Positions 1 to 64,000 of a stretch of DNA of 64,000 bases are shown one piece after another. How positions within the stretch are numbered: position 1 is the stretch's first letter; each line of letters opens with the position of its first letter. The stretch is from Amphiscolops sp. MND2022 (lineage: Eukaryota): positions 54,748,001 to 54,812,000 of the forward strand of contig OZ076409.1 in the NCBI GenBank assembly GCA_964187785.1, given 5' to 3'. The translations under genes and the position numbers were made by a program. The notes under the pieces were generated by a model. It worked only from the letters and a program-made list of their open reading frames with translations. It was not told the origin of the DNA and made no database searches.

Positions 1-1959
1 TCCTGTTGGGTATTCTTTCTCTTCTGACTTCGGGTTGTAGACATTTCGATGAAGAAAAGATTTTTGAATGAGTTGAATTTCTTTTCAAAGTTTCAACGGA
101 GTTGAATTAGGATAGAGTTGAGACAAGCAAGTTTAAGCAATTGATTATCGCAAAAGGCAAAAGACTGAGTCCCTTAATCATCAAATTTCACTGTATTTAT
201 ACCCTCCCAGCATCATTTGATCACGGCTATAATCCCTAATTTTCCTCGAACAATTAGTCATTTCCTGTATTTTCGATGAAAAAATCGCGAAGTTCCCAAA
301 TTTGCGTCAACATTTCGTCAATTTTTAAGACACGACAATTTCAAGCTAGCATTAGTCATCAAACATGATCATATCATTTCATCCCGGCGTCCTTTTGCTT
401 CCTCCCAACCAGGAAGTAGATATTACTTCAGTCTGTCAAACCGGAAATGTTTCCCTGTTTTCCTGCTTTGGTTCGCGGGAAATTGACGCTGAGATGACGC
501 TGACGTGAACAACAAATACCTGATTTTGAATTTCAGCATGAACGAAAATATGACTAACTCTCAAATTATGGTTACTTAAACGATGCTAGGAACGATATTT
601 TTATGAATTTGGACTCTTTCTTTTCGTTAGGGACGAAATTAAGATCACTGTACCAAATATATTCATCATCAACAAACTTGACATGTCGCGACAAGTACGA
701 CAAGCTCTACAAAATTAACAACAACATTTGTTAAGTAGCAACGGCAACGCAACGCATTTAATGAACAGCAACGATGAATTAATATGGAAAATATAATCAC
801 TATCATGTGAGTACAAAATTGTGAAGTATATGATAATACACTTCCAGTACAAAATATACTTTAGTTGAAAGTATAAACTGTGATTTTCTGATTATTTTAC
901 TATGAATTCCCATAGTGGAAAAATGGCTTATGTAAGGGAAATTCCATGTTGTTGAAAAAATGCAAGACTATTAGTTAACGTGGATTTGAACTATCCTATA
1001 TGTGTCAAATCTACTTTAAGTTGGAACCTTAAGTTATAAGAATACCGCCTCTTTATTTATTTTACGAACTGAAATAGCCTGCATTCGTTTTCTTTTAGCA
1101 TAATAACAACCTTAGTGCGATGAAACCTTAACTGATCTTGTAAATTCATCTATTTTGTTCAATCTCATAAACTTGTCAAAGTCATGTTGACGAGTTTTCT
1201 TGGCAGAATTTAAGCTTCATAAACTTGTCAACGTCATGTTGACGAGTATTTTAGAAATGAGTCTCTCGCTAGCTGCCGGAGCAGTGACGTCACAGTGGCG
1301 GTAAATTGGAATGATTTCTAGCAATGCTATTAGTATAGGCGGATAATTGGAATGATTTTCTGGTACGCTTATGCGAGGCAGTGACGTCAATTGGTATACC
1401 TTCAACTTGTCTGCTTCTTACTGACGACAAATATACATGTATTCTTATTTCTTTCGCCGCTTTGTTTACTCAGCGCAGTATTGACGTCCTAAACCACTTT
1501 AATTGCTGTTCAAAGAGTAATTAAGCTGCCTTTCTAAGAAAAGGCTTAGATCATTCGGTGTGCCATCTCAGTGTGTTTTCTATTTTAGATCTGATTGATG
1601 TTCTTTTGGGAGATGATTTTGACTACGTTTTCATTTAGATTAGACTATGATTTCCTTGTTTTTAAAACGTATTTTAATTTAGTTTTCAGGTGGCGAATGT
1701 TGCTATTTTGACGTGGCGAGTACGTCTTACCGGAAATGCGTGTAATCATTCTGGCTCATTTCATTCTCTGTTTTCATTTTCATTCAAAGTTTGCGCAACG
1801 TAGATGTATTTTTACATTTCTAGTCGCAGTTTATTTCAAAGTTAAAGTTTTAGAGTTACCAGTTAAAATAAGATTTTGGGAATCTCAGATTGCCTCCATG
1901 TCCTCTCCCGATCTTCAATCGTCGGCAACCACAAGCCAGACCGGGAGCGGGCTGTGACA
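1..1959 (-). repeat. 3' LTR of element A (partial)
   Basis: Matches the 5' LTR up to ...gggctgtgaca (1959 vs 15126), where the flanks diverge. Scattered substitutions and a ~20-bp indel near 805/13955. Confidence 0.95.
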
Positions 1960-2562
1960 GGGCCGCTCTTGTGAGAAGATTGACGCTGCCCGGGGCTCTG
2001 AGTTGTGAGGCGATAGTCGGGGTAGCGGTGACCGTCTGTATTCTCTTTTCCAAGTCGTTTAAAGGGCTTGCTTGTAAGAAATTTATCTTCTTTGGCGTTC
2101 CCGGCGGGGTGTTGAAGTAAGAAGAAGCGTTTTCCTGGTGCACCTTTCCGAGATATTCTGCTACCTTACTGCTCGTTATCGACTCTTTATCGTTTGCCGA
2201 GGTTTCAACAACGAATATGTCAGATGACAAGCTTTCATCTGGGCTCTCTGGGGAGTCGCTATTGCTATTTCTTCGGGACTTTCCGAATGCGGATACTGAC
2301 CCGATTCCACTGTTTCGAAACTCGTGTAGGGTTCACTGAAATTCATTCTTTTGCATTCAGATTCCAGGGAGTCTTGAGAAAGGTCGAGAAATTCTTCTTC
2401 ATCTGCAGTAGCTTCCGCTGACGAGTTCAGTATTTCGACAATTATTCTGGGGTACTCTTTGTTGGCCCTAGGTAACGGGGTAGAAGCTCTTGTGTTCTCG
2501 CCTTCCTCTTCGCTTGACGATGAAATGTCGATCAACTCGTACAGATCTAGTAGATTATTCAT
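1856..2562 (-). pseudogene. Sense accessory ORF of element A (acidic/Ser-rich, SIM-like motifs), frameshifted, ends inside the 3' LTR
   Basis: ORFs 2176-2562 and 1856-2230 overlap. Same position as the intact B ORF 30278-31063, and it crosses the LTR edge at the same (L/V)SQ codon phase. Confidence 0.65.
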
Positions 2563-3024
2563 CTTCTTTGTGAGATTTCTTTCCTTTTGCAGTTGTCGTT
2601 CGTATTTAATTGTTCCACAATGAGTTCAGGAATAGTTAGGATTCAGGAGAATTTTGGGATAAATCCCTCCATCCTGATTGGCTGTTCAATCTTTTTAATC
2701 CTTTTAATCCTTAGGTGTTGACGTTATGTCGACTTTGCGTTTTTATTGGCTGTAATTCGAAATAATTTACTTAGCCAAATTTGTCAACGTTATGCTGACG
2801 TCATTTTCGTTAGCTTAGCTACCTTTTGATTTTGTCACCGTTTTGATGACGTCATTTTAGGATATAGGATTAATTTCTTAACCCTGATAACCTTTTTGTC
2901 GACGTTATGCCGATGTCAATTTCGTTGGTGATTAGCCAACTTTCATTTTTGTCACCGTTATTGTGACGTCAGTTTTGATTGTTGTTTTCATGTCCTCTCT
3001 TTTTCAGATTTCTGCTACTTTGAG
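2563..3024. promoter_or_regulatory. Putative internal divergent promoter of element A
   Basis: Lies between head-to-head ORFs. Contains ATTGG (CCAAT) boxes near 2677 and 2745, TGACGTCA at 2796/2847/2964, and five GTCA-N9-TGAC-like units. Confidence 0.5.
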
Positions 3025-6000
3025 ATGGATCAGGAGCCTCCTCCGTTCCGTCGTGACACCGGCGCTCAGAGCGGCAATGAAACTCAATTTGTGTTCTCTG
3101 AGGGAGACATCTACCAGAGTGATGGCGATATTGTTCGTCGGCAGGCAACAGGTGGGTTTGTTATTCCCCGTACCATTAAGCTTTTGTGAATAATACTACT
3201 CTCAGATAGGCCTTTTCTGTTTCGTAATTCCACAGCTTGGATTTTCTGACGCGTCAATACTGGAATGTTATTTCAGTTTCTGGGCCATCAATTCCGTCCC
3301 CTGCTGGTGGTGTTCTCGCTTCTACTCTGGAAACTTCTCTCCCAGGTGATCCTACTGGGGTTTCTGTTGGTGGAGTTGGTTCTGTCATTAGCGACTCTGT
3401 TGCTTGTCAGTCTGATGGTTTGGACATGACTTTGGGAGCTCTCGCGCAGCAGATTCGTTCTTCCGTAGCTTCAGAGACTCGCGAAGGTGAGGTTCTGTCC
3501 CCCCTCTTCAAGGAAGTAGCAAGCAAATAGAAACGACGCCAGGAGATGATGTTGCTGCAAAGACGTCTTCTCCACGGTTCAGTGATTTCTTGCCTGGTTT
3601 CAGTCAGTCATTCGGCAGTCGAGTCAGTTCTCATGTTTCCAAACGTGGTGAGTGAGTTGGCTGTTGGTTTTGGTTGTTGATTTATGTAAATTAGTTTCCC
3701 ATAGTCAGTTTGATTGTGCTACTTAATATTGCTTGCTATTGTGTATTAGCTTTACTGGCCGTTCCCGGAAAGGAAAAATCTCTTGGGTGGAGTGGAAAGT
3801 TGCTACAACTTCGTCCATATACGTCACAAGGCGGTGGTAGGCATGTTCAGTTCGATGTGCGCAGTAGTGGAGATGAAGAAGTCGCTGAACCTACTACTAG
3901 TAAAACTCTATCACTGAGTGCAGGGCGGCGACCGGTTGTCGAGTCAGACACTGAAAGACATGCCATGGATCCATTCGTAGCTAGTAAGTATGGCATGATG
4001 TGTATTCGTACAGTGTTGCTTCTCTTCCTTTGTGGTGATATCGTTTCCTCCTCCTTTTGTTTGTTTTTCTTTCACTTTTCTGATAGTTGTTAGCTGTATG
4101 GAGGTTCTATGTTGTATTGTTTATTTATTGTCGTCTTGTATTGAAGTTGCGTTTTGTCCATAATAGGATTCGAGGAGTTGATACAAAGAATGGAATCGAC
4201 TTTGGAGGGGGCCACTCGAGGGTGAAAACGAGCTTTCAGTCCGCGTAATCGGTTGCGACGCGACATGGTTTCGGGGCACCCCGTGTTTGAGCTCTTCGTC
4301 AGTGGATCAAGTACTGGATCTGATAAGTTGTTCCATTGTATGATATGTCAGCGAGACGTATCGATGGAGTCACGAGGCCCTGCTGAAATTGCTCGCAACT
4401 TCTTCGGTAAACGGCACTATGTTTTAGATGTAACCTATCGTGTGCAGAACGATATGCCGGTGTTGAACAGATTAATGATCCGATGGTGTTGACTGAGGCT
4501 CAACTGGCGGAGTATCGTGATCGGCCTCGCAAAGGAAAAAGTGAGGGGTTCAGCTTCCCTGAAGACCTGTTGCCAGCATGCACTCAAGCTAATTCGAGTG
4601 TCCCATTGATGACGATGATCAATTGTCTGGTTGAGCTGCTGCGGTCGGGTGGAAGCTATACTCTCTTGCGGCGTCTTTGGGGGAGTTTCCGAGCGACTTT
4701 GGGCCGTGAGAATCCTCTCTACAGTTTGAATTGGAGCCTTGCTGAGTCTTTGGTGAGTCTTAATTTTCCTGTTCTATTTTTCGCTTTTAATTTGTATATG
4801 CTGTTTTGTGCTGGTGTCTACTAGAAGTCATACAGAGTATCTTTCGGCATTTGTGGGATGCAATTTTTGGTTTGTGTTTTAGTCATTAATTTGCCGTGCA
4901 CTTTTCCCTCGGGCATTGCGGTTGCTCATTTCGCGGATTTCTGCGTTTCGTGAGTACAGCGTGTTCTTTGTCGAGGATGAGAGGACTCATAAGTGTTTCG
5001 TACAGACGTGGGACGAGCACTGTTGGATGAGTGTCTGTGTCTGGGTGGAGCCCTCTGGACAACATGCGCCGAAAGCGAAATTGGCTGACCTGTCTCGTGT
5101 CGTTGACAGTACGACTTCTTGCCAGTTGCCTCTTGCTTGTCATGGGGGCAGTCCCACGCTCTTACGTGTCTTGAGCGATAGTCGAGTGGACAGTCGTAGC
5201 TTTGTCGTGTTCCGGGAATTCAGCGAGGATGTCTTTTTGCATTGTTTCCGTCTGGCTTATCAGGAGGTGTTTGGTGGTTTGGAAGTGACCACCATGATTG
5301 ACTTCCTGGTTTTGCGTTTGCGTGGTGCCCTACAAGAGTCGTGGTTCGCCGATTTGCCAGTACTGCGTCGGAGTGTGATTGCTGGACGAGTGTTCTTCCC
5401 TGATCTGTGTGATGTCGTGAAAGATTTGCTTTCTGTGTGGCTCTAGTGCAGAAATTTATCAGGGACAGTGCGCCTCGTCATATCAAAACTGATGCTGGCC
5501 GGGTAAGTTATTTTCCATTGTTCGTAGTAGCAATGTATTAGGCTATTTAGTTGTCTTTCTCGTGTTGACTGTGTTCTTCTCTCCTTTTTTTGTTTAGTGT
5601 TGATAACGTTGGTGGGAATATTTGATTTTTGCAGATGCGAGGCACTGACTGGGCTGTGTACTCTGATGGTGTGGGTGAGCTACGATTGGGTCTTCTTCTA
5701 CACATCCTGGAGCTTTGTAAGTTGTTGTGCCTTCGCTGTGTTATTGGATGGATTTTGTCGGGTTGGGATTTGGGTATGTTGACTTCATACATATGGTGGA
5801 AATGTTTTATGTTTAGATCGCTGTTCCTTCAAGAAGCTGCGGTCCAAACGCGTGGACTACTGTTTCCATTTCTACATGGAAGTGTGCCAGTTTGTCTACT
5901 GCCTGTTTTCGCGTACCCGTAAGATCAGTTCTCTCCCAGGCTTGCACAGTTGGGAGGAGTATATGGATGCGGAGAAGGTGGACGAGTTCAATTCTATTTC

Positions 6001-6765
6001 TCCTGACGATTTTCTGCGGAACCATTCATTCGGGTCGACTTTACATGGTCGTAATGACAGGAGTGGACGAACTTTCCGCGAGCAGTGTCGAAAATTCATG
6101 GACCGGCTGGTGGACGCTATTCTGGGTCAGCAACCTGTGACTGGGGAATTCTCTCAAGGACTTTATGCGTTTTGTCCAGAATTAGTATTAGAAGGAGATG
6201 ACCGTCACATGTTGGGTCTATTCAGCAAGTTGGTTCGGGTCCTAGAGTCAAGTGGTTGTTTGTCATCTTCCGAGTCGAGGACGGCTGTCGAGGAGTATTC
6301 TACCTTTGTTGTGGATGCGCGGAGGCGGCATCAGGATTGTGGGACCAGTGCAGAGGACATTGTTGATGTTCAGCAATACTTGCTGTCAGATTACAGTTTC
6401 TTGTCCCGCAAGAGTTTAGTTCGCGTCTTCAAGTTATGTTGTTTGGTAGCGCTGAAACCTCGCGTGGATTATCCTTCCGTGGATCTTGGTCTGATAAACT
6501 GTCAAGTGTCCGAGTGGGTGATAGCCACCTGTATTAGTGGGGTGCAAAGTTGTGTTTCTGCTTCTGATTTTAAAATGAGCTCCTTTTTTTTACCAAGTTT
6601 ACAATGAAAGAAGTTCGTGATGCAATTGATGCTTCGCAGTCTTTTATGACAAGTGCTGGCTACAATCCCTGGACTGACATTTGCAGCGAAGGTCAGGCTG
6701 CTTCTGTGAAGCGTTATTCTGTATTAATTGCTGATTTCTTTTGTATCTTTGTACTATGGCAGTGA
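3025..6765 (+). pseudogene. Antisense multi-exon gene of element A: BED-finger, inactivated hAT-transposase-like protein
   Basis: Predicted exons 3025-3151, 3277-3647, 3750-3983, 4167-4752, 4883-5502, 5635-5716, 5817-6765, with GT..AG introns joining in phase. Contains CMICQRD...H finger and 'GLYAFCPE', 'LVRVFKLCCL', 'YNPW', which align with the B/C genes. A few stops and frameshifts. Confidence 0.75.
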
Positions 6766-6895
6766 GGATGATATTCCAAATGCCGCAGTTGAAAAGAAAA
6801 AGAGAAGGAAAAAAGCATTCATTCAGGCCGTAGTATGCCTACATTTGAAAATCGTCAGACCGGTTCGGTTTGGACTCCTGATAATGCCTTTTCAT

Positions 6896-9800
6896 TTAGT
6901 AAGTTGTAGTTATAGCGTCAAGTCGTCTGAAGTCAGGATTTGCGTTTGGCTTAGGATTAGGTCTCAGGTTGTACTTTGCTATTTTTCTCGGGTTATATCC
7001 GATAGTTGTAGGCGGTGATCTTGGGGGAATAGGTGGACTTTCAATAGGTGGGGGGCGTCGTATGTATGGGTTATCTGTAGTGAGGTTTGAAAAATCCGGT
7101 GACGGTGGTGCCACGTCATGCGTGTCTTCATTTTGATTGTCTGATATTTGTTGTGTGATTGTGTCATCATCTGTGTTCACCACCTCTTGTGTGACTATTT
7201 GCTGATTGTTTTCTGCACTTCTTGTCACTTCGTGTTCGTCTATTTGTTTGCCAAAATCCATTTCTCACGATACGGCGTACCATTCATTGTGCGACACTTT
7301 GACATTTGGATCAGGAAGGTAGTCATTTGTTCGTACTGTGACGTCAGGTAGTCGTTGTTCTGGCACGTAAGGACGTATTCTGATCCTATGTAACGTTTGT
7401 GTGTACCGTGTGCCAAGTCTTCGTATTGTATAGTTGTTGTTGGATAGTATTTTTATCACAATATACGGTCCTGTCCAGATGCAATCTTGGAACGCAAACT
7501 TTGTCGACTGGTTGTCGGCTTTCGGGTTGAGGATGTAGCAGTAGTCGTTTACTTTGAGCGGAGCTGCCGACGCTTTGCGGTCGTAATATTTTTTGTATTT
7601 GAGGTAAGACAGCATGATGTTGTCTTTCGCTGTCGCTCGCACGTCGTCAATTTGTTTTTGTAGCTGCTCTGCTATGTCCGAGTTGGGCGTAGTTTTCCAC
7701 TTTGGCTTGATGCCCAATTTTAAGTCAAGGACATTGTAGGGTATACGTCCGTGGAATACTGTAGATGGTTCGCAGCCTAGTGTTTCGTGATATGTTGTAT
7801 TGTAATTCATGACTGCAATTTGGACATATTTGTGCCACATTGAACGTCTTTCACCCGTCGATGTTTTTAGTGCAGTCGTGATTGAGGCGTGTGTCCTTTC
7901 CAAAATTCCGATTGTTTGTGCATGTTTTGTGGACGCATGGTTGATTTGGATTTCAAGAGTTTGCGTTATTTCTGCGACGACTTCTGATCTGAATTGTGAG
8001 CCTTTGTCTGACAAAATTAAAGTTGGCAGATATGCATGTCTGGTCATGACGTCGACAATGCATCGTCCAATTGTTTTGCTGTGGCGTTCTGTGTTGGGTA
8101 GGCGAATAGGTAGCGTGAAAATACATCAATCATCGTAACGATGTTTTGGTATCCTGCAGAGTTGGGTAGATTCGGTAATATGTCGATCTCGAGAATGTCT
8201 TCCGGGCCCAGGACGTGTTCCGTGGTGTTGATCATCTTTGGTCTGATTTGACTGTTGCTGATTCGCTTGTATTTGATGCAGTCTTCACATTGCATTACCC
8301 ACTGTCTGATTCTTTTTGCTAGGCCAGGGTAGTAATACTTTGATCGGCATTCTTGGATCATTTTTGTGAGCCCTGGGTGTTTTCCCATTTGTCCATGGAT
8401 TGCTTTCAGAAGTTCTGTAATCAGATGTTCGGGAATTAGTATTTGGTTGTGTGTAACTTGACCGCATTCTCCGTAGTATTTGCGCATTAGTACTCCGTCT
8501 TTGACTATGAGTCTGTTTTCGTGGAGTAGGAGGCGCTTCGCTGTCGGGTCAGTTTGTAAGAGGTGTTTGTCGTATTCTTCACAGATCAGTTTTCTTTTGA
8601 TTGCTTTGAAAACTAAATCTGAATCTTGTTCAACTCTAATGCGTGCATCTTCTTTGATTGCCCCGAAGGTGTATGATGCCTTGTTTATTGGGTTTGGGGT
8701 TGTTTCTTTTATTGACAGTTTTATTTTCGTCGTCTCCTCATCTCGTGCATTTTGTCTTGCTTGTTCTTTTTGTAGGAGGATCTCCTCTTCTGTTTCAATC
8801 GTTTCCTCTGGGAGAAAAAAGAGTTGTTCCTTATCTGCGATGTCTGTCGGTTGAAGGTTTACTTGTATTGGTTGGATCGTAATATCGTTTCGGATTTTTA
8901 GTTCAACTTTTTCTTTAGGGTTAAGGTCAATTCTCGATAAGAAATCGGCAGCAGTGTTTTGCGTCCCGGCTACATGCATGATGTGAAAATTGAACTGTAG
9001 TACATAGTCACATGCATTCCATAGTGTGGGGGGAATCGCTTTTGTTTGGAAAAACCTCGTTACTGATCTGTTGTCTGTCATTACGAGAGTTGAAAGGGTT
9101 GTTTCCCACAATATATGGCTGTATTCTAAGAACGCGTGGTAGATTGCCAGAAATTCTTTGCAATAAATTGACATCTTCAGTTGTGCCGTTGAAAAAACTT
9201 TTGATCCAAATGCTACAGGCGCAAAAGTTTTCTTTTCGGAATTGAGTTTTTTGTCGTTTTCTTCTTCGATCATTAACGCATATCCTGAGGCGCGAAAGCT
9301 AGCATCCGTTATTAGGACGTATTGTCGTCCTGTGATTGGTTGTTTGAGGGCTAGTCCACAAGCTTCCGCTAGCGCTGCGTTGATCGCTTTGTAGTGGTCT
9401 AACAATTCTTCTGTGATTTTGATTTGTTTGTCAGCTTTCAGTAGTTCGTAGAAACCGAGTAGCTTTTCTGACAACCGCGGAATATAGTTGCGGTAGTAGT
9501 TGACAAAGCCTATGTATCTCTGTATTTGTTTCTTTGATTTCGGGAATCGTACATTTGCTGGATTTCTGGATTTTGTGGTCTTGAGGGGCGATTCCTTGTG
9601 GGGTAATTGTTCTTCCCAGGAATTCGACCTCGGTCACTCCAAAGTGGCATTTGTCGATGGATAGTTTGGGTCCTGCTTGTCTGATGCATTCGAAGACAGC
9701 TCGAATGTTCCGTATCAGTTGCGTCACGGAGTTTGCAGCTATTCCAATGTCGTCTACATATTGCGCGCACTGGTCAGCCTTGATTACCTTTTCTAAGTAT

Positions 9801-11815
9801 TCTCTCATGAAACTAGAGAATGCCGACAAAGCTCTGCTCAGTCCTTGTGCCAGTCGTTTGTAGGCGAACGTCCTGCTTGCGAAGTTGAAGGCTAGCATTT
9901 CAATTGATCTCTGGTCTGCCATTTGTAGAAAGTGGTATGCTTGGGAGCAATCTAATTTACAGAACAGCTTTTTCCCAGCTAGGTGTTGAGCTGCGTCTGA
10001 CAGGGTGCTGACTGGGTGTTTTTTGTTGATATAGTCGTCGGATATCAGGGCGTTGATTTTTCGTAGGTCGACGAGTAGACGTAGTTTACCATTTGGTTTA
10101 CGTTGTGCAAAAATCGGACTGGCATACTTTGAAAATGGTCGTTATTATGCCATACCTATGCATGAGTGCCAGTTCGACTGTTAGGTCTTCTTTGAGGTTA
10201 ATCGGTACTGGTAGGCTCTGTGTATATATGGGGCGTTCGTCTTTTGGCGTCAGTTTCACTTTGAAGCTATTATTGATGCCAATGTCGAGTCTGTGACGCG
10301 TAAAGATGTCGTTGTATTCAACTATCGTTTGTTCTAATTGTTTCTTGTCATTGCCTTCAATCTGTGATCCTTCCCATTTGAACATGTCGAGGAACTCTTT
10401 CCTTGATTCTGGATCTTTGGTGGGGTCGAGTTGTTCTTTCCTGATGAGTTCTCTAATTTCTTTCAAAATTCGCCTTTGTAACGGCGTGTGTTCATCCTCA
10501 TTCCCTGGATTTTCGGGTGTTGGGAACCAGAGGTTTTCGTCATTTTGTTCGTTGTTTGTGGATTTCATGAGCTCATTCACATACATGTATGTGTCATCTG
10601 GGTCTTGTAGGGTGGTCAACGTTGCGACATCTACAGGTCGTATTTGTTTGGTATCCTCTGGCCTCAGGATTTGCAGTTCTGCCAATTTGGTATGGTTTTT
10701 TATGGTGTGCGAGAAATCTGTCAAGTTGGCTATTCGTAATTTGATTCGTTTGTTGTGAGCTGTGGCTAGTGCTGGTGCGACGATGATGGTAGCTGTTTCA
10801 TCAAACTGTGGTAGCGGTTGTACTGCTCCTGTAATGTCGATTGCATTGGTGGTTATAACTATCGCATTTACGGTTGTTGTTTGTTGTGGAGGCAATGTCT
10901 GGTTCCCTTCAGTCATGATTTGAAGCGGTTTGGGGTTACAGTTTTTCTTTTCATCTGTCATGGCTAATATCATATCGACATGGGGGAAGGTGGTGGTCCC
11001 ATTAGCTGTATCTATCACTGCTTGGTGGTTTCTCATGAAGTTCAGTCCAATTATGGGGAATGACGTCTTTGATAGTATGACAAAGGTGTCAGTGAACGTG
11101 TATGTTCCGATATTGAATTGGATATCGGCTGTGGCGATAGGTTGTTCCAGTTGTGCGTTTGCACATTCAATTTTGAAAGGAGGCTGTGGGTACTCCTTTA
11201 TGACACAATTATCGCTGTTCATTTTAATGGCATTGTAATCAGACCATAACATGGCATTGATGAACGCTCCTGAGTCGACGAGGCCGTCCATTGTTAGTTC
11301 TCCAAATTCCAGTGGCAAGTAAAGCATTCGTCTTCTGTTCTTGAGGACTATTGTTGAGTGGAGAGGTATGTAGGTATCTCCGTCTCTTTCGGTTATGTAC
11401 TCTTTGATTGAGTTGAGCGCGGTGGGGAAGTCGTTATGGAAGATAGGTATCCTGGTGTTTTTGTGGGTATCTTCCTCAGTCGTTTGTGACGGGAGGTTGT
11501 CGTCGGGGGCGTTTTCATTGTTATTTGTTTGTATTGTAACAGAGAGCCTCTTGGTATTGGTGGTTGGCTGATATAATGTATTTGTGTGATTTTGATTATT
11601 GCTTCTGTAATCTTGATCTTGCGGGAATGTTGTTTCCTGTCCTTTTTCTGGGGGTGGTCTCTTTATGGAGGCGATGGCTTGATGTCTCAGCCAATCTTCT
11701 GTTGGAGTACCAGTGCATTCCGCTGTTGTGTCGGTTGTGTATATGGTGGGGGGATCTTCTGGTGAATACGCCCTCGCGTCTACTGTTTCCCCAAAGCGCA
11801 GGCGCGGCGTAATTA
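6896..11815 (-). pseudogene. pol: pol of element A (PR-RT-RNaseH-IN), frameshifted
   Basis: LVDSGA protease; QYVDDIG RT; LITDASF/TDNRS RNase H; H..H..CEDC zinc finger plus EIDIL/SDKG/LERTH integrase core. Split over several ORFs. Confidence 0.93.
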
Positions 11816-13191
11816 GTTTTTTTGATTCATTTGCTGGTTGGTTTGCTGGTTGTGGAACAGAGGTGTCCATTTTACGTTCTTGTGTGTTGTGACGCTTAGG
11901 TCGTGGGTCGTTGGCTGCATTGGCTTCGTTCCAACAATCTTCTGTTTTGTGGGGTTTGCCGCAAGTGTCGCATTTGGGTGGTTTGCCTGCACTGTGGTTG
12001 CTCGGCCCGTTGTTTTTGCGGGTTTGCATCCATTTGTCCCTCTTCATTTTACGGCATTCAGCTTTGTAATGTCCAAATTTATTACAGTAGAAGCAGTACC
12101 CTTTTTTAGTGGTCTGGGTGGTGGTTTCCGCTGGTTTGGGTTCAATTTTTGGTTGGGCGGGTTTCTCTCTCTAGGTGGAGTACTTTGTTGTTGTAAGGTT
12201 TGTCTTCGAGGTATGCGCGGTTTAGTATCTTCGTGACATGGTCCGGCACTTTGGCGTATATTGGCTTGTCTATGAACTGCTGCGCCTCTGATCCGAAGGC
12301 CTCTTTTGCAGTTTTCTGGAGTACATCCAGGAATTCGTGGAGTTTTTGTGTCGAGGGGTCGAATTTTAGTGCGTCCCATTCGCATCTAGCCTTTGCCATT
12401 GACAGATAGTCTCCAAATCGTCGTTTGAATATCGTCATAATCTCGTCCAGTGAGTCTTTCTTCGAGTCTTCAATGTTGCAAAAGGCTTGTAAGGCGTCTC
12501 CCCGGAGTAGGGAGTGAAAGTAGTTTATCTTTTGTATTTCTGTGAGGTGCGGGTACATTTTGATATTGTTCCTGAAGAGATCTTCAGAGAGCTCGAATTT
12601 TTCAGATTTCCCGTCAAAAGTTGGGAGTGACGCCGTTGGAGCTTTTGGCATGGGTAGCGTCGTGGTGCTATTTTTGTCTGGGGCGAACAAAGTTCGCGCT
12701 GCTGCTGGGCGTTCTTTTGACGGAGGTTGGCTTTGAGATCGAACCTTCGTTCTTTTGGGTTGATTGGTGGAGTCGTTTAAAACTCCTGTCACCATGTTAC
12801 GACTTACATCCGGGTCGTTTTGTGTTGAGCTTATTCTAACTGATCTAGTAGGGGTGTAGAAACTTCTAGTTTCGTTTTCTAACCCTTCTTCGACATTCTC
12901 TCTAATGTTCTCCCTTGTTTCAGGTCTCAGAAGTTTCATCACTTCCCTTTGGGATTCAATTAAGAGATTCTTAATCTCGGAAGTAATCTCCTCCTTCAGA
13001 GATGCTCTCAAACTTTCTAGGAGACTATTTTCAATTCTAGGGGATTTTGGTTTCGAAGGCCCCGCGGTGCTAGCGTCCTGTTCCGAAAAATAATGATTTC
13101 CTACTACTACTGGCGAAACAAAACCATCACTTACATTTTCACTATTTTCCTGTTGGGTATTCTTTCTCTTCTGACTTCCGGTTGTAAACAT
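11813..13191 (-). pseudogene. gag: gag of element A, starting inside the 5' LTR
   Basis: ORF 12142-13191 contains 'PTFDGKSEKFEL.EDLF...KINYFHSLLR', homologous to B gag, and a downstream CDTCGKPHKTEDC knuckle. Frameshifts near 12150-12050. Confidence 0.85.
12782..12794 (-). other. Primer-binding site TGGTGACAGGAGT (tRNA-Leu-like, inferred)
   Basis: Immediately follows the terminal CA of the 5' LTR. The first 12 nt are identical to the element B PBS. Confidence 0.85.
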
Positions 13192-15126
13192 TTCGATGAA
13201 GAAAAGATTTTTGAATGATTTGAATTTCTTTTCAAAGTTTCAACGGAAATGAATTAGGATAGAGTTGAGACAAGCAAGTTTAAGCAACTGATTATCGCAA
13301 AAGGCAAAAGACTGAGTCCCTTAATCGTCAAATTTCACTGTATTTATACCCTCCCAGCATCATTTGATCACGGCTATAATCCCTAATTTTCCTCGAACAA
13401 TTAGTCATTTCCTGTATTTTCGATGAAAAAATCGCGAAGTTTCCAAATTTGCGTCAACATTTCGTCAATTTTTAAGACACGACAATTTTAAGCTAGCATT
13501 AGTCATCAAACATGATCATATCATTTCATCCCGGCGTCCTTTTGCTTCCTCCCAAGCAGGAAGTAGATATTACTTCAGTCTGTCAAACCGGAAATGTTTC
13601 CCTGTTTTACTGCTTTGGTTCGCGGGAAATTGACGCTGAGATGCCGCGGACGTGAACAACAAATACCTGATTTTGAATTCCAGCATGAACGAAAATATGA
13701 CTAACTCTCAAATTATGGTTACTTAAACGATGCTAGGAACAATACTTTTATGAATTTGGACTCTATCTTTTCGTTAGGGACGAAATTAAGATCACTGTAC
13801 CAAATATATTCATCATCAACAAACTTGACATGTCGCGACAAGTACGACAAGCTCTACAAAAGTAACAGCAACATTTGTTAAGTAGCAACGGCAACGCAAC
13901 GCATTTAATGAACAGCAACAATGAATTAATATGGTAAATATAATCACTATCATGAGCATAGCGTCCAATATCATAGAGTACAAAAATATGAAGTATATGA
14001 AAATACATTTCCAGTACAAAATATACTTTTGTTGAAAGTATAAACTGTGACTTTCTGATTAATTTACTATGAACTCCCATAGTGGAAAAATGGCTCATGT
14101 AAGGGAAATTCCATGTTGTTGAAAAAATGCAAGTCTATTAGTTAACGTGGATTTGAACTATCCTATATGTGTCAAATCTACTTTAAGTTGAAACCTTAAG
14201 TTAACAGAATACCGCCTCTTTATTTATTTTACGAACTGAAATAGCCTGCATTAGTTTTCTTTTAGCATAATAATAACCTTAGTGCGATGAAACCTTAACT
14301 GATCTTGTAAATTCATCTATTTTGTTCAATCTCATAAACTTGTCAACGTCATGTTGACGAGTTTTCTTGGCAGAAATTAAGCTTCATAAACTTGTCAACG
14401 TCATGTTGACGAGTATTTTAGAAATGAGTCTGTCGCTAGCTGCCGGAGCAGTGACGTCACAGTGGCGGTAAATTGGAATGATTTCTAGCAATGCTATTAG
14501 TATAGGCGGATAATTGGAATGATTTTATGGTACGCTTATGCGAGACAGTGACGTCAATTGGTATACCTTCAACTTGTCTGCGTCTTACTGACGACAAATA
14601 TACATGTTTTCTTATTTCTTTCGCCGCTTTGTTTACTCAGCGCAGTATTGACGTCTTAAACCACTTTAATTGCTGTTCAAAGAGTAATTAAGCTGCCTTT
14701 CTAAGAAAAGGCTTAGATCATTCGGTGTGCCATCCCAGTGTGTTTTATATTTTAGATCTGATTGATGTTCTTTTGGGAGATGATTTTGACTACGTTTTCC
14801 TTTAGATTAGACTATGATTTCCTTGTTTTTAGAACGTATTTTAACTTAGTTTTCAGGTGGCGAATGTTGCTATTTTGACGTGGCGAGTACGTCTTACCGG
14901 AAATGCGTGAAATCATTTTGGCTCATTTCATTCTCTGTTTTCATTTTCATTCAAAGTTTGCGCAACGTAGATGTATTTTTACATTTCTAGTCACAATTTA
15001 TTTCAAAGTTAAAGTTTTAGAGTTACCAGTTAAAATAAGATTTTGGGAATCTCAGATTGCCTCCATGTCCTCTCCCGATCTTCAATCGTCGGCAACCACA
15101 AGCCAGACCGGGAGCGGGCTGTGACA
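12795..15126 (-). repeat. 5' LTR of element A (2332 bp)
   Basis: TGTCAC...GTAACA termini, adjacent PBS, and a TATAAATA candidate at 13348-13341. Confidence 0.92.
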
Positions 15127-15520
15127 AAAGGGTCTCCCCATTTCATTTACTCCATTTTTAACGTATGATACAAAACAGAATGAGAATATAGGGTCCCCCT
15201 ATGATTTTTTTGGCACTGTGCGACTTTTTTGAATTTTTTGTCCATAAAGGTCCCCTTTTCAAGCTCTTTGATATTTTGTTTCAAACAGCCTGAAGTTTCT
15301 CCCCTTTGAAGTTTTCCGGCGCTATGAGGCTGTTTCAAAATTCCTACTTATTTGTTTTTTTTCGAAAATTTTTTTATGTCCTCAAAGGGTCCCCCTTTAA
15401 TGGTTTGAATATTTTGCAACAAACAGGATTTTCAAAAAAAACCCAAATGTTCCCCCCTTTTACATGCTCTTTTTGTTACCTAGATATAGCGCCGACTTTA
15501 GATGTTCCCGCCTTGCTGCT
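15127..15520 (+). repeat. Dispersed non-coding repeat family (AAAGGGTCCCCC / GGCACTGTGCGAC subrepeats)
   Basis: Shares subrepeats and the terminal 'tagatatagcgccgactttaga.gttc.cg.cttg' with 36715-37060 (minus) and 61836-62287. Confidence 0.7.
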
Positions 15521-16565
15521 GATATGAATTATATAAAACGGCAAGCAATGAAAGGTCGCTTAACGCGCTAACAGAGGTGGAGAAACCTGCAAAGTGGTTG
15601 CATCGACCATTACAGGAGACCATCACCAAAAGTCCATTTTGACTCAGGGCGAAAGTCCAGGGTGAAAAATGTACTGAGGCCTTGACTGCTTCGACGAATA
15701 CTTACATACCAGTCCTAGTTTTTGATTGCTAATAGTAGCGGGCATCTTCCTGACTACGTTCAACTAATAAAAACAATGCCAAGAATAAGGTAAATTTCCA
15801 TTTCCAGGGTGACACGGGAACAACGAATGGACTCACAAAAAAGCCCTAGTGTTAAAAAATGCAGCGAATAACAGTGAAAAAACATCAAAGCACGCATCAA
15901 ACTACAAGCTGGGGTTCCCAGTAAACAACAAGAATCTTTAAGTGAAAAGAGTCATTTTGTCGGTTTTCACCACTTGAGGTTGCTCAATGCCAAAACTCAA
16001 TGCAAACTGGGAGTAATCAACTGAAAATGAGTCTTTTTAGCTCTCTACGAGCTCTCAAGCTATCTCAATCTCGGTGTTCTCGCTATTTCTGCTCTCGTTC
16101 ACGTTTTGCACTCAATGGCGGAACAGTGAACAGAGAAATAATCACATGCCACGTCAAACATAGATATAGAAAGTTTCACAATATTTCTGAATATGGTTCA
16201 ATTCCAAAATTGACTGAATATGTACACCAGAGGGCGCCGTTACGATATATTACAGAAAATTCGGAACATACAAAAATAAACGACACGAAACTTTAGCAGT
16301 TTTTTATCGAGAGCGTTCGTCTTTATAATCGATGTTTCGATGATTTTAGCAGAGTAGCAGGGTGTTTCAAACATTATTATCGAATATATATTTTGTTCTT
16401 CGGTAGCAAAAATACGCATGACATCTTCAGGAACACGAATTCATTGACCGTCACGATTACTGAGAGCAAGCAGCGGACGGACCAAGTCGGCGCCTCTTCA
16501 AGGCTTAGTAAGAACAAAGTGTTTTGAAAATGCAAAGGATCAAACATTGTGGAAAAATTCCTACA

Positions 16566-18503
16566 TGTCGCAGGCTGCCGCCTGTGATGGTACAAGGATC
16601 ACTACTACCGCAGAAGGACAAGAAATAGCGGCCGGAACTCTACCAATATATTAGAGGTAAACATTAAAAACACAAACTTTGCTATTATTTTTTAGTCTAC
16701 AAGTTGTACCTGTTATCGTTGCGAATTTTACACTTAGTATATAGTTTGTTGATATTAGTCCGTTAATGCCAACATTTGAAAATTCAGATGCTGTATTGAT
16801 AATTGTAAGAGCTAGAAGTGCAGTACGAACACGCTGTTATAGCAATAGATAGGCAGCTAGAAAGCGTAAAGGAAACGAGTTCAAGTGAACGTAACTCCAG
16901 TTCCGGAGACGTCACTTGAGCTCAACCTGTTAGCCAATCATATTCATCCATTTGAGTAATAGTAGTGCTGTATTTAATTAATGGCCGGTTTAGGCCATAT
17001 GCCGGAATTTCACCTTTATCTATTGGCGCTTTAGTCAAACGGCCGGTTCCGGCCTTAATGTTCAGATGAAAGAATGTTAATGCGAGCACTGTTGTGTTTC
17101 GTTTAATAGTAGTCTAATCACGTTGCTGTACTAATTAAACGTTCATCTTAGCTAATTGGCGCTTTATTTTATCCATTCCAATATTAGGCCGAATAAGGCC
17201 ATTTGCCTGACTTCTATCCTCCGTTGCTGTGACCAATTGGACAGTGGCCGGTTGAGGCCCCTTTTCAATACTATTATTCAGATGCTAATTACAATCATTT
17301 AGTGTACTTTATATGTCATGTATAATTACAAGTACGTCGTAAAGACTCATGTAACTCTTGAAATTAATTGGTGTAATCAATACCAATGTATGATGTTGCT
17401 ACCAATATTAGTCCAAAGGACATGTCTGGCCATATTTACTAGTTGACACGTGGAATCTGTGTGCATATTATATAAAGGAAAATATGTGCTGTTACATGTA
17501 ACATTGCTGTATACAAGTTGATCTAGCCTGCTAACGGGGCACGTGCCGACACGAGATTGTCAGCATTCCTGAAATATTAGCGGCGTAAACATTTTAATCG
17601 ATGCTATTTGATGTACCGTGTGCCTTTTGAATACTTGTTATAGTTGTCAAAACAGGAATTTGATCGGCCGCGTGACCTTACGATCACGATTCGGCGGCAC
17701 TTTGATGCTTGCATAGTCGAGTTAAGTCAGGTGCTTTCGGAATGTGTTTGTAACATTTTTTGGCTGTTTGCATCATGTTTATCCCGCCCAAGGAAGTATA
17801 TATAGGGGCAACTTCCTTTGGGTGGACACAATTTTGTTTTGCTCCTGATATTCAGTTGATAACACTTTCTCGTTAACAACCATCAATCCTGTTTTCCGGT
17901 TTTAATAATTTAACTATTCAACCCGGTTTAGTCTTAATGCCTACTACTAGAAAACAAAAGAAGGCAAGGAAATCTAGAGGATTAGAGATTCTCTCTGATA
18001 TTGAAAACCTTGACATAATGTTAGGTGAAAATCACTTCAAGGACATGAGGAGAGACGGAAGCCTCGATGGAACTTCCATTAAAGGCAGGAAAGTGTTACA
18101 AGCAATAACTTAGAAAATGAGGAAATGAATCTCCATTCTGATCACAGGAATCCCGAAACTGGGACTAGTGCCGGTTACGACCGAACCACAGCGAGTATAG
18201 ATTCTCAAGCTGAGATCAATAAGTTATCGTGTCAACTAAACTCTAGAATATCTAGGGAGATGGATGAGATGATGAACAGCGTTAGTTCTCAAATCCAGAG
18301 AGCCATAAGTGATGCCATCAATAACCAAGTTTTGCCACAAATTCAAAACGTTATTATGGCCGGTTCAGGACAAGAGACTAGAAGGGGATGGGAGAGATCC
18401 GACGAGAGACCGGAAAGTTATTCCGAAGTTCAGTATAACGCGAAAACTAGAACTACCTTCAATAATGAACACGGTGATAGAATACAGCGTAATGTTCATG
18501 ACA
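16566..18503 (+). repeat. 5' LTR of element B (1938 bp)
   Basis: TGTCGC...ATGACA termini; matches 30975-32911; TATA candidate at 17797-17804. Confidence 0.96.
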
Positions 18504-18515
18504 TGGTGACAGGAG
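18504..18515 (+). other. Primer-binding site TGGTGACAGGAG
   Basis: Directly follows the LTR-terminal CA and is translated within gag as (M)VTG. Confidence 0.88.
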
Positions 18516-19622
18516 ACAACGAATCTCCAAATCAAGTTCCTGAGTTTCTCACAGCACGAATCTCATCCAGAAATCATCTCGACAGGTCCTTCGAGGACAT
18601 CAACCTCGACACGACGATCCCAGCATAAGAGAGAATCGCTACGGCTGCTGACTCCGACCCCATTACCCGACTGGCAGACGTCTTGACTACAATGCAAAAT
18701 AGACCGACAGCCCAACAACTCACCATACGCCCAGTCAACTCAAATACCATGACATTCGACGGCAAAAGTGAGAAATTCGAGCTGTTCGAAGACCTATTTC
18801 ACACTATGATCAAGATGCAGCCAGAAATGACTGAGCAAATGAAGATCAATCACTTCCACTCTTTATTGAGGAAGAATGCTCTCCAGACGTTCAGAAATAT
18901 CAGCTCAAGCAACCGACAAACTCTAGAGGACGTATTAGTCATCTTTAGACGGAAATACGTCAAGCCCGAGTCACAGGCGACTGCCAAACATAAATGGCAC
19001 CGTCTAGTCTTTGATCCCAATACGATGAAACTGCCTGATTTTCTCGAAGAATTGAACCAGGGAGCCAAGAAGGCGTTTGGCGATCATGCACAGAAAATGA
19101 TTGACAGCTTGCTCTACGCAAAGCTGCCACCTAAGTTGAAACGATCTGTCAACATGGCCAGATTAGAAAATGGCTCATATGATGAAATTGTTGCTCATTT
19201 TTGGAGAGAGAGTTGGAACTCAATGCCCTTGTGGAATCAGATGACCTACCAATGGCCACAATGACCTCCTCATCTACAAAACCTAAAACTCCTCTGTCCA
19301 CAGGGCAACTGTCCGATATCACTTGCAATTATTGCAAGGAAAAGGGCCACATGGTCAAGGACTGCGAAAAACTGAAAAAGAAAAAAGAAAAAGATGCCCA
19401 ACAAGGCAAGTCGACACAGAAGAAAACATATCCGGAGTGTGGCACTTGTGGGAAAAAGAACCACCCGGAGGAGAGATGTTGGCAAGGTGCTGGTGCACAT
19501 CTTAAACCCAAACGCACTAGACCTGATGACTCAACTGAAAAAAAGCCCAATCCAAAGGCTCAGAAACCTCAGACCAAACCGACATCATCGAGTTCCCAAT
19601 CCTCATATCCTAATGATGAGTC

Positions 19623-19632
19623 AAAAAACTAA
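19623..19632 (+). other. Putative -1 ribosomal frameshift site A AAA AAC followed by the gag stop
   Basis: Canonical X XXY YYZ heptamer at the gag/pol junction. The same AAAAAAC-TAG occurs in element C (~51098-51107, minus). Confidence 0.75.
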
Positions 19633-22600
19633 CTTCGCCACGACTCCAATATAACGAATTAATATCTGTCCGACAATACATCAGATCGGACCCTCCAACG
19701 ATACAATCCTTCCACCAATACAATCAGCAATTGATGGGCTATCCCTCTGTTGTCTGGCAGCAGCAGATGGAAAAAGCTACCATCATCACCTACAATAACA
19801 CCCATTTATTCCAGAAACCAATTCCTGTTTGGGACCCTGATTACACCACTACCTTCACCACCCGCTTCAGGCACATTCCCCTAATCGATGATTACAACCC
19901 AACATACATCGATCCAGACTACGGCAGAGATCCCTATTGGGACACCGAGCTTTACAACCAAGATTCACTGCAATTTCAATATGTCCTGGACGATTTTGAC
20001 TATTATAACAGAACAGTCCACGAGAACCCCCCAATTACCCATAACAAGAAAACACGAGCACTAATCGAAAACTGGCAAATGAATGATGGTACAAACCACC
20101 CAGTGTTCCCAAACCCATTGGGGACCGAGAACCCTGAAAACAGTGTTGAATCCACGCCACAATCATTATTAGATGAAAAACAATTCCAAAATGTACTCAT
20201 CACCAGAGATGGTGAACCAGACTGTATACCCCTGTCAACCAACATCAACCTCAAATGCAAGAAACGCATGCTTTAATTCCCAATGGACTTTGGGGAATTG
20301 ACCATTGATGGATTAATAGACACTGGAGCACTGTCCAGTGCAATCCCTGAAATGGACTTCCGGAAAATCCGCCTTCTATCTCCACAATCTGTTATCCGAG
20401 AAGGTCCGCCTCCGAACTTCCAAATCATGGTCGCTAATGGGCAACTGGAAACTCCTAAGAGTACCATCGAGCTCAAATTCGAAGTTGGTGACATTGAGTT
20501 CCATGAAATCTTTATAGTAATGGAACATTTGACAGGACCAATCATTGGACTAATGTTCCTTCAGAGAAATCATACAGTGCTGGACATGAGACAAGGGATA
20601 CTGAATTTCCCGTTCTTTTCAATGCAGCTCAAAACGGCTGACCATAAGTATTCAAATGTATTAGAACCAATTCTCAACCCTATTGAGATAACAATTCCAC
20701 CAAATGATAAAGTCCTAATTAGGACCAATTCCCTACTCTACCCCGAGAATGCTGTCACTGGAATTTTGCAACCGGGCGACCTTCTACACGAAGAAGGCGA
20801 CATCACATTTTGCCCAGCTTTAGTAACTCTGAATGACGGCAATATATTAATACCAGTGAACAATTTCACAGACCACCCTTATAAACTCAAAAAGGGACTT
20901 CATATTGCCAATTTCTCTGTCATGACACCAGAACAGATGAAGTATGTCAAATTGGTAGATCCGGCATCAACCTGGCACCTGTTGCAGAATGACCAGGAGC
21001 AAGCAGCCCATTACGTCAGCAGTCTCATCAAGACCAATAGAAACCCGCAAAACTCTGAAAATTATTGGATCCCAACTCCAGAAAATCCTGGAAATCCTGA
21101 GGAACACACACCTATACAAAAACGAATCCTACGCGAGTTACAGGCCCTACAGGACCTGGAGACACTCGATCCCACTACAAATGCAGAATCGCGTGCAAAA
21201 TTCTTAGAAAACTTTGACTGGAAAGATTCCACCCTTACTCCTGAAGAGAAGGAGAAAATTGAGGAATTGTTAGTGGAATTCCATGACATCTTTGCACGAC
21301 ACCGATTTGATATAGGCATGAATGAAGAATTCAAGGTGAAACTGACGCCTAAAGACGATTCCCCAGCCTATAGTCAAAGCCTTCCAGCTCCTATCAACTT
21401 GAAGGAGGACATCCTAGTTGAATTAGCCATGTTACATAAATATGGCATAATAACCACACTGCCATTCTCGAAATATGCAAGTCCAATATTCGCACAGAAG
21501 AAACCGAACGGGAAACTCCGACTCTTGGTTGACTTGAGAAAAATCAACAACCTCATCTCAGATGATTATATCAACAACAATCATCTCGTCAGTACACTAG
21601 TTGATGCAGCCCAACACTTGGCAGGCAAAAAACTGTTCTGTAAATTAGACTGTTCGCAGGCATACCACTGCCTACCAATGGCCGACCAACGATCAATCGA
21701 AATGTTGGCTTTCAATTTTGCCAGTCGCACATTCGCTTACCGACGCTTGGCACAAGGCCTTAGTCGGTCACTATCCGCATTCTCGAGTTTCATGAGGGAA
21801 TACCTCGACAAAGTCATTAAAGCGGATCAGTGTGCCCAGTATGTGGACGATATCGGCATCGCAGCCAATGATGTCGACCACCTCATGACGAACCTGAGAG
21901 CCACGTTCAAATGCATTCAGGAAGCAGGCCTTAAGTTGACAATGCACAAATGTCACTTCGGTGCAAAAGAAATTGTTTTCTCGGACGGACTATTACCCCA
22001 CAAGGCGTCAAACCTCAGAAACAGAACGTGCAAAACTTTCTGGAAAAGACCAAATTCCCGAAGTCGAAAAAGGCTTTACAGCGCTATTTGGGATTCCTAA
22101 ACTATTACAGGAATTATGTCCCAAGACTCTCCGAACGCCTTGCTCCATTCTACAAGATGCTCAAAAGTGACGAAAAGGTCCTAGTATCGAAAGAATTAGT
22201 CCAACAATTCGAAGAAATCAATAGAGCACTAGACAAATGTTGCGACCTGGCCCTACAACAACCCATTCCGAACAAACAAATAGCACTAATGACTGATGCA
22301 AGTTTTGGTGCAGCCGGGTACGCGGTCCTAATTGAAGACGACCCAAGTCAGAAATTTACATCACTCAGAAAATCGTATGCACCGGTCGCATATGGATCAA
22401 AAATTTTCACCCCAGCACAGATCAAGATGTCAATTTATGCCAAGGAATTCCTTGCAATTTATTTTGCATTCAAAGAATTCGGACATATCTTCTGGGGTGC
22501 GCCGAAACCGGTCATCATCCTTACGGACAACAAAGCCGTCACGAGATTTTTCCAAACGAAAATAATACCCCAGCCCTGTGGAACGCGTGTGATTATTTCA

Positions 22601-24836
22601 TTCAGTTCAATTTTGTCATAGCACACATCCCAGGGGCACAAAATACAGCCGCCGACTATTTGTCCCGATTGGAAGCAGATCCAAAGGACAAATTGGTGAT
22701 GAAAATTCGTGAAGATGTACAAACACTACCAATCGAAATCAACGTCCAATCCGCAGGTGTGACGCAAGAAGAACAAATCTTCTACACCAATGACGACGAC
22801 GAGACAGAGGAACAGTATTGGGCAAGAAAAGAAGCAATTAGGAAAAATCCAACAACTGATGAGCCCACTGTTACTATACAAACTCTATCAACAACTCTGG
22901 TCAAGCAACACCCCGATATACAAGTCCGATTGAGGAGAACGAACCAGATCATTATCGAGCAATCCAAGGATGCGGTACTACAACAATTGAAAGCAAAACT
23001 GCTTCATGAAGAGTATTCAGAAAATCTACTACACCAGGATGCCCGATATAGACATTACGCAAACAATCTGGAACGAATTGTACTAAAGGACGAAATCCTG
23101 ACAAGGCAATATTTCGATGAAACAGGGAATGTTAAATACCATCAAATTCTACTCCCGCAACATTTACTCCAGGAATTGCTCCAATCCCTTCACGGGACAG
23201 CGCATAAACATCCTGGGACTTCAAAAATGCTGCAGGAAATTCGACAGAGGTATTACTACCCTAACATGGCTAAACACGTCAAAAAGTGGGTAGAAGGGTG
23301 CGAACAATGTGCCAGAGACAAAAGAGTCCCTAACGCAACGATCACACCTGAGCTGCTCAACTTGCCCGAATGGGACCTCGGACCTGAAGACGCCATGCAA
23401 ATAGACCTATTGCCGAATCTTCCCCCAAGTGATGGGTATGAAAACGTCTTAACAGCAATTGATGTATTCTCCCGATATTTGTTCGCCTATCCCCTTACGG
23501 ACACATCAGCGATCAATGTAGCAAAAGCGCTCATTGACATCATGACTAAACACTCATATCTACCAACGACTCTTATCACTGATAAAGGTACTGCATTTAC
23601 TTCTACAATTATTGGGGAGGTTACGCAGATTTTGGGCATCACACTCAAATGTGCAACGACAAAACACCCGCAGACAATTGGGAAATTGGAGCGAACCCAT
23701 GCCTCATTGAAAACAAATCTCAAAATGGCATGTGGGGAATATCGCCGACAGTGGCACAAATACTTGCCATTAGCAGTACTGAATCATAATACTAGTTATC
23801 ACGCCAGCATCGGTTGTGAACCGACGAGAGTATTCCATGGAAGAATTCCATTTAATATCTTGGATCACAAACTTGGAAATAATCCAAATGAGCAGATCAA
23901 CCCCACAACCGAATTTGCTGAAGAAATCCAAAACCGGACGAAAATCCTAATTGACAAAACGAAGCAGAACATTATGCAGTCGTATATCAAGTACAAAGAA
24001 TATTACGACCGCAAAGCAAAAGCTGCTCCATTGAAGGAGAATGATTACTGTTTCGTCTTACAGCCGAAAGCGGATCATCAGGGATCAAAAATTCCATTCC
24101 GCGATTACCGTTGGGTTGGACCATTTGTAGTCCAAAAAGTTTTGCCAAATGAAAACTATATAGTACGACGGATCAATACGAACAAAACTCAAATTTTGCA
24201 TCGCATTCGCCTTAAGAAGTTCGTCCCCAATCAACCGCTTGAAGATAATTTCCGAGAACAACGTCTGCAGCCAGACGAAGAAATTGTCATTCCGCAAGAT
24301 GACCTATACGTCATAGCGTGGGAAACAGATTTTGGCGAGCAGCTAGGTACACGAGACAACGAGCCTATTCCGACTAGCGTGCCGAATGGCGAACAACCGA
24401 ATGCGGCACAACCGAATACAAGTGACGCACACGAGAATGAAGTGGATTATGTAATCACGAGTGATGAATCAAATCTTGCCGATCGTGCGTCGCATAACCG
24501 GAATGAACGATTAATTGATGACGTCACTACAAGAAATGAAGCTAGTGAACAGTCTAGAAATGAAGAACCTGATTGGCCGAATCCGGCCATTTCCCCAAAA
24601 AGCCATGAAAAATCTTTGCCGGATACGGCAGACAGCCTACAAGACAAAGAAATTTTACCCGATGAAAATTTTAGAACTGAAATCGATGCACAAAATTCTC
24701 CGAAAAGGGGGATGATATTATCGTGCCCGAAATATCTGAAAACGATGCTAGAAATGAAAGTCTGAGCCTTAGAGGAGGGAAATATAACCTCAGACCTAAC
24801 CCTAACCCAAACTACTCAGAAGACTTCAGATACTAA
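19633..24836 (+). pseudogene. pol: pol of element B (PR-RT-RNaseH-IN), a few disruptions
   Basis: LIDTGA; QYVDDIG; MTDASF/LTDNK; LHGTAHKHPG..CEQC; QIDLL/TDKG/LERTH; C-terminus KYNLRPNPNPNYSEDFRY*. Confidence 0.95.
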
Positions 24837-25066
24837 GGATTGAATTTTCCCGGAAATGGGAGTTCTTTTCTTTTATCTTTGTTTTAAGCCCCTCTGAGAA
24901 TTTCTTTGAATAAATACTGGGGCATTTCAAAGGATCCCATACAAAAAGAGAATAAATATGGGATCAAGGCAACGAAGAAACAAAATCAAGAGCAAATGAG
25001 AAAACAAAACAATGAAAGAAATGAACAAAGTTTACAGTCTGAAAGTACATAAATACATATGTACAT

Positions 25067-28000
25067 TTAGTCTTTAGAGGACCCTTGAACGGCTTTCTTG
25101 GATGCAGACGAAATTGTAGAACTGCTGCTACCTGCTCGCTTCCTCTGCTTCTTGGAAGGCACCTTTATAGCTGAATCATCAGGGATGGACGAGGCAGTAT
25201 CCTTTTCTATCCGGACAGAACGAGTAGAAGGAACAGCAGTAACGGCCTTATAGGAAGTGAGAAGACTCTTGAGATCTTAGACCTACCAAACTCATCCACA
25301 AGGGTCCACGGATCGTAGTCAGCAGAGAAAGCAGAACGCTCGGAAGAGGAACTGAGAACTGAGAACTTCTCCAAATTGACATCCGAGCAGCAATGGGAAA
25401 TGGAATTGGGCACACAGGAAAGGTAACTCTGGCAAGGCACCACTAGATCGGCAAACGGCCCTGACACCCCGTTGTGTCAACACTCCCGAACAGTACTGGG
25501 GGATATTGGGGGCTAACACTAGTCAGACACAAGCAGCAGAGTTTGAACAGATAGAACAAGTGCTCATGAGTTTGGAAAAACTCAAGCCCCATTAAAAAGT
25601 CTATAAGATCGACGGAATTCTCCATCAGATCGAAATCTGGAGGATAGTTGACTCGGAGGTAGTCCAACAGGGCCAGATATTCGTCTCGACAACTGTTCTC
25701 GTTGGCGCTAGTGACCCATGATCGAAGCTGGAAAGTAGAATATAGCACATCGAAGTGCCGGAGCCCGACCTCAGAAGGCCTTTTGAAAAGCACGAAGGGA
25801 TCAAAAGCAGCCAACCCCTTTATCACTTCAGAGCTCAGACCAGCTTGACTAAGGACTTGTTTGACTAGATATTGAATGAATTGCAACGCCTCTTTGACAA
25901 AGCTGCTGGTCGTTTCTGCAGCCGTCTTCTCGATACGGCCTTCTCCGATTTCTTGTTCAGGTGTGTGACTTCTGCACTCTGTTTACTAGCTGTAGCTATC
26001 CGGTTTGTGAGACGGTGCCGGATAAGGAAGTCTTCCTCACTCATGAATTTGCCCTCGCTCACCTTAAACCCGAGAAGGAGGAACCACGAGTTCTCGAGGG
26101 GAATGATTTCTGGCAAATAACATCGGGCGCACAGTTTTGAAACAAAGCGGCAAACCTCCCCACAGAGGAAGAACGACGCATCACGGCGGCCCTGCAGATT
26201 GATGGCGAAACTGGTAACGTCTGAAATACAACAGTCGTGATTATGAGAGGAATAGGATATACAAACGAGACAATGTTGATAGTGATTCAACAACTCAAGG
26301 ACCTAAATTATCGGAACGACGTCTTAGTGCACTGACGTGGAATGAAACCGTATACTCACAATCGCTAATTATACGTTGGAAGAATTCCAATTTAGCGACG
26401 AAGAAGAAGTCACAGATGATGGACCACTCGAAGCTTTGGACCTGATTGTGGACTCCTTGCATTCCTTGGTGAGGGGTGTGCGTAGTCAAGTACTGTCTGA
26501 TTGCCTTCCAATTCTTCACAAGTTCTCGGCAAAGACTGGGGAGGCTTGACAAATCTAGTTTTCAGGTGTCGATGGCCTTAAATGAACCAAATTGTCTCTC
26601 AACTGCACCTACCTTCAAACCTCTAACTACATGAGTGAACTCAATATACTTACTCTTCCCAGATCAGGAGATTCCAGAACCCAGTCCTCACCAGTAGCAG
26701 CTCCCAATGAAACGATCAGGCACTTTAGGACAGAGAAAAAGTCGATCCGTCCAAACACGCTGTAGGTGGGCTTGTGCATCATCTTCTGAAGCTGCAGCTG
26801 CTCAAAACGAAAGCAACTCTGTACTGCTCGGGGAAAGAACTCATTGTGATCTATGGTTTGGATCAACTCTACCGGACATCCCGAACAGGCGACGATATCG
26901 GCTTTGGTTGAAACCACAAATAGTAGTCTGGATATCGAACCCAAGTCTCCAGTCAGATCAGCGGAGGGAAGCCCACATCGGCACACAAAGACGCGACAAA
27001 GAGAATCGCCTTTCCAGAACTTGATAGACATGAGCCTGTTCACGCCCACATTCTCAAATTCGATAGCGAAGCATTGGGTGGTAGCAATTTGCTCTGCTAA
27101 TTCACTCATGGCACAATTGAAAATGTGTTGGATTATGGTCTAAAGAAGAAAAAGACAATTATGAAATGTGTAGGGAATCTATACCCTCCCTGAGTAAATG
27201 TTAGCCTGAAAGGGAACCTACCGAAATTCGTTCTTCCCCCAGTCAAAGTCGCAGTAACTGGTTTGATAGTTCGTCAGAGATCCTATCTGAGCCCATAGTC
27301 TGCGGAGTACTCCAAGATCACCGTGAGTTTGCACGAAGTCTCCAATGAGGTGTATTTGTGTCTTGGCCCTCGACGCAGGAGTGACGAGTGTGGTTGACGT
27401 CCCTTTCACGAAGTCGTCGTAGAATGGGAAGCGTTCTCCGATGTCTATTAGTTCGACGTGTATAAATTTGGGGAGTTCTTTCGCCAGCTCAATCTTGGTG
27501 AGGATCTTGCCGTTCCGCCCTCTGACCCGATGCTGCACTTTCCCAGTCACTGGATCAACGCTTTTGAGGTGTTCATAGCGCCGCCTTTGATCACGTCTGA
27601 GGTGTTTCTCAGTTCTGTGGTGACGCAGGATCTCCAGTGTACCCTTGGTCTTCACAGAAATATTCTTCTTACATACATGGCACCACACCATATAAGGATT
27701 GTGAAGGGGATCAGCTGGCCCGGAGATGAACGATCGGGTCCAGCCAATTTTGGAGAAGAATTCCTCCTTCATGGGAATGCCCCGTGTATGGCCGCGCCGT
27801 TTCTTCTTGGGCAATTTGCCTGAACTCGAAACTAGAGGTTGTGCTGGGGCCGTCTGGGTACGTCATTCGGAGAGCGTGGCGTCGAGACTGGATTGATCAG
27901 TGGACTCAAAACCTGCTTGGGTAGGGTCAGCTCGAGAAGGTGGAACGCGGCTGAAAGGTTCCTTGAAAGCCTGTGAGATGACTGCCATCTCACCAGAACT

Positions 28001-29227
28001 GTCAGTTTCGTTGAAAGATTCTAACCCTCTACTTTCTTGGCCAGCACTGGATCCTTCAGAGGTGTCAGTCCCTGATCCAGAACAGTATTCAGCCCGCGAA
28101 CTATCTTCCGAATCACTTTGCAGCCCTGGGCCGGGAGTTTGAGCCCTTGGTCGGATCTTGAAGTGGTCAGTTCGGGCACTGGAAGTGACGGGGGCCCCCC
28201 TAACCGCTCCGATTACCATCTGCTCCATGGTGGAGTAGGACATCTTCAAGGTCTCGTCTGTAAGGACCCTTAGGAGATGATAGATTTGTGGCTCCGTGAA
28301 CGCCACAGTTCTATGACCGAGCGGGAAGGTGATAGTGCTGGCATCATCATCGAAATACTGTTTCAAAACGGCCCTACTACGGCCGGAAAGCTCCCTGATC
28401 TTGGGGTCCTGAGCTGCTGAAGTGGAAGGACGCATGGAATCAGGAATTGCAGCGAAAGTATCAGTTGATGACCCTTCTCCTGCTGTGTCTGCTACGTTAC
28501 CTATTGGCAGGTAGGCGTACAATTGAGGAGCACTAGCCTGGCTAGATGTGTCACCGGCTTCTTCGGTTCCAGTCTCATCGCCCAACCACCTGACTTTTGG
28601 TGTTCCTGTTGGCAGCTTGGGGACATCACATAGGGAAGAGCTTTCGTCCGTTTCAACCTGGAGAAATGAGGCTGCGGACATTTCGGCAGGAGTCACGTTA
28701 GTGGGCAACAATTCCGGTAATATAGTCCTCGAGGAAGGAGCAATCGTTAGTCCAGTCTCTAACTGAGTCAAATTGAGCTCGTCGGTCTCACCGGCTACGC
28801 CTGGGGTAGGGGTACTAGTACGAAAGAGCGGCGTAGTAACCTGTGCCTCGATCCCCGTGGAAGAAGGACCCTCAGTTATACCTCTCCCGGTCTCTTGTTC
28901 TCCTCTCTCAGGGTTCTCCGCAGTATGTCCCTCTGATTGCTGTTGGGCCTGTTCGAGGAGCTGAAGCTTTTCGTCGGCATAAGATGTTACGTCGACGTTG
29001 CTGTCTGTACTGCTGGGAGACCTTGGTGGCTTTATTGGAGGAAAAGGAGGAGGAGACAATTGTGATCCACGGACGGTGGAGGACGTACCCACAGAAACAA
29101 TCGTTTGTGTATGTTGGTCGAGAATGTCCGCTGCAGAGTTGGTTTGTGTTTGCGGTTCGTCTCCTGGCTGGTTTGCTAAACAAAAGGAGATGAAATTTGG
29201 CGGTGAGCTTCCTTGGAAAAAATCCAT
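25067..29227 (-). pseudogene. Antisense 4-exon gene of element B: BED-finger, inactivated hAT-transposase-like protein (~1290 aa reconstructed)
   Basis: Exons 29227-27222, 27139-26654, 26576-26360, 26220-25067. Donors GTAGGT/GTAAGT/GTGAGT. Finger WCHVCKKNISV..GTLEILRHHRTEKH. Collinear with C 40523-44447. Premature stops at 27863 and ~26563. Confidence 0.8.
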
Positions 29228-30277
29228 TTTACCGCATTAGAAAACTTCCGGAAGTGTTTGAAAATCTGAACGAAACGTGTTATCACGCGTTTACTAATGG
29301 AAACAGGAAGCATATTGTGAACGGATTTAACCCTGATCAAGTTAGATTTAGTTCAAAAATAAAACAAACCAACCTTCAGACGAAGACATTCTGGGGCAAG
29401 ACTGATTGTAGGGAATGAGTCCTTGTTCGGCTGTAATGGATAAGGGAACTTGGCCGAGTCCGGCTGAAGAAGGAGATCCGGGATATTCCAAAGAGAAGAG
29501 CTGACGGAAGAAGAGCTGGACGTACAAGGATGAATCTCAGTTGGAAGAATACAAATAAAAGAAACAAATGTAGAGTAATCAGAAAAGGAATTGGATTGGA
29601 ATTTTAATGTAAAAGAATTGAAGAGTTGGAGTTCGTGGCTGAAGAATATTACCAGACTAATATTATGGATTATCTACATATTTATTCTGTACATGGAGTC
29701 TGCCAGCGAAGTGTACAAAGAACTTTATTATTTACAGCTTATTTAGTTAGAGGCCGGTTATGGCCGTTTACCCTGTTTTGTTTTGCCGTTTTGTCCAGTT
29801 ACCCTAGTTACCCTTAGCTAGAATTTTCGCCATCTTGAATTATTTGGATTTATTAGTTTCGCCATTTTTATTATTTAATTTTACAACTTATCGAAGCTTA
29901 ACGCTGATTGGCTGAAGTCATTTTGAAGGAATTCCGCGTCGCGTGTCGTTAATTGCTATCAGGCAAACCGTTAATTACCCACTTGAAACGGATGAAGATA
30001 ATATTTACAACTCAAGCGTCATTAACACCTCTCAGAGTGATGGTGCTGATGGGGGGTAAACACTGAGTTATCAAAGGATGCCGACTAATTATAAAATTCC
30101 ATTCAGGAATGTTTACGTCGGATCAGGGCGATTTACCGATAACTCGACCGCCAAAAACGAATTGCCGGGAAAAGGCCCGAGTCGACTAAATTTTTGAGTT
30201 GGTAAATTCATTCCACTTTGAAATCTCACTCAAGCTAGTTAACTTTCCCAATCAGCAAAATTGCCAAGAAACTCATA
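29228..30277. promoter_or_regulatory. Putative internal divergent promoter of element B
   Basis: Non-coding spacer between head-to-head ORFs, with sequence conserved in C 39495-40520. Contains ATTGG boxes and GGCC-N6-GGCC. Confidence 0.5.
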
Positions 30278-31063
30278 ATGCAGAGGTATAACCTATCTAA
30301 AAAGCTCTTTGATCTTGAAGAAGACTCAGAAAGTTCAGTAGATTCAGTTATCTACATCTCAAGTGACAGTGAGAATGAAGTCTCAAGTTCCTGGGACTCA
30401 GACTGGTCCACGGATACAGAAGAGATCATAGAAAGAATAGAACGAGAGGTGAAAGCTGCTCCAATCCCTATAGCGAGACGCGGGATGACGACGGAAAATT
30501 TAGAAGACGAGATGACAGCTGGACCAAGCAGTGCATGGCATGTTCCGCCCTCTACCCCTAAACTAGGATTCGAGTATTTTAACAAGGAAATGTGCTTGGC
30601 CCCATCGAAAAAACAAAGAAAATCAAAAGTCGAGCTCTGTGCAACTGTATTACCCGTTCTGGAGTCCCCACAGTCTCCTCCTGACCATGAAAGAGGACCG
30701 AGCATTGACACCCCTCTTGCGCAGTCAACCTCTGGATCTTTCTATGCGTCCTATCATGTGCAAAATATCGAGCCTTACCAGGATGTGAGCCAAAATTTGC
30801 ACACAGGCTGTATGGTATGTGGCAAGTCGAGAGATCAAATAAAAGCAGAAAAGGTGAACTGGTACATGCAAAGATCGACACCTAGCAGTGAGCCCGCTTA
30901 TATTACCGCCCTACGACGAGAGGCTTATGAAAATGGCTTGAACGCAGGAAGCTTACTTTTCCTAACACCCGCAGTGTCGCAGGCTGCCGCCTGTGATGGT
31001 ACAAGGATCACTACTACCGCAGAAGGACAAGAAATAGCGGCCGGAACTCTACCAATATATTAG
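30278..31063 (+). CDS. Sense accessory protein of element B (261 aa; acidic N-terminus, SIM-like VIYISSDSE, CxxC)
   Basis: Intact ATG ORF, clearly homologous to C 38700-39490. The last ~29 codons lie in the 3' LTR. No env-like transmembrane segment is visible. Confidence 0.8.
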   Translation: MQRYNLSKKLFDLEEDSESSVDSVIYISSDSENEVSSSWDSDWSTDTEEIIERIEREVKAAPIPIARRGMTTENLEDEMTAGPSSAWHVPPSTPKLGFEYFNKEMCLAPSKKQRKSKVELCATVLPVLESPQSPPDHERGPSIDTPLAQSTSGSFYASYHVQNIEPYQDVSQNLHTGCMVCGKSRDQIKAEKVNWYMQRSTPSSEPAYITALRREAYENGLNAGSLLFLTPAVSQAAACDGTRITTTAEGQEIAAGTLPIY

Positions 31064-32911
31064 AGGTAAACATTAAAAACACAAACTTTGCTATTATTTT
31101 TTAGTCTACAAGTTGTACCTGTTATCGTTGCGAATTTTACACTTAGTATATAGTTTGTTGATATTAGTCCGTTAATGCCAACATTTGAAAATTCAGATGC
31201 TGTATTGATAATTGTAAGAGCTAGAAGTGCAGTATGAACACGCTGTTATAGCAATAGATAGGCAGCTAGAAAGCGTAAAGGAAACGAGTTCAAGTGAACG
31301 TAACTCCAGTTCCGGAGACGTCACTTGAGCTCAACCTGTTAGCCAATCATATTCATCCATTTGAGTAATAGTAGTGCTGTATTTATTTAATGGCCGGTTT
31401 AGGCCATATGCCGGAATTTCACCTTTATCTATTGGCGCTTTAGTCAAACGGCCGGTTCCGGCCTTAATGTTCAGATGAAAGAATGTTAATGCGAGCACTG
31501 TTGTGTTTCGTTTAATAGTAGTCTAATCACGTTGCTGTACTAATTAAACGTTCATCTTAGCTAATTGGCGCTTTATTTTATCCATTCCAATATTAGGCCG
31601 AATAAGGCCATTTGCCTGACTTCTATTCTCCGTTGCTGTGACCAATTGGACAGTGGCCGGTTGAGGCCCCTTTTCAATACTATTATTCAGATGCTAATTA
31701 CAATCATTTAGTGTACTTTAAATGTCATGTATAATTACAAGTACGTCGTAAAGACTCATGTAACTCTTGAAATTAATTGGTGTAATCAATACCAATGTAT
31801 GATGTTGCTACCAATATTAGTCCAAAGGACATGTCTGGCCATATTTACTAGTTGACACGTGGAATCTGTGTGCATATTATATAAAGGAAAATATGTGCTG
31901 TTACATGTAACATTGCTGTATACAAGTTGATCTAGCCTGCTAACGGGGCACGTGCCGACACGAGATTGTCAGCATTCCTGAAATATTAGCGGCGTAAACA
32001 TTTTAATCGATGCTATTTGATGTACCGTGTGCCTTTTGAATACTTGTTATAGTTGTCAAAACAGGAATTTGATCGGCCGCGTGACCTTACGATCACGATT
32101 CGGCGGCACTTTGATGCTTGCATAGTCGAGTTAAGTCAGGTGCTTTCGGAATGTGTTTGTAACATTTTTTGGCTGTTTGCATCATGTTTATCCCGCCCAA
32201 GGAAGTATATAGGGGCAACTTCCTTTGGGTGGACACAATTTTGTTTTGCTCCTGATATTCAGTTAATAACACTTTCTCGTTAACAACCATCAATCCTGTT
32301 TTCCGGTTTTAATAATTTAACTTTTCAACCCGGTTTAGTCTTAATGCCTACTACTAGAAAACAAAAGAAGGCAAGGAAATCTAGAGGATTAGAGATTCTC
32401 TCTGATATTGAAAACCTTGACATAATGTTAGGTGAAAATCACTTCAATGACATGAGGAGAGACGAAAGCCTCGATGGAACTTCCATTAGAAGGCAGGAAA
32501 GTGTTACAAGCAATAACTTAGAAAATGAGGAAATGAATCTCCATTCTGATCACAGGAATCCCGAAACTGGGACTAGTGCCGGTTACGACCGAACCACAGC
32601 GAGTATAGATTCTCAAGCTGAGATCAATAAGTTATCGTGTGAACTAAACTCTAGAATATCTAGGGAGATGGATGAGATGATGAACAGCGTTAGTTCTCAA
32701 ATCCAGAGAGCCATAAGTGATGCCTTCAATAACCAAGTTTTGCCACAAACTCAAAACGTTATTATGGCCGGTTCAGGACAAGAGACTAGAAGGGGATGGG
32801 AGAGATCCGACGAGAGACCGGAAAGTTATTCCGAAGTTCAGTATAACGCGAAAACTAGAACTACCTTCAATAATGAACACGGTGATAGAATACAGCGTAA
32901 TGTTCATGACA
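30975..32911 (+). repeat. 3' LTR of element B (1937 bp)
   Basis: Matches the 5' LTR with few differences and is followed by TSD CTACA. Confidence 0.96.
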
Positions 32912-32919
32912 CTACATAA
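32344..32919 (+). CDS. LTR-encoded Gag N-terminal ORF (191 aa) in the 3' LTR
   Basis: Uninterrupted copy of the first 189 gag codons, stopping 8 nt into flanking DNA. Expression unknown. Confidence 0.55.
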   Translation: MPTTRKQKKARKSRGLEILSDIENLDIMLGENHFNDMRRDESLDGTSIRRQESVTSNNLENEEMNLHSDHRNPETGTSAGYDRTTASIDSQAEINKLSCELNSRISREMDEMMNSVSSQIQRAISDAFNNQVLPQTQNVIMAGSGQETRRGWERSDERPESYSEVQYNAKTRTTFNNEHGDRIQRNVHDTT

Positions 32920-35900
32920 TTACACTTCCGAACAAAGGGATACCCTTGAGACTCGAAACTCACCTTTTCTTTCATTGGACACAAAAAAAAACGAAACAGA
33001 AACTGGATCTTTTCTCGAAGCTTTCTTTTTTTCCAGAACAGTCACATCCATGTAACACCGAAAAACCCAAAAAGGAATATTTATACTCGACCAACTGTTT
33101 TGGTTTTCCTAAGTGAAAACGTCAAAAAAAAGACTACATCTTAGTCAAATGAACACGTTTTCAAAAAGAGTCTCACTTGACTAGGCCAAGTTGAGGGAGC
33201 AAGGTCGCACACATGACAGGATTTATATGCTAGTTTGTAATTGGAGGTCATTGGGCGACTCTCTCAACATTAGAACTATCGTCTGTTACTTAAATTACTT
33301 TAGAATGTGAACTTCGGACAAGATGATGAATTATTTGTCGTTGGTGGCAAAGAATGTTTAGTCAAATTATAACTAGATGCGACAGCTATTCCATAAAACG
33401 AGATTTAAACATGAAAGTAGAAGCATGAAAACACAAGTTACCGACGCCCCGTATGTGAAGCAAATGTCAAGTATGATACAATGTCATGATGAAACCACCC
33501 GAAACACGATGAATAAGCTCAGTTGATGCGTCGAGGCGCGGGCAAGAACCTTGGCTCAGCAAAAAGAACTGCTTCGTCGCTAACATTGTGAGCTAGAGAT
33601 TGAGTTTGCACAAGTCGAGATTTGTGGTTTCACCTTTGACTCAGTTGGCTGAATCGCAATTAGATGTTAGTTAGTGATTTTTGTCAAAGAACCAGATTTG
33701 ACTTTCTTTATAAAAAGTAAAACGTACATTACTTCAACTTTCTTAGTCAATTCAAGAAAGTCGAATAACTTGGGGCAACGGGAGAATTTTTGCGTACACG
33801 ACAGAAAAAGCCAAACTCGATGTCAGAAACTTTGAAAATTTTGTTCAATGGACTAGATTTTGACGATTTTAGTCATAATCAGCTGATCGCTTTCGTGTCT
33901 TTAAAAAGACCTGCCAGCTGAATCAAAGAGGCCTAGAACGACACAGTGCGAAACCCAGACCCGCTGTACGAAGACGAAAAGAGGGAACCGGAAAAGTGCG
34001 AACCACGCCAGAAAATAGACTCAATTTTGCTAATTACACCAATAAGGACTTCTGTTTCATCCGGCGCTTTTTTTACGATGTTGCTACTAATTGTTGCAAT
34101 TACTCGAAATGAGTCTGTTCGCCTAAACAGGCATCTGTGCTTTTGTTCTTGTTAGTTGTGCCGTACAAATACCAGATATCTTGATGATATATCTCGTCAG
34201 CTTTTTTGTCACTGTGATCTGTGATGATAAAATTTACTTTTGCCACCACCGTCTTTTTAAAAGGCTATCTGAGTGGTAATTTCGAACGAAAAGCGTAATT
34301 CAGACTACTGATAGCAAATAAAGACTGGACCAAGTCGACGAGCACTCCACACGAGGCGGAATCGTCCTCTGACGGGACAGTTTTTAACCCAAGGAGGCTA
34401 AATGGGTTCATGGTAATAATCGCCTGTCCCGGGCAAATATCCATACCATGTGCTCGACCATCTCTATAACTGAGTTCCGGCAATTGTGAGATCTTGCCGT
34501 TGCAAAACACCTTTTCGACATTTATACTAAAAACTTTGTTTGGTGTTAGTCATAACGCGACTAGTTCCGCAATTGTAAAGATATTTATAGAATTCTGTCA
34601 GTCGATTGGTCTAAAAAACATCTACTATGGTCTGCATTTTCTACGAAAGCGCACAGTAAAATCAAGACGGAGCCGTCTCCAGTCTTTGCCATGTTTAAGC
34701 CTCAACAAGTTGGGACCGGCCCAGGTCGGCGCCATATCTAAGACTCAAAAGTAGCAAAAGGACTTCAAAGTGTCAAAGTATTCTCTTCTACAGTACCTGA
34801 AAACCCCAAAACGTTGGACCGAATCGGCGCCTACTAAAAATACGGAGACTTTTGAATATGCTGTGGTGGTTCTTGAAAATCTTGCAGTGCAAAATATATC
34901 CAAAATAGGTCTTACAGATTTGAAAAACGCTCCTCCTAAATTTAGAACCTTGAAAAACGAAACAGTTTTTTTGAATTTCCGCTCAGTGTTGCAACGTTTT
35001 TGAAAACACTTTGAAAAATCTTCCAGTGCGGAAATCCACAAAGGGTGCATATTCTAGAAAAAAGCTTTTCATAACTTGAAACAAAAACCTGAGAGAGGCA
35101 GTTTTAGCCAAATGTATAACTTTATTTGAAAACTTGCAAACCGGTTTGCCAAAAAAATAGCATGCCAAAAAACCCCAGATGCTAAATTTTTTCAACGCCA
35201 ATTAACCAATGATCAAATCAATGGCGAAATTCTTTAAGCAATATATTTCAATCAATCTGTAAAATTCTATTAAGATTTTTTTACTTTGTCTGTGAATTTG
35301 TCTGCAACTTTTTCCTGAGCACTTTTTTGACCAAGAAATAGAAATAATGGTGCCACTGCGGCTTTTTTCAAGCTAAATCACATCCATGTGCTTTTTTTCT
35401 GTATTCAGAGCGAATCAGTCATAGCACAAGTTTTATTTTGTCTCTCACTTTTTTTGTCAGATTTCATGTACCGTTAATGACGCCTCCACTTTGCATAATT
35501 TCTTTCGGCAGATGCTTGTAGTAATGTCCAGGCTTTTGAAGTTTTATCTTGAGTACATTGTATTTATGTTTTATAAATTGAACAATCACATTAAAGAAAT
35601 CATGTTGTCTACAATTACTCAACTGTCTACTTGCAGCATCCTTTGTTTTTTGTTATGGAGAAATTTTTTGGATGCGAGCGGCGCTAATGGTCGTCATTCA
35701 CATAGAAGTGACGTTTCACCGCCACGCGTGGGTTTTAGAAGATGTCTTGCCCAGCCCACCGAGCATTATCAACGCTCGCTCATGTGTTTAATCGAAACTA
35801 AACTGTCAATTGTTGGTAATTCCAGAATAGCTGGCGGTTTTCCAATGCCTTCATCAAAAAATCGTAAACGTGACTTGACAGTACGGAGAATATACTCTAT

Positions 35901-36714
35901 AGTACGCTATAGCAAGGTAACAATTAATTTGCATGAAAGACGTCACTTTTGATTGATTTACGTTCTAATGAGCACAGACACAGGGAAAATATCGCCAACA
36001 GACCTGAATTGTTCATTCTAACAACTTTCAATCTGCAGATATTGAACAGTTTACGCCGGTATGAACTCCAAGCAAGTTCAGAAAGATTGTAAGGATGCTT
36101 AGGAACAGCGAAGGTCAAAAAACTACGGTGAAAAATAAAGTCAAAAATGGCAACAACGAAAGAACATCTTGGGCTCTTGGGCACTAATTACAAACTAGAA
36201 TTGAGTATTGATTGTCACACTCTCAATTCGATGATCTGAACTCAGTTTCAGTTGCTACGGGATTTTGAGACTTCATTTCCGATGTGTACTTGGTTTCTGA
36301 AATGCCATTTCGGGCATTTGAGCAAAACAATAGGAAAAGTTTCAAAAACGTCAAGTAATTTAGAGTTTAGGACCGTAAATTTAGAACCATAACACGAAAA
36401 ATTCGAGTGTTTCAGGACTTGAATGAAATTGGCAGGTTTTGATACGTTTGTTGAAATTTATAGAACTAACTAAATTTGAACACAACTAAGTGTTGAAGAT
36501 ACCAAAGAACCTTTGAAAACGAATCAACGAAAACTCGTCGAAAAGCAACTCGTCGAAAATTCTCCGGCGGAAAACTTGTCGCAACAATAGAAAATTATCT
36601 CAGGCAAGTATGGTTCTAACTTTGTTATCACACCGTGTTGAGAAGTTCTAAATTATTATGAAGTATTACACTGTAAACTGTAAAAATGAAATATTTCAAG
36701 CAATTATATAACTA

Positions 36715-37080
36715 AACAAGACGAGAACGTCTAAAGTCGGCGCTATATCTAAGGCTCGAAAAAAGCAAAACATTCTTTTTGGAAAAAAACTTGAAATTTT
36801 CGAAAATGTTTCTCTTTCGGAAAATGTCGCACAGTGCCGAAAAATGTGAAAAGGGGGACCCTTTTTGATTTATAAACATGCATTCTGTTGCAAAATAACA
36901 AAAAAACTCAAAACCCCTTTGGGACATTAAAAAATTTTTTTTAAAAAAATCGCACAATGCCGAAAAAAAATCAAAACGGGGGACCCTTTAGTCTCGGCCG
37001 GTTTTGTAGGTTACGATAAAAATGGACTAACTGAAAGGGGGGACCCTTTGCACTATCTTAAATGCGCTGCCAGTATTTTA
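36715..37080 (-). repeat. Dispersed non-coding repeat family copy
   Basis: Reverse complement of the motifs at 15127-15520 and 61836-62287. Confidence 0.7.
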
Positions 37081-37085
37081 GTAGT

Positions 37086-38788
37086 TGTCGTAAGCACGGA
37101 ATTCTGTATCTCTGTCACAAAGACGGTCATGATTTCGCTTACTTGTTAAGTTATCTCTGGAACATGCGTTCCGCAGAACTTCAGGATTAACTTCTGGTCT
37201 CTCAGACGGAACGTTCCATCTGTTTTGTGTGGAATGTCCCGATCCGGTATTTAAGGCAGATTGAATTTGGGGCAATATTTGACTACTAATTGCATCACTA
37301 ATTGCCCTTTGGATCTGGGTATTGACACTACTCATCATTTCATCCAATTCCCTAGGCAATCTCGAGTTCAGTACACTGGACAGTCTATTGATCTCTGCAC
37401 TAGAGTTACCTCCTGTTGAGTATTGGTCAAAATCGGCATTATTACTAGGATCAACATTTCTCGACTCTGAGTACCTGTTTTCCTCATTATTTTCGAATTC
37501 ATTTCCAAATGTATTTTCAGGCATCCCGGCCCGATTACTACTAAGACTTTCATCCCTTTCATTTCTATTAAAGTGGTTTTCTCCAAGCATGATATCTAGA
37601 TTCTCAGTAGATAGTAGGCATCAAGATAGAAAGTAGTAGGCATAGATAGAAAGTAGGCATCAAGAATTCAAAGGTTGAATATTGTATTGGTGGTCTAGGT
37701 ATGCAATCTATAAGAGCGTAACAAACTGAGTTTGAATAAGTGGAAAGATTATTGTGTCTTCCTCTCGGAAGGGGTGAATATTTATACTTCCAAGAGAATG
37801 ACATTCACATTCTTTAGATAATATTTCAACAATTTACAAATTCCTTAAAGTCACGAGACTAAGGCAAAACACTAATGGGTACATATCCGTCAGCGGTTAC
37901 CACTTCATCAAAGGGACTCAGGAATTTGTTCATGTTAGGGTCACGAGGAAATTACCTCCATTTTATAAATAGCAGCGTTGTTTATAGAAATAACACTTCA
38001 ATGGAATTTAGGTCGGCAACAAACATCAAACAAATAACAAATCACACCTATTCTAGGAATGTAAACTACTACATGTTAGCACGTGCCTACGTCTGTTGGC
38101 AAATACAATAAGTAGGTAGCTCCAATGCATGTAATATTACATGGAACAACATAGCCTAAACCGACCATTTGACATTAAGTCATTCATCATTAAAGGCTCA
38201 ATTAGTCCCAAAGACTTTTACTTGAGACATCACTGTTATTTAATGTTAATTGTATAGATTAACACCAAAAAAGTTCATGACCAACTCCAGATATTAATAT
38301 GTACTTACATGGCACTCAATCATGTAAATACCACAATCACAACAATTTATGTAGGGAATTAGAGAAACGGCCTATTTTGGCCATTTGATTAAAAGCAAGT
38401 ACTACAGCATAGAATGGGTGAGTGTGATTGACTAATAGAATGAGCTCAAGCGACGTCTCCAGAATAGGAGTTGCGTTCACTTGCACTCGTATCCGTTAAA
38501 CTGCATAGCAGCCTGTATTCACTTTCAATTGCTTTGAACAATTACTGCATTGCAAATTATTGCACTGCTTATTCAATTCGCCTCTTTGGATGTAATTATT
38601 AACAGACTAATAACAAACTTTTCATGATGAATTGGTATTATAACAACGTATAAAAGAAAACAAGTCAGTTTTTGTCTAAGTTTCTAATGGGACCTAACTT
38701 TAGTAAGTTGGTAGGGTACCGGGCACAAATTCCTGACCAACCGCAGACGTAGTCACTGTTGTGCCATCACAGGCTGCAGCCTGCGACA
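37086..38788 (-). repeat. 3' LTR of element C
   Basis: Minus strand TGTCGCAGGCTG...TACGACA (5-bp terminal inverted repeat). Contains the Gag-N ORF (MLGENHF..., 37590-37078). Boundaries inferred by homology to B. Confidence 0.82.
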
Positions 38789-39490
38789 CAGCGGGTGTAA
38801 TGAAAAGAAAGCAGCTTGCGGTGAGTTCATTCTCACACGCCTCCCTTCTGAGTCTTGTGACGATTCGGGCTCATTTTGTCGGGTGGATCGTCGCATGTAC
38901 CACTCCACTTTCTCGTTCTTGATTGCGTCCACTGAGCGACCGCAGATCATACAGCCAGTGTAAGGTATTTCACTGACGTTCTGGTAGGGCATCGTGTTCT
39001 GTACATGATAGGACGCAAGAAATTCCACTCGCGTTGTTTGGGTTTGTGGGGTATCCAATGAAGGCCCTTTCTCATGTTGCGGTAGTGACATGGGCGAATC
39101 AAGAACAGGCAAAAGCGTCTTGCATATTTCGATCTTAGACTTCCCATTTTGTCTGGGAGGAGCGTACCACATTTCCTTATCGAAGTATTTGAGCCCCAGT
39201 TTACTGGCTGGCGTGACTTCTTCGTGGAGATTACTTGTGCTTGGACCAGGTAACATGTCCCCTTGCTCCACTTCTACTGTCATGATCCTTCCTCCGATCA
39301 GCATGGGACTTGAGCAGACTTCTCCCTCAATGCGAGCAACTAGCTCTTCCGTATCGGTGGAACAGTCCGTTTCCCAGCCATCTGAAAGTTCGTCTTCGAT
39401 GCTTGAGAAGTATATAACTGATTTGTCTGAAGCCTCAGAACTGTTGTCATCTAGGTCGAAAAGTTTTCTCGCGAGTGTTGAATTTTTTTA
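38700..39490 (-). pseudogene. Sense accessory ORF of element C
   Basis: RKLFDL..SVIYFSS..WETDCSTDTEE, CMICGRS and GTLPTY* match B 30278-31063. Frameshifted near the 3' end. Confidence 0.8.
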
Positions 39491-40522
39491 GCTATCTTGT
39501 TTAATTGAGATGCGACTGAATAAAGTGAAGATTTAATTAGAATGAATTCGCTGATTTTCCGAACCAAGCCGAATCGGACCTTTTCCTGGCAATTTCAGTT
39601 CGGCGGTTAAAACTTCGGTTATTCTTTCTGAACCGACGTAACCTTTCCATAATGGAATTTCTAGCGGCATCAGTCGTTTGAAATTCAGAAGGCGACCCGC
39701 TTTCTCGCTTTCTCAAGTGGATGAGAGAAGAGTTTTTGAGTTGTTATCAACAAATAACTTCAACCTAAGTAGATAGTTAACGGGCCGCTTGAAAGTAATT
39801 AACGGCACGCGTCGTAGGCTTTCCTCAAAATGGCTTTAGCCAAACAGAACCGTCCATTGAAAGAATGAAAAATGAATAATTATTATGACGGAAATAATAA
39901 CTGAAATAATTCAAAATGGTGAAAATTCTAACTAGTTGGTAATAAGGACAATGGAACAAAACGGTAAAACGAAACAAGGCAAATGGCCATATCCGGCCTC
40001 CAACTAAGTAAACTGCAAAAAACGAGGAGTTCCTGTACATTTCACTGGCAGACTCCATTTACAATTTTAAATATGTAAATAAACACATAATATTAGTCTG
40101 GTAGTTTTTTCAGCCACGAACTCCAACTTTCAATTTTCTAATTGTTGTTTTACCTCATTTTAATTTCAATTCTGTTTATATTCTTAATTTGTATTCGTTA
40201 ATTTTGAATTCTTCTCGTATCCTTGGTTACGGCACCTGTCTGCATTTGTCTCCAACTTCGTCACTGACTTACTCTTCCTCAGAGTTCATCAGCTTTTCCC
40301 CTATCTTCAGCCGAACCCGGCCATTCTCCATTGCTGCATTAGCCAGATAAGAATCAAGTTTGGAGGCGCAAAGTCATCATTACAGATTGACTTCAAACAC
40401 AGGTTGGTCTGGATTTTTATGTTGAACTACATAACTTGATCGGGGCTAAATTTTGTTCAGAAAGAGCTTCCTGTTTCCGTCATTGAATGCGTGATACTTC
40501 CGGAAGATTTCCAATGCGGCAA

Positions 40523-43500
40523 ATGGACTCGTTTCAAGGAAGCATACCGCCAGATTTCATCTCTTCTTGTTTAGAGAGACCAGAACCCGAATGCCAAACA
40601 GCACCAAACCATTCTGAGTCTGCAGACCTTAACACTGTCACCGGACTAATTTCCGACGCACAGGCCCACGACAGAGTCACACCATCGCCCCAAAGTACCA
40701 GCAGTGAACCGGATGTCAACCTCTTTGCTGAGGACATAGTACGCCAAATAGAAATTTGACAACAGAAGACTGTTGCAGAACTCGATTCCACTTGCACCCC
40801 AAATTCAGAAGAAACTCCGCAGGTCGTACAACGGTCCAGCACCCCTGTTCCTGGTAGTTACGGGCAAGAAACCGAGGCTAGCCTCACCCAGTTAGAGACT
40901 GGACTCAGAGTTGCGACTTCTTCTCGCACTCTTCCCGAGCTTCTAACTACGGCTCTTTCGGATCATGAGGCAGCTGAATTGTCAAATTTACAGACTGAAG
41001 ACAACAACGTTTCTTCATTGTGTGAGTTTCCATCATTGCCTAATTTTGAGCCAAAAGTCCGATTCCTGACTGATATGAGCGAGAGTGAGAATACTGCGGA
41101 GGAAGGGAGCCTCGTCGATTGTCCTACCCTTTATGGCCGTAATCCTTTGAGATCTGAGTCAGGTACTGAAGCTGGTGATGAGACAGACATCAATTGCACT
41201 CCAACAATCCGCGACATGCCCTCTACTTCCTCGGGTTATGTCCTTGGGGACAATGTTCCTGATCTGTCCGGACGATGCAGGGCAATTCTGGAGAATTACT
41301 TCCAAGAATCTGACGCCTTCAATCTACCCCAGGGGCATCCAGTAGTTGCCTTCACTGAACCCCAAGTGTACCATTTGTTGAGAGTCCTGAATGATGAAAC
41401 ACTCAAAAAATTGTTCGACACCGTGGAACGTATGGTTATTGAAGCTGTGAAGGGGAAAACTTCAACAACCCCGTCTAGAACCTCCCACTTCCAGACCAAA
41501 AGGCGAGCACAAACCCCAGAGCGCTGGATTCATTCAGACTCCAAACAGGAAACGTCTGGGCACTCAGGTGCTGCCAGTGCATCTGGTTCCGAGGACTTGG
41601 GCGACACTTCATACGATGGAGAGACTGACAGCGCAACGGAGATGGCTTTGATCTCTAACACCTTCAAGCCAATGTCAGAAATCAATCAGGAACATCCAAC
41701 CACCGAGGAACCGAATCCCGAACAGGCTACTGAACACAGCAGTCAGGATGCAACCCTCCTGGAATTACAGCAGTCGGCAAGGAATGCAAAAACCCCAAGA
41801 CCCTCCATGGAGAAACGCTCAAAGGCGGTCAAGAGACCTAGTCGAAGAAAGGCACCTATGCGGGAGGAGTTTTTCTCCAAAATTCGGTGGACCAGTTCTT
41901 TCATTTCCGGTCCAGTTGACCCTATCCACAATCCACATATGGTCTGGTGCCATATGTGCAAGAAGAATTTTTCAATTCGAAACAGGGTCCCGTTGAGATT
42001 CTGCGCCACCATAGGACCGAGAAACATCTGAGAAGCGACCAGCGGTGGAGGTACGAGCACCTCAGGAGTACTGATCAGCCACCGGTAAGGTCCAACACCG
42101 CGTCCGGGGTCGAAATGGGAAGATTTTAATTAAATTAGAACTAGCGAAAGAACTTTCGAAATTTATCAACACGGAACTCATGGAAGTAGGGGAGAGATTC
42201 CTTTTCTACGACGACTTTATCCAAGGGCGGACCGTTGCCTTGATTACACCGGAGTCTCGGGCTCGGACCCAATTGAGGATTGTCGCTGAATTTCTCGAAA
42301 CTCAGAGCGATTTCTCTATCCTTCGAAATCTTTGGGCCAGATTAAGTACCTTAACTGATCACCACGCCAGCCTCTGCGTTTTTGATTGGGGCGAAGAACA
42401 CATGACGGTAAGATCTGATTTCTTGTTTAAATTCCTAATCTTGTTTACAGTGCCATGTTTGTGAATGGTTCGTGACACCTGATTGTTTCATTCCAGGCCA
42501 TCCGCCAGCACTTCTTTGATAGTGCTATGTCAGACATTGCCGAGCATGTTGCCGCAGAGCAGTGTTTCGTTTTGGAATTCGAGGAAAGAGGGCTTAATCG
42601 TTTCATGTCAGTTCGATTTTGGAAGGATCAGCACCTTTGCGAGTTGCCTGCCACAGGACTGACAGGTGATTTGGGATCACTGTCCCGGCTACTTTCCCTC
42701 ACTTCCACCAAAATAGACGTAGTCGCATGTTCTGGAGGCCCTGCTGACTTGATCCGGACGATTAATCAGTCTCCCAACTTCACGCGGAGTACACAAGCAG
42801 TTCGTTTCGAGCAGTTGGACTTGCCTCATTTATTGAATAAGATGAGTTACAGTGTCTTCGGGCACATAGAATTATTCTCTGTGTTGCGGGGGCTGTTAAT
42901 TTCGCTCGGCGGATCGCAAACAGAGGACTGGGTCTTGAGGAGTCCTGAACAGGCCAAAGTAAGTGTTCCCTCAATTCATCTCAATGAAATAGGGCAAACG
43001 TTAAGAGGAACTCCCTTTAGATCTTCACATCTTTGTGGCATTGACCATGTGTTTGTAGTCAACGGATTAATGGATTGATTTGCCCAATTGTAATATTTGT
43101 GAGACTTCAGGCCATCGCAAAATGCAAGTTGGATCTCTTGACATTGCCAGCCCTCTGTCAAGAGCTGATAGATGAATGGAAGTCTGTTACTTCATACCTA
43201 ACTCTACACGCCCCATACCAGCAAGGACAAGGAGTCAGAACCAGGGTAGGTAACCTCATTAGGAATACCATCTTTAGAATATAATATCACTCAGCAAGCA
43301 CTACCACGGATAATGTCACCCGTTAAGGCCGCCAGCTAAGGATCAGTGTATGTGTTTCAGGTGCAGAGTTTCGAATGGGGGCTCAAATGCGATGAGTTCT
43401 TCTTGGTCAAGTTAGAACTCTTCTACCATCTTGTCAGTGACTGCAAGTATAGGTTCATTTGTCCAGGGTTTCGTCCAAGACTCCCGTTAGGGCTATGTTT

Positions 43501-45665
43501 TGTCCACAGACAACGCCTCTTTCCTCATCAACCTTCAGCAAAGACGGGATGCCTCGTTCTACTTGTGTGGCGAAGTCTCTCGATTTCTTTACCAGCTCTG
43601 CTTCAGGTGCTACACGCCCGATACCATTCCCTTAGAAAATGCATGGTTTCTGCTTCTGGACTTCCAGGTGAGTGAGGGGAAATTCATGCCAGCAGACGAG
43701 TTCCTCATTCGTCTCAAAATGACTTAAAAAGGTTCCGTCCGCCAGTAAACGCAAAGCTGAAGGAGTCCACTCAGGGAAGCGGTCAGAACGGGCTTTGATC
43801 CAGAAGATAGCAGACACTATCCGATCCGAGTTTGTCCAGGATGGGCTGAATTACATACAGTTCTTGATTGGTGAGGTGTTGCGCCAAACTGGATTTAGCT
43901 CGAACATTGTCAAGGGGTTGGCTGCCTTTGATCCCTTCATTCTGCTGAAGCGCCCAACCGAAGTTGCACTCCGACATTTCGAAGTACTGTTTAGTACATT
44001 CCAGCGTCGGTCTTGTGTCAATTCTGCTAATGAGTCTGCATGTCGGGGTCAATACGTTGAGCTACTAGATCACCTCAGATCCACTTACCCGGCCAATTTT
44101 GACGTCACAGATGGTGCTGGAGACTTGATAGATTTCCTGAATTTTCTCTTCTTTCCGCCTCTTTCGGGCAAACTGCTTTCTCCCCAAATTACGACCCTTG
44201 GGAAACTGTTCACAACTTTGGTCGAACAAAAATCTACAAGTCATTGTTGTCTACATATCGATCAATTACATCAGGCCCTAAAGTTGTTCCTTCGCGGGTG
44301 GATACTGGTGAAAGTTCCTCAGTCCTTGACGAGTCAGCCTTGAAGGTACCAAATGATACCAAGCGCAGGCGTCTGGAGAAGGGAGCCTCACGTTCCAGAT
44401 CATCATCTGTCATTGAAGAACCTTTTACCGGAACCTCTAAGGACTAAATGTACATATGTATTTATGAACTTTCAAACTGTAAACTTTGTCCATGTCTTTG
44501 CACTTTTCTGTATTTATTCATTTGTCTTTGTTACTTTTCGTTATTTCTGGTCCCATATTTATTTGTAAGGGCTCTTTGTTGTTATGCCTCAGTATCATGG
44601 TATGCATGAAGCCTGGAATGAAAAGAGGGCTCTTTCAAGAGCTGATAGATGAATGGAAGTCTGTTACTTCATACCTAACTCTACACGCCCCATACCAGCA
44701 AGGACAAGGAGTCAGAACCAGGGTAGGTAACCTTATTAGGAATACCATCTTTAGAATATAATATCACTCAGCAAGCACTACCACGGATGTCACCCGTTAA
44801 GGCCGCCAGCTAAGGATCAGTGTATGTGTTTCAGGTGCAGAGTTTCGAGTGGGGGCTCAAAAGCGATGAGTTCTTCTTGGTCAAGTTAGAACTCTTCTAC
44901 CATCTTGTCAGTGACTGCAAGAATAGGTTTATTTGTCCAGGGTTTCGTCCAAGACTCCCGTTAGCGCTATGTTTTGTTCACAGACAACGCCTCTTTCCTC
45001 ATCAACCTTCAGCAAAGACGGGATGCCTCGTTCGACTTGTGTGGCGAAATCTCTCAATTTCTTTACCAGCTCTGCTTCAGGTGCTACACGCCCGATACCA
45101 TTCCCCTAGAAAATTCATGGTTTCTGCTTCTGGACTTCCAGGTGAGTGAGGGGAAATTCATGCCAGCAGACGAGTTCCTCATTCGTCTCAAAATGACTAA
45201 TAAGGTTCCGTCCGCCAGTAAACGAAAGGCTGAAGGAGTCCACTCAGGGAAGCGGTCAGAACGGGGTCAATACGTTGAGCTACTAGATCACCTCAGATCC
45301 ATTTACCCGGCCAATTTTGACGTCACAGATGGTGCTGGAGACTTGATAGATTTCCTGAATTTTCTCTTATTTCCGCCTCTTTCGGGCAAACTGCTTTCTC
45401 CCCAAATTACGACCCTTGGGAAACTGTTCACAACTTTGGTCGAACAAAAATCTACAAGTCAATGTTGTCTACATATCGATCAAATACATCAGGCCCTAAA
45501 GTTGTTCCTTCGCGGGTGGATACTGGTGAAAGTTCCTCAGTCCTTGACGAGTCAGCCTTGAAGGTACCAAATGATACCAAGCGCAGGCGTCTGGAGAAGG
45601 GAGCCTCACGTTCCAGATCATCATCTGTCATTGAAGAACCTTTTACCGGAACCTCTAAGGACTAA
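40523..45665 (+). pseudogene. Antisense multi-exon BED-finger/hAT-like gene of element C, 3' part duplicated
   Basis: Start MDSFQGS; WCHMCKKNFSI..EILRHHRTEKH; introns 42408-42496, 42959-43110, 43246-43360, 43443-43509; ends GTSKD* at 44447 and again at 45665. Confidence 0.8.
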
Positions 45666-45850
45666 ATGTACATATGTATTTATGAATTTTCAAACTGTGA
45701 ACTTTGTCCATGTCTTTGCACTTTTCTGTATTTATTCATTTGTCTTTGTTACTTTTCGTTATTTCTGGTCCCATATTTATTTGTAAGGGCTCTTTGTTGT
45801 TATGCCTCAGTATCATGGTATGCATGAAGCCTGGAAAGAAAAGAGGGGCT
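43153..45850 (+). repeat. Tandem duplication inside element C (43153-44630 and 44631-45850)
   Basis: Near-identical sequence and duplicated ORFs (e.g. 44244-44447 vs 45462-45665). The second copy lacks ~255 bp. Confidence 0.92.
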
Positions 45851-45914
45851 ATTAAAAATAGAAAGAAAAAGATAGCAGAACGAAGAACTCCCGTTTTCGG
45901 GTGAATGCAATCTT

Positions 45915-48900
45915 TTAGTATCTGAAATCTTCTAAGTAGTTTGGGTTAGGATTAGGTCTGAGGTTATATCGCCCACCTCAGATTTTCATTTCCTTCCTCA
46001 TTCTGCGATATTTCGGGCACGATAACATCATCCCCCTTTTTTGAAGATTTTTGTGCGTCGCTTTCGTTAGCAGAATTCCCTTCTGAAAAATTTGCATCGT
46101 TTTCCTGTCTTTCAGACAGATCCGGCAAGGATTTTCTGGATTTTTGTGGTTAACCGCCGAGTCCGGCCAATGAGAGTTTTCGTTTCTAATCGCTTCAGAA
46201 GATTCATTTGTAATGCTGAGGTCACTTTTCTTTCTTTCATCTTGGCCGTGCGTTGTATAGTTGACGTCATTCGGACGATCGGTCGTGATTATAAAATCAG
46301 CTTCATTCTCGTTTGCGTCATTTGAATTCGCTTCTGCCGTAAGTGGCCGTTCCCTATTCGGTAAGCTAGTCGGAATAGGCTCGTTGCCACGTGTAGCTAG
46401 CTGTTCGCCGAAGTTCGTCTCCCACGTTATTTTGTAAAAGTCGTCTTGCGGAATGACAATTTCTTCGTCTTGCTGTAATCGCTGTTCTTGGAAATTGACT
46501 TGAAGCGGTTGATTGGGAACAATGTTTTTAAGGCGAATCCGATGCATGATCTGAGTTGTTTTTGTATTGAGCCTGCGGATGATGTAATTCTCATTAGGTA
46601 GGATTTTCTGGACTATAAATGGTCCAACCCAGCGATAATCTCTGAACGGGATCTTTGATCCTTGGTGATCCGCTTTTGGCTGCAGTACAAAACAGTAGTC
46701 ATTTTCTTTGAGTGGTACCGCTTTTGCTTTGCGGTCATAATGTTCCTTGTTTTTAATATGGGATTGCATGATATTCTGCTTTGTTTTGTCAATCAGGAGT
46801 TTTGTCCTGTTTCGGACTTCTTTCGCAAATTCAGTTGTGGGAGTGATCTGGTCGTTTGGATTGTTTCCAAGCTTATGATCCAAGATATTGTATGGAACTC
46901 GTCCATGGAATACTCTTGTTGGTTCACAACCAAAGCTTGCGTGGTAACTCGTATTGTGGTTCAGAACTGCTAATGGCAAGTATTTATGCCATTGTTGGCG
47001 ATATTCCCCACATGCCATTTTTAGGTTAGTTTTCAATGAAGCATGGGTACGCTCCAATGTCCCGATCGTTTGCGGGTGTTTTGTCGTCGCACATTCGAGA
47101 GTAATCCCCAAAGTTTGCGTAATCTCCTCAATAATCGTAGATGTGAATGCAAAACCTTTATCCGTAATGAGCGTTGTTGGTAGGTATGCATGTTTCGTCA
47201 TTATGTCAATAAGCACTTTTGCTACATTGATCGCTGAGGCATCCGTAAGAGGATAAGCAAACAGAGAGAAGACATCAATTGCAGTTAGAACAATTTCATA
47301 TCCTCCGCTTGGGGGAAGATTTGGCAATAGGTCGATCTGCCTGGCATCTGCGGGTCCAAGGTCCCATTCCGGCACGTTAAGTAGTTCAGGCGTAATTGTT
47401 GCGTTTGGGACGCGTTTGTCCCTCGCGCATTGTTCGCACCCTTCTACCCACTTTTTAAAGTATTTTGCCATGTTAGGGTAGTAATACCTCTGTCTGATCT
47501 CCTGTAACATCTTTGATATGCCAGCGTGCCTGTGAGCAGTCCCATGAAGGGACTGGAGCAGTTCCTGGAGTAGGTGCTGCGGGAGTAGAGTTTGATGGTA
47601 CTTTACGTTCCCTATTTCATCGAAGTATTGCATGGTCAGGATTTCTTCCTTGACTACGATTCGTTCTAAGTTGCTTCCATAGTGTCGGTAACGAACATCC
47701 TGTTGCAGCACGTTTTCTGCATATTCCTCATGAAGAAGTTTTGCCTTCAATTGTTGAAGTACAACATCCTTGGATTGTTCGATAATTATCTGGTTCGTCT
47801 TCCGTAAGCGGACTTGTGTCTCAGGTTGCTGTTCAATCAAATTGGTAGAAAGTGTTTGGATTGTTACAGCAGGTTCGTTTATGACGGGATTTTGCCTGAT
47901 TGCCTCTTTCCTCGCCCAGTATTGTTCTTCAGTCTCGTCGTCATCGTTTGTGAAGAAGATCTGTTCTTCCTGTGAGACTTCGCTGATTGGACATTAATTT
48001 CGATCGGTAAGGTTTGGACATCTTCTCGGATTTTCATAACTAATGTGTCTTTGGGGTCTGCTTCTAGTCGGGACAGGTGATCCGGTGCCGTATTTTGCGC
48101 TCCTGGGATATGCGCTATGACAAAATTGAACTGAATGACATAGTCAAATGCGTTCCACAAGGCTGGTGGCACGATTTTTGAAAAATCTGGTCACGGCTTT
48201 GTTGTCGGTAAGGATAATGACCGGTTTCGGCGCGCCCCAGAAAATATGCCCAAATTCCTCAGATGAGAAATTATTCGCCAGAAATTCTTTTGCACAAATT
48301 GACATCTTTATCTGGGCTGGGGTGAAAGTTTTTGAGCCGTAGGTAACCGGTGCATAGGATTTGCGGATTGAAGTGAATTTCTGACTTGGATCATCTTCAA
48401 GTAGGACTGCATATCCGGCAGCTCCAAAGCTTGCATCTGTCATTATTGCAATTTGCTTGTTGGGGATTGGTTGTTGCAAGGCCAAGTCACAGCATTTGTC
48501 TAAGGCTCGGTTGATTTCCTCAAATTGGTGGACTAATTCTTGTGATACTAGGACCTTTTCGTCACTAATCAGCATCTTGTAGAAAGGAGCAAGGCGTTCT
48601 GACAGTCTTGGGACATAATTTCGGTACTAGTTCAAGAAGCCCAAGTATCTCTGTAAAGCCTTTTTCGACTCTGGAAATTTGGTTTTTTCAAGGAAGTTCT
48701 GAACATTCTGTCTTTGGGGTTTGACGCCTTGTGAGGTTACTGTTCTGCCGAGGATGTCAATTTCCGTGGCACCAAAGTGACATTTATGCATTGTCAAATT
48801 AAGGCCTGCTTCCTGAATGCATTTAAATGTTGCTCTCAGGTTGGCGATGAGATGATCAGCATCGTTAGATGCGATGCCGATATCGTCCACGTACTGGGCA

Positions 48901-51100
48901 CATTGATCTGCTTCTATGACTTAGTCAAGATATTCTCTCATGAAGCTAGAAAATGCAGACAGTGCACGGCTAAGAATTTGTGCCAAACGTCTGTAGGCAA
49001 ATATGCGGCTCGCAAAATTAAAGGCTAACATTTCGATTTAGCGTTGATCAGCCATCTGGAGGCAATGATACGCTTGCGAATAGTCCAGCTTGCAAAAGAG
49101 TTTTTTGACCGTCATGTGCTGGGCGGCATCGACTAGAGTACTGACTAGATGATTATTATTGATATAATCATCTGCGATTAGGTTGTTGATTTTTCTCAAC
49201 TCAAACAGGAGTCGCAGTTTTCCATTTGGCTTCTTCTGCGCGAATATTGGGCTAGCGTATTTCAAGAATGGTAGGGTCGTAATGATTCCATATTTCTGGA
49301 ACATTGCTAATTCGACTAGTATGCCCTCTTTTAAGTTTATTGGTGCTGGGATGCTCTGGCTATGTGCTGGGGAATCGTCTTTGGGTGTCAATTTCACCTT
49401 GAAATCGTCATTCATACCTATATCGAATCTGTTTCTTGCAAAAAACCCTTGAATTCCTCTAGCAAGTCTTCAATTTTCTCCTTGTCTTCAGGAGTCAGAG
49501 TGGAGTCTTTCCAATCAAAATTTTCTAGGAACTTTGCCCGAGATTCTGCTTCTTTTGTGGGGTCAAGGGTCTCCAAGGCTTGGAAGGCTTGTAATTCTCG
49601 TAGGATTCTCTTCTGTATTGGCGTATGTTCCTCAGGGTTGCCTGGGTTCTCCGGAGTTGGAAACCAGTAATTTTTTTGGTTTTGAGGATTTCTATTCGTT
49701 TTGATGAGGCTGCTGACGTAGTGAGCCGCTTGCACTTAGTCATATTGCAAGAGATGCCAGGTTGATGCCGGGTCTACCGGTTTGACGTACTTCATTTGTT
49801 CTGGCGTCATAACAGAAAAAATGGCAATAAGGATTCCTTTTTTTGAGTTTATAGGGATGATCCGTGAAGTTATTTACAGGTATCGATGTATTGCCATCGT
49901 TCAAAGTGACCAAGGCTGGGCAAAATGTGATGTCGCCTTCTTCATGGAGAAGGTCGCTCGGTTGCAAAATTCCAGTTACTGCATTCTCAGGATATAGTAA
50001 GGAATTGGTCCTAATTAGGACTCTTTCATTTGGTGGAATGGTGATTTCAGTAGGGTTGAGAATCGGTTCTAATACATTTGAGTATTTGTGATCAGCTGTT
50101 TTAAGCTGCATCGAAAAGAACGGGAAATTCAGTATTCTTTGTCTCATGTCCAGTACTGTATGATTTCGTTGAAGGAACATTAGTCCAATATTTGGTCCTA
50201 TCAAATGTTCCATTACTATGAAAATTTCATGGAACTCAATGTCACCAACTTCAAATTTGAGCTCTATAGTACTCTTGCGAGTCTCTAGTTGCCCATTTGC
50301 GACCATTATTTGGAAATTCGGAGGTGGACCTTCCCGGAAAACAGATTGTTGAGGTAGAAGTCGGATTTTCCGTAGGTCCTTTTCTGGGGTTCTACTAGAC
50401 AGTGCCGCAGTATCGATTAGTCCATCTATGGTCAATTCCCCAAAGTCCATTGGGAAGTACAACATGCGTTTTTTCATTAAGGTTAATGTTGGTCGACAGG
50501 GGTATACAGTCTGGTTCACCATCTTTGGTGATGAGCACGTTCTGGAACTGTTTCTTGTCTAAAAACGATTATGGAGTCTGTTCAATATAGTCTTCATTGT
50601 TCTCGGTTCCCAAGGGGTTTGGGAACACTGAATGGTAAGTGCCATCATTCATTTGCAAAGTTTCGATTAGTGCTCTGGTTTTTTTTGTTATGGGTCATTG
50701 GAGGGTTCTCGTGGACTGTTTTGTTGTAATGGTCGATGTCGTCCAGGACATATTGAAACTGTAGTAGGTCCTGGTTGTAAAGTTTTGTATCCCAATAGGG
50801 ATCTCTGCCATAGTCTGAGTCGATGTAGGTCGGATTGTAGTCGTCTACCAAGGGAATGGGACTGAATCGGGTGGTAAAGGTAGTTGTGTAATCAGGATCC
50901 CAAACAGGAAATGGTTTTTGGAACAAATTTGTATTATTATAGGTAATGATGATAGCTTTTTCTATCCGTTGCTGCCAGACAACAGTGGGATAGCCCATCA
51001 GTTGTTGTTGATAATCATGGAACGTTTTTGTTGGAGGATCCGACCTGATGTATTGTCGGACTGATACTAGTTGATTATATTGGAAACGTGGCGAAGCTAG
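45915..51100 (-). pseudogene. pol: pol of element C, heavily disrupted
   Basis: LIDTAA, YVDDIG, MTDASF, TDKG/LERTH; many stops and frameshifts; highly similar to B pol. Confidence 0.93.
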
Positions 51101-51322
51101 TTTTTTGAATCGTCTGTGCTGGATGAAGAATGGGAACTGGATGATGTTGACTTGTAGTGAGGTTTTAAGGCTTTAGAACCAAGATCGTTGTCCGACGAGT
51201 CCTCTGGTCTGGTGCGTTTGGGTTTGGGGTGTGCACCTGCCCCTTGCCAACATCTTTCTTCCGGATGGTTAGTCTTGCCACAAGTTCCACAATTGGAATG
51301 AACCTTTTTCTGTGTAGGTTTG
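51098..51322 (-). pseudogene. gag: gag C-terminal remnant of element C
   Basis: CGTCGKTNHPEERCWQG knuckle and DDSKN* end, as in B. Confidence 0.8.
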
Positions 51323-52189
51323 ATATTACACTAGCAGGTGTTGTGTTAATTCCATTCTGGAGTAAAACGGAGTCGGAATAAACTGCATAGTCGGCATAAA
51401 GGAACGATATCAATTCGGCGCAATTTCATACAAATATAGGTTTTATTTCAGCTTTTTAAGGTTAGTGGCGTTGCGCTAGGATATTTTTGTCGGTTGTCAT
51501 TTCTGAGAAATCCATTTCTTTGGCAATTTTCTCAAAAAAAAACATTTTTGGTTTGTATCAATGTATTGCGGTTTGTCTATCTAGTTTCTTGACGCACTAA
51601 ATGTTCGACATCCGAGTGTAAGTCCGTTCACCCTTCATGATTGCTTGTTTGTTGCCGTCATACTCATAATTTTGTCCAAATGGTGGTTCTGTGGTTTATC
51701 TTATCTGTATCCGCCACTGTGCGAGAAATCTCTGGAAAACTTGATTTGTCGAGTGCGCAGGATAACAAAAACTACCCTAGTCGAGAACGTTCAAATTGCT
51801 GAATTGAAATATGCAGCCTATTTTTTTTCAAAACATAAAAAATTCAGGGAGCATGCATGGAAAAACTTTGTACCACTAAAGTGTTTGTAAAGTGCTTAAA
51901 GCATATCCACGCACATTGAAAATTTCCATTGAAAAAACTATAATGATATGAGAATCAATTAGCCATTTCATTGTCGGAGCTGATGTCCATCAGAGTTGTA
52001 TATCAACTTGCTGCGTTTTACAAGGTACAATTCTAGAGAAGAGAGAGAGAAGTTAATTCAATTTAAAGTTAACGCATTTTTGATAATCAGTAGAAAATTA
52101 AAAAGACAATCGATTTGGACAAAGAAAGAGTCTTACAACTCTTCTTGTCTCTGCCCGTAAAACTAAAACCACTCGGATCGACCCTCCAT

Positions 52190-52863
52190 GGATATCTTAG
52201 TAAGATCTTGGCAAGATCTCGTCAAGATCTTGCCATGGTATTTATTTTGCCATGGTAAGATCTTACCAAGACAGGCATGTATCCAAGAAAAATCTTACTA
52301 AGAAGACCAAAATGGCAAGAAAAATTTGCTACAAACTGCTTGGCATCGAGAAAAAAAGCAGCATTAGAAAAACTTTAAATTAAAAAGCTGTGAAAATCTA
52401 AAACTCACACAAAAATATGAAATACAAGAATCTTTTCAACCATTAGAATAACATCAAAAACAACTGAAATACTTTTTTAATATCACTAAAATAAAATCTA
52501 ACATCCAAAAACCACTAAGTTTATCTAAAAATCACAGGAATAAGATCTAAAACCACAGATCTGAGAACCGAAGTCACAGCAATATACATGGAACCATATC
52601 TAAAATTCCCCAGAACGACGATATTTTCTCCAGTTTCATACAGAAAACCCCTGAAAGGTTTCAAAAAACTTTGTAAGTCGGTTCTCATTTCAGTCTAACA
52701 AGATCTAAAGGCACCGGGACAAGATCTAAAATTTTAGGACGGGAATAAAATCTTAAGGGAATAAGATCTAAAATCACAAAATTTTAGACCTTATTACCCC
52801 TTCTTAGGAATAAGATTCAAAAAGGAATAAGTTCTAAAACTTTAAATCTTATTCCATTTGAAA
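52190..52863. repeat. Degenerate array of AAGATCT / TAAGATCTAAAA motifs, continuing at 54096-54150
   Basis: Many AGATCT-centred short repeats in both orientations, interrupted by LTR D. Confidence 0.5.
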
Positions 52864-52868
52864 GCATG

Positions 52869-54090
52869 TGTCGCAGACGGCCGCCTGCGATGGGAATTGG
52901 TATACAATTGCATATGGATACTGCAGGGCTTTACCCGGAACAATCCCATTAGATTGAGAAAGCACAGAGATTTGAGCCAGGAAGTTCGAAAGAACTACTA
53001 TTAGAACTTTTGTGATGAAAACTGTTTTGTATTATTATATTATGTAATTCCATACATTTGATAATAATATTGTTCTTAGTTATGCGATAAAACATGCAAT
53101 TATACTTAGATGTGCTTTAAATTGGACACCAAGGCGTACAGGTAGAGGAAACGCGTTCAAAGTGTTTCCTTTCCTGTCAACGCAGACAAGCAGTCCAAAT
53201 TAAAATCAACCAATCACAAGGCGCTATTTATTTGTTTGCTGTGCTGTATTCCCGTGCTGTATTCTAATTTAAGAGACTCAAAGGCCATATGCCGCCAAAC
53301 CAACACTGCTTTTATACCAAACAAAGGCGCGTGGACACTGAGTCGAAAATTGAATACAAGCTGGTGCGGATACTAGAGATAGCAGTGCGCTATTTTAGAG
53401 ACGACGCTGTTTTAGAAACACTTTAATTAAAGTACATCTCTGTGATTACAAAAGGACTTCCAGTCCTTTCCCCCCCATCTTTGCTTCCTTCCCAAAATAT
53501 CTTGGGTAAAGAATTAGATGAGTAATTTATGCCATGAATAGCTGTAAATAATGTCCCATGAGTCTGTGTACCATTTTGTGTATACCTATTACNNNNNNNN
53601 NNNNNNNNNNNNNNNNNNNNNNNNNNNNNNNNNNNNNNNNNNNNNNNNNNNNNNNNNNNNNNNNNNNNNNNNNNNNNNNNNNNNNNNNNNNNNNNNNNNN
53701 NNNNNNNNNNNNNNNNNNNNNNNNNNNNNNNNNNNNNNNNNNNNNNNNNNNNNNNNNNNNNNNNNNNNNNNNNNNNNNNNNNNNNNNNNNNNTGAGACCT
53801 TTTCAAATGAATTCAATCTTAGATTATCACAAGAAATGGACTCAATGATGTCCATGATGCATAGCCAAATAAATAGGGCTATCAGTAATGCTATTGCAGA
53901 AAGGGTTATTCCTGAAATCCAGAACATTGTGAGTTCTTCGTCCTCTTCAGGAAACAGGGACACTGAAGCCAGTGTACGCCGAATAGCCAGGAAAACAGGG
54001 AATGTTCATCCGGGTTTAAATCAAAATTTGCAAAGAAGGACTCACAGTCTGCATTTGATTTAAGAGATATTGCAGGTCGTAGTCATTACA
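52869..54090 (+). mobile_element. LTR D of the same clade: solo LTR or an element collapsed across the gap
   Basis: Starts TGTCGCAGACGGCCGCCTGCGATGG (like the B LTR), ends CATTACA, TSD GCATG at 52864-52868 and 54091-54095. Encodes the Gag-N segment LSQEMDSMMSMMHSQINRAISNAI. Confidence 0.85.
53593..53792. other. Assembly gap (200 N)
   Basis: Run of N. Confidence 1.
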
Positions 54091-56812
54091 GCATGTCAAG
54101 TTTTTAGATCTTATTCCTTTAGATCTTATTATCTAGACTATATTCCCCCTTCCGAAATGAAGGTCTAGGCTGAGAAATCGAGTAAAGACCCGGCAAAAGA
54201 ATTATCATACGAATATAACCATTTTTGAAACTATTCATCGAAATTTCGAAATTTTCGAAGAGGGTCAACCCGGGAAGTTAAAGCATTTAATGAACAGTGA
54301 AACATCAAACTATGTATTTCAAGTACCATTCTATTGCTAGTAAAGTACCCTATTAGGAATTTCAACAGAATTTTTATAGGAAAGGTTATACCGCGAGACA
54401 TTCAGTGTGTTTCAAGCTTTCAAAAAACGCCTTTGATACCACATTCAATTAAAAATCTCACCGCTACATCTTTTTTGTTTGATGACAGGAAGCTTCAAAT
54501 AAATTTTCAGAATATTGTTCACTTGAATCAATCGGCATGCAATGACAAGTGCGTTCAAAGTCTTAAAGTAAAGGCTAAAATTCAACATTTTGTGGAGGTT
54601 TTGATAAACCGATCTAGAAACTGTTACAAAACAACTATTCCAGTCCCGTGTTGTTCAAAATGTTGCGCAGAATTGGCATCATTTTATAAGGTCTCCAACA
54701 CTTTGCACACAGTTGTAACACTCCACACAGTTGTAAACACAGTTGTGGAGTTCATTATTTTTTGTTTTGTTTGAGAACCGGAAAAATCTTTTTAACGCAC
54801 TAATTTTTGTCCTAAAATGTTTGCCACTGAATATCAGAAGCTAGTGGAGAGCTGCTGATTTCTTCGCATAGTGACAGGGGCCGAGAAGTAAATGTTTTCC
54901 TGCAGCTCGAAGCGATAGAGGAAAGACCAAAAGGTCCTCCCTTTTGGGTTCTCCGGCACTATAAGACTCGTGTCCGGAAAACTTTTCATTCAACCACAGC
55001 GTACCCCCATTTGATTTTCTGATGTATTTAGAAATTATTCTCAAAAGTTTTTTGTTCTTGGATGAATCTATTTGGCTTTTTAGTACTTCAAGGTTGATGA
55101 GAGTTTACCCAATTATATAAGGGCGTCGCTCTTCTTGAGCCTTGGATGGGCGCCGCCCTTTGCCATTCCCGACTTGTTCCATTTTGTACTGCACTTTACT
55201 TTGCACAATTTTTTTCTGACGGCGTCTGGTATGAGTATACGAAACTGTTTGCAGTGTCACTGCACCTCTTGTTTTGGATTAGACTCAGTGTAGATCAGTT
55301 CAGAAACAAATACTCACGAAAGGACAGCAGACGTTATTCAAGAAGTCAAAAATTAGGCAAACCACTTTTTCAATTTTTTCGAATTCTTTCCAATAGTCAA
55401 CAACAATACAGGAGAAAAGTCCTGTTCAAACAAAAGATTTAGATGTTCGACACTGATTGCACTTTGGAACTTAGATCAACTGAAAAATTGAACTTTTCCC
55501 TAAATTTAAACATCCAGAATAACCAAAACGTGGAAAAAGTGTTCTGACTTGGTTTTCAAAACTAACGAAAAGTCGCACAGCGCCAAAAACGCCAAAGAAC
55601 GACACGTTATGCTGATTTTAAACATCAATATCCTAACTGAAAACAGCAGAACAAACAAAGGAGAGTTTTCAAGTGAAAAGGAGAAAGGTGTTGAAAAAAG
55701 TTGCATAGTACCGAAAAAACGCAAAGGGTAACCCTTTCGTCGCATCCAATTTTTTATCAGTAAAAAAATTTAAAGAAGTAGTGAAAGCCTTTTGCCACCC
55801 CTGCAAGCAGTTTAAATTTAAAAGATCAGCTCAAGGAATGGACTTTCAAAAATCCCAACCCACAAAAGTCAACTTCGTGAAAATCTGGTTGATCTTTATC
55901 ACAATTCAAGCAATCGCAGTGTAAAAATTATTCAAAATTTTGATCTTTTGGGCTCTAATAACGCGTTTTCCTATCAAAAAGCATTTTAAAAAACCAATTC
56001 AAACTATTACTTAGTCCCGAAAAAATCCGACATTACGCTTTGGTCTCATTCGGTTCATTATATCAATTAAAACTTAAAAACAGTCAAAGGAGCACCTCTG
56101 CCGGATGGATGTTAGGCTAACTCTGTTCCAAAGTTGGACGAAAAACTTTCCGCTACAATTTTACAAAAATGGAAGAAAAGTTGCAAGTTACTGCCTTCGT
56201 GCTCAATAATACTCACTGAGAAGACTCTCGTGAATGCTACACAACCAAAAAAATCACAGTTTTTTCCAATTGAAAATATCAAAATACCTTAAGCTTTCAA
56301 GAAATTTTTTGATCAACAGCAGTTCAAATTTTCGTTTTCGAGGTAAGTCGCACAGTGCCGAAGTTACAAAGGGGCACTCAAAGCTTACAAAATGTAACGT
56401 CAGCCAGTAATTTTGAGAAGTACGCGTTATATTTTGAAGATACCCACGTGATGTTTATGTCCAGTAGGCGGGTCCCGAATCGGTGCCCTCCTGCTTCAGC
56501 TCTATAATTCAACGTTGTTACCAAGACCAAACCGTTGTCGTTATTTTGGCCGCGCAGGGGCCCATTTTAGAAAAGCGATTTTAACTTAGATTGGCAAGAC
56601 TGTAAAAGAGTTCTTAAACTGACTGTCGTGTTTCCAATTTTATCAGGTGCCATTTGAGTTTGCTAGCCGTTGTGCTAAGATGCTAAGAAAAGATAATATA
56701 ATATTGATGAAACTCTGCCCTGATGCTAAGTTGGCTCTCATCGTCGCAAATACCCTCTGAGTGCAAGCATCCTCTCGTTTGCCGAGGACGACAAACTACG
56801 GCCCGGGGAGGA

Positions 56813-57533
56813 TGTAACGTCGTCCACTGGCATGACAAAACTTCGATGAAAAATTCGAAATGAATGTGCGATATCAAAATTGTACAATAAAAAGGGCCCA
56901 CCTAGCAGGTGCGGGAAAATGAACGAAAAAAGAAGCCACGCGAAGACAGAGCAAAAAAGCACGAGAACAAGAGAAGGAGATCAGAGAAGACAAGCGTGGA
57001 AAAGAACGAGATGACATCGAAAAACTTAGAACAGACAGAGTGTTGTGCCATTTCTCTGGGAAAATGCCCGAAGATACAGAACAACGCTAGAGGCAAGAAC
57101 CCGATGATCTACACCGAACTCTAACTGTACACTTTATTGGGGCCCATCCCCACTTATTTTACTGATTACGGAGTGCTTGGACGATGTCTGACCTAGTAGG
57201 TCTCTATTTAAATATCCAATTTCCAAATACAATGTATTTCAGTGAGATACCTTTTTGGACCTCGGAAGTATGTAGGGGGTTGCGGGAACACTCTCGAAAT
57301 CTTAGGAATCGTTTTTACAGGCTTGTGGGGCGTGTCCGGACTTTGAAAGTGCCGGCACGTCGCCTCGGAGCTCTAACTAGAGGAGCCTCTTTAGACGCAA
57401 GAAAAGTCCCTCGAGGAGACCATTTTGGGAACAAAAAGTAGTTTCTAGGGATGTAGTAAGACAATGGTCTCCTGTTTAAGCACCGTAGGCATTTTCCCTC
57501 TTCCTAGATGTGCGCCGCTAGTCGGACGTTACA
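56813..57533 (+). mobile_element. Probable 3' LTR of an unrelated LTR retrotransposon (BEL/Pao-like boundary)
   Basis: 9-bp terminal inverted repeat TGTAACGTC...GACGTTACA, preceded by purine-rich GGGGAGGA. No matching TSD. Confidence 0.5.
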
Positions 57534-60089
57534 AAACGTATCGTCCTTGCTAAAAACAGCAGAAAACGTAAAAGGATGATCTTCAGTTTAGAAATTTTGA
57601 AAACTTGTACAGTTCCAAAAAACTTTTGAAAGAGAACCATTTGTCTTGACCGCACTTTTGCAGGCTTGAAAGACCTTCGCTCTAGCGCGGTACTCGAACC
57701 CACTTAGTTCTGCTTCGTACACCCTGTCACCAGGCAGAGAAACTCGCATTAACTTCTAGGCCAAGTGGAAAGTCTAGTAGCAGTTGAAAGAAAGTGGAAA
57801 AAATTGCATACTTAACCCTAAATAGACGACGGTACGATTTCGTACAAGTTACTTTTTGCAATATTCTGAGAGCACCAGTTGACCGTATGGTAATGAAAAC
57901 TCGTGACTAAGATTTTCACATAGCAGTGCTCGCCTTTTCACTGAATATTGACTTGATGTCTCCGAAAGTGAGAAAGCGGGATCAACAAATAAAAAAAACA
58001 GAGCACAGTTTTTCCGTTTTTCAAGTTTTCGTTTGTGACCACTTCATCCCTTTGTATCAAGATGGTGAATTGTAATCAGAGGCACGAGGCGTGCAATGTT
58101 TTGGCGCAAATCTGGAGCCAGTGCGCTGAAGCGGGCCCCCAGCCCAGCAGTTCAAAAATTAATTTGAAAGCCCTAATTGGCTTCTTTCGAACGCGCAATA
58201 AATCACTTTTGGACTTGATTAGTTCAATAGATATTCCGGTTTAAAGTTGAGCACCAGATTTTTGGATGGAGCCGGAAATTTCCAGTCCGTCGTTTCAGGG
58301 TTTGTGTTTCTGAAGAAAACGGAAAAAAGTTCAAAAATGTCTTTTACGAAACTCAAAACTTTTTGACAAAGTTGTCCTACTACTAGACATTCTTCTTACC
58401 GGGCATTTCGCACCCCTCAAAACCATTCTTTTGTCAAAATCATCCGTTCAAACTGTAATAGCTCGTTGTTCCGCTTCGCTTCGCACCTTTTTTGGATATT
58501 TAGATACTTTACCGTGGCGGTCCCAATCAATGCAAGAGATTGTCCAAAATCCGAAATTATCTGAGCATAAAACCACAAAAACAGACGCTTATTTATTCAA
58601 AAATCGAAGACGGAGAAATTCCCCGATACGTAGACAAAAAGATTCAAGAAATGATACTTCTCCGACGAGAACCAAACTTTTACGGGTGGGTCATCTGTTC
58701 ATTCATGAGTTGTTTGTCCCAATAAATAATTCGATTTCCTTTGTTTGAAGGAAGACAAAATTTGAGTTGTTTTATTTACACTTTGCTCGATTTTATCACC
58801 TGGATGAACCATCATTCAAAAATTTCGAGTTTTGCAATTTATTGAGGACAATGAAAATATCAAAAATTTAAGACTCTCCGAAGAAAACTAGTTCTTGAAA
58901 ATGGAATTAGCAGTTCGCTGCAAAAAGGTTCAATACAAGCGTCATCCAAACCTTAAGAGTGAAGGTTAACTTTTCAGATTCAATCGCAAAAACCAGAAAA
59001 TTCGAATAACGTTACTCATGAAAAACGCTTCTAGGATGACCCTTTTTGAGTTGGCAGATCTTTGAACTTAAACGAATGTTTTACGACTAGTTTTGTGCCC
59101 ATTGAATTCAGCGAGCTGTTTTGTACAAATTGCTCTGAAAAAATGATTTTCTACAAATTACTTGTATTTTCTACATTGCACTTGATGCTTTTTCAACAAA
59201 AAAAGAATTTTTCGGACACATCCATTTTGAGTTCATTTTTGCAAATGTGCATTTTAACTTAAAACCTACTCCATTTATACATATGGGGTTACTGTATTCA
59301 AAACTCGTTTATTCAGTTCACGAGAAATAATGAAATGCTTCCATGTTAGATTGGAAGGAATGCACAATTATTCAGATGTAATTGAGAATGACTTGCTAGA
59401 TATTACCAAACAATTGTACTTAATCTCATTATATGGGCTTTTTGTCAGCTTAATTTTCTTGTGATTATCTTTCCCCCTGTGCAAGCATTGTGTGTTCCCG
59501 AAAGCGGTCAACTTTTGGATGAAAATTCAGTTACCCTTACATTGCAGAATACTTAAAAACAACACAAATGCAAATTAGTGTCCATTTTTACTCTCCATTT
59601 CTTAGTTGGCGCTTCACGAAGTGAAACGCGATTACAGTGGTGTGAAGAAAGAATGCGACCTAGAAAGTTTGATGCTCTTTGCAAAACCTTGATTAACCAA
59701 GAAAAGAATAAGGTCTCAGACAAAACAAACTTCAAGTTGAAAGATCACTTCAAGGGCTTTCAACTGATTCATTTATTTATCTTAAAGATGCCTCAAATCA
59801 GCGAAAAATAGCGTCTACAAATAATAACACTAAACTTGCAAAATCATTTTGTTTGTCAAATTTCCGAAACAAGCAACGTACATAAATCAATTGTTTCCCG
59901 AATCATCATTCGATAAAAAGACCCAGGACATATTATTAACAATAAAAGTCTCGGTCGGCCGGAAAAAGTAAACCTAGGAATGAAAAAATTGTGATTTGAG
60001 CTTCAAAAAAACGCTTTTTAAAACTCTTCACAAATGAAAAGTTCTCAACAAATATACTTATATACCAGTTATATTAGGAAGATATTGAT

Positions 60090-60560
60090 CAAGTATGGCC
60101 TTCGAGCGCGAAATTGCAAAGAAACGGGCGGAAAGAATGTTGGTCGAAAAAACGTCAATAGCCGGAAAACACTCCTTTTTTCGAACGAGACTATGCTCTA
60201 ACTGAACAATGAAGAGAAGGATCTTAAAAGAAGACCCAGATAACCAACAGTTTTTTTCTCGAAAACATTTGATGGTTTATGGATGTATTCAATCGAATGG
60301 CAATTGATTGCTGATACCTATGAACAACAATGTGGATTCAGATGAATACACGAAAGTTATCAAAGATCATATTTTTGACTTCCTTGATTTGCATGAACTG
60401 TTCCAACAAGACAATGGCCCAGTCCATACAATGATCAAAACCAAAAAAATGGAAAATGGGTTCATTTTACTGGAAAATTAGCCTGCACAGTACCTTGATC
60501 TCAACATTATCAATAATTGGTGGAGTGACCCGAGGAAAAACATCTGTAAAACCATCAAGG
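60090..60560 (+). pseudogene. Tc1/mariner transposase remnant
   Basis: FQQDNGPVHT at 60401-60430 and downstream (W)PAQYLDLNIINNWW, resembling Tc1 FQQDNAPxH / WPxxSPDLNPIENLW. Boundaries approximate. Confidence 0.7.
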
Positions 60561-61835
60561 GACCCTGAAAACTTCAGAACTATGCACAAGAAAAATTCGG
60601 AAACAATTCTGGTTGAGTACATGGTAAAACTTCAGGACTCAAATCTTCGACCATTACAGCTTTTTGTTGCAAAAAGAGGCACCCCGGAGGATTACTACAC
60701 TTTTTTCTACGTAAAAATTAATTTTGTGTGACCCGAATTGTCCCGCTTTTTTGCAACAGAACAACTACTTTTTTGATATTTCGCAACCGAATTGATGTTA
60801 AAAATCCCCAAATGGTCCCCTTTTACAATTCTGGCAAAATGAGACTGCTGAAAAACTCCTCATTTTTCCTTTGAACCTAGATTTTCAGAGACTGTTTATA
60901 AGAATCTTGCAAGTATCTCACATTTCATACAAACATGTCAGATTATGGCAGGTCAGACCTTTCTCGCAGATTCAGTCGTTTCTTGCAAGAGTTTTGCATG
61001 TCGGGACATTTTGTCCAAGAATTTTGCAAGAAAACGTTTGAAAATTGAAAAAAAAATCTGTAAAAAATTTCCGGGAAATAACGGAAAACGTGCAGATTTT
61101 TGTTTTATTTAAAACCAAGAATATGTTCAAAATGAATGTAAACATGCGGATGTCTGGTAAATGAAGTCGCGCAGAATTGAATGTGACCGAAGTTGTTGAA
61201 ACATGACTTGTTTATTTTAGAACTACATTCTTTGGGAGCTGTACGTTTGCCCCTATGATTACCTAGGGCAGCTAGTTAAGCCGAGTCCTAACTTGCATCT
61301 TGATGGAGGAACTAATCAAGTGTACACGTAAAGTGAGATGAAACATACGTCGGTGCATCCAGAAAATATACATGTGTAAACCATTTCTGCTACTCCTATA
61401 TACAAGGTGCAGCCCCAAAGGTAATTTTCACATGAAGACGGAAGTAGCAGACTACCTCCAGAGTAAATCGTCTAGGTTTACATATTCGGTCCACTTAACA
61501 GCAGCAAACTTGAATCATACAATTCGAATGAACTCTCACGCAGTAAACGTTGATTACGTGTACATATTTATGTTTATCTTTATCTATATTTGTTTTGCGG
61601 ATGTTGTGAAAATCGCTCAATTGAAAACTTCTAACAAGTCTTTTTATTTTATTTATTTTCAAGATTCAAGCATTTTTAGTCGGCGCCTTTTCCTTTAAGG
61701 AAAAAAGCCCGACTATTACTGGCTAGTTTTTTTTTCTTTTTTTTCGTCAGACCACAGAGCTCATCGCGTATGTACCGCTTTTTACAGAAAGTGATAAGAC
61801 TACTCAGTCCAAGTCAGGCCAATGGAAACTTAGTG

Positions 61836-62287
61836 CAAAGGGTCTCCCCTTTCATTTTTTACCTTTTTTTCGTAACCTACAAAATCGGAAAAGACCAAAG
61901 GGTCCCCCCTTTAATTTTTTTCGGCACTGTGCGAAGTTTTTTTCGAAAATATTTTAAGGTCTCAAAAGATTCCCCCCTTCAAGTTTTTTGATATTTTGCA
62001 ACAGAATGTAAGTTAATGAATCCCAAAGGGTCCCCCTTTTCATTTTTCGGCACTATGCGACTTTTTCGAATTTTTTTTCAAAAAAAAAATTTCAAAAAAA
62101 ATTCAAATTTTATTTTTCCCAGTCGGGAAACAGTGATTTTCCAGTCATATCGAGCATGAAAGGCACACTTTGGGTGTCTCGAAAGTGTTTTCAAAGCTTT
62201 TCATGAATACGTCCTGAGCATATTTAGAAAACTTTGCGCTTCTTGAGCCTTAGATATAGCGCCGACTTTAGACGTTCCCGTCTTGTT
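61836..62287 (+). repeat. Dispersed non-coding repeat family copy
   Basis: AAAGGGTCCCCC and GGCACT(G/A)TGCGA subrepeats; ends gcgccgactttagacgttcccgtcttgtt. Confidence 0.7.
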
Positions 62288-62699
62288 TAAACTCTACGAG
62301 ATGAAAAAAATGAAAAAAATTAGTTTAGCCAAAGGTCAAGGAAACTAGATGAGGTTTTCCTATCTGTATTAGATGAAAAATGAAAGTTGAATTAATTGTC
62401 CAAGGGTCAAGGAAACTAGATAAGACAAAGGTAGATTTAAATTCTGAGACTCTTCAAGCAGTAGACTCTGCAATTACGCAAAAGGTACTTTCCCATCTGT
62501 AAAATCACGTTTTGTGAAGCGTGGACGCTAACGTTGTATTCGAACTAAGTTGCGCTTCACTAAAGAGGAAGGGAAGGTTCGAAAATAATGCGCTTTTAAC
62601 GAAGTTTGACAATATCTCCAGACAATACTGCGTTCCACTTAAGGAAAAGGCAGAGGTTTGAAAAAAGCGCTTCCATTTGTGTTCATTTCCTCTCAGAAC

Positions 62700-64000
62700 C
62701 AGGGTTGTGCATAGTATATTTTTTCGTGAATTAAACAATTCTCATTTGTTTCCTTGAAAAAAAACACGTTTTTCCCCAACAATAACATTTGTCGTTTTTC
62801 TTACAAAACCATCAATTGTTTATTCAATTGACGATATAATAATGACTGTTTTTGTGCCTTGTCCACTCCAAGTCGTGATCGCAGCGTTCCATATGTCATT
62901 CCCATTGTCGAGAAGTGGCGGTCGAGCGACGCACTGCTTGGTGATGCCGAAACCCAACTCTCAGCTATGTCATACAGTCGAGAGTCGAAGCCGAGTCGAA
63001 TTCCTGTGTTCCACCACGAACCTGGAGACGTTTCTAAAAGCTGATTCCAAACAAGGAGGGTGGTTTGCGAGGTATTTTGTTAGCTCCGCTCCAGCTTCTT
63101 CATTGTTTTCTTGGATGTACGCAACAGCGGCCTGTACTTCAGCGGAACAAAGGGCTTCACCGTTGTATCGTGGGTCTAACAGATTGCAGCAAAGAAGACA
63201 CCAGCACGATATTGCTGCTCACGAGTTGAAACCTCAGCTTGACACTCGTGGGGAATGGCGTCTTTTAAATCTCGCCAGATTTCGCAAACATTTCCTAGCA
63301 GGCACTTGTCGCTTTGAACCTTGTTCAGTGCTTCACTCACCGGGCACAGTATTGCAAGTTGGTCAGTTGCGGCCCTCTTAATCGAAACTTCTTCCATGTG
63401 CCTGTATACCTGATCCCTCGGCTTCAAAGTGGAATTCACGACGACTGGATTTTCAGACCAGTAAAGGGTAAAGTACTCAAGAGTCTCCTTCAACGAATTC
63501 CATCGAGTTTCCGTGTACAGTGGAGGACGTGCAAGTTTCTTGGATTGAGGTTATTTTTCCGTTAACACCTTTATTGTTAGCTTTCTGGGCGATGTCTTCT
63601 GCCAAAAGGTTGAGAAGATGTGCCTGAGAGCCATATGTAGGAACACCGGGCACGTTGTAGGCGGCTCGCATCCCGGTATCATTTGCTGCATTATCGGTCA
63701 CAACACTTGTTATTTTAATTCCACAATCCGTTTCACACTCGCGTACCTGGTCGGTCAATAGGGATACTAAATAGGCCGAAGTATGCGATTACCCACTAGT
63801 ATCAAATGTATTGATTAGATAAAATTCACCAGATGCAATGAATGAGATGCCAACAATTGGATCATTAGTCACTTTCGACCAACCATCAAGAGCCAATGTC
63901 GCCTTCAACGATTTCAATTTTCCGACAGTTTTCTTCTTTTCTTCATCAAAGATTTCTTCAAGCAGGGGACCCGCTAACGTTTTTCGAGATGGTATTGCTG
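62700..64000 (-). mobile_element. Decayed hAT DNA transposon (transposase pseudogene ~62800-64000, runs off the window)
   Basis: TLALDGWS, VVTDNAAN, AHLLNLLAED, ETRWNS and C-terminal SSASLDRHFSTMG...RSRLGVDKA. Candidate TIR CAGGGTTG at 62700. Confidence 0.85.

Follow-up and report, generated by a model that had tools for sequence, protein, structure and literature searches.

The window, that is, the whole stretch of 64,000 nucleotides analysed here, contains three LTR retrotransposons of the Ty3/Gypsy type (A, B and C), in each of which an antisense gene lies between the 3' LTR and pol. Pfam matches in the ORFs of A and B place gag, protease, RT, RNase H and integrase in the Ty3/Gypsy order. 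Element A has LTRs that are 96% identical and a primer-binding site, and one of its ends lies beyond the window. The LTRs of element B are 99% identical with paired ends of the TG...CA type, and B also has a primer-binding site and a 5-bp target-site duplication. The main features are the following.

1 to 1959, minus strand: 3' LTR of A, running off the start of the window; 96% identical to 13148-15126; starts with TGT
1856 to 2562, minus strand: short acidic ORF of A, sense to gag-pol, frameshifted here and running into the LTR; it has counterparts in B, C and L001 (see below)
2563 to 3024, no strand: spacer of A between two divergent genes, as given by the gene layout
3025 to 6607, plus strand: antisense gene of A, several exon-like blocks, a broken copy with approximate ends, located by tblastn with the protein P0307
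4277 to 4471, plus strand: BED-like zinc finger of A, with one zinc ligand absent and a frameshift just after
7265 to 13239, minus strand: gag-pol of A, frameshifted, from Pfam matches
12795 to 15126, minus strand: 5' LTR of A, containing two motif copies (14342, 14394), with the primer-binding site next to it
16566 to 32911, plus strand: element B, complete, with its 5-bp target-site duplication
27221 to 27862: antisense finger of B
37070 to 51320, minus strand: element C, 5' end missing
About 41858 to 42075: B-type finger of C

The same layout was observed in all three elements: the exon-like blocks of the antisense gene, a spacer, and a sense ORF that is short and acidic and enters the LTR. 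Scans for further loci in public metagenome contigs, with the integrase as query, yielded one extra element, L001, which has this layout as well. The antisense gene keeps its position and orientation in 4/4 elements (A, B, C and L001), whose integrases are 50-87% identical. As the two accessory genes stand head to head, the spacer is the place where a bidirectional internal promoter is expected, and the A spacer presumably acts as one. The A copy of the antisense gene is broken (the ligand and the frameshift listed above), and any binding protein would therefore have to be supplied by other members of the family.

The start of the gag ORF lies within the LTR, at a depth of several hundred bases, and the ORF continues across the primer-binding site; consequently, each 3' LTR repeats the gag start. 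A, B and L001 have an identical 12-mer as their primer-binding site (12783-12797, minus strand; 18504-18515, plus strand; L001 9967-9978). The short acidic ORF lies head to head with the antisense gene in 4/4 elements (1856-2562, minus strand; 30239-31063, plus strand; 38753-39487, minus strand; L001 7518-8252), and it gave no Pfam match. Its hydrophobic-then-acidic stretches resemble SUMO-interacting motifs, and its product could be a second accessory protein with an effect on host silencing.

Judged from a structural model of a full-length relative, the antisense gene encodes a derivative of a hAT transposase. Relatives are abundant in public assemblies: 184 proteins were found with the B finger exon, 71 with the A finger exon, and 471 representatives with an A-type profile. 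One of them, P0307 (890 aa; taken as a protein sequence alone), spans the whole gene, and its tblastn matches in A are collinear (4277-5440, E 1e-30; 5873-6589, E 4e-17). With the P0307 model (mean pLDDT 70.5), Hermes accounted for 11 of the 11 Foldseek matches at E<=0.001. The comparison with Hermes gave a Z of 11.8 over 370 aligned residues (rmsd 6.1), the next chain among 48,161 reaching 6.4; model residues 233-698 align with Hermes. An RNase H-like core with the hAT helical insertion is present in this model of a protein homologous to the A gene. Atlas feature leads also point toward hAT families, with scores below 0.9. At the sequence level the antisense protein has no Pfam or PDB match (Pfam was run on 21 window ORFs and 12 relatives).

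The N-terminal finger is of the C2H2 kind and BED-like, with the pattern CX2C-X16-HX5H, which fits the BED signature CX2CXnHX3-5(H/C) as given in the available text of PMC7471704. Atlas leads for the finger were zf-C2H2_12 and zf-BED, with scores below 0.9, and Pfam gave no BED match. A fold search with an A-type model of the finger alone returned nothing significant, the BED domain of ZBED1 standing at rank 2 (E 1.7). Among seven B-type proteins (21 pairs) the finger is 83-94% identical and the N-termini 34-52%, and all four zinc ligands are kept in 68 of the 82 A-type proteins scored (of 85). These alignments indicate that the finger is under constraint. In B/C-type proteins an acidic, Ser/Thr-rich and fast-evolving N-terminal region of ~480 residues precedes the finger (27863-29236, minus strand; 40760-41850, plus strand), and it is a candidate activation region.

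The ends of RNase H strand 1 (alignment of 15 rows) and of strand 4 (18 rows) show no conserved Asp, these being the places of two of the three triad residues, with positions assigned from the model strands and the Hermes motif rather than residue-mapped. Catalysis has probably been lost in the antisense protein. The block structure suggests that the gene is spliced. Its copy in C has internal duplications (43153-45847) that are 97-99% identical.

Regarding the candidate binding sites, the initial annotation had assigned to A a spaced palindrome, GTCA-N9-TGAC, in the spacer and in each LTR, and the exact motif was found at every position that it named (1175, 1227, 2783, 2834, 2951, 14342 and 14394), with no other match in the window. 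The sites of the three elements, together with the CRE octamers of A, are listed here.

1175 to 1243, no strand: two motif copies (1175, 1227) in U3 of the A 3' LTR, a 52-bp tandem pair without CRE overlap
1285 to 1389, no strand: two stand-alone CRE octamers (TGACGTCA) in the A LTR (1285, 1382)
2717 to 2967, no strand: five motif copies in the A spacer (2717, 2783, 2834, 2898, 2951), three of which end in an overlapping CRE
16983, 17041, 17187, 17246, 24575, 29752, 31392, 31450, 31596 and 31655: GGCC-N6-GGCC in B
38369 (LTR) and 39985 (spacer): GGCC-N6-GGCC in C

All seven exact copies of GTCA-N9-TGAC lie inside element A, against 1.13 +/- 1.13 matches expected in the window; at least seven were reached in 0/100 shuffles. 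Two of the seven are LTR duplicates, which leaves five independent copies. The variant copies proposed at 2717 and 2898 are also present, with scores inside the A family profile. The spacings in the spacer are 66, 51, 64 and 53 bp, in agreement with the ~50-65 bp that had been estimated, and the motif occurs twice per LTR as had been described, the two copies being 52 bp apart. This LTR pair is situated ~1 kb upstream of a TATA-like box at ~196. The motif arrays are absent from the output of Tandem Repeats Finder.

We also performed blind scans over all 4-bp inverted arms with gaps of 0-16, pure A/T arms being excluded. For A the scanned region was the spacer plus one LTR (3030 bp), and GTCA-N9-TGAC came joint first with TGACGTCA at 5 copies each; no pattern reached 5 copies in the shuffles (0/200). 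Treating the N9 as a free spacer was rejected, as inner positions 2-4 (C, G, T) and inner position 7 (T) are invariant in 7/7 distinct copies. The A site is better described as a 17-bp near-palindrome, with the symmetrised profile GTCAnCGTnACGnTGAC. Between the LTR and the spacer copies, the inner bases are 71% identical and the flanks 33-35%, while the far arm is 85% identical, a figure inflated by the pattern itself having picked the arms.

A nested hAT DNA transposon would account for this arrangement if the antisense gene had been inserted with the spacer motifs as its subterminal repeats. The hAT fold agrees with this, as does the position of the cluster just upstream of the gene, where left-end repeats are expected. 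However, no inverted repeat of at least 11 bp with an 8-bp duplication was found around the antisense gene in any of the elements (0/4), the gene has the same position and strand in 4/4 divergent elements, the motifs occur in both LTRs, and neither of the two RNase H strands has a conserved Asp. We find this explanation of the present sites hardly credible, although a nested hAT insertion may well be the origin of the arrangement.

Next, we turned to the other families. In the blind scan of B, GGCC-N6-GGCC came first with 5 copies, a number reached by 0/200 shuffles. B and C belong to a common finger clade and have this motif in common. GGCC pairs within 30 bp of each other are 10 bp apart in 5/5 cases in B and in 2/2 in C. 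The two exact sites of C are its only ones and are within chance, and three of the four LTR sites of B are not kept there. At the LTR site common to both (31392/38369), the arms are identical at 8/8 positions and the inner bases at 2/6, with U3 43% identical. L001 belongs to yet another finger clade, the third, and its motif is a third one as well, the spaced palindrome CACGT-N7-ACGTG. Its blind scan gave ACGT-N7-ACGT first, with 6 copies in U3 (at least 5 in 0/200 shuffles), and its ACGT pairs within 30 bp are 11 bp apart in 6/9 cases. The L001 spacer has no cognate site and contains a CRE. Thus, the statement that the motif sits at the same two locations, LTR and spacer, applied to A, B and C but failed for L001.

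The three motif profiles match their own family only. The A profile gave 9 matches in the window and 0 in L001, and the B/C profile 14 and 0; the L001 profile gave 0 matches in the window and 9 in L001, three of them held-out sites after pol. The best cross-family score was 5.9 bits against at least 16.6 bits for the own family, the own-family scores being mostly in-sample. A contains 2 matches to the loose L001 pattern ACGT-N7-ACGT, and ACGT, which forms the core of host bZIP and bHLH sites, is present in the sites of both A and L001.

The initial annotation had further suggested that the motif type follows the finger sequence and that the finger of A is the most diverged. In a finger tree of 45 rows, from which the partial finger of C was left out, the longest stem belongs to the B/C clade (1.49 versus 0.56 for the A clade), contrary to the latter suggestion. 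The former was borne out in that three clades (A; B and C; L001) have three exclusive motifs over 4 elements, with co-evolution inseparable from shared descent. A diagonal pattern of fingers and motifs is expected from descent too, as kin share both the finger and the LTR. By integrase, L001 is closer to B (62%) than to A (55%), whereas by pairwise finger identity it is closer to A (38%) than to B (30%), and likewise by the geometry of the motif; the finger tree groups it with B/C at weak support (81/52). Taken across three clades only, the family-exclusive motifs and their rigid spacings support co-variation of the protein and its site. Three pairs of finger and palindrome have been seen, and the databases contain at least five finger clades.

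Could the sites be neutral, in that a palindrome arose by chance and was then copied through local tandem duplication, with families differing in their repeats? The A LTR pair is a 52-bp duplication whose flanks are 60-73% alike, and the A spacer contains a ~116-bp duplication at 79%, both of which fit such an origin. However, the cores match while the flanks are at background, not only between LTR and spacer in A (33-35%) but also among the copies of B (30-33%) and of L001 (32%), and three unrelated sequences follow a common design, in which about one helical turn separates two half-sites. At the B/C site 31392/38369, moreover, the arms have changed more slowly than the inner bases and the U3 around them, contrary to a neutral origin. 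We therefore consider this explanation highly improbable.

Host factors were the alternative raised at the outset for A, in the form of CREB/ATF binding. TGACGTCA overlaps three spacer copies of the motif, at 2796, 2847 and 2964, and none of the LTR copies, which continue with TGACGAGT; it is therefore present in 3/7 distinct copies, and the CRE is not conserved across the copies as a unit. The possibility that the CRE core alone is conserved did not hold, since the LTR copies lack it and yet agree with the spacer copies in the far arm and the inner bases far above the flanks. Exact CREs are enriched in A (5 in 3030 bp, compared with an expectation of about 0.9 per 64 kb), absent from the corresponding regions of B and C, and in L001 separate from the motif. 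Since CREs in L001 and in the A LTR stand apart from the motifs, and neither B nor C has an exact one in these regions, the CRE and the paired motif vary independently of each other. It looks like a separate host input that is superimposed on the spacer copies in A.

In its general form this alternative holds that all the sites are bound by host proteins (CREB/ATF in A, an E-box or HIF-type bHLH factor in L001, a GC-box factor in B/C) and that the antisense protein has another job. The five CREs of A, three of them overlapping the motif, and the L001 spacer with a CRE and without a cognate site are in line with it. So are the L001 half-sites CACGTG and TACGTG, which are known host elements. 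Against it, the A LTR copies have the 17-bp core in common with the spacer copies and no CRE, the CRE and the motif vary independently, and one rigid spacing per family would be needless for host factors that bind independently. On balance, we regard host-factor binding as the function of the sites to be unlikely.

A different role for the element's own protein is that it binds the sites for the sake of architecture, bridging LTR to LTR or LTR to spacer, escorting the cDNA or aiding integration. Most of the transposase body is kept, as the stretch of the model aligned with Hermes indicates, and sites of B and L001 near the pol end are away from promoters. Integrase, however, acts at the LTR tips, and the sites are concentrated in the middle of U3, at 0.5-1 kb upstream of the TATA-like box, and between the divergent genes in A, B and C. 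That Hermes assembles its complex through several BED domains on phased repeats (available text of PMC10368747) agrees with an architectural role, which we nevertheless hold to be distinctly unlikely.

The reading that we favour, and regard as probable, is that the A motif is the recognition site for a protein of A's own family, acting as a family-specific self-regulator. An ancestor of this Gypsy lineage would have acquired a hAT transposase gene, antisense between the 3' LTR and pol; cutting activity and transposon ends would then have been lost, and the BED-like finger and most of the transposase body kept. The finger probably reads these sites, and two fingers would bind a palindrome of fixed geometry, presumably as a dimer. 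Intact members of the family would supply the protein in trans, and the sites in U3 and the spacer would guide it to the promoters of its own family. Activation or chromatin opening appears the likelier outcome rather than repression: these promoters would most likely be switched on or kept open, with feedback on the protein's own gene. As fingers diverge, the sites would change along with them, so that families would not cross-regulate, and the CREs would be a separate host input laid over the spacer copies in A. Whether this extends to the whole Gypsy lineage, which would have domesticated a DNA transposase as its own transcription factor, with finger and palindrome switching together into insulated self-recognition circuits and a divergent internal promoter driving the regulator and the small acidic protein, is in our estimation evenly balanced.

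This proposed self-regulator can be compared with several known systems. With Hermes it shares the fold of the body, as modelled, and it has an N-terminal CX2C..HX5H finger whose ligand pattern fits the BED signature. According to the accessible parts of the reports, BED fingers such as that of Hermes bind quasi-palindromes cooperatively and with exact phasing (PMC10368747), and DREF/ZBED1 are hAT-derived factors that bind palindromes (PMC7471704). Unlike those of Hermes and ZBED1/DREF, the gene here is borne by a retrotransposon and not by a DNA transposon or a host locus. It also differs from Hermes in having no transposon ends, probably no conserved catalytic Asp, and no Pfam or PDB sequence match. 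The sites, at 16-17 bp with a gap, are longer than those of Hermes or DREF.

Tas of foamy viruses is comparable in the placement of its sites. It is not known to be derived from a transposase. Its two binding locations are those of the motif in A, B and C, L001 being without the spacer site. It is a sense-strand, retroviral protein, whereas the gene here is antisense and its binding and activation are predicted only. Tas (also called Bel1) is described, in the text available, as binding DNA directly at two promoters, that of the LTR and an internal one close to the 3' LTR from which its own gene is driven (PMC4929722).

A third comparison is with VANC of the Arabidopsis VANDAL elements, an element-encoded and family-specific protein whose motifs, in the accessible account, differ by family, are non-coding and multiply by tandem repeats, and for which a joint change of site and protein has been proposed (PMC5735166). 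A family-specific, non-coding motif that varies with the protein is found here as well (three clades and three motifs, a small sample). VANDALs are DNA transposons of plants, and the VANC motifs are non-palindromic arrays in the same orientation that act by DNA demethylation. A demethylation mechanism of the VANC type is unlikely here, because no depletion of CpG is seen in these repeats (observed/expected 0.9-1.2 over window positions 1-33000 and L001). This ratio suggests that the host methylates CpG in its transposons only a little.

Plant Gypsy elements of the Retand type are also reported to have antisense ORFs, together with repeats specific to the family, in the region from pol to the 3' LTR, and a DNA-binding regulatory role has been proposed; the accessible text assigns these accessory ORFs no function or target site (PMC11963269, PMC7264820). 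The antisense ORF TRP28 of these elements is described there as confined to flowering plants, with no cognate site reported, whereas the gene here is a hAT derivative on the model. Transposase_28 (PF04195) had no match in the 21 window ORFs or the 12 relatives. Finally, TnpA of Spm and the AtMu1 transposase are presented as sequence-specific activators of cognate copies, and regulators as arising by loss of catalysis, in the part available of a preprint on DNA transposons and host genes (bioRxiv 10.64898/2026.08.24.746577), in the main text of which 'retrotransposon' and 'LTR' have 0 whole-word occurrences.

LTR retrotransposons are normally taken to depend on host factors for their transcription. 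In the literature searched, in which subscription papers are thinly covered and repeat databases lie outside, neither an accessory gene of hAT origin in an LTR retrotransposon nor a cognate site for one was found. The ingredients (antisense ORFs, hAT-derived palindrome binders and transposase regulators) thus have precedents singly, and their combination is new within that literature. The accessory gene described here has a recognisable origin, a hAT transposase, and a candidate target that changes by family. If the proposed self-regulation is true, it would amount to an equivalent of VANC and Tas in a retrotransposon, made from a class II enzyme, and the separate regulation of many related families in one genome would be accounted for. 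It would extend the argument that transposases are ready-made regulators to one element class recruiting the enzyme of another. The families would also form a natural library of BED finger-site pairs, and such matched pairs would be of use in learning how DNA is read by BED fingers.

Some further observations were made on the sites and on the neighbouring repeats. Cognate sites are also present at the pol end: L001 has three shortly after its pol stop (2320-2424), and B has one in the integrase tail (24574-24589). The pol end is a possible third site location. L001 has a tandem arrangement at 8172-9966, where one LTR is common to the upstream pol and the downstream gag. The window also contains a solo LTR of a further family (52868-54093), which has a 5-bp target-site duplication and is interrupted by a 200-base gap.

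Follow-up and report, generated by a model that had tools for sequence, protein, structure and literature searches.

A BED finger joined to a non-catalytic hAT body acts as a DNA-binding factor in the ZBED family and in DAYSLEEPER, and VANC of the VANDAL elements, like Spm TnpA, is a transposon-encoded, sequence-specific activator or anti-silencer. Spm TnpA is derived from a transposase and functions as an accessory factor of a transposable element, according to the accessible part of a preprint in which the word "retrotransposon" does not occur (bioRxiv 10.64898/2026.08.24.746577).

Antisense open reading frames (ORFs) between pol and the 3' LTR are found in most copies of the plant Ty3/Gypsy elements Grande (gene23), RIRE2 and Retand (TRP28) and of the fungal element Boty, and for these ORFs an own promoter and a nuclear role have been proposed, as given in the accessible text of two papers (PMC7264820, PMC11963269). 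Both state, in the same accessible text, that the origin of these ORFs is unknown, with no similarity to other transposable elements that would support such a source, and according to the first it is an open question where the antisense accessory ORFs of LTR retrotransposons come from and what they do (PMC7264820). The accessible text of the Retand paper does not contain the word "intron" (PMC11963269). In bdelloid rotifers LTR elements have captured an ORF3 (DEDDy, GDSL), and neither "transposase" nor "intron" occurs in what is accessible of that paper (PMC5408684). Likewise, "antisense" and "transposase" are absent from the available text of PMC9911081, and "antisense" and "hAT" from that of PMC13547354. 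No description of a retrotransposon-borne, hAT-derived antisense gene was found in the literature searched; an entry in Repbase, Dfam or a subscription journal is possible.

The stretch of DNA analysed here (the window) comprises 64,000 nucleotides of Amphiscolops sp. MND2022 and holds three Gypsy LTR elements (A, B and C) that carry such a candidate gene. The most likely account, to which we give about even chances, is that a Gypsy clade captured a hAT transposase gene and kept it for a product that binds DNA and regulates the element carrying it. The term "domesticated", used for the gene in an earlier sequence-only reading of the window, should read as domesticated by the retrotransposon and not by the host.

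Three Gypsy elements and their antisense gene

The order in pol is that of Gypsy elements, with protease, reverse transcriptase, RNase H and integrase in element B, and elements A and B have TG..CA LTRs, 5-bp target duplications and a common TGG motif. Element B lies on the plus strand between a 5' LTR (16566..18503) and a 3' LTR (30975..32911) that are 99.3% identical, flanked by the duplication CTACA (16561-16565 and 32912-32916). Its gag frame begins at about 17938, within the 5' LTR, and includes the primer-binding-site-like TGG motif (18504..18515, plus strand), whose 12 bases are the same in element A. The frameshifted pol (20277..24765, plus strand) matches the Pfam families RVT_1, rve and Integrase_H2C2; a search for a polypurine tract found no purine-rich bases ahead of the 3' LTR start at 30975. 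A further ORF in sense orientation (30278..31063, plus strand), which contains a CxxC motif and is divergent from the antisense gene, extends into the 3' LTR and is 54% identical over 204 amino acids to an ORF of element C (38756-39487), without a Pfam match.

Element A, with its 5' LTR at 12795..15126 and a broken gag-pol at 7265..13239 (both minus strand), has a 3' LTR that ends at 1959 and starts about 350 bases before the window, and the target duplication AAAGG. In element C the pol region (45652..51291, minus strand) is 80% identical to element B at the DNA level.

The sequence-only reading had described a spliced gene, antisense to gag-pol and located between pol and the 3' LTR, in all three elements, and the gene, its position and its orientation are real. 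In element A the broken gene (3025..6765, plus strand) has introns at, for example, 4753-4882, 5503-5634 and 5717-5816; about 425 nt are deleted near 6720 relative to its relatives, and the 3' part is lost. The broken gene of element C (40388..44447, plus strand) has introns at 40403-40574, 42408-42496, 42959-43110, 43246-43360 and 43443-43509, and its 3' part is locally duplicated, up to 45847. All three window copies, that of element B included, carry stops and frameshifts.

In element B the gene is on the minus strand. Exon 1 (29374..29389) is a predicted five-codon ATG mini-exon with a phase-1 donor. Exon 2 (27222..29175), 98% identical to the corresponding exon of copy L005, is broken by one stop at about 27861 and shifts frame at about 27233, and encodes an acidic, serine-rich region of low complexity, a basic tract, a CCHH finger and a helical region that precedes the RNase H-like core. 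Exon 3 (26654..27139) covers strands 1-4 of the RNase H-like beta sheet and the beginning of a helical insertion, an assignment made by registering its row of alignment A4 on residues ~204-334 of the structural model, in which the strands are at 210-242 and 270-272. Exon 4 (26360..26576) has one stop and exactly lacks an intron of the C-type copies, and exon 5 (25067..26220), with several frameshifts, encodes the helical insertion domain, the C-terminal hAT-like helices and a basic, serine-rich tail.

The four introns of gene B, 29373-29176 (198 nt), 27221-27140 (82 nt), 26653-26577 (77 nt) and 26359-26221 (139 nt, phase 1), are all of the GT..AG type, as had been claimed in general; in element C, however, the intron 43443-43509 has a GC donor. 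The proposed homology of intron positions is borne out: the junctions of gene B recur in C, A and the further copies L005, L007, L032-34 and L036-42, and homologous junctions are shared by subfamilies that have nearly saturated synonymous sites. The start that had been placed at 29227 is probably intronic. In seven of the eight B/C-type copies examined a donor is conserved roughly 200 nt further upstream (172 nt in the case of C), and five of these seven also have the five-codon ATG mini-exon. The "MDFFQG..CL" stretch is conserved at third codon positions as well, i.e. as DNA, and position 29227 may be used as a start in an unspliced form.

Intron content varies among the copies, and loss is exact. 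In B/C-type copies the number of introns in the antisense gene reaches five. The intron before VQSFEW is exactly absent in B, L005, L007 and L037 and present in C, L036, L038, L039 and L040, and L041 reads openly across the position of the phase-1 intron. In one further subfamily group the core of 740 amino acids is a single intron-free frame, tail-to-tail with the integrase.

Copies, selection and exchange

A survey for intact genomic copies listed 141-150 scored places per exon, many of them with open frames. The antisense position between pol and the 3' LTR is kept in most copies, the integrase was on the opposite strand in 11/11 of the flanked loci tested, and three clades, with integrases at 48-58% identity to each other, share the same place and orientation. 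In one B-type row the antisense side was matched and the pol partner was absent from the listing.

For 21 between-subfamily pairs with measurable dS, dN/dS was 0.04-0.18, and in 41 saturated pairs pS was 0.75-0.92 versus a pN of 0.08-0.33. The pair of window copy B and L005 gave 0.38; these two belong to the same subfamily, differ by few changes and were left out of the between-subfamily values. No pair compared exceeded 0.4. From the comparison of the window elements, the D43 antisense row (out of frame) and local alignments of C with others that were too short were excluded. Thus dN/dS, which the sequence-only reading had put forward as a check, is far below 1, indicating strong purifying selection on the whole transposase scaffold, the finger included.

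Selection on the scaffold rather than on the finger alone, together with the fixed linkage to pol and the basic tracts at both ends of the protein, would also suit a role in integration, in which a protein of the same origin would bind to DNA or chromatin at the target and act as tether or escort for the integrase complex. The chromodomain has a comparable role in other Gypsy elements. We consider such a role unlikely, since nearly identical pol ends are paired with cassettes whose proteins share only 52-68% identity, an observation that speaks against a close, lineage-specific interface with the integrase. From these sequence comparisons, the cassette appears to have been exchanged between element lineages.

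The cassette diverges faster than the integrase, and the exchange point is its stop codon. Such fast turnover could reflect conflict, with a protein of the same origin acting on the host or on competitors and not on its own DNA, as a decoy or antagonist of the silencing machinery or of active hATs; indeed, the genome is rich in genuine hAT genes whose motifs are intact. The antisense protein, however, has no sequence similarity to these hATs, so mixed oligomers with them are unlikely, its near-invariant finger suggests nucleic-acid binding, and no pair has a dN/dS above 0.4. We therefore regard a decoy or antagonist as quite improbable.

Fold of the protein and its catalytic positions

The intron-free core of a D-type relative (L043:1599-3818), about 25% identical to B and not the window's own gene, was modelled with AlphaFold (pLDDT 85, pTM 0.73); it is linked to the window genes by tblastn (E 7e-12 to 5e-20, and 1.5e-11). 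Foldseek ranks 1-10 are all Hermes, the best being 8edg_A (E 1.9e-4, prob 1.00), and the next unrelated match has E 0.074. VIA-align to 8edg_A aligned 405 residues at an rmsd of 5.3 with Z 13.1 (next Z 6.9), a value near the caution line of that program for helical proteins, and the TM-scores are modest (0.30-0.40 by query). The model shares with Hermes, colinearly and at about 10% identity, an RNase H-like core with a helical insertion domain. In BFVD the top match was a hAT-domain protein (E 5.6e-4). In the ESM Atlas, Pfam families stood on 7/10 of the shown rows with scores of 0.81-0.83, which serves as a lead only; the families (DUF4371, FAM200-ZBED5, DUF659, Dimer_Tnp_hAT, DUF7963) we take to be hAT-related.

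The last exon, modelled alone (pLDDT 63), had no clear match in fold, and the ESM Atlas search with that exon gave no usable match. A Hermes match of this last-exon model at rank 36 (Z 4.3) concerned another region and was disregarded. In a homodimer prediction for model residues 30-340, in which the alignment was not used, the score was 0.00, which carries no verdict on dimer formation.

For the BED-type finger of the sequence-only reading there is a BED-like C-x2-C...H-x5-H finger (27602..27682, minus strand), in the position that the finger has in hATs, with near-invariant ligands (131, 132, 134 and 130 of 134 rows); the Pfam family zf-BED, on the other hand, does not match it. In the model it forms two strands and a helix, outside the region structurally aligned to Hermes. 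The B-type finger exons, misaligned in a trial, were omitted from alignment A4.

Motifs and secondary structure, set against genuine hATs, and not a residue-level superposition, served to locate the catalytic positions. At the Asp positions so mapped, the frequency of D was 0.00 in 139 and 144 rows, and Asp was not among the four commonest residues. The segment of the Glu helix is about nine residues shorter, with Val or Ile at the Glu position in 197/210. The family has not kept CxxH, mapped by motif against the genuine hATs, nor the RW motif of hATs. These column counts back the earlier description of the protein as catalytically dead, and it seems, as far as sequence columns can tell, to lack the cutting residues of hATs.

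A protein that still works as nuclease or recombinase, its active site being rearranged, would fit the retained RNase H-like sheet, the acidic residues of B/C-type copies on strand 1 (positions 213, 215 and 216) and several other conserved acidic columns. However, the strand-1 position that is Glu in B/C-type copies (113/139 rows) is Arg, Lys, Val or Met in the A- and D-types, the strand-4 position has no acidic residue in the family, and the Glu helix is shortened. Moreover, terminal inverted repeats (TIRs) that could serve as a substrate are missing, the 25 longest inverted pairs shown per region being short and at chance level. Retained cleavage is thus very unlikely.

Could the match to Hermes be a generic likeness of RNase H folds and helical bundles, in a protein from another DDE-fold or host gene? 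The last-exon model and all sequence-profile tests would allow this. The Pfam hAT profiles (Dimer_Tnp_hAT and related) did not match the antisense protein, with DBD_Tnp_Hermes matched by 1/82 members at the chance level of E 0.019; PDB profiles gave no hAT signal, profiles against five genuine hATs of the same genome did no better than shuffles, and hhalign against hAT gave a probability of 0.3%. Because no Pfam profile matches, standard annotation misses the gene. Against a generic likeness, the Hermes alignment runs in order across three domains with a Z double the values for ISCth4, Tn5 and RAG1, three libraries and the language-model search agree, and the finger sits where a hAT has it. 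We therefore find this explanation very improbable, and the hAT origin that had been proposed is supported by the predicted fold and by language-model features, while profiles do not detect it.

It is hardly credible that the gene represents independent hATs inserted within Gypsy copies or a relic evolving neutrally, although A, B and C are broken and one row lacks a listed pol partner, given the shared site in three clades, the low dN/dS, the LTRs, up to 99.3% identical, that enclose the gene, and the outcome of the check for TIRs and 8-bp duplications, in which no convincing TIR pair was found and the 5-bp duplications belong to the LTR elements, so that the gene is cargo and not a nested hAT.

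Proposed role and comparison with known systems

In the regulator reading, an ancestor of the Gypsy clade would have gained a hAT transposase gene, oriented antisense and placed between pol and the 3' LTR, and retained it as an accessory gene under its own promoter. Antisense introns survive retrotransposition when the genomic RNA is the opposite strand; those described here can persist because the packaged RNA would be the other strand, unspliced at these sites. The protein would have retained the zinc finger, the hAT scaffold and the basic tracts and lost the cutting residues. We infer that the gene is transcribed and spliced, and that its product binds DNA in the nucleus, sequence-specifically, at the LTR and promoter region of its own element, where it would keep the element transcribed or shield it from silencing, like TnpA and VANC in plants. 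Occasional recombination involving cDNA made from spliced antisense transcripts could cause the exact intron loss, and template switching the exchange of cassettes.

Clustered, clade-specific short motifs occur in LTR and promoter. A-type elements are enriched in GACGTCA, the core of the CRE site, which may serve a host factor; in the four B/C-type promoter regions examined no enriched motif was found. More tentatively, a retrotransposon lineage may have taken a full-length DNA-transposon enzyme across the boundary of class I and class II, disarmed it and used it since then as an antisense cassette, spliced and exchangeable, whose protein in each clade is matched to a motif of that clade, recognises the DNA of the element itself and defeats host silencing. 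If true, such a cassette would help to explain the very high copy number of the family, and this would be the first case in which the origin of an LTR element's antisense accessory gene has been traced.

One antisense accessory ORF thus appears to have a traceable source, a hAT transposase, with a fold that predicts DNA binding without cutting. The route from transposase to regulator would extend from hosts and DNA transposons to retrotransposons. The gene also offers a natural experiment in intron biology: its introns would be protected by lying on the strand of a retroelement that is not packaged, relatives differ exactly in which introns they have, and some of them have a core entirely free of introns.

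The class of Grande and Retand shares with this gene the antisense placement between pol and the 3' LTR and differs in that here the hAT-like fold is complete and as many as five introns are present in B/C-type copies; no Pfam match to TRP28 (PF04195) or an SMC-type domain was found in the antisense protein. The ORF3 elements of bdelloids are, in the accessible account, a further capture of an extra ORF by LTR elements of animals, but not of antisense spliced genes. With Hermes and other hATs the protein has in common the N-terminal CCHH finger, the RNase H-like core with its helical insertion and the C-terminal helices; it differs in the loss of DDE, CxxH and RW, its long low-complexity N-terminus, the lack of TIRs and its occurrence as LTR cargo only. 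ZBED genes and DAYSLEEPER are host genes at fixed loci, whereas this gene is multi-copy retrotransposon cargo. Finally, TnpA and VANC serve DNA transposons of their own kind, whereas here a class II scaffold, with its whole fold, would serve a class I element.

Gypsy elements and their antisense gene

Self-comparison and open reading frames identified three Gypsy elements, A, B and C, in the window (54748001-54812000 of its contig), which belongs to a eukaryotic assembly of 1.07 Gb. Element B is bounded by LTRs at 16566-18503 and 30975-32911 (99.3% identical; target duplication CTACA) and element A by one LTR at 12795-15126 and another that ends at 1959 (target duplication AAAGG); LTR boundaries are available for these two, and the pol of C is 80% identical to that of B. 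An identical TGG motif lies 3' of the 5' LTR in A and B. In both, the gag frame begins within the 5' LTR, some 130-190 codons in (17938-18515 in B; 12780-13190 in A), and reads through the primer-binding motif, so that a gag start is also present in each 3' LTR (32284-32919). Further gag-start fragments on the forward strand (37078-37620 and 53548-54063, the second containing a 200-base N gap) are probably LTRs of other related elements. Another sense ORF crosses the 3' LTR boundary in B (30278-31063, forward strand) and C (38756-39487, reverse strand); the two are 54% identical, share a CxxC motif and have no Pfam match. A has an ORF at the equivalent place (1856-2332, reverse strand). Since a purine-rich tract is absent 5' of the 3' LTR in B (30945-30974) and A (1960-1975), plus-strand priming may be unusual in these elements. 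Independently of the LTR elements, a small repeat is dispersed in both orientations (15127-15515, 36713-37055, 60769-62289).

The sequence-only reading had described an antisense gene with homologous introns in all three elements, and both claims were borne out. The gene lies between integrase and 3' LTR in A (3025-6765, forward strand), B (reverse strand, predicted exons 29374-29389, 27222-29175, 26654-27139, 26360-26576 and 25067-26220, hence four introns) and C (40388-44447, forward strand). GT..AG junctions occur at homologous protein sites here and in genomic loci outside the window (L005, L007, L032-34, L036-42), the single GC..AG junction being in C, although intron lengths and sequences vary between copies. 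Exact presence/absence differences exist within the B/C types and within the A types. The start at 29227 proposed earlier for B probably lies within intron 1, because a conserved donor is found 172-207 nt upstream of the acceptor in seven of eight B/C-type copies, a five-codon ATG exon precedes it in five of those seven, and between donor and acceptor conservation extends to third codon positions, which are saturated in the remainder of the gene. Even among subfamilies saturated at synonymous sites, the DNA sequence at the 3' end of intron 1 (29176-29240) is conserved; it may function in cis, on either strand. All three window copies contain stops and frameshifts; the 3' part of the C gene also has a local tandem duplication with deletion (43153-45847; copies 97-99% identical).

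The antisense gene is cargo of the LTR element. In junction-spanning searches, which score the best 40 candidates and are biased towards copies with both halves, pol and gene were spanned by 33 of 43 rows for B (one gene-side row lacked a listed pol partner) and 25 of 42 for the intron-free D-type (zero unpartnered gene-side rows), and for A a pol partner was found for all 19 long gene-side rows. A nested insertion can practically be dismissed, as no convincing pair of terminal inverted repeats flanks the gene among the 25 longest inverted pairs listed per region, and it travels with pol in these searches. Pairwise integrase identity among A, B and D is 48-58%; A resembles D more than either resembles B, both in integrase and, weakly, in the accessory protein. 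In five B-like copies pol and spacer match at 95-96% and similarity ends at the gene's stop codon, from which we infer that cassettes have been exchanged between copies by recombination. In the two of these that were fetched, the cassette protein has 47-77% identity to that of B, and A-type copies show the same break.

Family size, selection and the intron-free form

The antisense gene belongs to a large family that is under selection. Searching the genome with its exons gave at least 150, 141 and 150 scored places (lower bounds, from 4,500-7,600 candidates), and certain open-frame lengths recur in many of them. Protein searches returned 184, 100 and 319 relatives; among the matches listed, every one came from ENA or Logan and none had a Pfam label or name. 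A 50%-cluster search found 851 at E<=0.001. Among 62 between-subfamily exon comparisons, dN/dS was 0.04-0.18, far below 1, in the 21 with measurable dS, and in the 41 saturated pairs pS was 0.75-0.92 versus a pN of 0.08-0.33. In the control, integrase of B against that of C, dN/dS was 0.057. In six more distant relatives (P0298, P0304, P0314, P0331, P0333, P0354) the last exon is apparently split at an extra site, which suggests another subfamily with a further intron.

One relative, P0307, a protein of 890 aa, matches the exons of A and A's relatives colinearly, and a genome search with it gave 51 scored places, 47-53% identical, with a single frame of 862-918 codons. In L043 and L044, the two such loci fetched with long flanks, this frame is tail-to-tail with integrase on the opposite strand, and an opposite-strand integrase was present in 11 of 11 flanked loci tested (these and nine others). 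The colinear frame and this arrangement indicate, at the sequence level, that the exons of the split gene encode one protein in nature. Because the best match of P0307 in the Amphiscolops assembly is only 47-53% identical, this protein may belong to a different genome, a hint that the family extends beyond one assembly.

Fold and catalytic state

The proposed relationship to hAT transposases stood in structure prediction and failed in sequence profiles: the antisense protein had no match in Pfam or PDB profiles, profiles against five genuine hATs of the same genome scored no better than shuffles, and hhalign gave no link to hAT. Genuine hAT frames of 597-697 codons with catalytic motifs are present in this genome (L052-L056). 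A 740-aa intron-free core, modelled from an 82-row alignment with register checked (pLDDT 85, pTM 0.73), is predicted to contain an RNase H-like sheet of four strands and, after it, a long helical domain; the modelled protein is a relative, tied to the window genes by tblastn (E 1e-11 or better). The top ten Foldseek matches in PDB were all Hermes (best E 1.9e-4, next at E 0.074; TM 0.30-0.40 by query, 0.42-0.57 by target). Hermes also ranked first among 48,161 chains in VIA-align (Z 13.1, 405 residues, rmsd 5.3), followed by ISCth4 (6.9), Tn5 (6.4) and RAG1 (5.7). The top match in a viral structure library was a hAT-domain protein, and ESM features of P0307 agree with hAT at lead-level scores. 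The last exon modelled alone folded poorly and had no clear structural match. Taken together, hAT ancestry is very probable; that the Hermes match is a fold coincidence, as the blank profiles might allow, is highly improbable.

The genuine hATs of the genome display DxW, (T/R)D, CxxH, RW and a late Glu, which we take to have the roles known in Hermes. These positions were mapped by motif and secondary structure on 542 aligned segments, with counts dominated by B/C types. At the strand-1 position, 113 of 139 rows, those of B/C types, have Glu, and the others carry Arg, Val or a different residue; at the strand-4 position Ser predominates (116 of 144) and the frequency of Asp is 0.00. Phe replaces the CxxH His (134/144). 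The Glu-helix segment is shorter by some nine residues, and 197 of 210 rows have Val or Ile at the Glu position. Each finger ligand is retained in 130-134 of 134 rows. The counts agree with the earlier impression that acidic catalytic motifs are not recognisable, and the best provisional reading is an inactive enzyme that retains a functional DNA-binding finger; a residual nuclease is improbable.

Possible role and known systems

The region preceding the 3' LTR would drive transcription of the gene; the transcript would be spliced and encode a DNA-binding protein of the nucleus. GACGTCA occurs 4-7 times in A-type LTR and promoter regions, a number reached by 0 of 100 shuffles, and 0-1 times in B/C-type regions; the B LTR is enriched in CCGGCC, and no enriched motif was found in four B/C-type promoter regions. 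Such clusters would fit clade-specific target sites but also host-factor sites. Two 80-bp direct repeats rich in GACGTCA lie in the A antisense promoter (2780-2975) and also occur in L042.

Transposase-derived regulators are known both in hosts and in DNA transposons. We favour self-regulation or anti-silencing of the own element, at about an even chance, because of the clade-specific motifs and the precedent of TnpA, which its preprint describes as a transposase-derived regulator of a DNA transposon (bioRxiv 10.64898/2026.08.24.746577). A role in integration targeting is unlikely, and antagonism of host or competitors somewhat more so.

A retrotransposon with a hAT-derived, intron-containing antisense gene was not found in the openly accessible papers searched. 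Plants and a fungus also have antisense ORFs in this place; the papers that describe them leave their origin and function open (PMC7264820, PMC11963269), and these ORFs share position and orientation with the antisense gene of A, B and C.

Follow-up and report, generated by a model that had tools for sequence, protein, structure and literature searches.

The regulatory genes of foamy viruses sit in a 3′ position and overlap U3. One of their products, Tas, is reported to activate the LTR as well as the internal promoter (PMC13220597). In Ty3/Gypsy retrotransposons, extra ORFs can lie downstream of pol, ahead of the 3′ LTR, as described for the TRP28 antisense ORFs of plant Retand elements (PMC11963269) and for the ORF3s of rotifer elements (PMC5408684). 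CERV of the C. elegans element Cer1 is reported to export genomic RNA (PMC10309623), and VANC, from the VANDAL DNA transposons of plants, is presented as an anti-silencing protein with a proposed origin from MAIN-like proteins, in a paper whose main text contains no occurrence of SUMO (PMC13547354). The viral transactivator IE2 of HCMV is described as binding SUMO through a CIVI core and CK2 serines, with affinity rising 8-fold (10.1101/655282), and PML, Daxx and PIAS1 are given as phospho-SIM proteins (PMC4276917). In the piRNA silencing of flies, SUMO–SIM contacts are described as bringing in SetDB1/Wde (10.1101/533091).

The ORF analysed here belongs to element B, one of three related LTR retrotransposons (A, B and C) within the window, that is, the whole 64-kb stretch of DNA under analysis. 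Compared with the extra ORFs of Retand and the rotifer elements, it lies on the sense strand, stands head-to-head with a second gene, runs into U3, carries a SIM-like motif and has a probable non-AUG start. Assignment to the Retand TRP28 type was rejected on account of the strand and the lack of a TRP28 match in Pfam, which returned no GDSL or DEDDy match for the accessory protein either. As with foamy virus tas and bet, an internal region would serve two putative regulatory genes, and here a DNA element is common to that region and the LTRs; unlike tas and bet, which are spliced from one transcript, the two genes diverge, and there is no sequence or fold match. The product resembles CERV in that both are small, novel accessory proteins encoded by LTR retrotransposons of animals, CERV being regulated by phosphorylation, but RNA export is the shown function of CERV, and the likeness does not extend to detected homology. 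With VANC it would share the proposed role of a transposon-encoded accessory factor against silencing. To IE2, PML, Daxx and PIAS1 the likeness is at motif level only, with no homology: a four-residue aliphatic core, then serines in an acidic tract, in predicted disorder. By analogy, the accessory gene may work as do the 3′ regulatory genes found in complex retroviruses and the accessory ORFs of Gypsy elements, while being a member of none of the groups tested. The literature searched, with subscription journals, Repbase and supplements outside the search, contained nothing on this ORF family.

The accessory gene and its carrier element

Element B spans 16566–32911, with LTRs that are 99.3% identical, TG...CA ends and the target-site duplication CTACA. 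Comparison of the LTRs and their termini places the 5′ LTR at 16566..18503 (+) and the 3′ LTR at 30975..32911 (+), the latter holding the last 29 codons of the accessory ORF and its stop. The element has the features of Ty3/Gypsy, namely LTRs with a target-site duplication and the order gag-like, protease, RT, RNase H and integrase. The gag-like frame opens within the LTR and crosses the LTR end and the primer-binding site (window 32344–32911 and 18083–18503). A polypurine tract before the 3′ LTR is not clear in A, B or C (1960–2020, 30945–30975 and 38780–38800, respectively), and over 28 loci purines make up a median of 0.47, and at most 0.73, of the 15 bases that precede the LTR; the boundary of B is nonetheless confirmed by its target-site duplication. 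Just before the LTR, distant families carry a short AGGGGGAG. The families are abundant and young, as seen in the LTR identity of B and in thousands of first-look candidates.

The accessory ORF runs from its first ATG to the stop at 30278..31063 (+) and encodes a protein of 261 aa (P0001). The earlier note had described it as intact in B with counterparts in C and A; the ORF of B is indeed present and intact, with VIYISSDSENE included, and it is the window's copies in C and A that are broken, intact A-type and C-type copies lying elsewhere in genome G000. Relatives of P0001 in this genome gave 147 matches at 66–100% identity among 146 scored candidates. Neutral evolution, a possibility raised at the outset, does not describe the ORF: among 14 subfamily representatives the median dN/dS is 0.092 (0.049–0.145) over the 29 unsaturated of 91 pairs, synonymous sites being saturated in 62, and pN/pS is 0.15 among 26 young copies. 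The coding frame alone is free of stops, the five alternative frames having 8–17 per sequence. Variable columns at codon positions 1, 2 and 3 number 144, 104 and 249 of 258 overall, and 11, 8 and 25 of 29 within the LTR part. The accessory ORF is a gene under purifying selection.

These data bear on a further explanation, in which the ORF is an env remnant or a frame that stays open only because the DNA of the LTR end is constrained. The ORF does occupy the env position, and the codons for VSQAAA, where the LTR starts, are under DNA-level constraint because they are fixed at synonymous sites. Yet amino acids are kept despite saturated synonymous sites, and C239-D240-G241 is protein-constrained because its synonymous sites vary freely inside the LTR. 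Further, the absence of a transmembrane helix, claimed beforehand, is borne out by hydropathy, with a maximum 19-residue Kyte–Doolittle mean of 1.18 and a polar, acidic N-terminus; a mean of 1.6 is reached by 3 of 92 homologous C-termini. With no transmembrane segment and no env family match in Pfam, the ORF is not env-like, as the earlier note had it, and this explanation is highly improbable.

The family reaches well beyond the near copies. A profile search recovered full-length relatives at 25–33% identity, and one of the relatives (P0232) has a best match of at most about 43% over its length among 140 scored in G000. Two contigs of a JGI metagenome carry relatives at 33% and 38% identity, and therefore the family probably occurs in other hosts too; a further metagenome locus (L142) was rejected as a relative, as it looks spurious with bacterial genes around it. 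RT segments are 90–91% identical between elements whose accessory domains are 29–36% identical to that of B, and the RT of the A family is 84% identical to that of B. The accessory protein and its relatives form an unnamed protein family, encoded by a large Ty3/Gypsy superfamily.

The only confidently predicted fold, in a model built with 92 sequences, is a CxxC followed by a two-helix hairpin at residues 177–224 (30806..30949, +). Near and distant groups alike conserve C121, H160, C178, C181 and C239, which are candidate zinc ligands. Of two motifs said to be common to B and C, CMxCG is near-invariant in its two cysteines and its glycine, and (K/R)KLF is found but confined to the near group. 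Pfam has no family for P0001, and for 18 homologues it gave just three weak matches, each in a single member. One of these is to the Rad50 zinc hook (PF04423; 1 of 18 members, E=0.023). In that hook, the CxxC caps a long antiparallel coiled coil; in the predicted hairpin both helices follow the CxxC, and the Rad50 hook was not among the fold matches. A sequence search of the PDB gave no match at E up to 1, the full-length model (pLDDT 51) no Foldseek match in the PDB, and the C-terminal model (pLDDT 67) no viral fold match at E 0.001, its best fold matches (Z 4.5) being generic hairpins. Matches to PiggyBac-related clusters in an atlas search (0.84 or lower) were treated as noise. For the folded part, the Pfam, PDB and fold searches gave no known match pointing to DNA or chromatin binding, although these negatives do not make the fold a new one.

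The protein is acidic (38 D+E against 24 K+R). At residues 129–134 (30662..30679, +) it has a [DE][ST]PxSP motif that also occurs in the non-homologous A-type protein; 85 of the 96 B-type proteins and 32 of the 37 A-type proteins have [ST]PxSP, against 2.3 and 1.2 expected from shuffles. Nuclear import remains putative because a basic [KR][KR]x[KR] patch occurs in only 24 of 71 homologues. SUMO-acceptor-like psi-K-x-E/D sites (55 of 96 B-type, 3 of 37 A-type proteins) were given no weight because of these frequencies and their position in a predicted helix. [APE]GPS, which we take to be a USP7-type motif, is present in only 35 of 71 homologues.

The N-terminal SIM-like motif

SIMs have an aliphatic core of the form V/I-x-V/I-V/I or V/I-V/I-x-V/I. 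A strict SIM-like pattern of our own was built from this consensus, with the acidic/Ser tract as part of the pattern. The motif of B, SVIYISSDSENE, occupies residues 23–34 (30344..30379, +) and consists of a hydrophobic core, VIYI, and an adjacent Ser/acidic tract, SSDSENE, as expected of a SIM on both counts. Residues 23–29 have the lowest pN/pS of 15 regions (0.08, with flanks at 0.41 and 0.33), and residues 19–44 are predicted to be disordered (pLDDT below 50 in a model with a 48-sequence alignment); the core is a conserved island inside a predicted disordered region. That such motifs exceed chance is supported by the window itself, where the strict pattern matches three times in 16,535 residues of frames of at least 100 aa: in the ORF of B, in that of A and in one frame of the opposite strand. 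It matches 4.5% of P0001 shuffles.

Conservation across families, one of the points on which the earlier note had wished its reading to be judged, is found. The motif occurs within residues 1–100 of 60 of 71 homologues in either orientation, where shuffles expect 4.2, and of 56 in forward orientation; the 71 are the non-redundant full-length homologues out of 96 selected, 25 having been left out as too short, and since the homologues are related, the 60 are not independent events. Those with the motif span down to about 25–30% identity. On most deep branches the aliphatic V/I-V/I-x-I/L is kept, with x exchanging freely, and the two metagenome relatives retain PIYLSSD-acidic. The motif persists between elements that share 90% identity in RT but only about 30% in the accessory protein. 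The strict pattern fails in 11 of the 71, namely five with partial cores (PIYLSS, SYISS, VIYFSS) and six from a decayed-core clade, which comprises 10 rows with an SH-aLRT of 100 in a quick tree whose near group was thinned to about one in three of its rows. About 20 residues downstream, this clade has an acid-first (D/S)DI(E/Q)(V/E)(I/L/F), the reversed shape of a SIM, which we read as motif turnover in one event.

Elements C and A were examined for the same feature. The ORF of C (38700..39510, −) lacks an in-frame start and has a frame shift near 38800. Its claimed clear homology to B is confirmed at 65% DNA identity over 1.8 kb; its motif, VIYFSSIEDE, is present as stated but fails the strict pattern, a close relative (L032) having VIYISSSEDE. 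The counterpart in A (1856..2562, −) is split into two frames, 2176–2562 and 1856–2332, passes the start of A's LTR (1959) in the codon phase of B and has an N-terminal SIM-like motif. It had been described as positional only, in keeping with an hhalign probability of 3.6% and an alignment limited to the SIM-like segment. The strict motif occurs in 32 of 37 A-type proteins (shuffles expect 2.8), and is nearly always the N-terminal one. Among the four cores named for A, LIDISSS is conserved and SIM-shaped, IIVEIL and FLDLS are variable, and (I/V)FVVE is conserved yet mostly outside the strict pattern. A multi-SIM reading of A is mostly unsupported, with one strict motif in 28 of the 37, two in four and none in five. 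The slot was either filled twice, in A and in B, or the two proteins diverged beyond detection; the motif would have been kept both ways. Within the LTR, the A-type C-terminus has a CxC...GRGHG motif in 30 of 37 (window 1856–2332), and TP(P/L)G(T/P/S) is found in 29 of 37.

The accessory protein probably binds SUMO through its N-terminal motif, as judged from sequence. Among named proteins, the SUMO1-like ones of Convolutriloba (82%) and Symsagittifera (79%) come closest to the host SUMO, which points to an acoel as the likely host; the SUMO gene of the host lies in two exons (L096:1590–2324), and a near-identical contiguous form exists (P0438). It is unlikely, though worth considering, that the conserved island is instead another short linear motif (kinase-docking, acidic activation or chaperone-mimic) of a SUMO-independent acidic transactivator or scaffold. 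The first 60 residues are rich in D/E (17) and S (13), and some lineages lose the first core residue while keeping Y(L/I)SS-acidic, which suggests that the SSD-acidic part may matter most. The retention of V/I-V/I-x-I/L across the deep branches speaks against it, as do the rise of a reversed motif where the core decays and the same shape in the unrelated A-type protein. SUMO-targeted ubiquitin ligases combine SIMs with a RING, which has eight zinc ligands. Such a ligase was rejected, the protein having only five conserved Cys/His, no RING match and a helical hairpin model.

Translation start and intergenic region

Directly before the first ATG, a conserved in-frame K-I-A-K-K-L-I segment (30257..30277, +) contains an ATT at 30260. 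Translation likely starts at this ATT, six codons before the ATG; the downstream ATG in B may give a second protein form. In most families, K-I-A-K-K lies 6, 10 or 13 codons ahead of the first ATG, and a frame-blind search found it at 65 of 71 loci, 60 in frame and five off frame, the broken C copy of the window being one of the five. The metagenome locus L140 keeps it in frame. The candidate start codon at the 65 loci is ATT (35), ATA (23) or ATC (7), never ATG, though the pattern allowed it. A purine stands at −3, a position outside the search pattern, in all 65; the G at +4 is fixed by the pattern itself. Where the first ATG is 10 or 13 codons off (8 loci each), codons +6 to +9 are stop-free with pN/pS of 0.40 and 0.54; codons upstream of the segment in these same two groups contain stops and have values of 0.71 and 1.10. 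An ATG occurs within the preceding 80 bases at only 2 of 65 loci.

Splicing from a coding exon further upstream onto KIAKK was considered and rejected. The conserved upstream (C/T/A)AGT(C/T) occurs in all three phases (25, 14 and 21 loci, with none in 5; n=65), an in-frame stop often lies between it and KIAKK, and at 11 in-frame loci the stretch from the last stop to the codon lacks any AG (L084, a mis-anchored row, was left out of these). The (C/T/A)AGT(C/T) could itself act as a splice acceptor or else mark a start site; in a related acoel, 30% of genes are reported to be trans-spliced (PMC9911081). Annotation based on ATG would miss a conserved non-AUG start of this probable kind.

The ATG of the accessory ORF is 1,050 bp from that of the antisense gene, whose first open frame (27863..29227, −) stands head-to-head with it, a layout shared by distant families; its product has a weak zinc-ribbon-like match in Pfam. 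A pattern search found divergent starts spaced 1.02–1.38 kb apart in 14 of 17 B-type loci, and three other B-type families, as well as the A family, likewise have the antisense gene and pol upstream of the ORF. In one copy (L057), LTR-like sequence with a palindrome series replaces the antisense start upstream of the ORF; this is possibly a rearranged or tandem copy. The antisense region of element C has internal direct duplications at window 43153–45847.

The 1.05-kb intergenic region between the divergent starts (29228..30256) contains conserved non-coding blocks and is likely regulatory. Close to the antisense start (29245–29342), CTTCCGGAAG, GGAAACAGGAAG and TGATCA are conserved; close to the sense start (29829–30214), GCCATCTT, CTGATTGGCTG, ACCCACTTGA, CATTCC (twice), CCGCCAAAA and CCGGGAAAA. 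Presumably these motifs resemble ETS, YY1, CCAAT, NK, TEAD and E2F sites, and therefore suggest a bidirectional promoter. A 14-bp palindrome-like element, GGCC-N6-GGCC, lies in the region at 29752..29765 (+) and recurs four times in the 3′ LTR (31392..31668, +; at 31392, 31450, 31596 and 31655), the same four being found in the 5′ LTR (16983–17259). The window has 12 matches against 0.04 expected, and 13 of 14 near-group loci have the intergenic copy near −525 (or −587) from the ATG. The element cannot be a universal target because distant B-type loci carry it only patchily and A-type loci lack it.

In the middle of the region, at 29627–29710, lies a further conserved non-coding block with a GAGTCTGCCAG core that seems recognisable even in distant families. 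It was rejected as a third ORF, its frames being broken by indels between families, and is possibly an RNA or priming element. As an RNA element it could serve Rev- or CERV-like export of unspliced genomic RNA by the accessory protein, the SIM-like motif merely localising the protein. Such a role would fit the conserved SPxSP sites and the precedent of Cer1 in C. elegans, described as having a small phospho-regulated accessory protein that does so (PMC10309623). We hold it to be rather unlikely: the accessory protein is acidic, its homologue alignments lack a conserved Arg-rich tract, and CERV did not appear among the Pfam, PDB or atlas results.

A possible role at the SUMO step of silencing

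Our preferred reading, to which we give an even chance, is of a two-gene cassette in which the accessory protein would be a low-abundance, phosphorylation-tuned SUMO binder on the element's own chromatin. The protein likely acts in the nucleus and would keep the element's promoters active. A short AUG-free leader and a near-cognate AUU, AUA or AUC start would make it scarce, and phosphorylation by host kinases at the serines that follow the hydrophobic core would tighten SUMO binding, as in cytomegalovirus IE2. It may then bind chromatin factors that carry SUMO at the element, and there compete with SIM-bearing silencing factors of the SetDB1/Windei type or divert them. The Cys/His hairpin domain could bring it to the element, or else the co-encoded antisense protein could do so, possibly at GGCC-N6-GGCC sites. 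Partnership with the antisense protein, as suggested in the earlier note, is putative, its sole basis being the conserved head-to-head layout, and the link between SUMO and silencing in this host is taken over from Drosophila and mammals.

The same SIM evidence applies to a protein of opposite effect, a SUMO-binding brake that would oppose the antisense protein by recruiting SUMO-dependent repression for copy-number control or latency. A weak start codon would be apt for a regulator whose dose matters, and foamy virus Bet is reported to suppress the internal promoter that Tas activates (PMC13220597). The abundance and youth of the families, however, fit a pro-element factor at least as well, and we regard the brake as improbable. 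For the cassette, a more specific form resembling complex retroviruses is tentatively proposed, in which a tamed transposase would target the DNA and a non-AUG-initiated SUMO reader would disarm the SUMO-dependent silencing of the host, with two unrelated SIM-first proteins having taken one slot; this is possible, though doubtful.

New here are an unnamed protein family, a probable conserved non-AUG start and a palindrome-like element common to the LTRs and the intergenic region. In the literature searched, no transposon-encoded SUMO-pathway antagonist in animals was found; if the cassette reading is true, the accessory protein would be one. A conserved SIM-like protein encoded by the element bears on the question of whether retrotransposons in animals counter silencing at its SUMO-dependent step. 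Acoel genomes are described as dominated by LTR retrotransposons (PMC9911081), and anti-silencing at the SUMO step might help explain the success of these elements in the acoel lineage.

Follow-up and report, generated by a model that had tools for sequence, protein, structure and literature searches.

How does an LTR retrotransposon start its plus strand when coding sequence, and not a polypurine tract (PPT), abuts its 3' LTR? To our knowledge, a PPT is regarded as obligatory for LTR elements, and it serves as a filter in annotation tools. The question is raised by a 64,000-nt stretch of Amphiscolops sp. MND2022 DNA (assembly GCA_964187785.1, contig OZ076409.1, positions 54,748,001 to 54,812,000, forward strand), which we refer to as the window. 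It contains elements whose 3' LTRs appeared, in an initial annotation of the letters, to lack this feature.

The window holds four related Ty3/gypsy copies, named A to D, with LTRs of up to 2.3 kb. Pfam domains in A and B follow the order DUF1759 Gag, protease (PR), reverse transcriptase (RT), RNase H and integrase, and the best PDB match of pol is Ty3 Gag-Pol (E 4.5e-13). On domain order and this match, the copies are therefore Ty3/gypsy elements, a superfamily placement that is read from the predicted pol and the element ends. The nearest named match is a 412-like Pol (RWS06308.1) at 31% identity. B and C are 81.5% identical over pol, and B and A 64-68% in alignable stretches. The gag-pol of every copy in the window is interrupted by stops or frameshifts. 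Copy B (16566-32911, plus strand) is complete in outline. Its LTRs of 1938 and 1937 bp (16566-18503 and 30975-32911) have TG...CA ends and are identical at 1925 of 1936 aligned bases (99%), and CTACA on both flanks forms a 5-bp target-site duplication (TSD), a feature assessed for B and D. The earlier claim that B integrated normally is borne out by its matching LTRs, its TG...CA ends, its exact left end and the CTACA on either side. D, too, has an exact left end and an intact TSD. The copies are made up of the following features.

1 to 1959, minus strand: 3' LTR of A, extending beyond the window
12783 to 15126, minus strand: 5' LTR of A (15126-12795, 2332 bp) with a putative primer-binding site (12794-12783)
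16561 to 16565, plus strand: left TSD of B, CTACA, the same five bases as at 32912-32916
16566 to 18503, plus strand: 5' LTR of B, TG...CA, 1938 bp, with the gag start inside it at 17937
17937 to 24765, plus strand: gag-pol of B (DUF1759 Gag, PR, RT, RNase H, integrase), with stops and frameshifts
18504 to 18515, plus strand: putative primer-binding site of B, starting TGG, abutting the CA of the LTR and lying inside gag
30975 to 32911, plus strand: 3' LTR of B, 1937 bp
32912 to 32916, plus strand: right TSD of B, CTACA
37086 to 38788, minus strand: 3' LTR of C, 1703 bp, with a hairpin as in B
45978 to 51291, minus strand: gag-pol of C, 81.5% identical to B over pol, ending within gag, 5' LTR absent
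52869 to 54090, plus strand: solo LTR D, TSD GCATG, containing an assembly gap

The gap in D is a run of N at 53593-53792, which makes its length of 1222 unreliable. The region after pol in copy C (43153-45847) carries internal duplications of 640 and 586 bp that are 97-99% identical. One AT-rich host repeat matches the outer flanks of A and C (15127-15460 and 36713-37055) and occurs again at 61831-62289; target preference or nesting are possible explanations. Searches for Rfam families and tRNAs gave no match in the window.

Both LTR ends sit within coding sequence, gag at the 5' LTR and an accessory ORF at the 3' LTR. Gag reads from inside the LTR (17937 in B) through the putative primer-binding site. 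Its start lies 400-570 nt inside the LTR (17937-18515, plus strand, in B; 13239-12783, minus strand, in A), and the R-U5 region and minus-strand strong-stop DNA would therefore be unusually long. Directly after the LTR's CA, A and B carry an identical 12 nt that starts with TGG (two matches, 0.02 expected), and the final A of the LTR together with the TG of the primer-binding site makes an in-frame ATG in both. The gag-side third of the A, B and C LTRs contains no AATAAA. Four acidic residues, D-E-D-D, can be read in the A and B translations along with Pfam RT_RNaseH, and we take them to be the RNase H catalytic motif. With these residues present, the predicted RNase H of A and B looks ordinary.

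The internal/3' LTR junction of B reads CTTTTCCTAACACCCGCAG at 30956-30974, and the LTR begins with TG at 30975. The junctions of C and A are on the minus strand, at 38807-38789 with the LTR beginning at 38788, and at 1975-1960 with the LTR beginning at 1959. Five features meet at these sites.

30278 to 31063, plus strand: accessory ORF of B, 261 aa, spanning the internal/3' LTR junction and stopping 89 nt into the LTR
30956 to 30961, plus strand: pyrimidine box of B (U-box-like) at -19 to -14, at equal distance in A, B and C
30962 to 30974, plus strand: 13 nt of B at the PPT position, 6 of 13 purines, a putative plus-strand primer
38789 to 38807, minus strand: pyrimidine box and purine-poor 13 nt (5 of 13) of C
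1960 to 1978, minus strand: pyrimidine box and 13 nt of A, with 8 purines in the first 10, degenerate and PPT-like

Of the final 13 nt before the 3' LTR, 6 are purines in B, 5 in C and 8 in A. Over the 30 nt that precede the LTR, uninterrupted purines extend for at most 6 nt in B, where the stretch stops 23 nt short of the LTR, for 5 nt in A and for 3 nt in C (in a window 2 nt off). These comparisons cover the internal junction DNA of three copies, of which B and C are closely related (81.5% in pol). The absence of a PPT, first reported for all three, holds for B and C with their 6 and 5 purines in 13 nt; for A it is doubtful, as 8 purines fall within positions -13 to -4. Every sequence originally quoted is present at the junctions of B, C and A, and all three junctions do lie inside a sense accessory ORF, which is intact in B (30278-31063) and frameshifted upstream in C and A. 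Matching C-terminal peptides are encoded by C, A and D in the same register to the LTR's TG.

Further junction DNA was sought in several collections. A metagenome scan with the accessory alignment confirmed 0 of 47 stretches, and searches of genome contigs and viral contigs gave no match. An RT search of metagenomes found 17 loci of 1.0-5.9 kb, which are shorter than the 9 kb between RT and LTR in B. Six of the loci were translated. The longest contig, of 5.9 kb, carries at L002:591-5537 the pol of a distant relative (58% in RT), uninterrupted over 1649 residues; no LTR was recognised in the 326 nt after it.

The accessory protein family bears on whether a purine tract could be encoded at the junction at all. 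A search with the B protein gave 197 homologous clusters; the best 120 of these 197, all from ENA, and the query form a set of 121 proteins. Some clusters among the listed homologues have more than 100 member sequences. The junction peptide is found in 100 of the 121, and the other 21 are mostly shortened or frameshifted. When every codon choice was tried over the 13 nt preceding TG, the longest possible purine run was 2 nt in 93 proteins, 3 in five and 4 in two, and the purine maximum in those 13 nt was at most 9 in any of the 100. The conserved peptide before the LTR is F-[ILV]-[TA]-P-A, and a purine tract cannot be encoded in 100/100. PAVSQAAACD is the most conserved 10-residue window of the protein (0.95 across 84 near-full-length members). 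Since the peptide forbids a purine tract, intact B-branch members would therefore lack a PPT if they share the LTR start codon, which is the same in B, C and D. The case in which intact copies have a normal PPT, named at the outset as the one that would count against the proposal, is not seen in this family, as the junction peptide is unable to encode one in any of the 100. These data indicate that the PPT, as judged from the encoded peptide, is missing family-wide in the B/C branch and not through decay.

We also examined the A branch, using the ORF piece of A as query. The search gave 104 proteins, with the junction in frame in 80. Five further A-branch ORFs are chimeras whose breakpoint with unrelated sequence coincides with the junction codon, the codon that includes the TG of the LTR as two of its bases. 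Because the chimeras break at this codon, the LTR start is confirmed across the A branch. The residues upstream of the junction are variable. In the commonest form (34 of 80), up to 10-11 of the 13 nt can be purines. Three frameshifted members, when read in the second frame, show that this form indeed has 8 or 9 purines in 10 nt, ending three bases before TG. By the lengths and distances given in the accessible text of PMC2790888, that tract would pass as a short PPT. Seven of the 80 proteins, one of them perhaps out of register, permit a purine run of 3 at most, and they include a cluster of 161 member sequences. As predicted from these proteins, the lineage would range from a short degenerate purine tract to none.

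The junction is constrained at the nucleotide level. Synonymous codons of B and C are identical at 12 of 15 sites at the junction (-22 to +28), whereas the rest of the ORF has 42 identical among 119 (Fisher p 0.001, for a window picked after inspection of the alignment). The 30-nt windows of highest identity, with 28 of 30 bases shared by B and C against an ORF mean of 63%, straddle the junction. Synonymous sites are conserved across the junction, so a cis-element overlaps the accessory ORF. The constraint spans -19 to +28 and extends to the internal side of the junction, where integrase does not need it.

All three copies A, B and C have six pyrimidines at -19 to -14, followed by 13 nt. Codons made up entirely of pyrimidines are possible at -19 to -14 in 98 of the 100 B-branch proteins and in 66 of the 80 from the A branch, counts that are not independent because the proteins are related, and a full box is impossible in the other 14 of the 80. 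The box codons (L-F, F-P and L-L) are inherited together, and they may be kept for the protein. Located 14-19 nt upstream of the LTR, the pyrimidine box appears to be a better-conserved candidate signal than the hairpin that was noted at the LTR start. The initial annotation had quoted these letters but passed over them.

30976 to 30997, plus strand: predicted 9-bp stem-loop at the LTR start of B, its 5' arm doubling as the LTR terminal motif

A conserved hairpin here could itself be the main signal for the RNase H cut or the plus-strand start. Consistent with this reading, seven core pairs of the stem are predicted at p 0.98-1.00 in a 300-nt context in B and C, and seven pairs at 0.70-0.97 in D (151 nt). 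Equal stability is reached by 7 of 2601 natural 30-nt windows across ORF and LTR in B and by 7 of 2375 in C, a control that is lenient because the LTR is AT-rich and overlapping windows were counted. Among 200 shuffles, 5 fold as well as B, 9 as well as C (window 2 nt off), 54 as well as D and 121 as well as A. The first 25 LTR columns include 21 that are invariant across B, C and D, although the D LTR has no blastn match to any of the other LTRs. The only hairpin difference between B and C falls in the loop.

The same alignment also speaks against the stem-loop as a signal. Of nine pairs in B, C and D, seven are invariant, one has a one-sided change, one is broken in D and none has changed on both sides. 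First and second codon positions fix six of the nine, and the 5' arm doubles as the terminal motif that has to be recognised by integrase. The A branch varies in the 3'-arm codon (G 35, A 27, D 14 of 80) while its 5' arm is nearly invariant, and the stem is absent from the predicted fold of A in 300-nt context (z = +0.41). The hairpin had been described for all four copies; it is predicted in B, C and D, but in A it is not, where 121/200 shuffles do as well. The reported G-T to G-C change in D is present (G-U to G-C in RNA), but another G-C pair, unmentioned before, is lost there. A junction-spanning hairpin spotted by eye in A was rejected as well: it is neither the predicted fold nor common to B or C. 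We conclude that for one branch the stem exists in silico, that its role as a signal is unproven, and that it is unlikely to be the main signal. The proposal of non-canonical plus-strand priming, perhaps structure-defined, thus survives in part. Non-canonical priming is supported for the B/C branch by a peptide that forbids a PPT and by constrained synonymous sites. Structure-defined priming is not shown, with 0/9 pairs changed on both sides in three sequences, codon-fixed pairs and an A branch without the stem.

How, then, might the plus strand start? We give an even chance to a reading in which the B/C branch primes from a purine-poor RNA of about 13 nt, placed by the upstream pyrimidine box. 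The element's own RNase H would cut this fragment of about 13 nt from conserved coding sequence, at the junction. The pyrimidine box would fix the position of the cut, in the manner of the U-box known from retroviruses, Ty1 and Tf1, and the hairpin may help by letting RNA on the 3' side of the cut refold and come off the template. The double duty of the site, which codes for accessory protein as well, would have eroded the purine tract. RNA/DNA hybrids rich in pyrimidines would not be expected to withstand RNase H.

Several features of known systems bear on this proposal. According to the accessible text of PMC2790888, PPTs in Drosophila are 8-22 bp long with a median of 13, and some have a U-box. 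A TCTT or T-box upstream of the primer is described for fission-yeast elements, Ty1 and retroviruses in the accessible part of 10.1101/2022.12.06.519325. For Ty3 RT, the available portion of PMC5371799 reports two active sites about 13 bp apart, an HIV primer that is not recognised, and RNase H cleavage that a weakened pair redirects 10-12 bp downstream. Against a cut placed by the box, the U residues of the B box lie 15-18 nt before the junction versus 10-12 bp in the same account of Ty3, and the box-to-junction spacing matches the Ty3 distance roughly only. A broader version of the proposal, which we find somewhat unlikely, would have geometry and not purines define the plus-strand start: a box one RT footprint upstream would set the cut, the hairpin would clear the template, and the sister branch would keep intermediate stages.

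Sites farther upstream could supply a primer instead, and the element carries further genes between pol and the junction.

23663 to 23673, plus strand: within the integrase of B, 11 nt identical to those that abut the 3' LTR, a weak candidate for a central primer
25443 to 29236, minus strand: fragmented antisense gene, located between pol and the accessory ORF and containing a zinc-finger-like stretch

The 11-nt copy, which 17 of 1773 control positions equal, hints weakly at a possible central primer site. It overlaps the conserved integrase motif K-H-P/A-Q, and C retains an 8-nt core and A none. Close to where pol ends, B (24702-24712, plus strand) and C (46042-46031, minus strand) each have a PPT-like stretch of As followed by Gs, about 6 kb ahead of the 3' LTR. 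This is where an element without the extra genes would carry its PPT; no such run was seen at the matching place in A.

The antisense gene has counterparts in the window at 40760-44343 and 4883-6607 (both plus strand). It has a C2H2-like zinc finger below the Pfam cut-off and an intron-like GT...AG break near 27140-27220; four longer relatives exist, and the predicted model has a mean pLDDT of only 34.5. By eye, we take it to resemble a hAT transposase. Its product might conceivably be a nuclease that forms the LTR end. The accessory proteins of A and B do not align (BLASTP E 0.24, HHalign probability 0.9%), and neither has a family in Pfam or the ESM Atlas. Those of both branches start with a hydrophobic core that leads into serine and acidic residues (VIYISSDSE and LIDISSSSEEE), which presumably resemble SUMO-interacting motifs, and TPPGTP in the A-branch protein is, we assume, like an Fbw7 phosphodegron. 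A role of the accessory proteins in regulating the host is possible.

If plus strands started upstream, at purine-rich or central sites, integrase would have to trim a long extension at the terminal motif. The internal copy in the B integrase and the A/G runs near the pol end of B (24702) and C (46042) would fit such a start, and the LTR opens with a long conserved sequence that could serve as an extended recognition site. HIV PPT mutants likewise extend the U3 end or use the central PPT, as stated in the accessible part of PMC13332604. The same part of that source reports that extended ends reduce processing by HIV integrase, yet this family includes clusters of more than 100 sequences. The shrinkage of the internal copy to 8 nt in C and its absence from A, its position on an integrase motif, and the conservation on the internal side of the junction, which this explanation leaves unaccounted for, make an upstream start improbable in our view. 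We are equally doubtful that nothing special is encoded, with a tolerant RT, an ordinary short PPT in the A branch, and conservation and hairpin as by-products of the protein and the integrase motif. The 34 of 80 A-branch proteins that fit 10-11 purines in 13 nt agree with this explanation. So does the literature in its accessible parts: PPTs have no common consensus and allow pyrimidines (PMC3185511), of 713 Drosophila candidates, an annotation tool assigned a PPT to just 340 (PMC2790888), and every RT is fitted to its own primer (PMC5371799). The exceptions given in the accessible text of PMC3185511 are, however, single pyrimidines in a purine tract and not 7-8 in 13 nt. Moreover, synonymous positions are constrained, and the tract is absent family-wide, which is not decay.

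A primer acting in trans, either a small RNA or the end of another transcript of the element annealing to minus-strand DNA at the junction, is highly improbable. Internal sense and antisense genes do imply additional transcripts, and the fixed nucleotides upstream of the junction would suit a pairing partner. However, the junction has no terminal CCA, which excludes a tRNA 3' end, the elements hold no long direct or complementary match except the weak internal copy, and Rfam has no match in the window. Other candidates were rejected outright. An antisense RNA as template would need signals that the other strand lacks, as it has no TGG primer site or purine tract at the matching ends. Splicing of an upstream tract onto the LTR was dropped because an AG occurs at the junction in B alone, a tRNA as plus-strand primer because CCA is missing at the junction, and a hepadnavirus-like primer jump from the transcript start because direct repeats of the junction in the LTRs do not exceed 9 nt.

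A box-placed, purine-poor primer would set the B/C branch apart from known systems in several respects. In HIV, nef overlaps the PPT and U3, so that a primer site lies within an accessory gene that ends in U3, and the nef codons retain a perfect purine tract. The primer site is here also inside an accessory gene, but the B-branch peptide forbids a purine tract. These elements are like Ty3 in the order PR-RT-RNase H-integrase, in TG...CA LTRs, in a 5-bp TSD and in a putative primer-binding site that starts with TGG. They differ from Ty3 in LTRs that measure 1.7-2.3 kb and start and end within ORFs, and in carrying both an accessory ORF in sense orientation and a gene in antisense. The Ty3 primer is 12 nt and all purine in the accessible text of PMC5371799, whereas the B/C branch has 5-6 purines in 13 nt. 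By pol and ends the element is Ty3/gypsy, but the B/C branch, as far as its sequence predicts, fails the PPT feature of the canonical scheme.

The U-box or T-box of SIV/HIV, Ty1 and Tf1-like elements places pyrimidines one primer length upstream of the LTR, as is the case here (10.1101/2022.12.06.519325, PMC13332604 and PMC2790888, each in its accessible part). In those systems, as these parts describe them, a purine tract follows the box; B and C have kept the box but lost the tract. HIV-1 3'PPT mutants provide a second comparison, drawn from the available text of PMC13332604. Without the purine tract, priming there is abolished and replication moves to unintegrated 1-LTR circles; replication without a functional 3' purine tract is possible in HIV-1 too. 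The mutants using these circles have low fitness, whereas members of this family are integrated, with exact ends and TSDs. Plant Retand elements (Tat) likewise have a long pol-to-3' LTR region with antisense ORFs, and carry TRP28 (PF04195) according to the accessible part of PMC11963269; in the present elements a sense ORF runs into the LTR. Neither PF04195 nor any other Pfam family matches the antisense region above cut-off. PMC3587641 gives ordinary putative PPTs only. Our literature search, in which coverage of subscription journals was incomplete, found no PPT-less LTR family, and automated annotation often misses PPTs.

How RT chooses a PPT is an open question, and loss of the PPT in HIV stops integration. 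A natural, precisely integrated family without a PPT, beside a sister branch with a degenerate tract, would show that purine content is dispensable. The two branches would form a graded series for testing what RNase H reads. If this is true, the loss of a purine tract would be traceable inside one genome.
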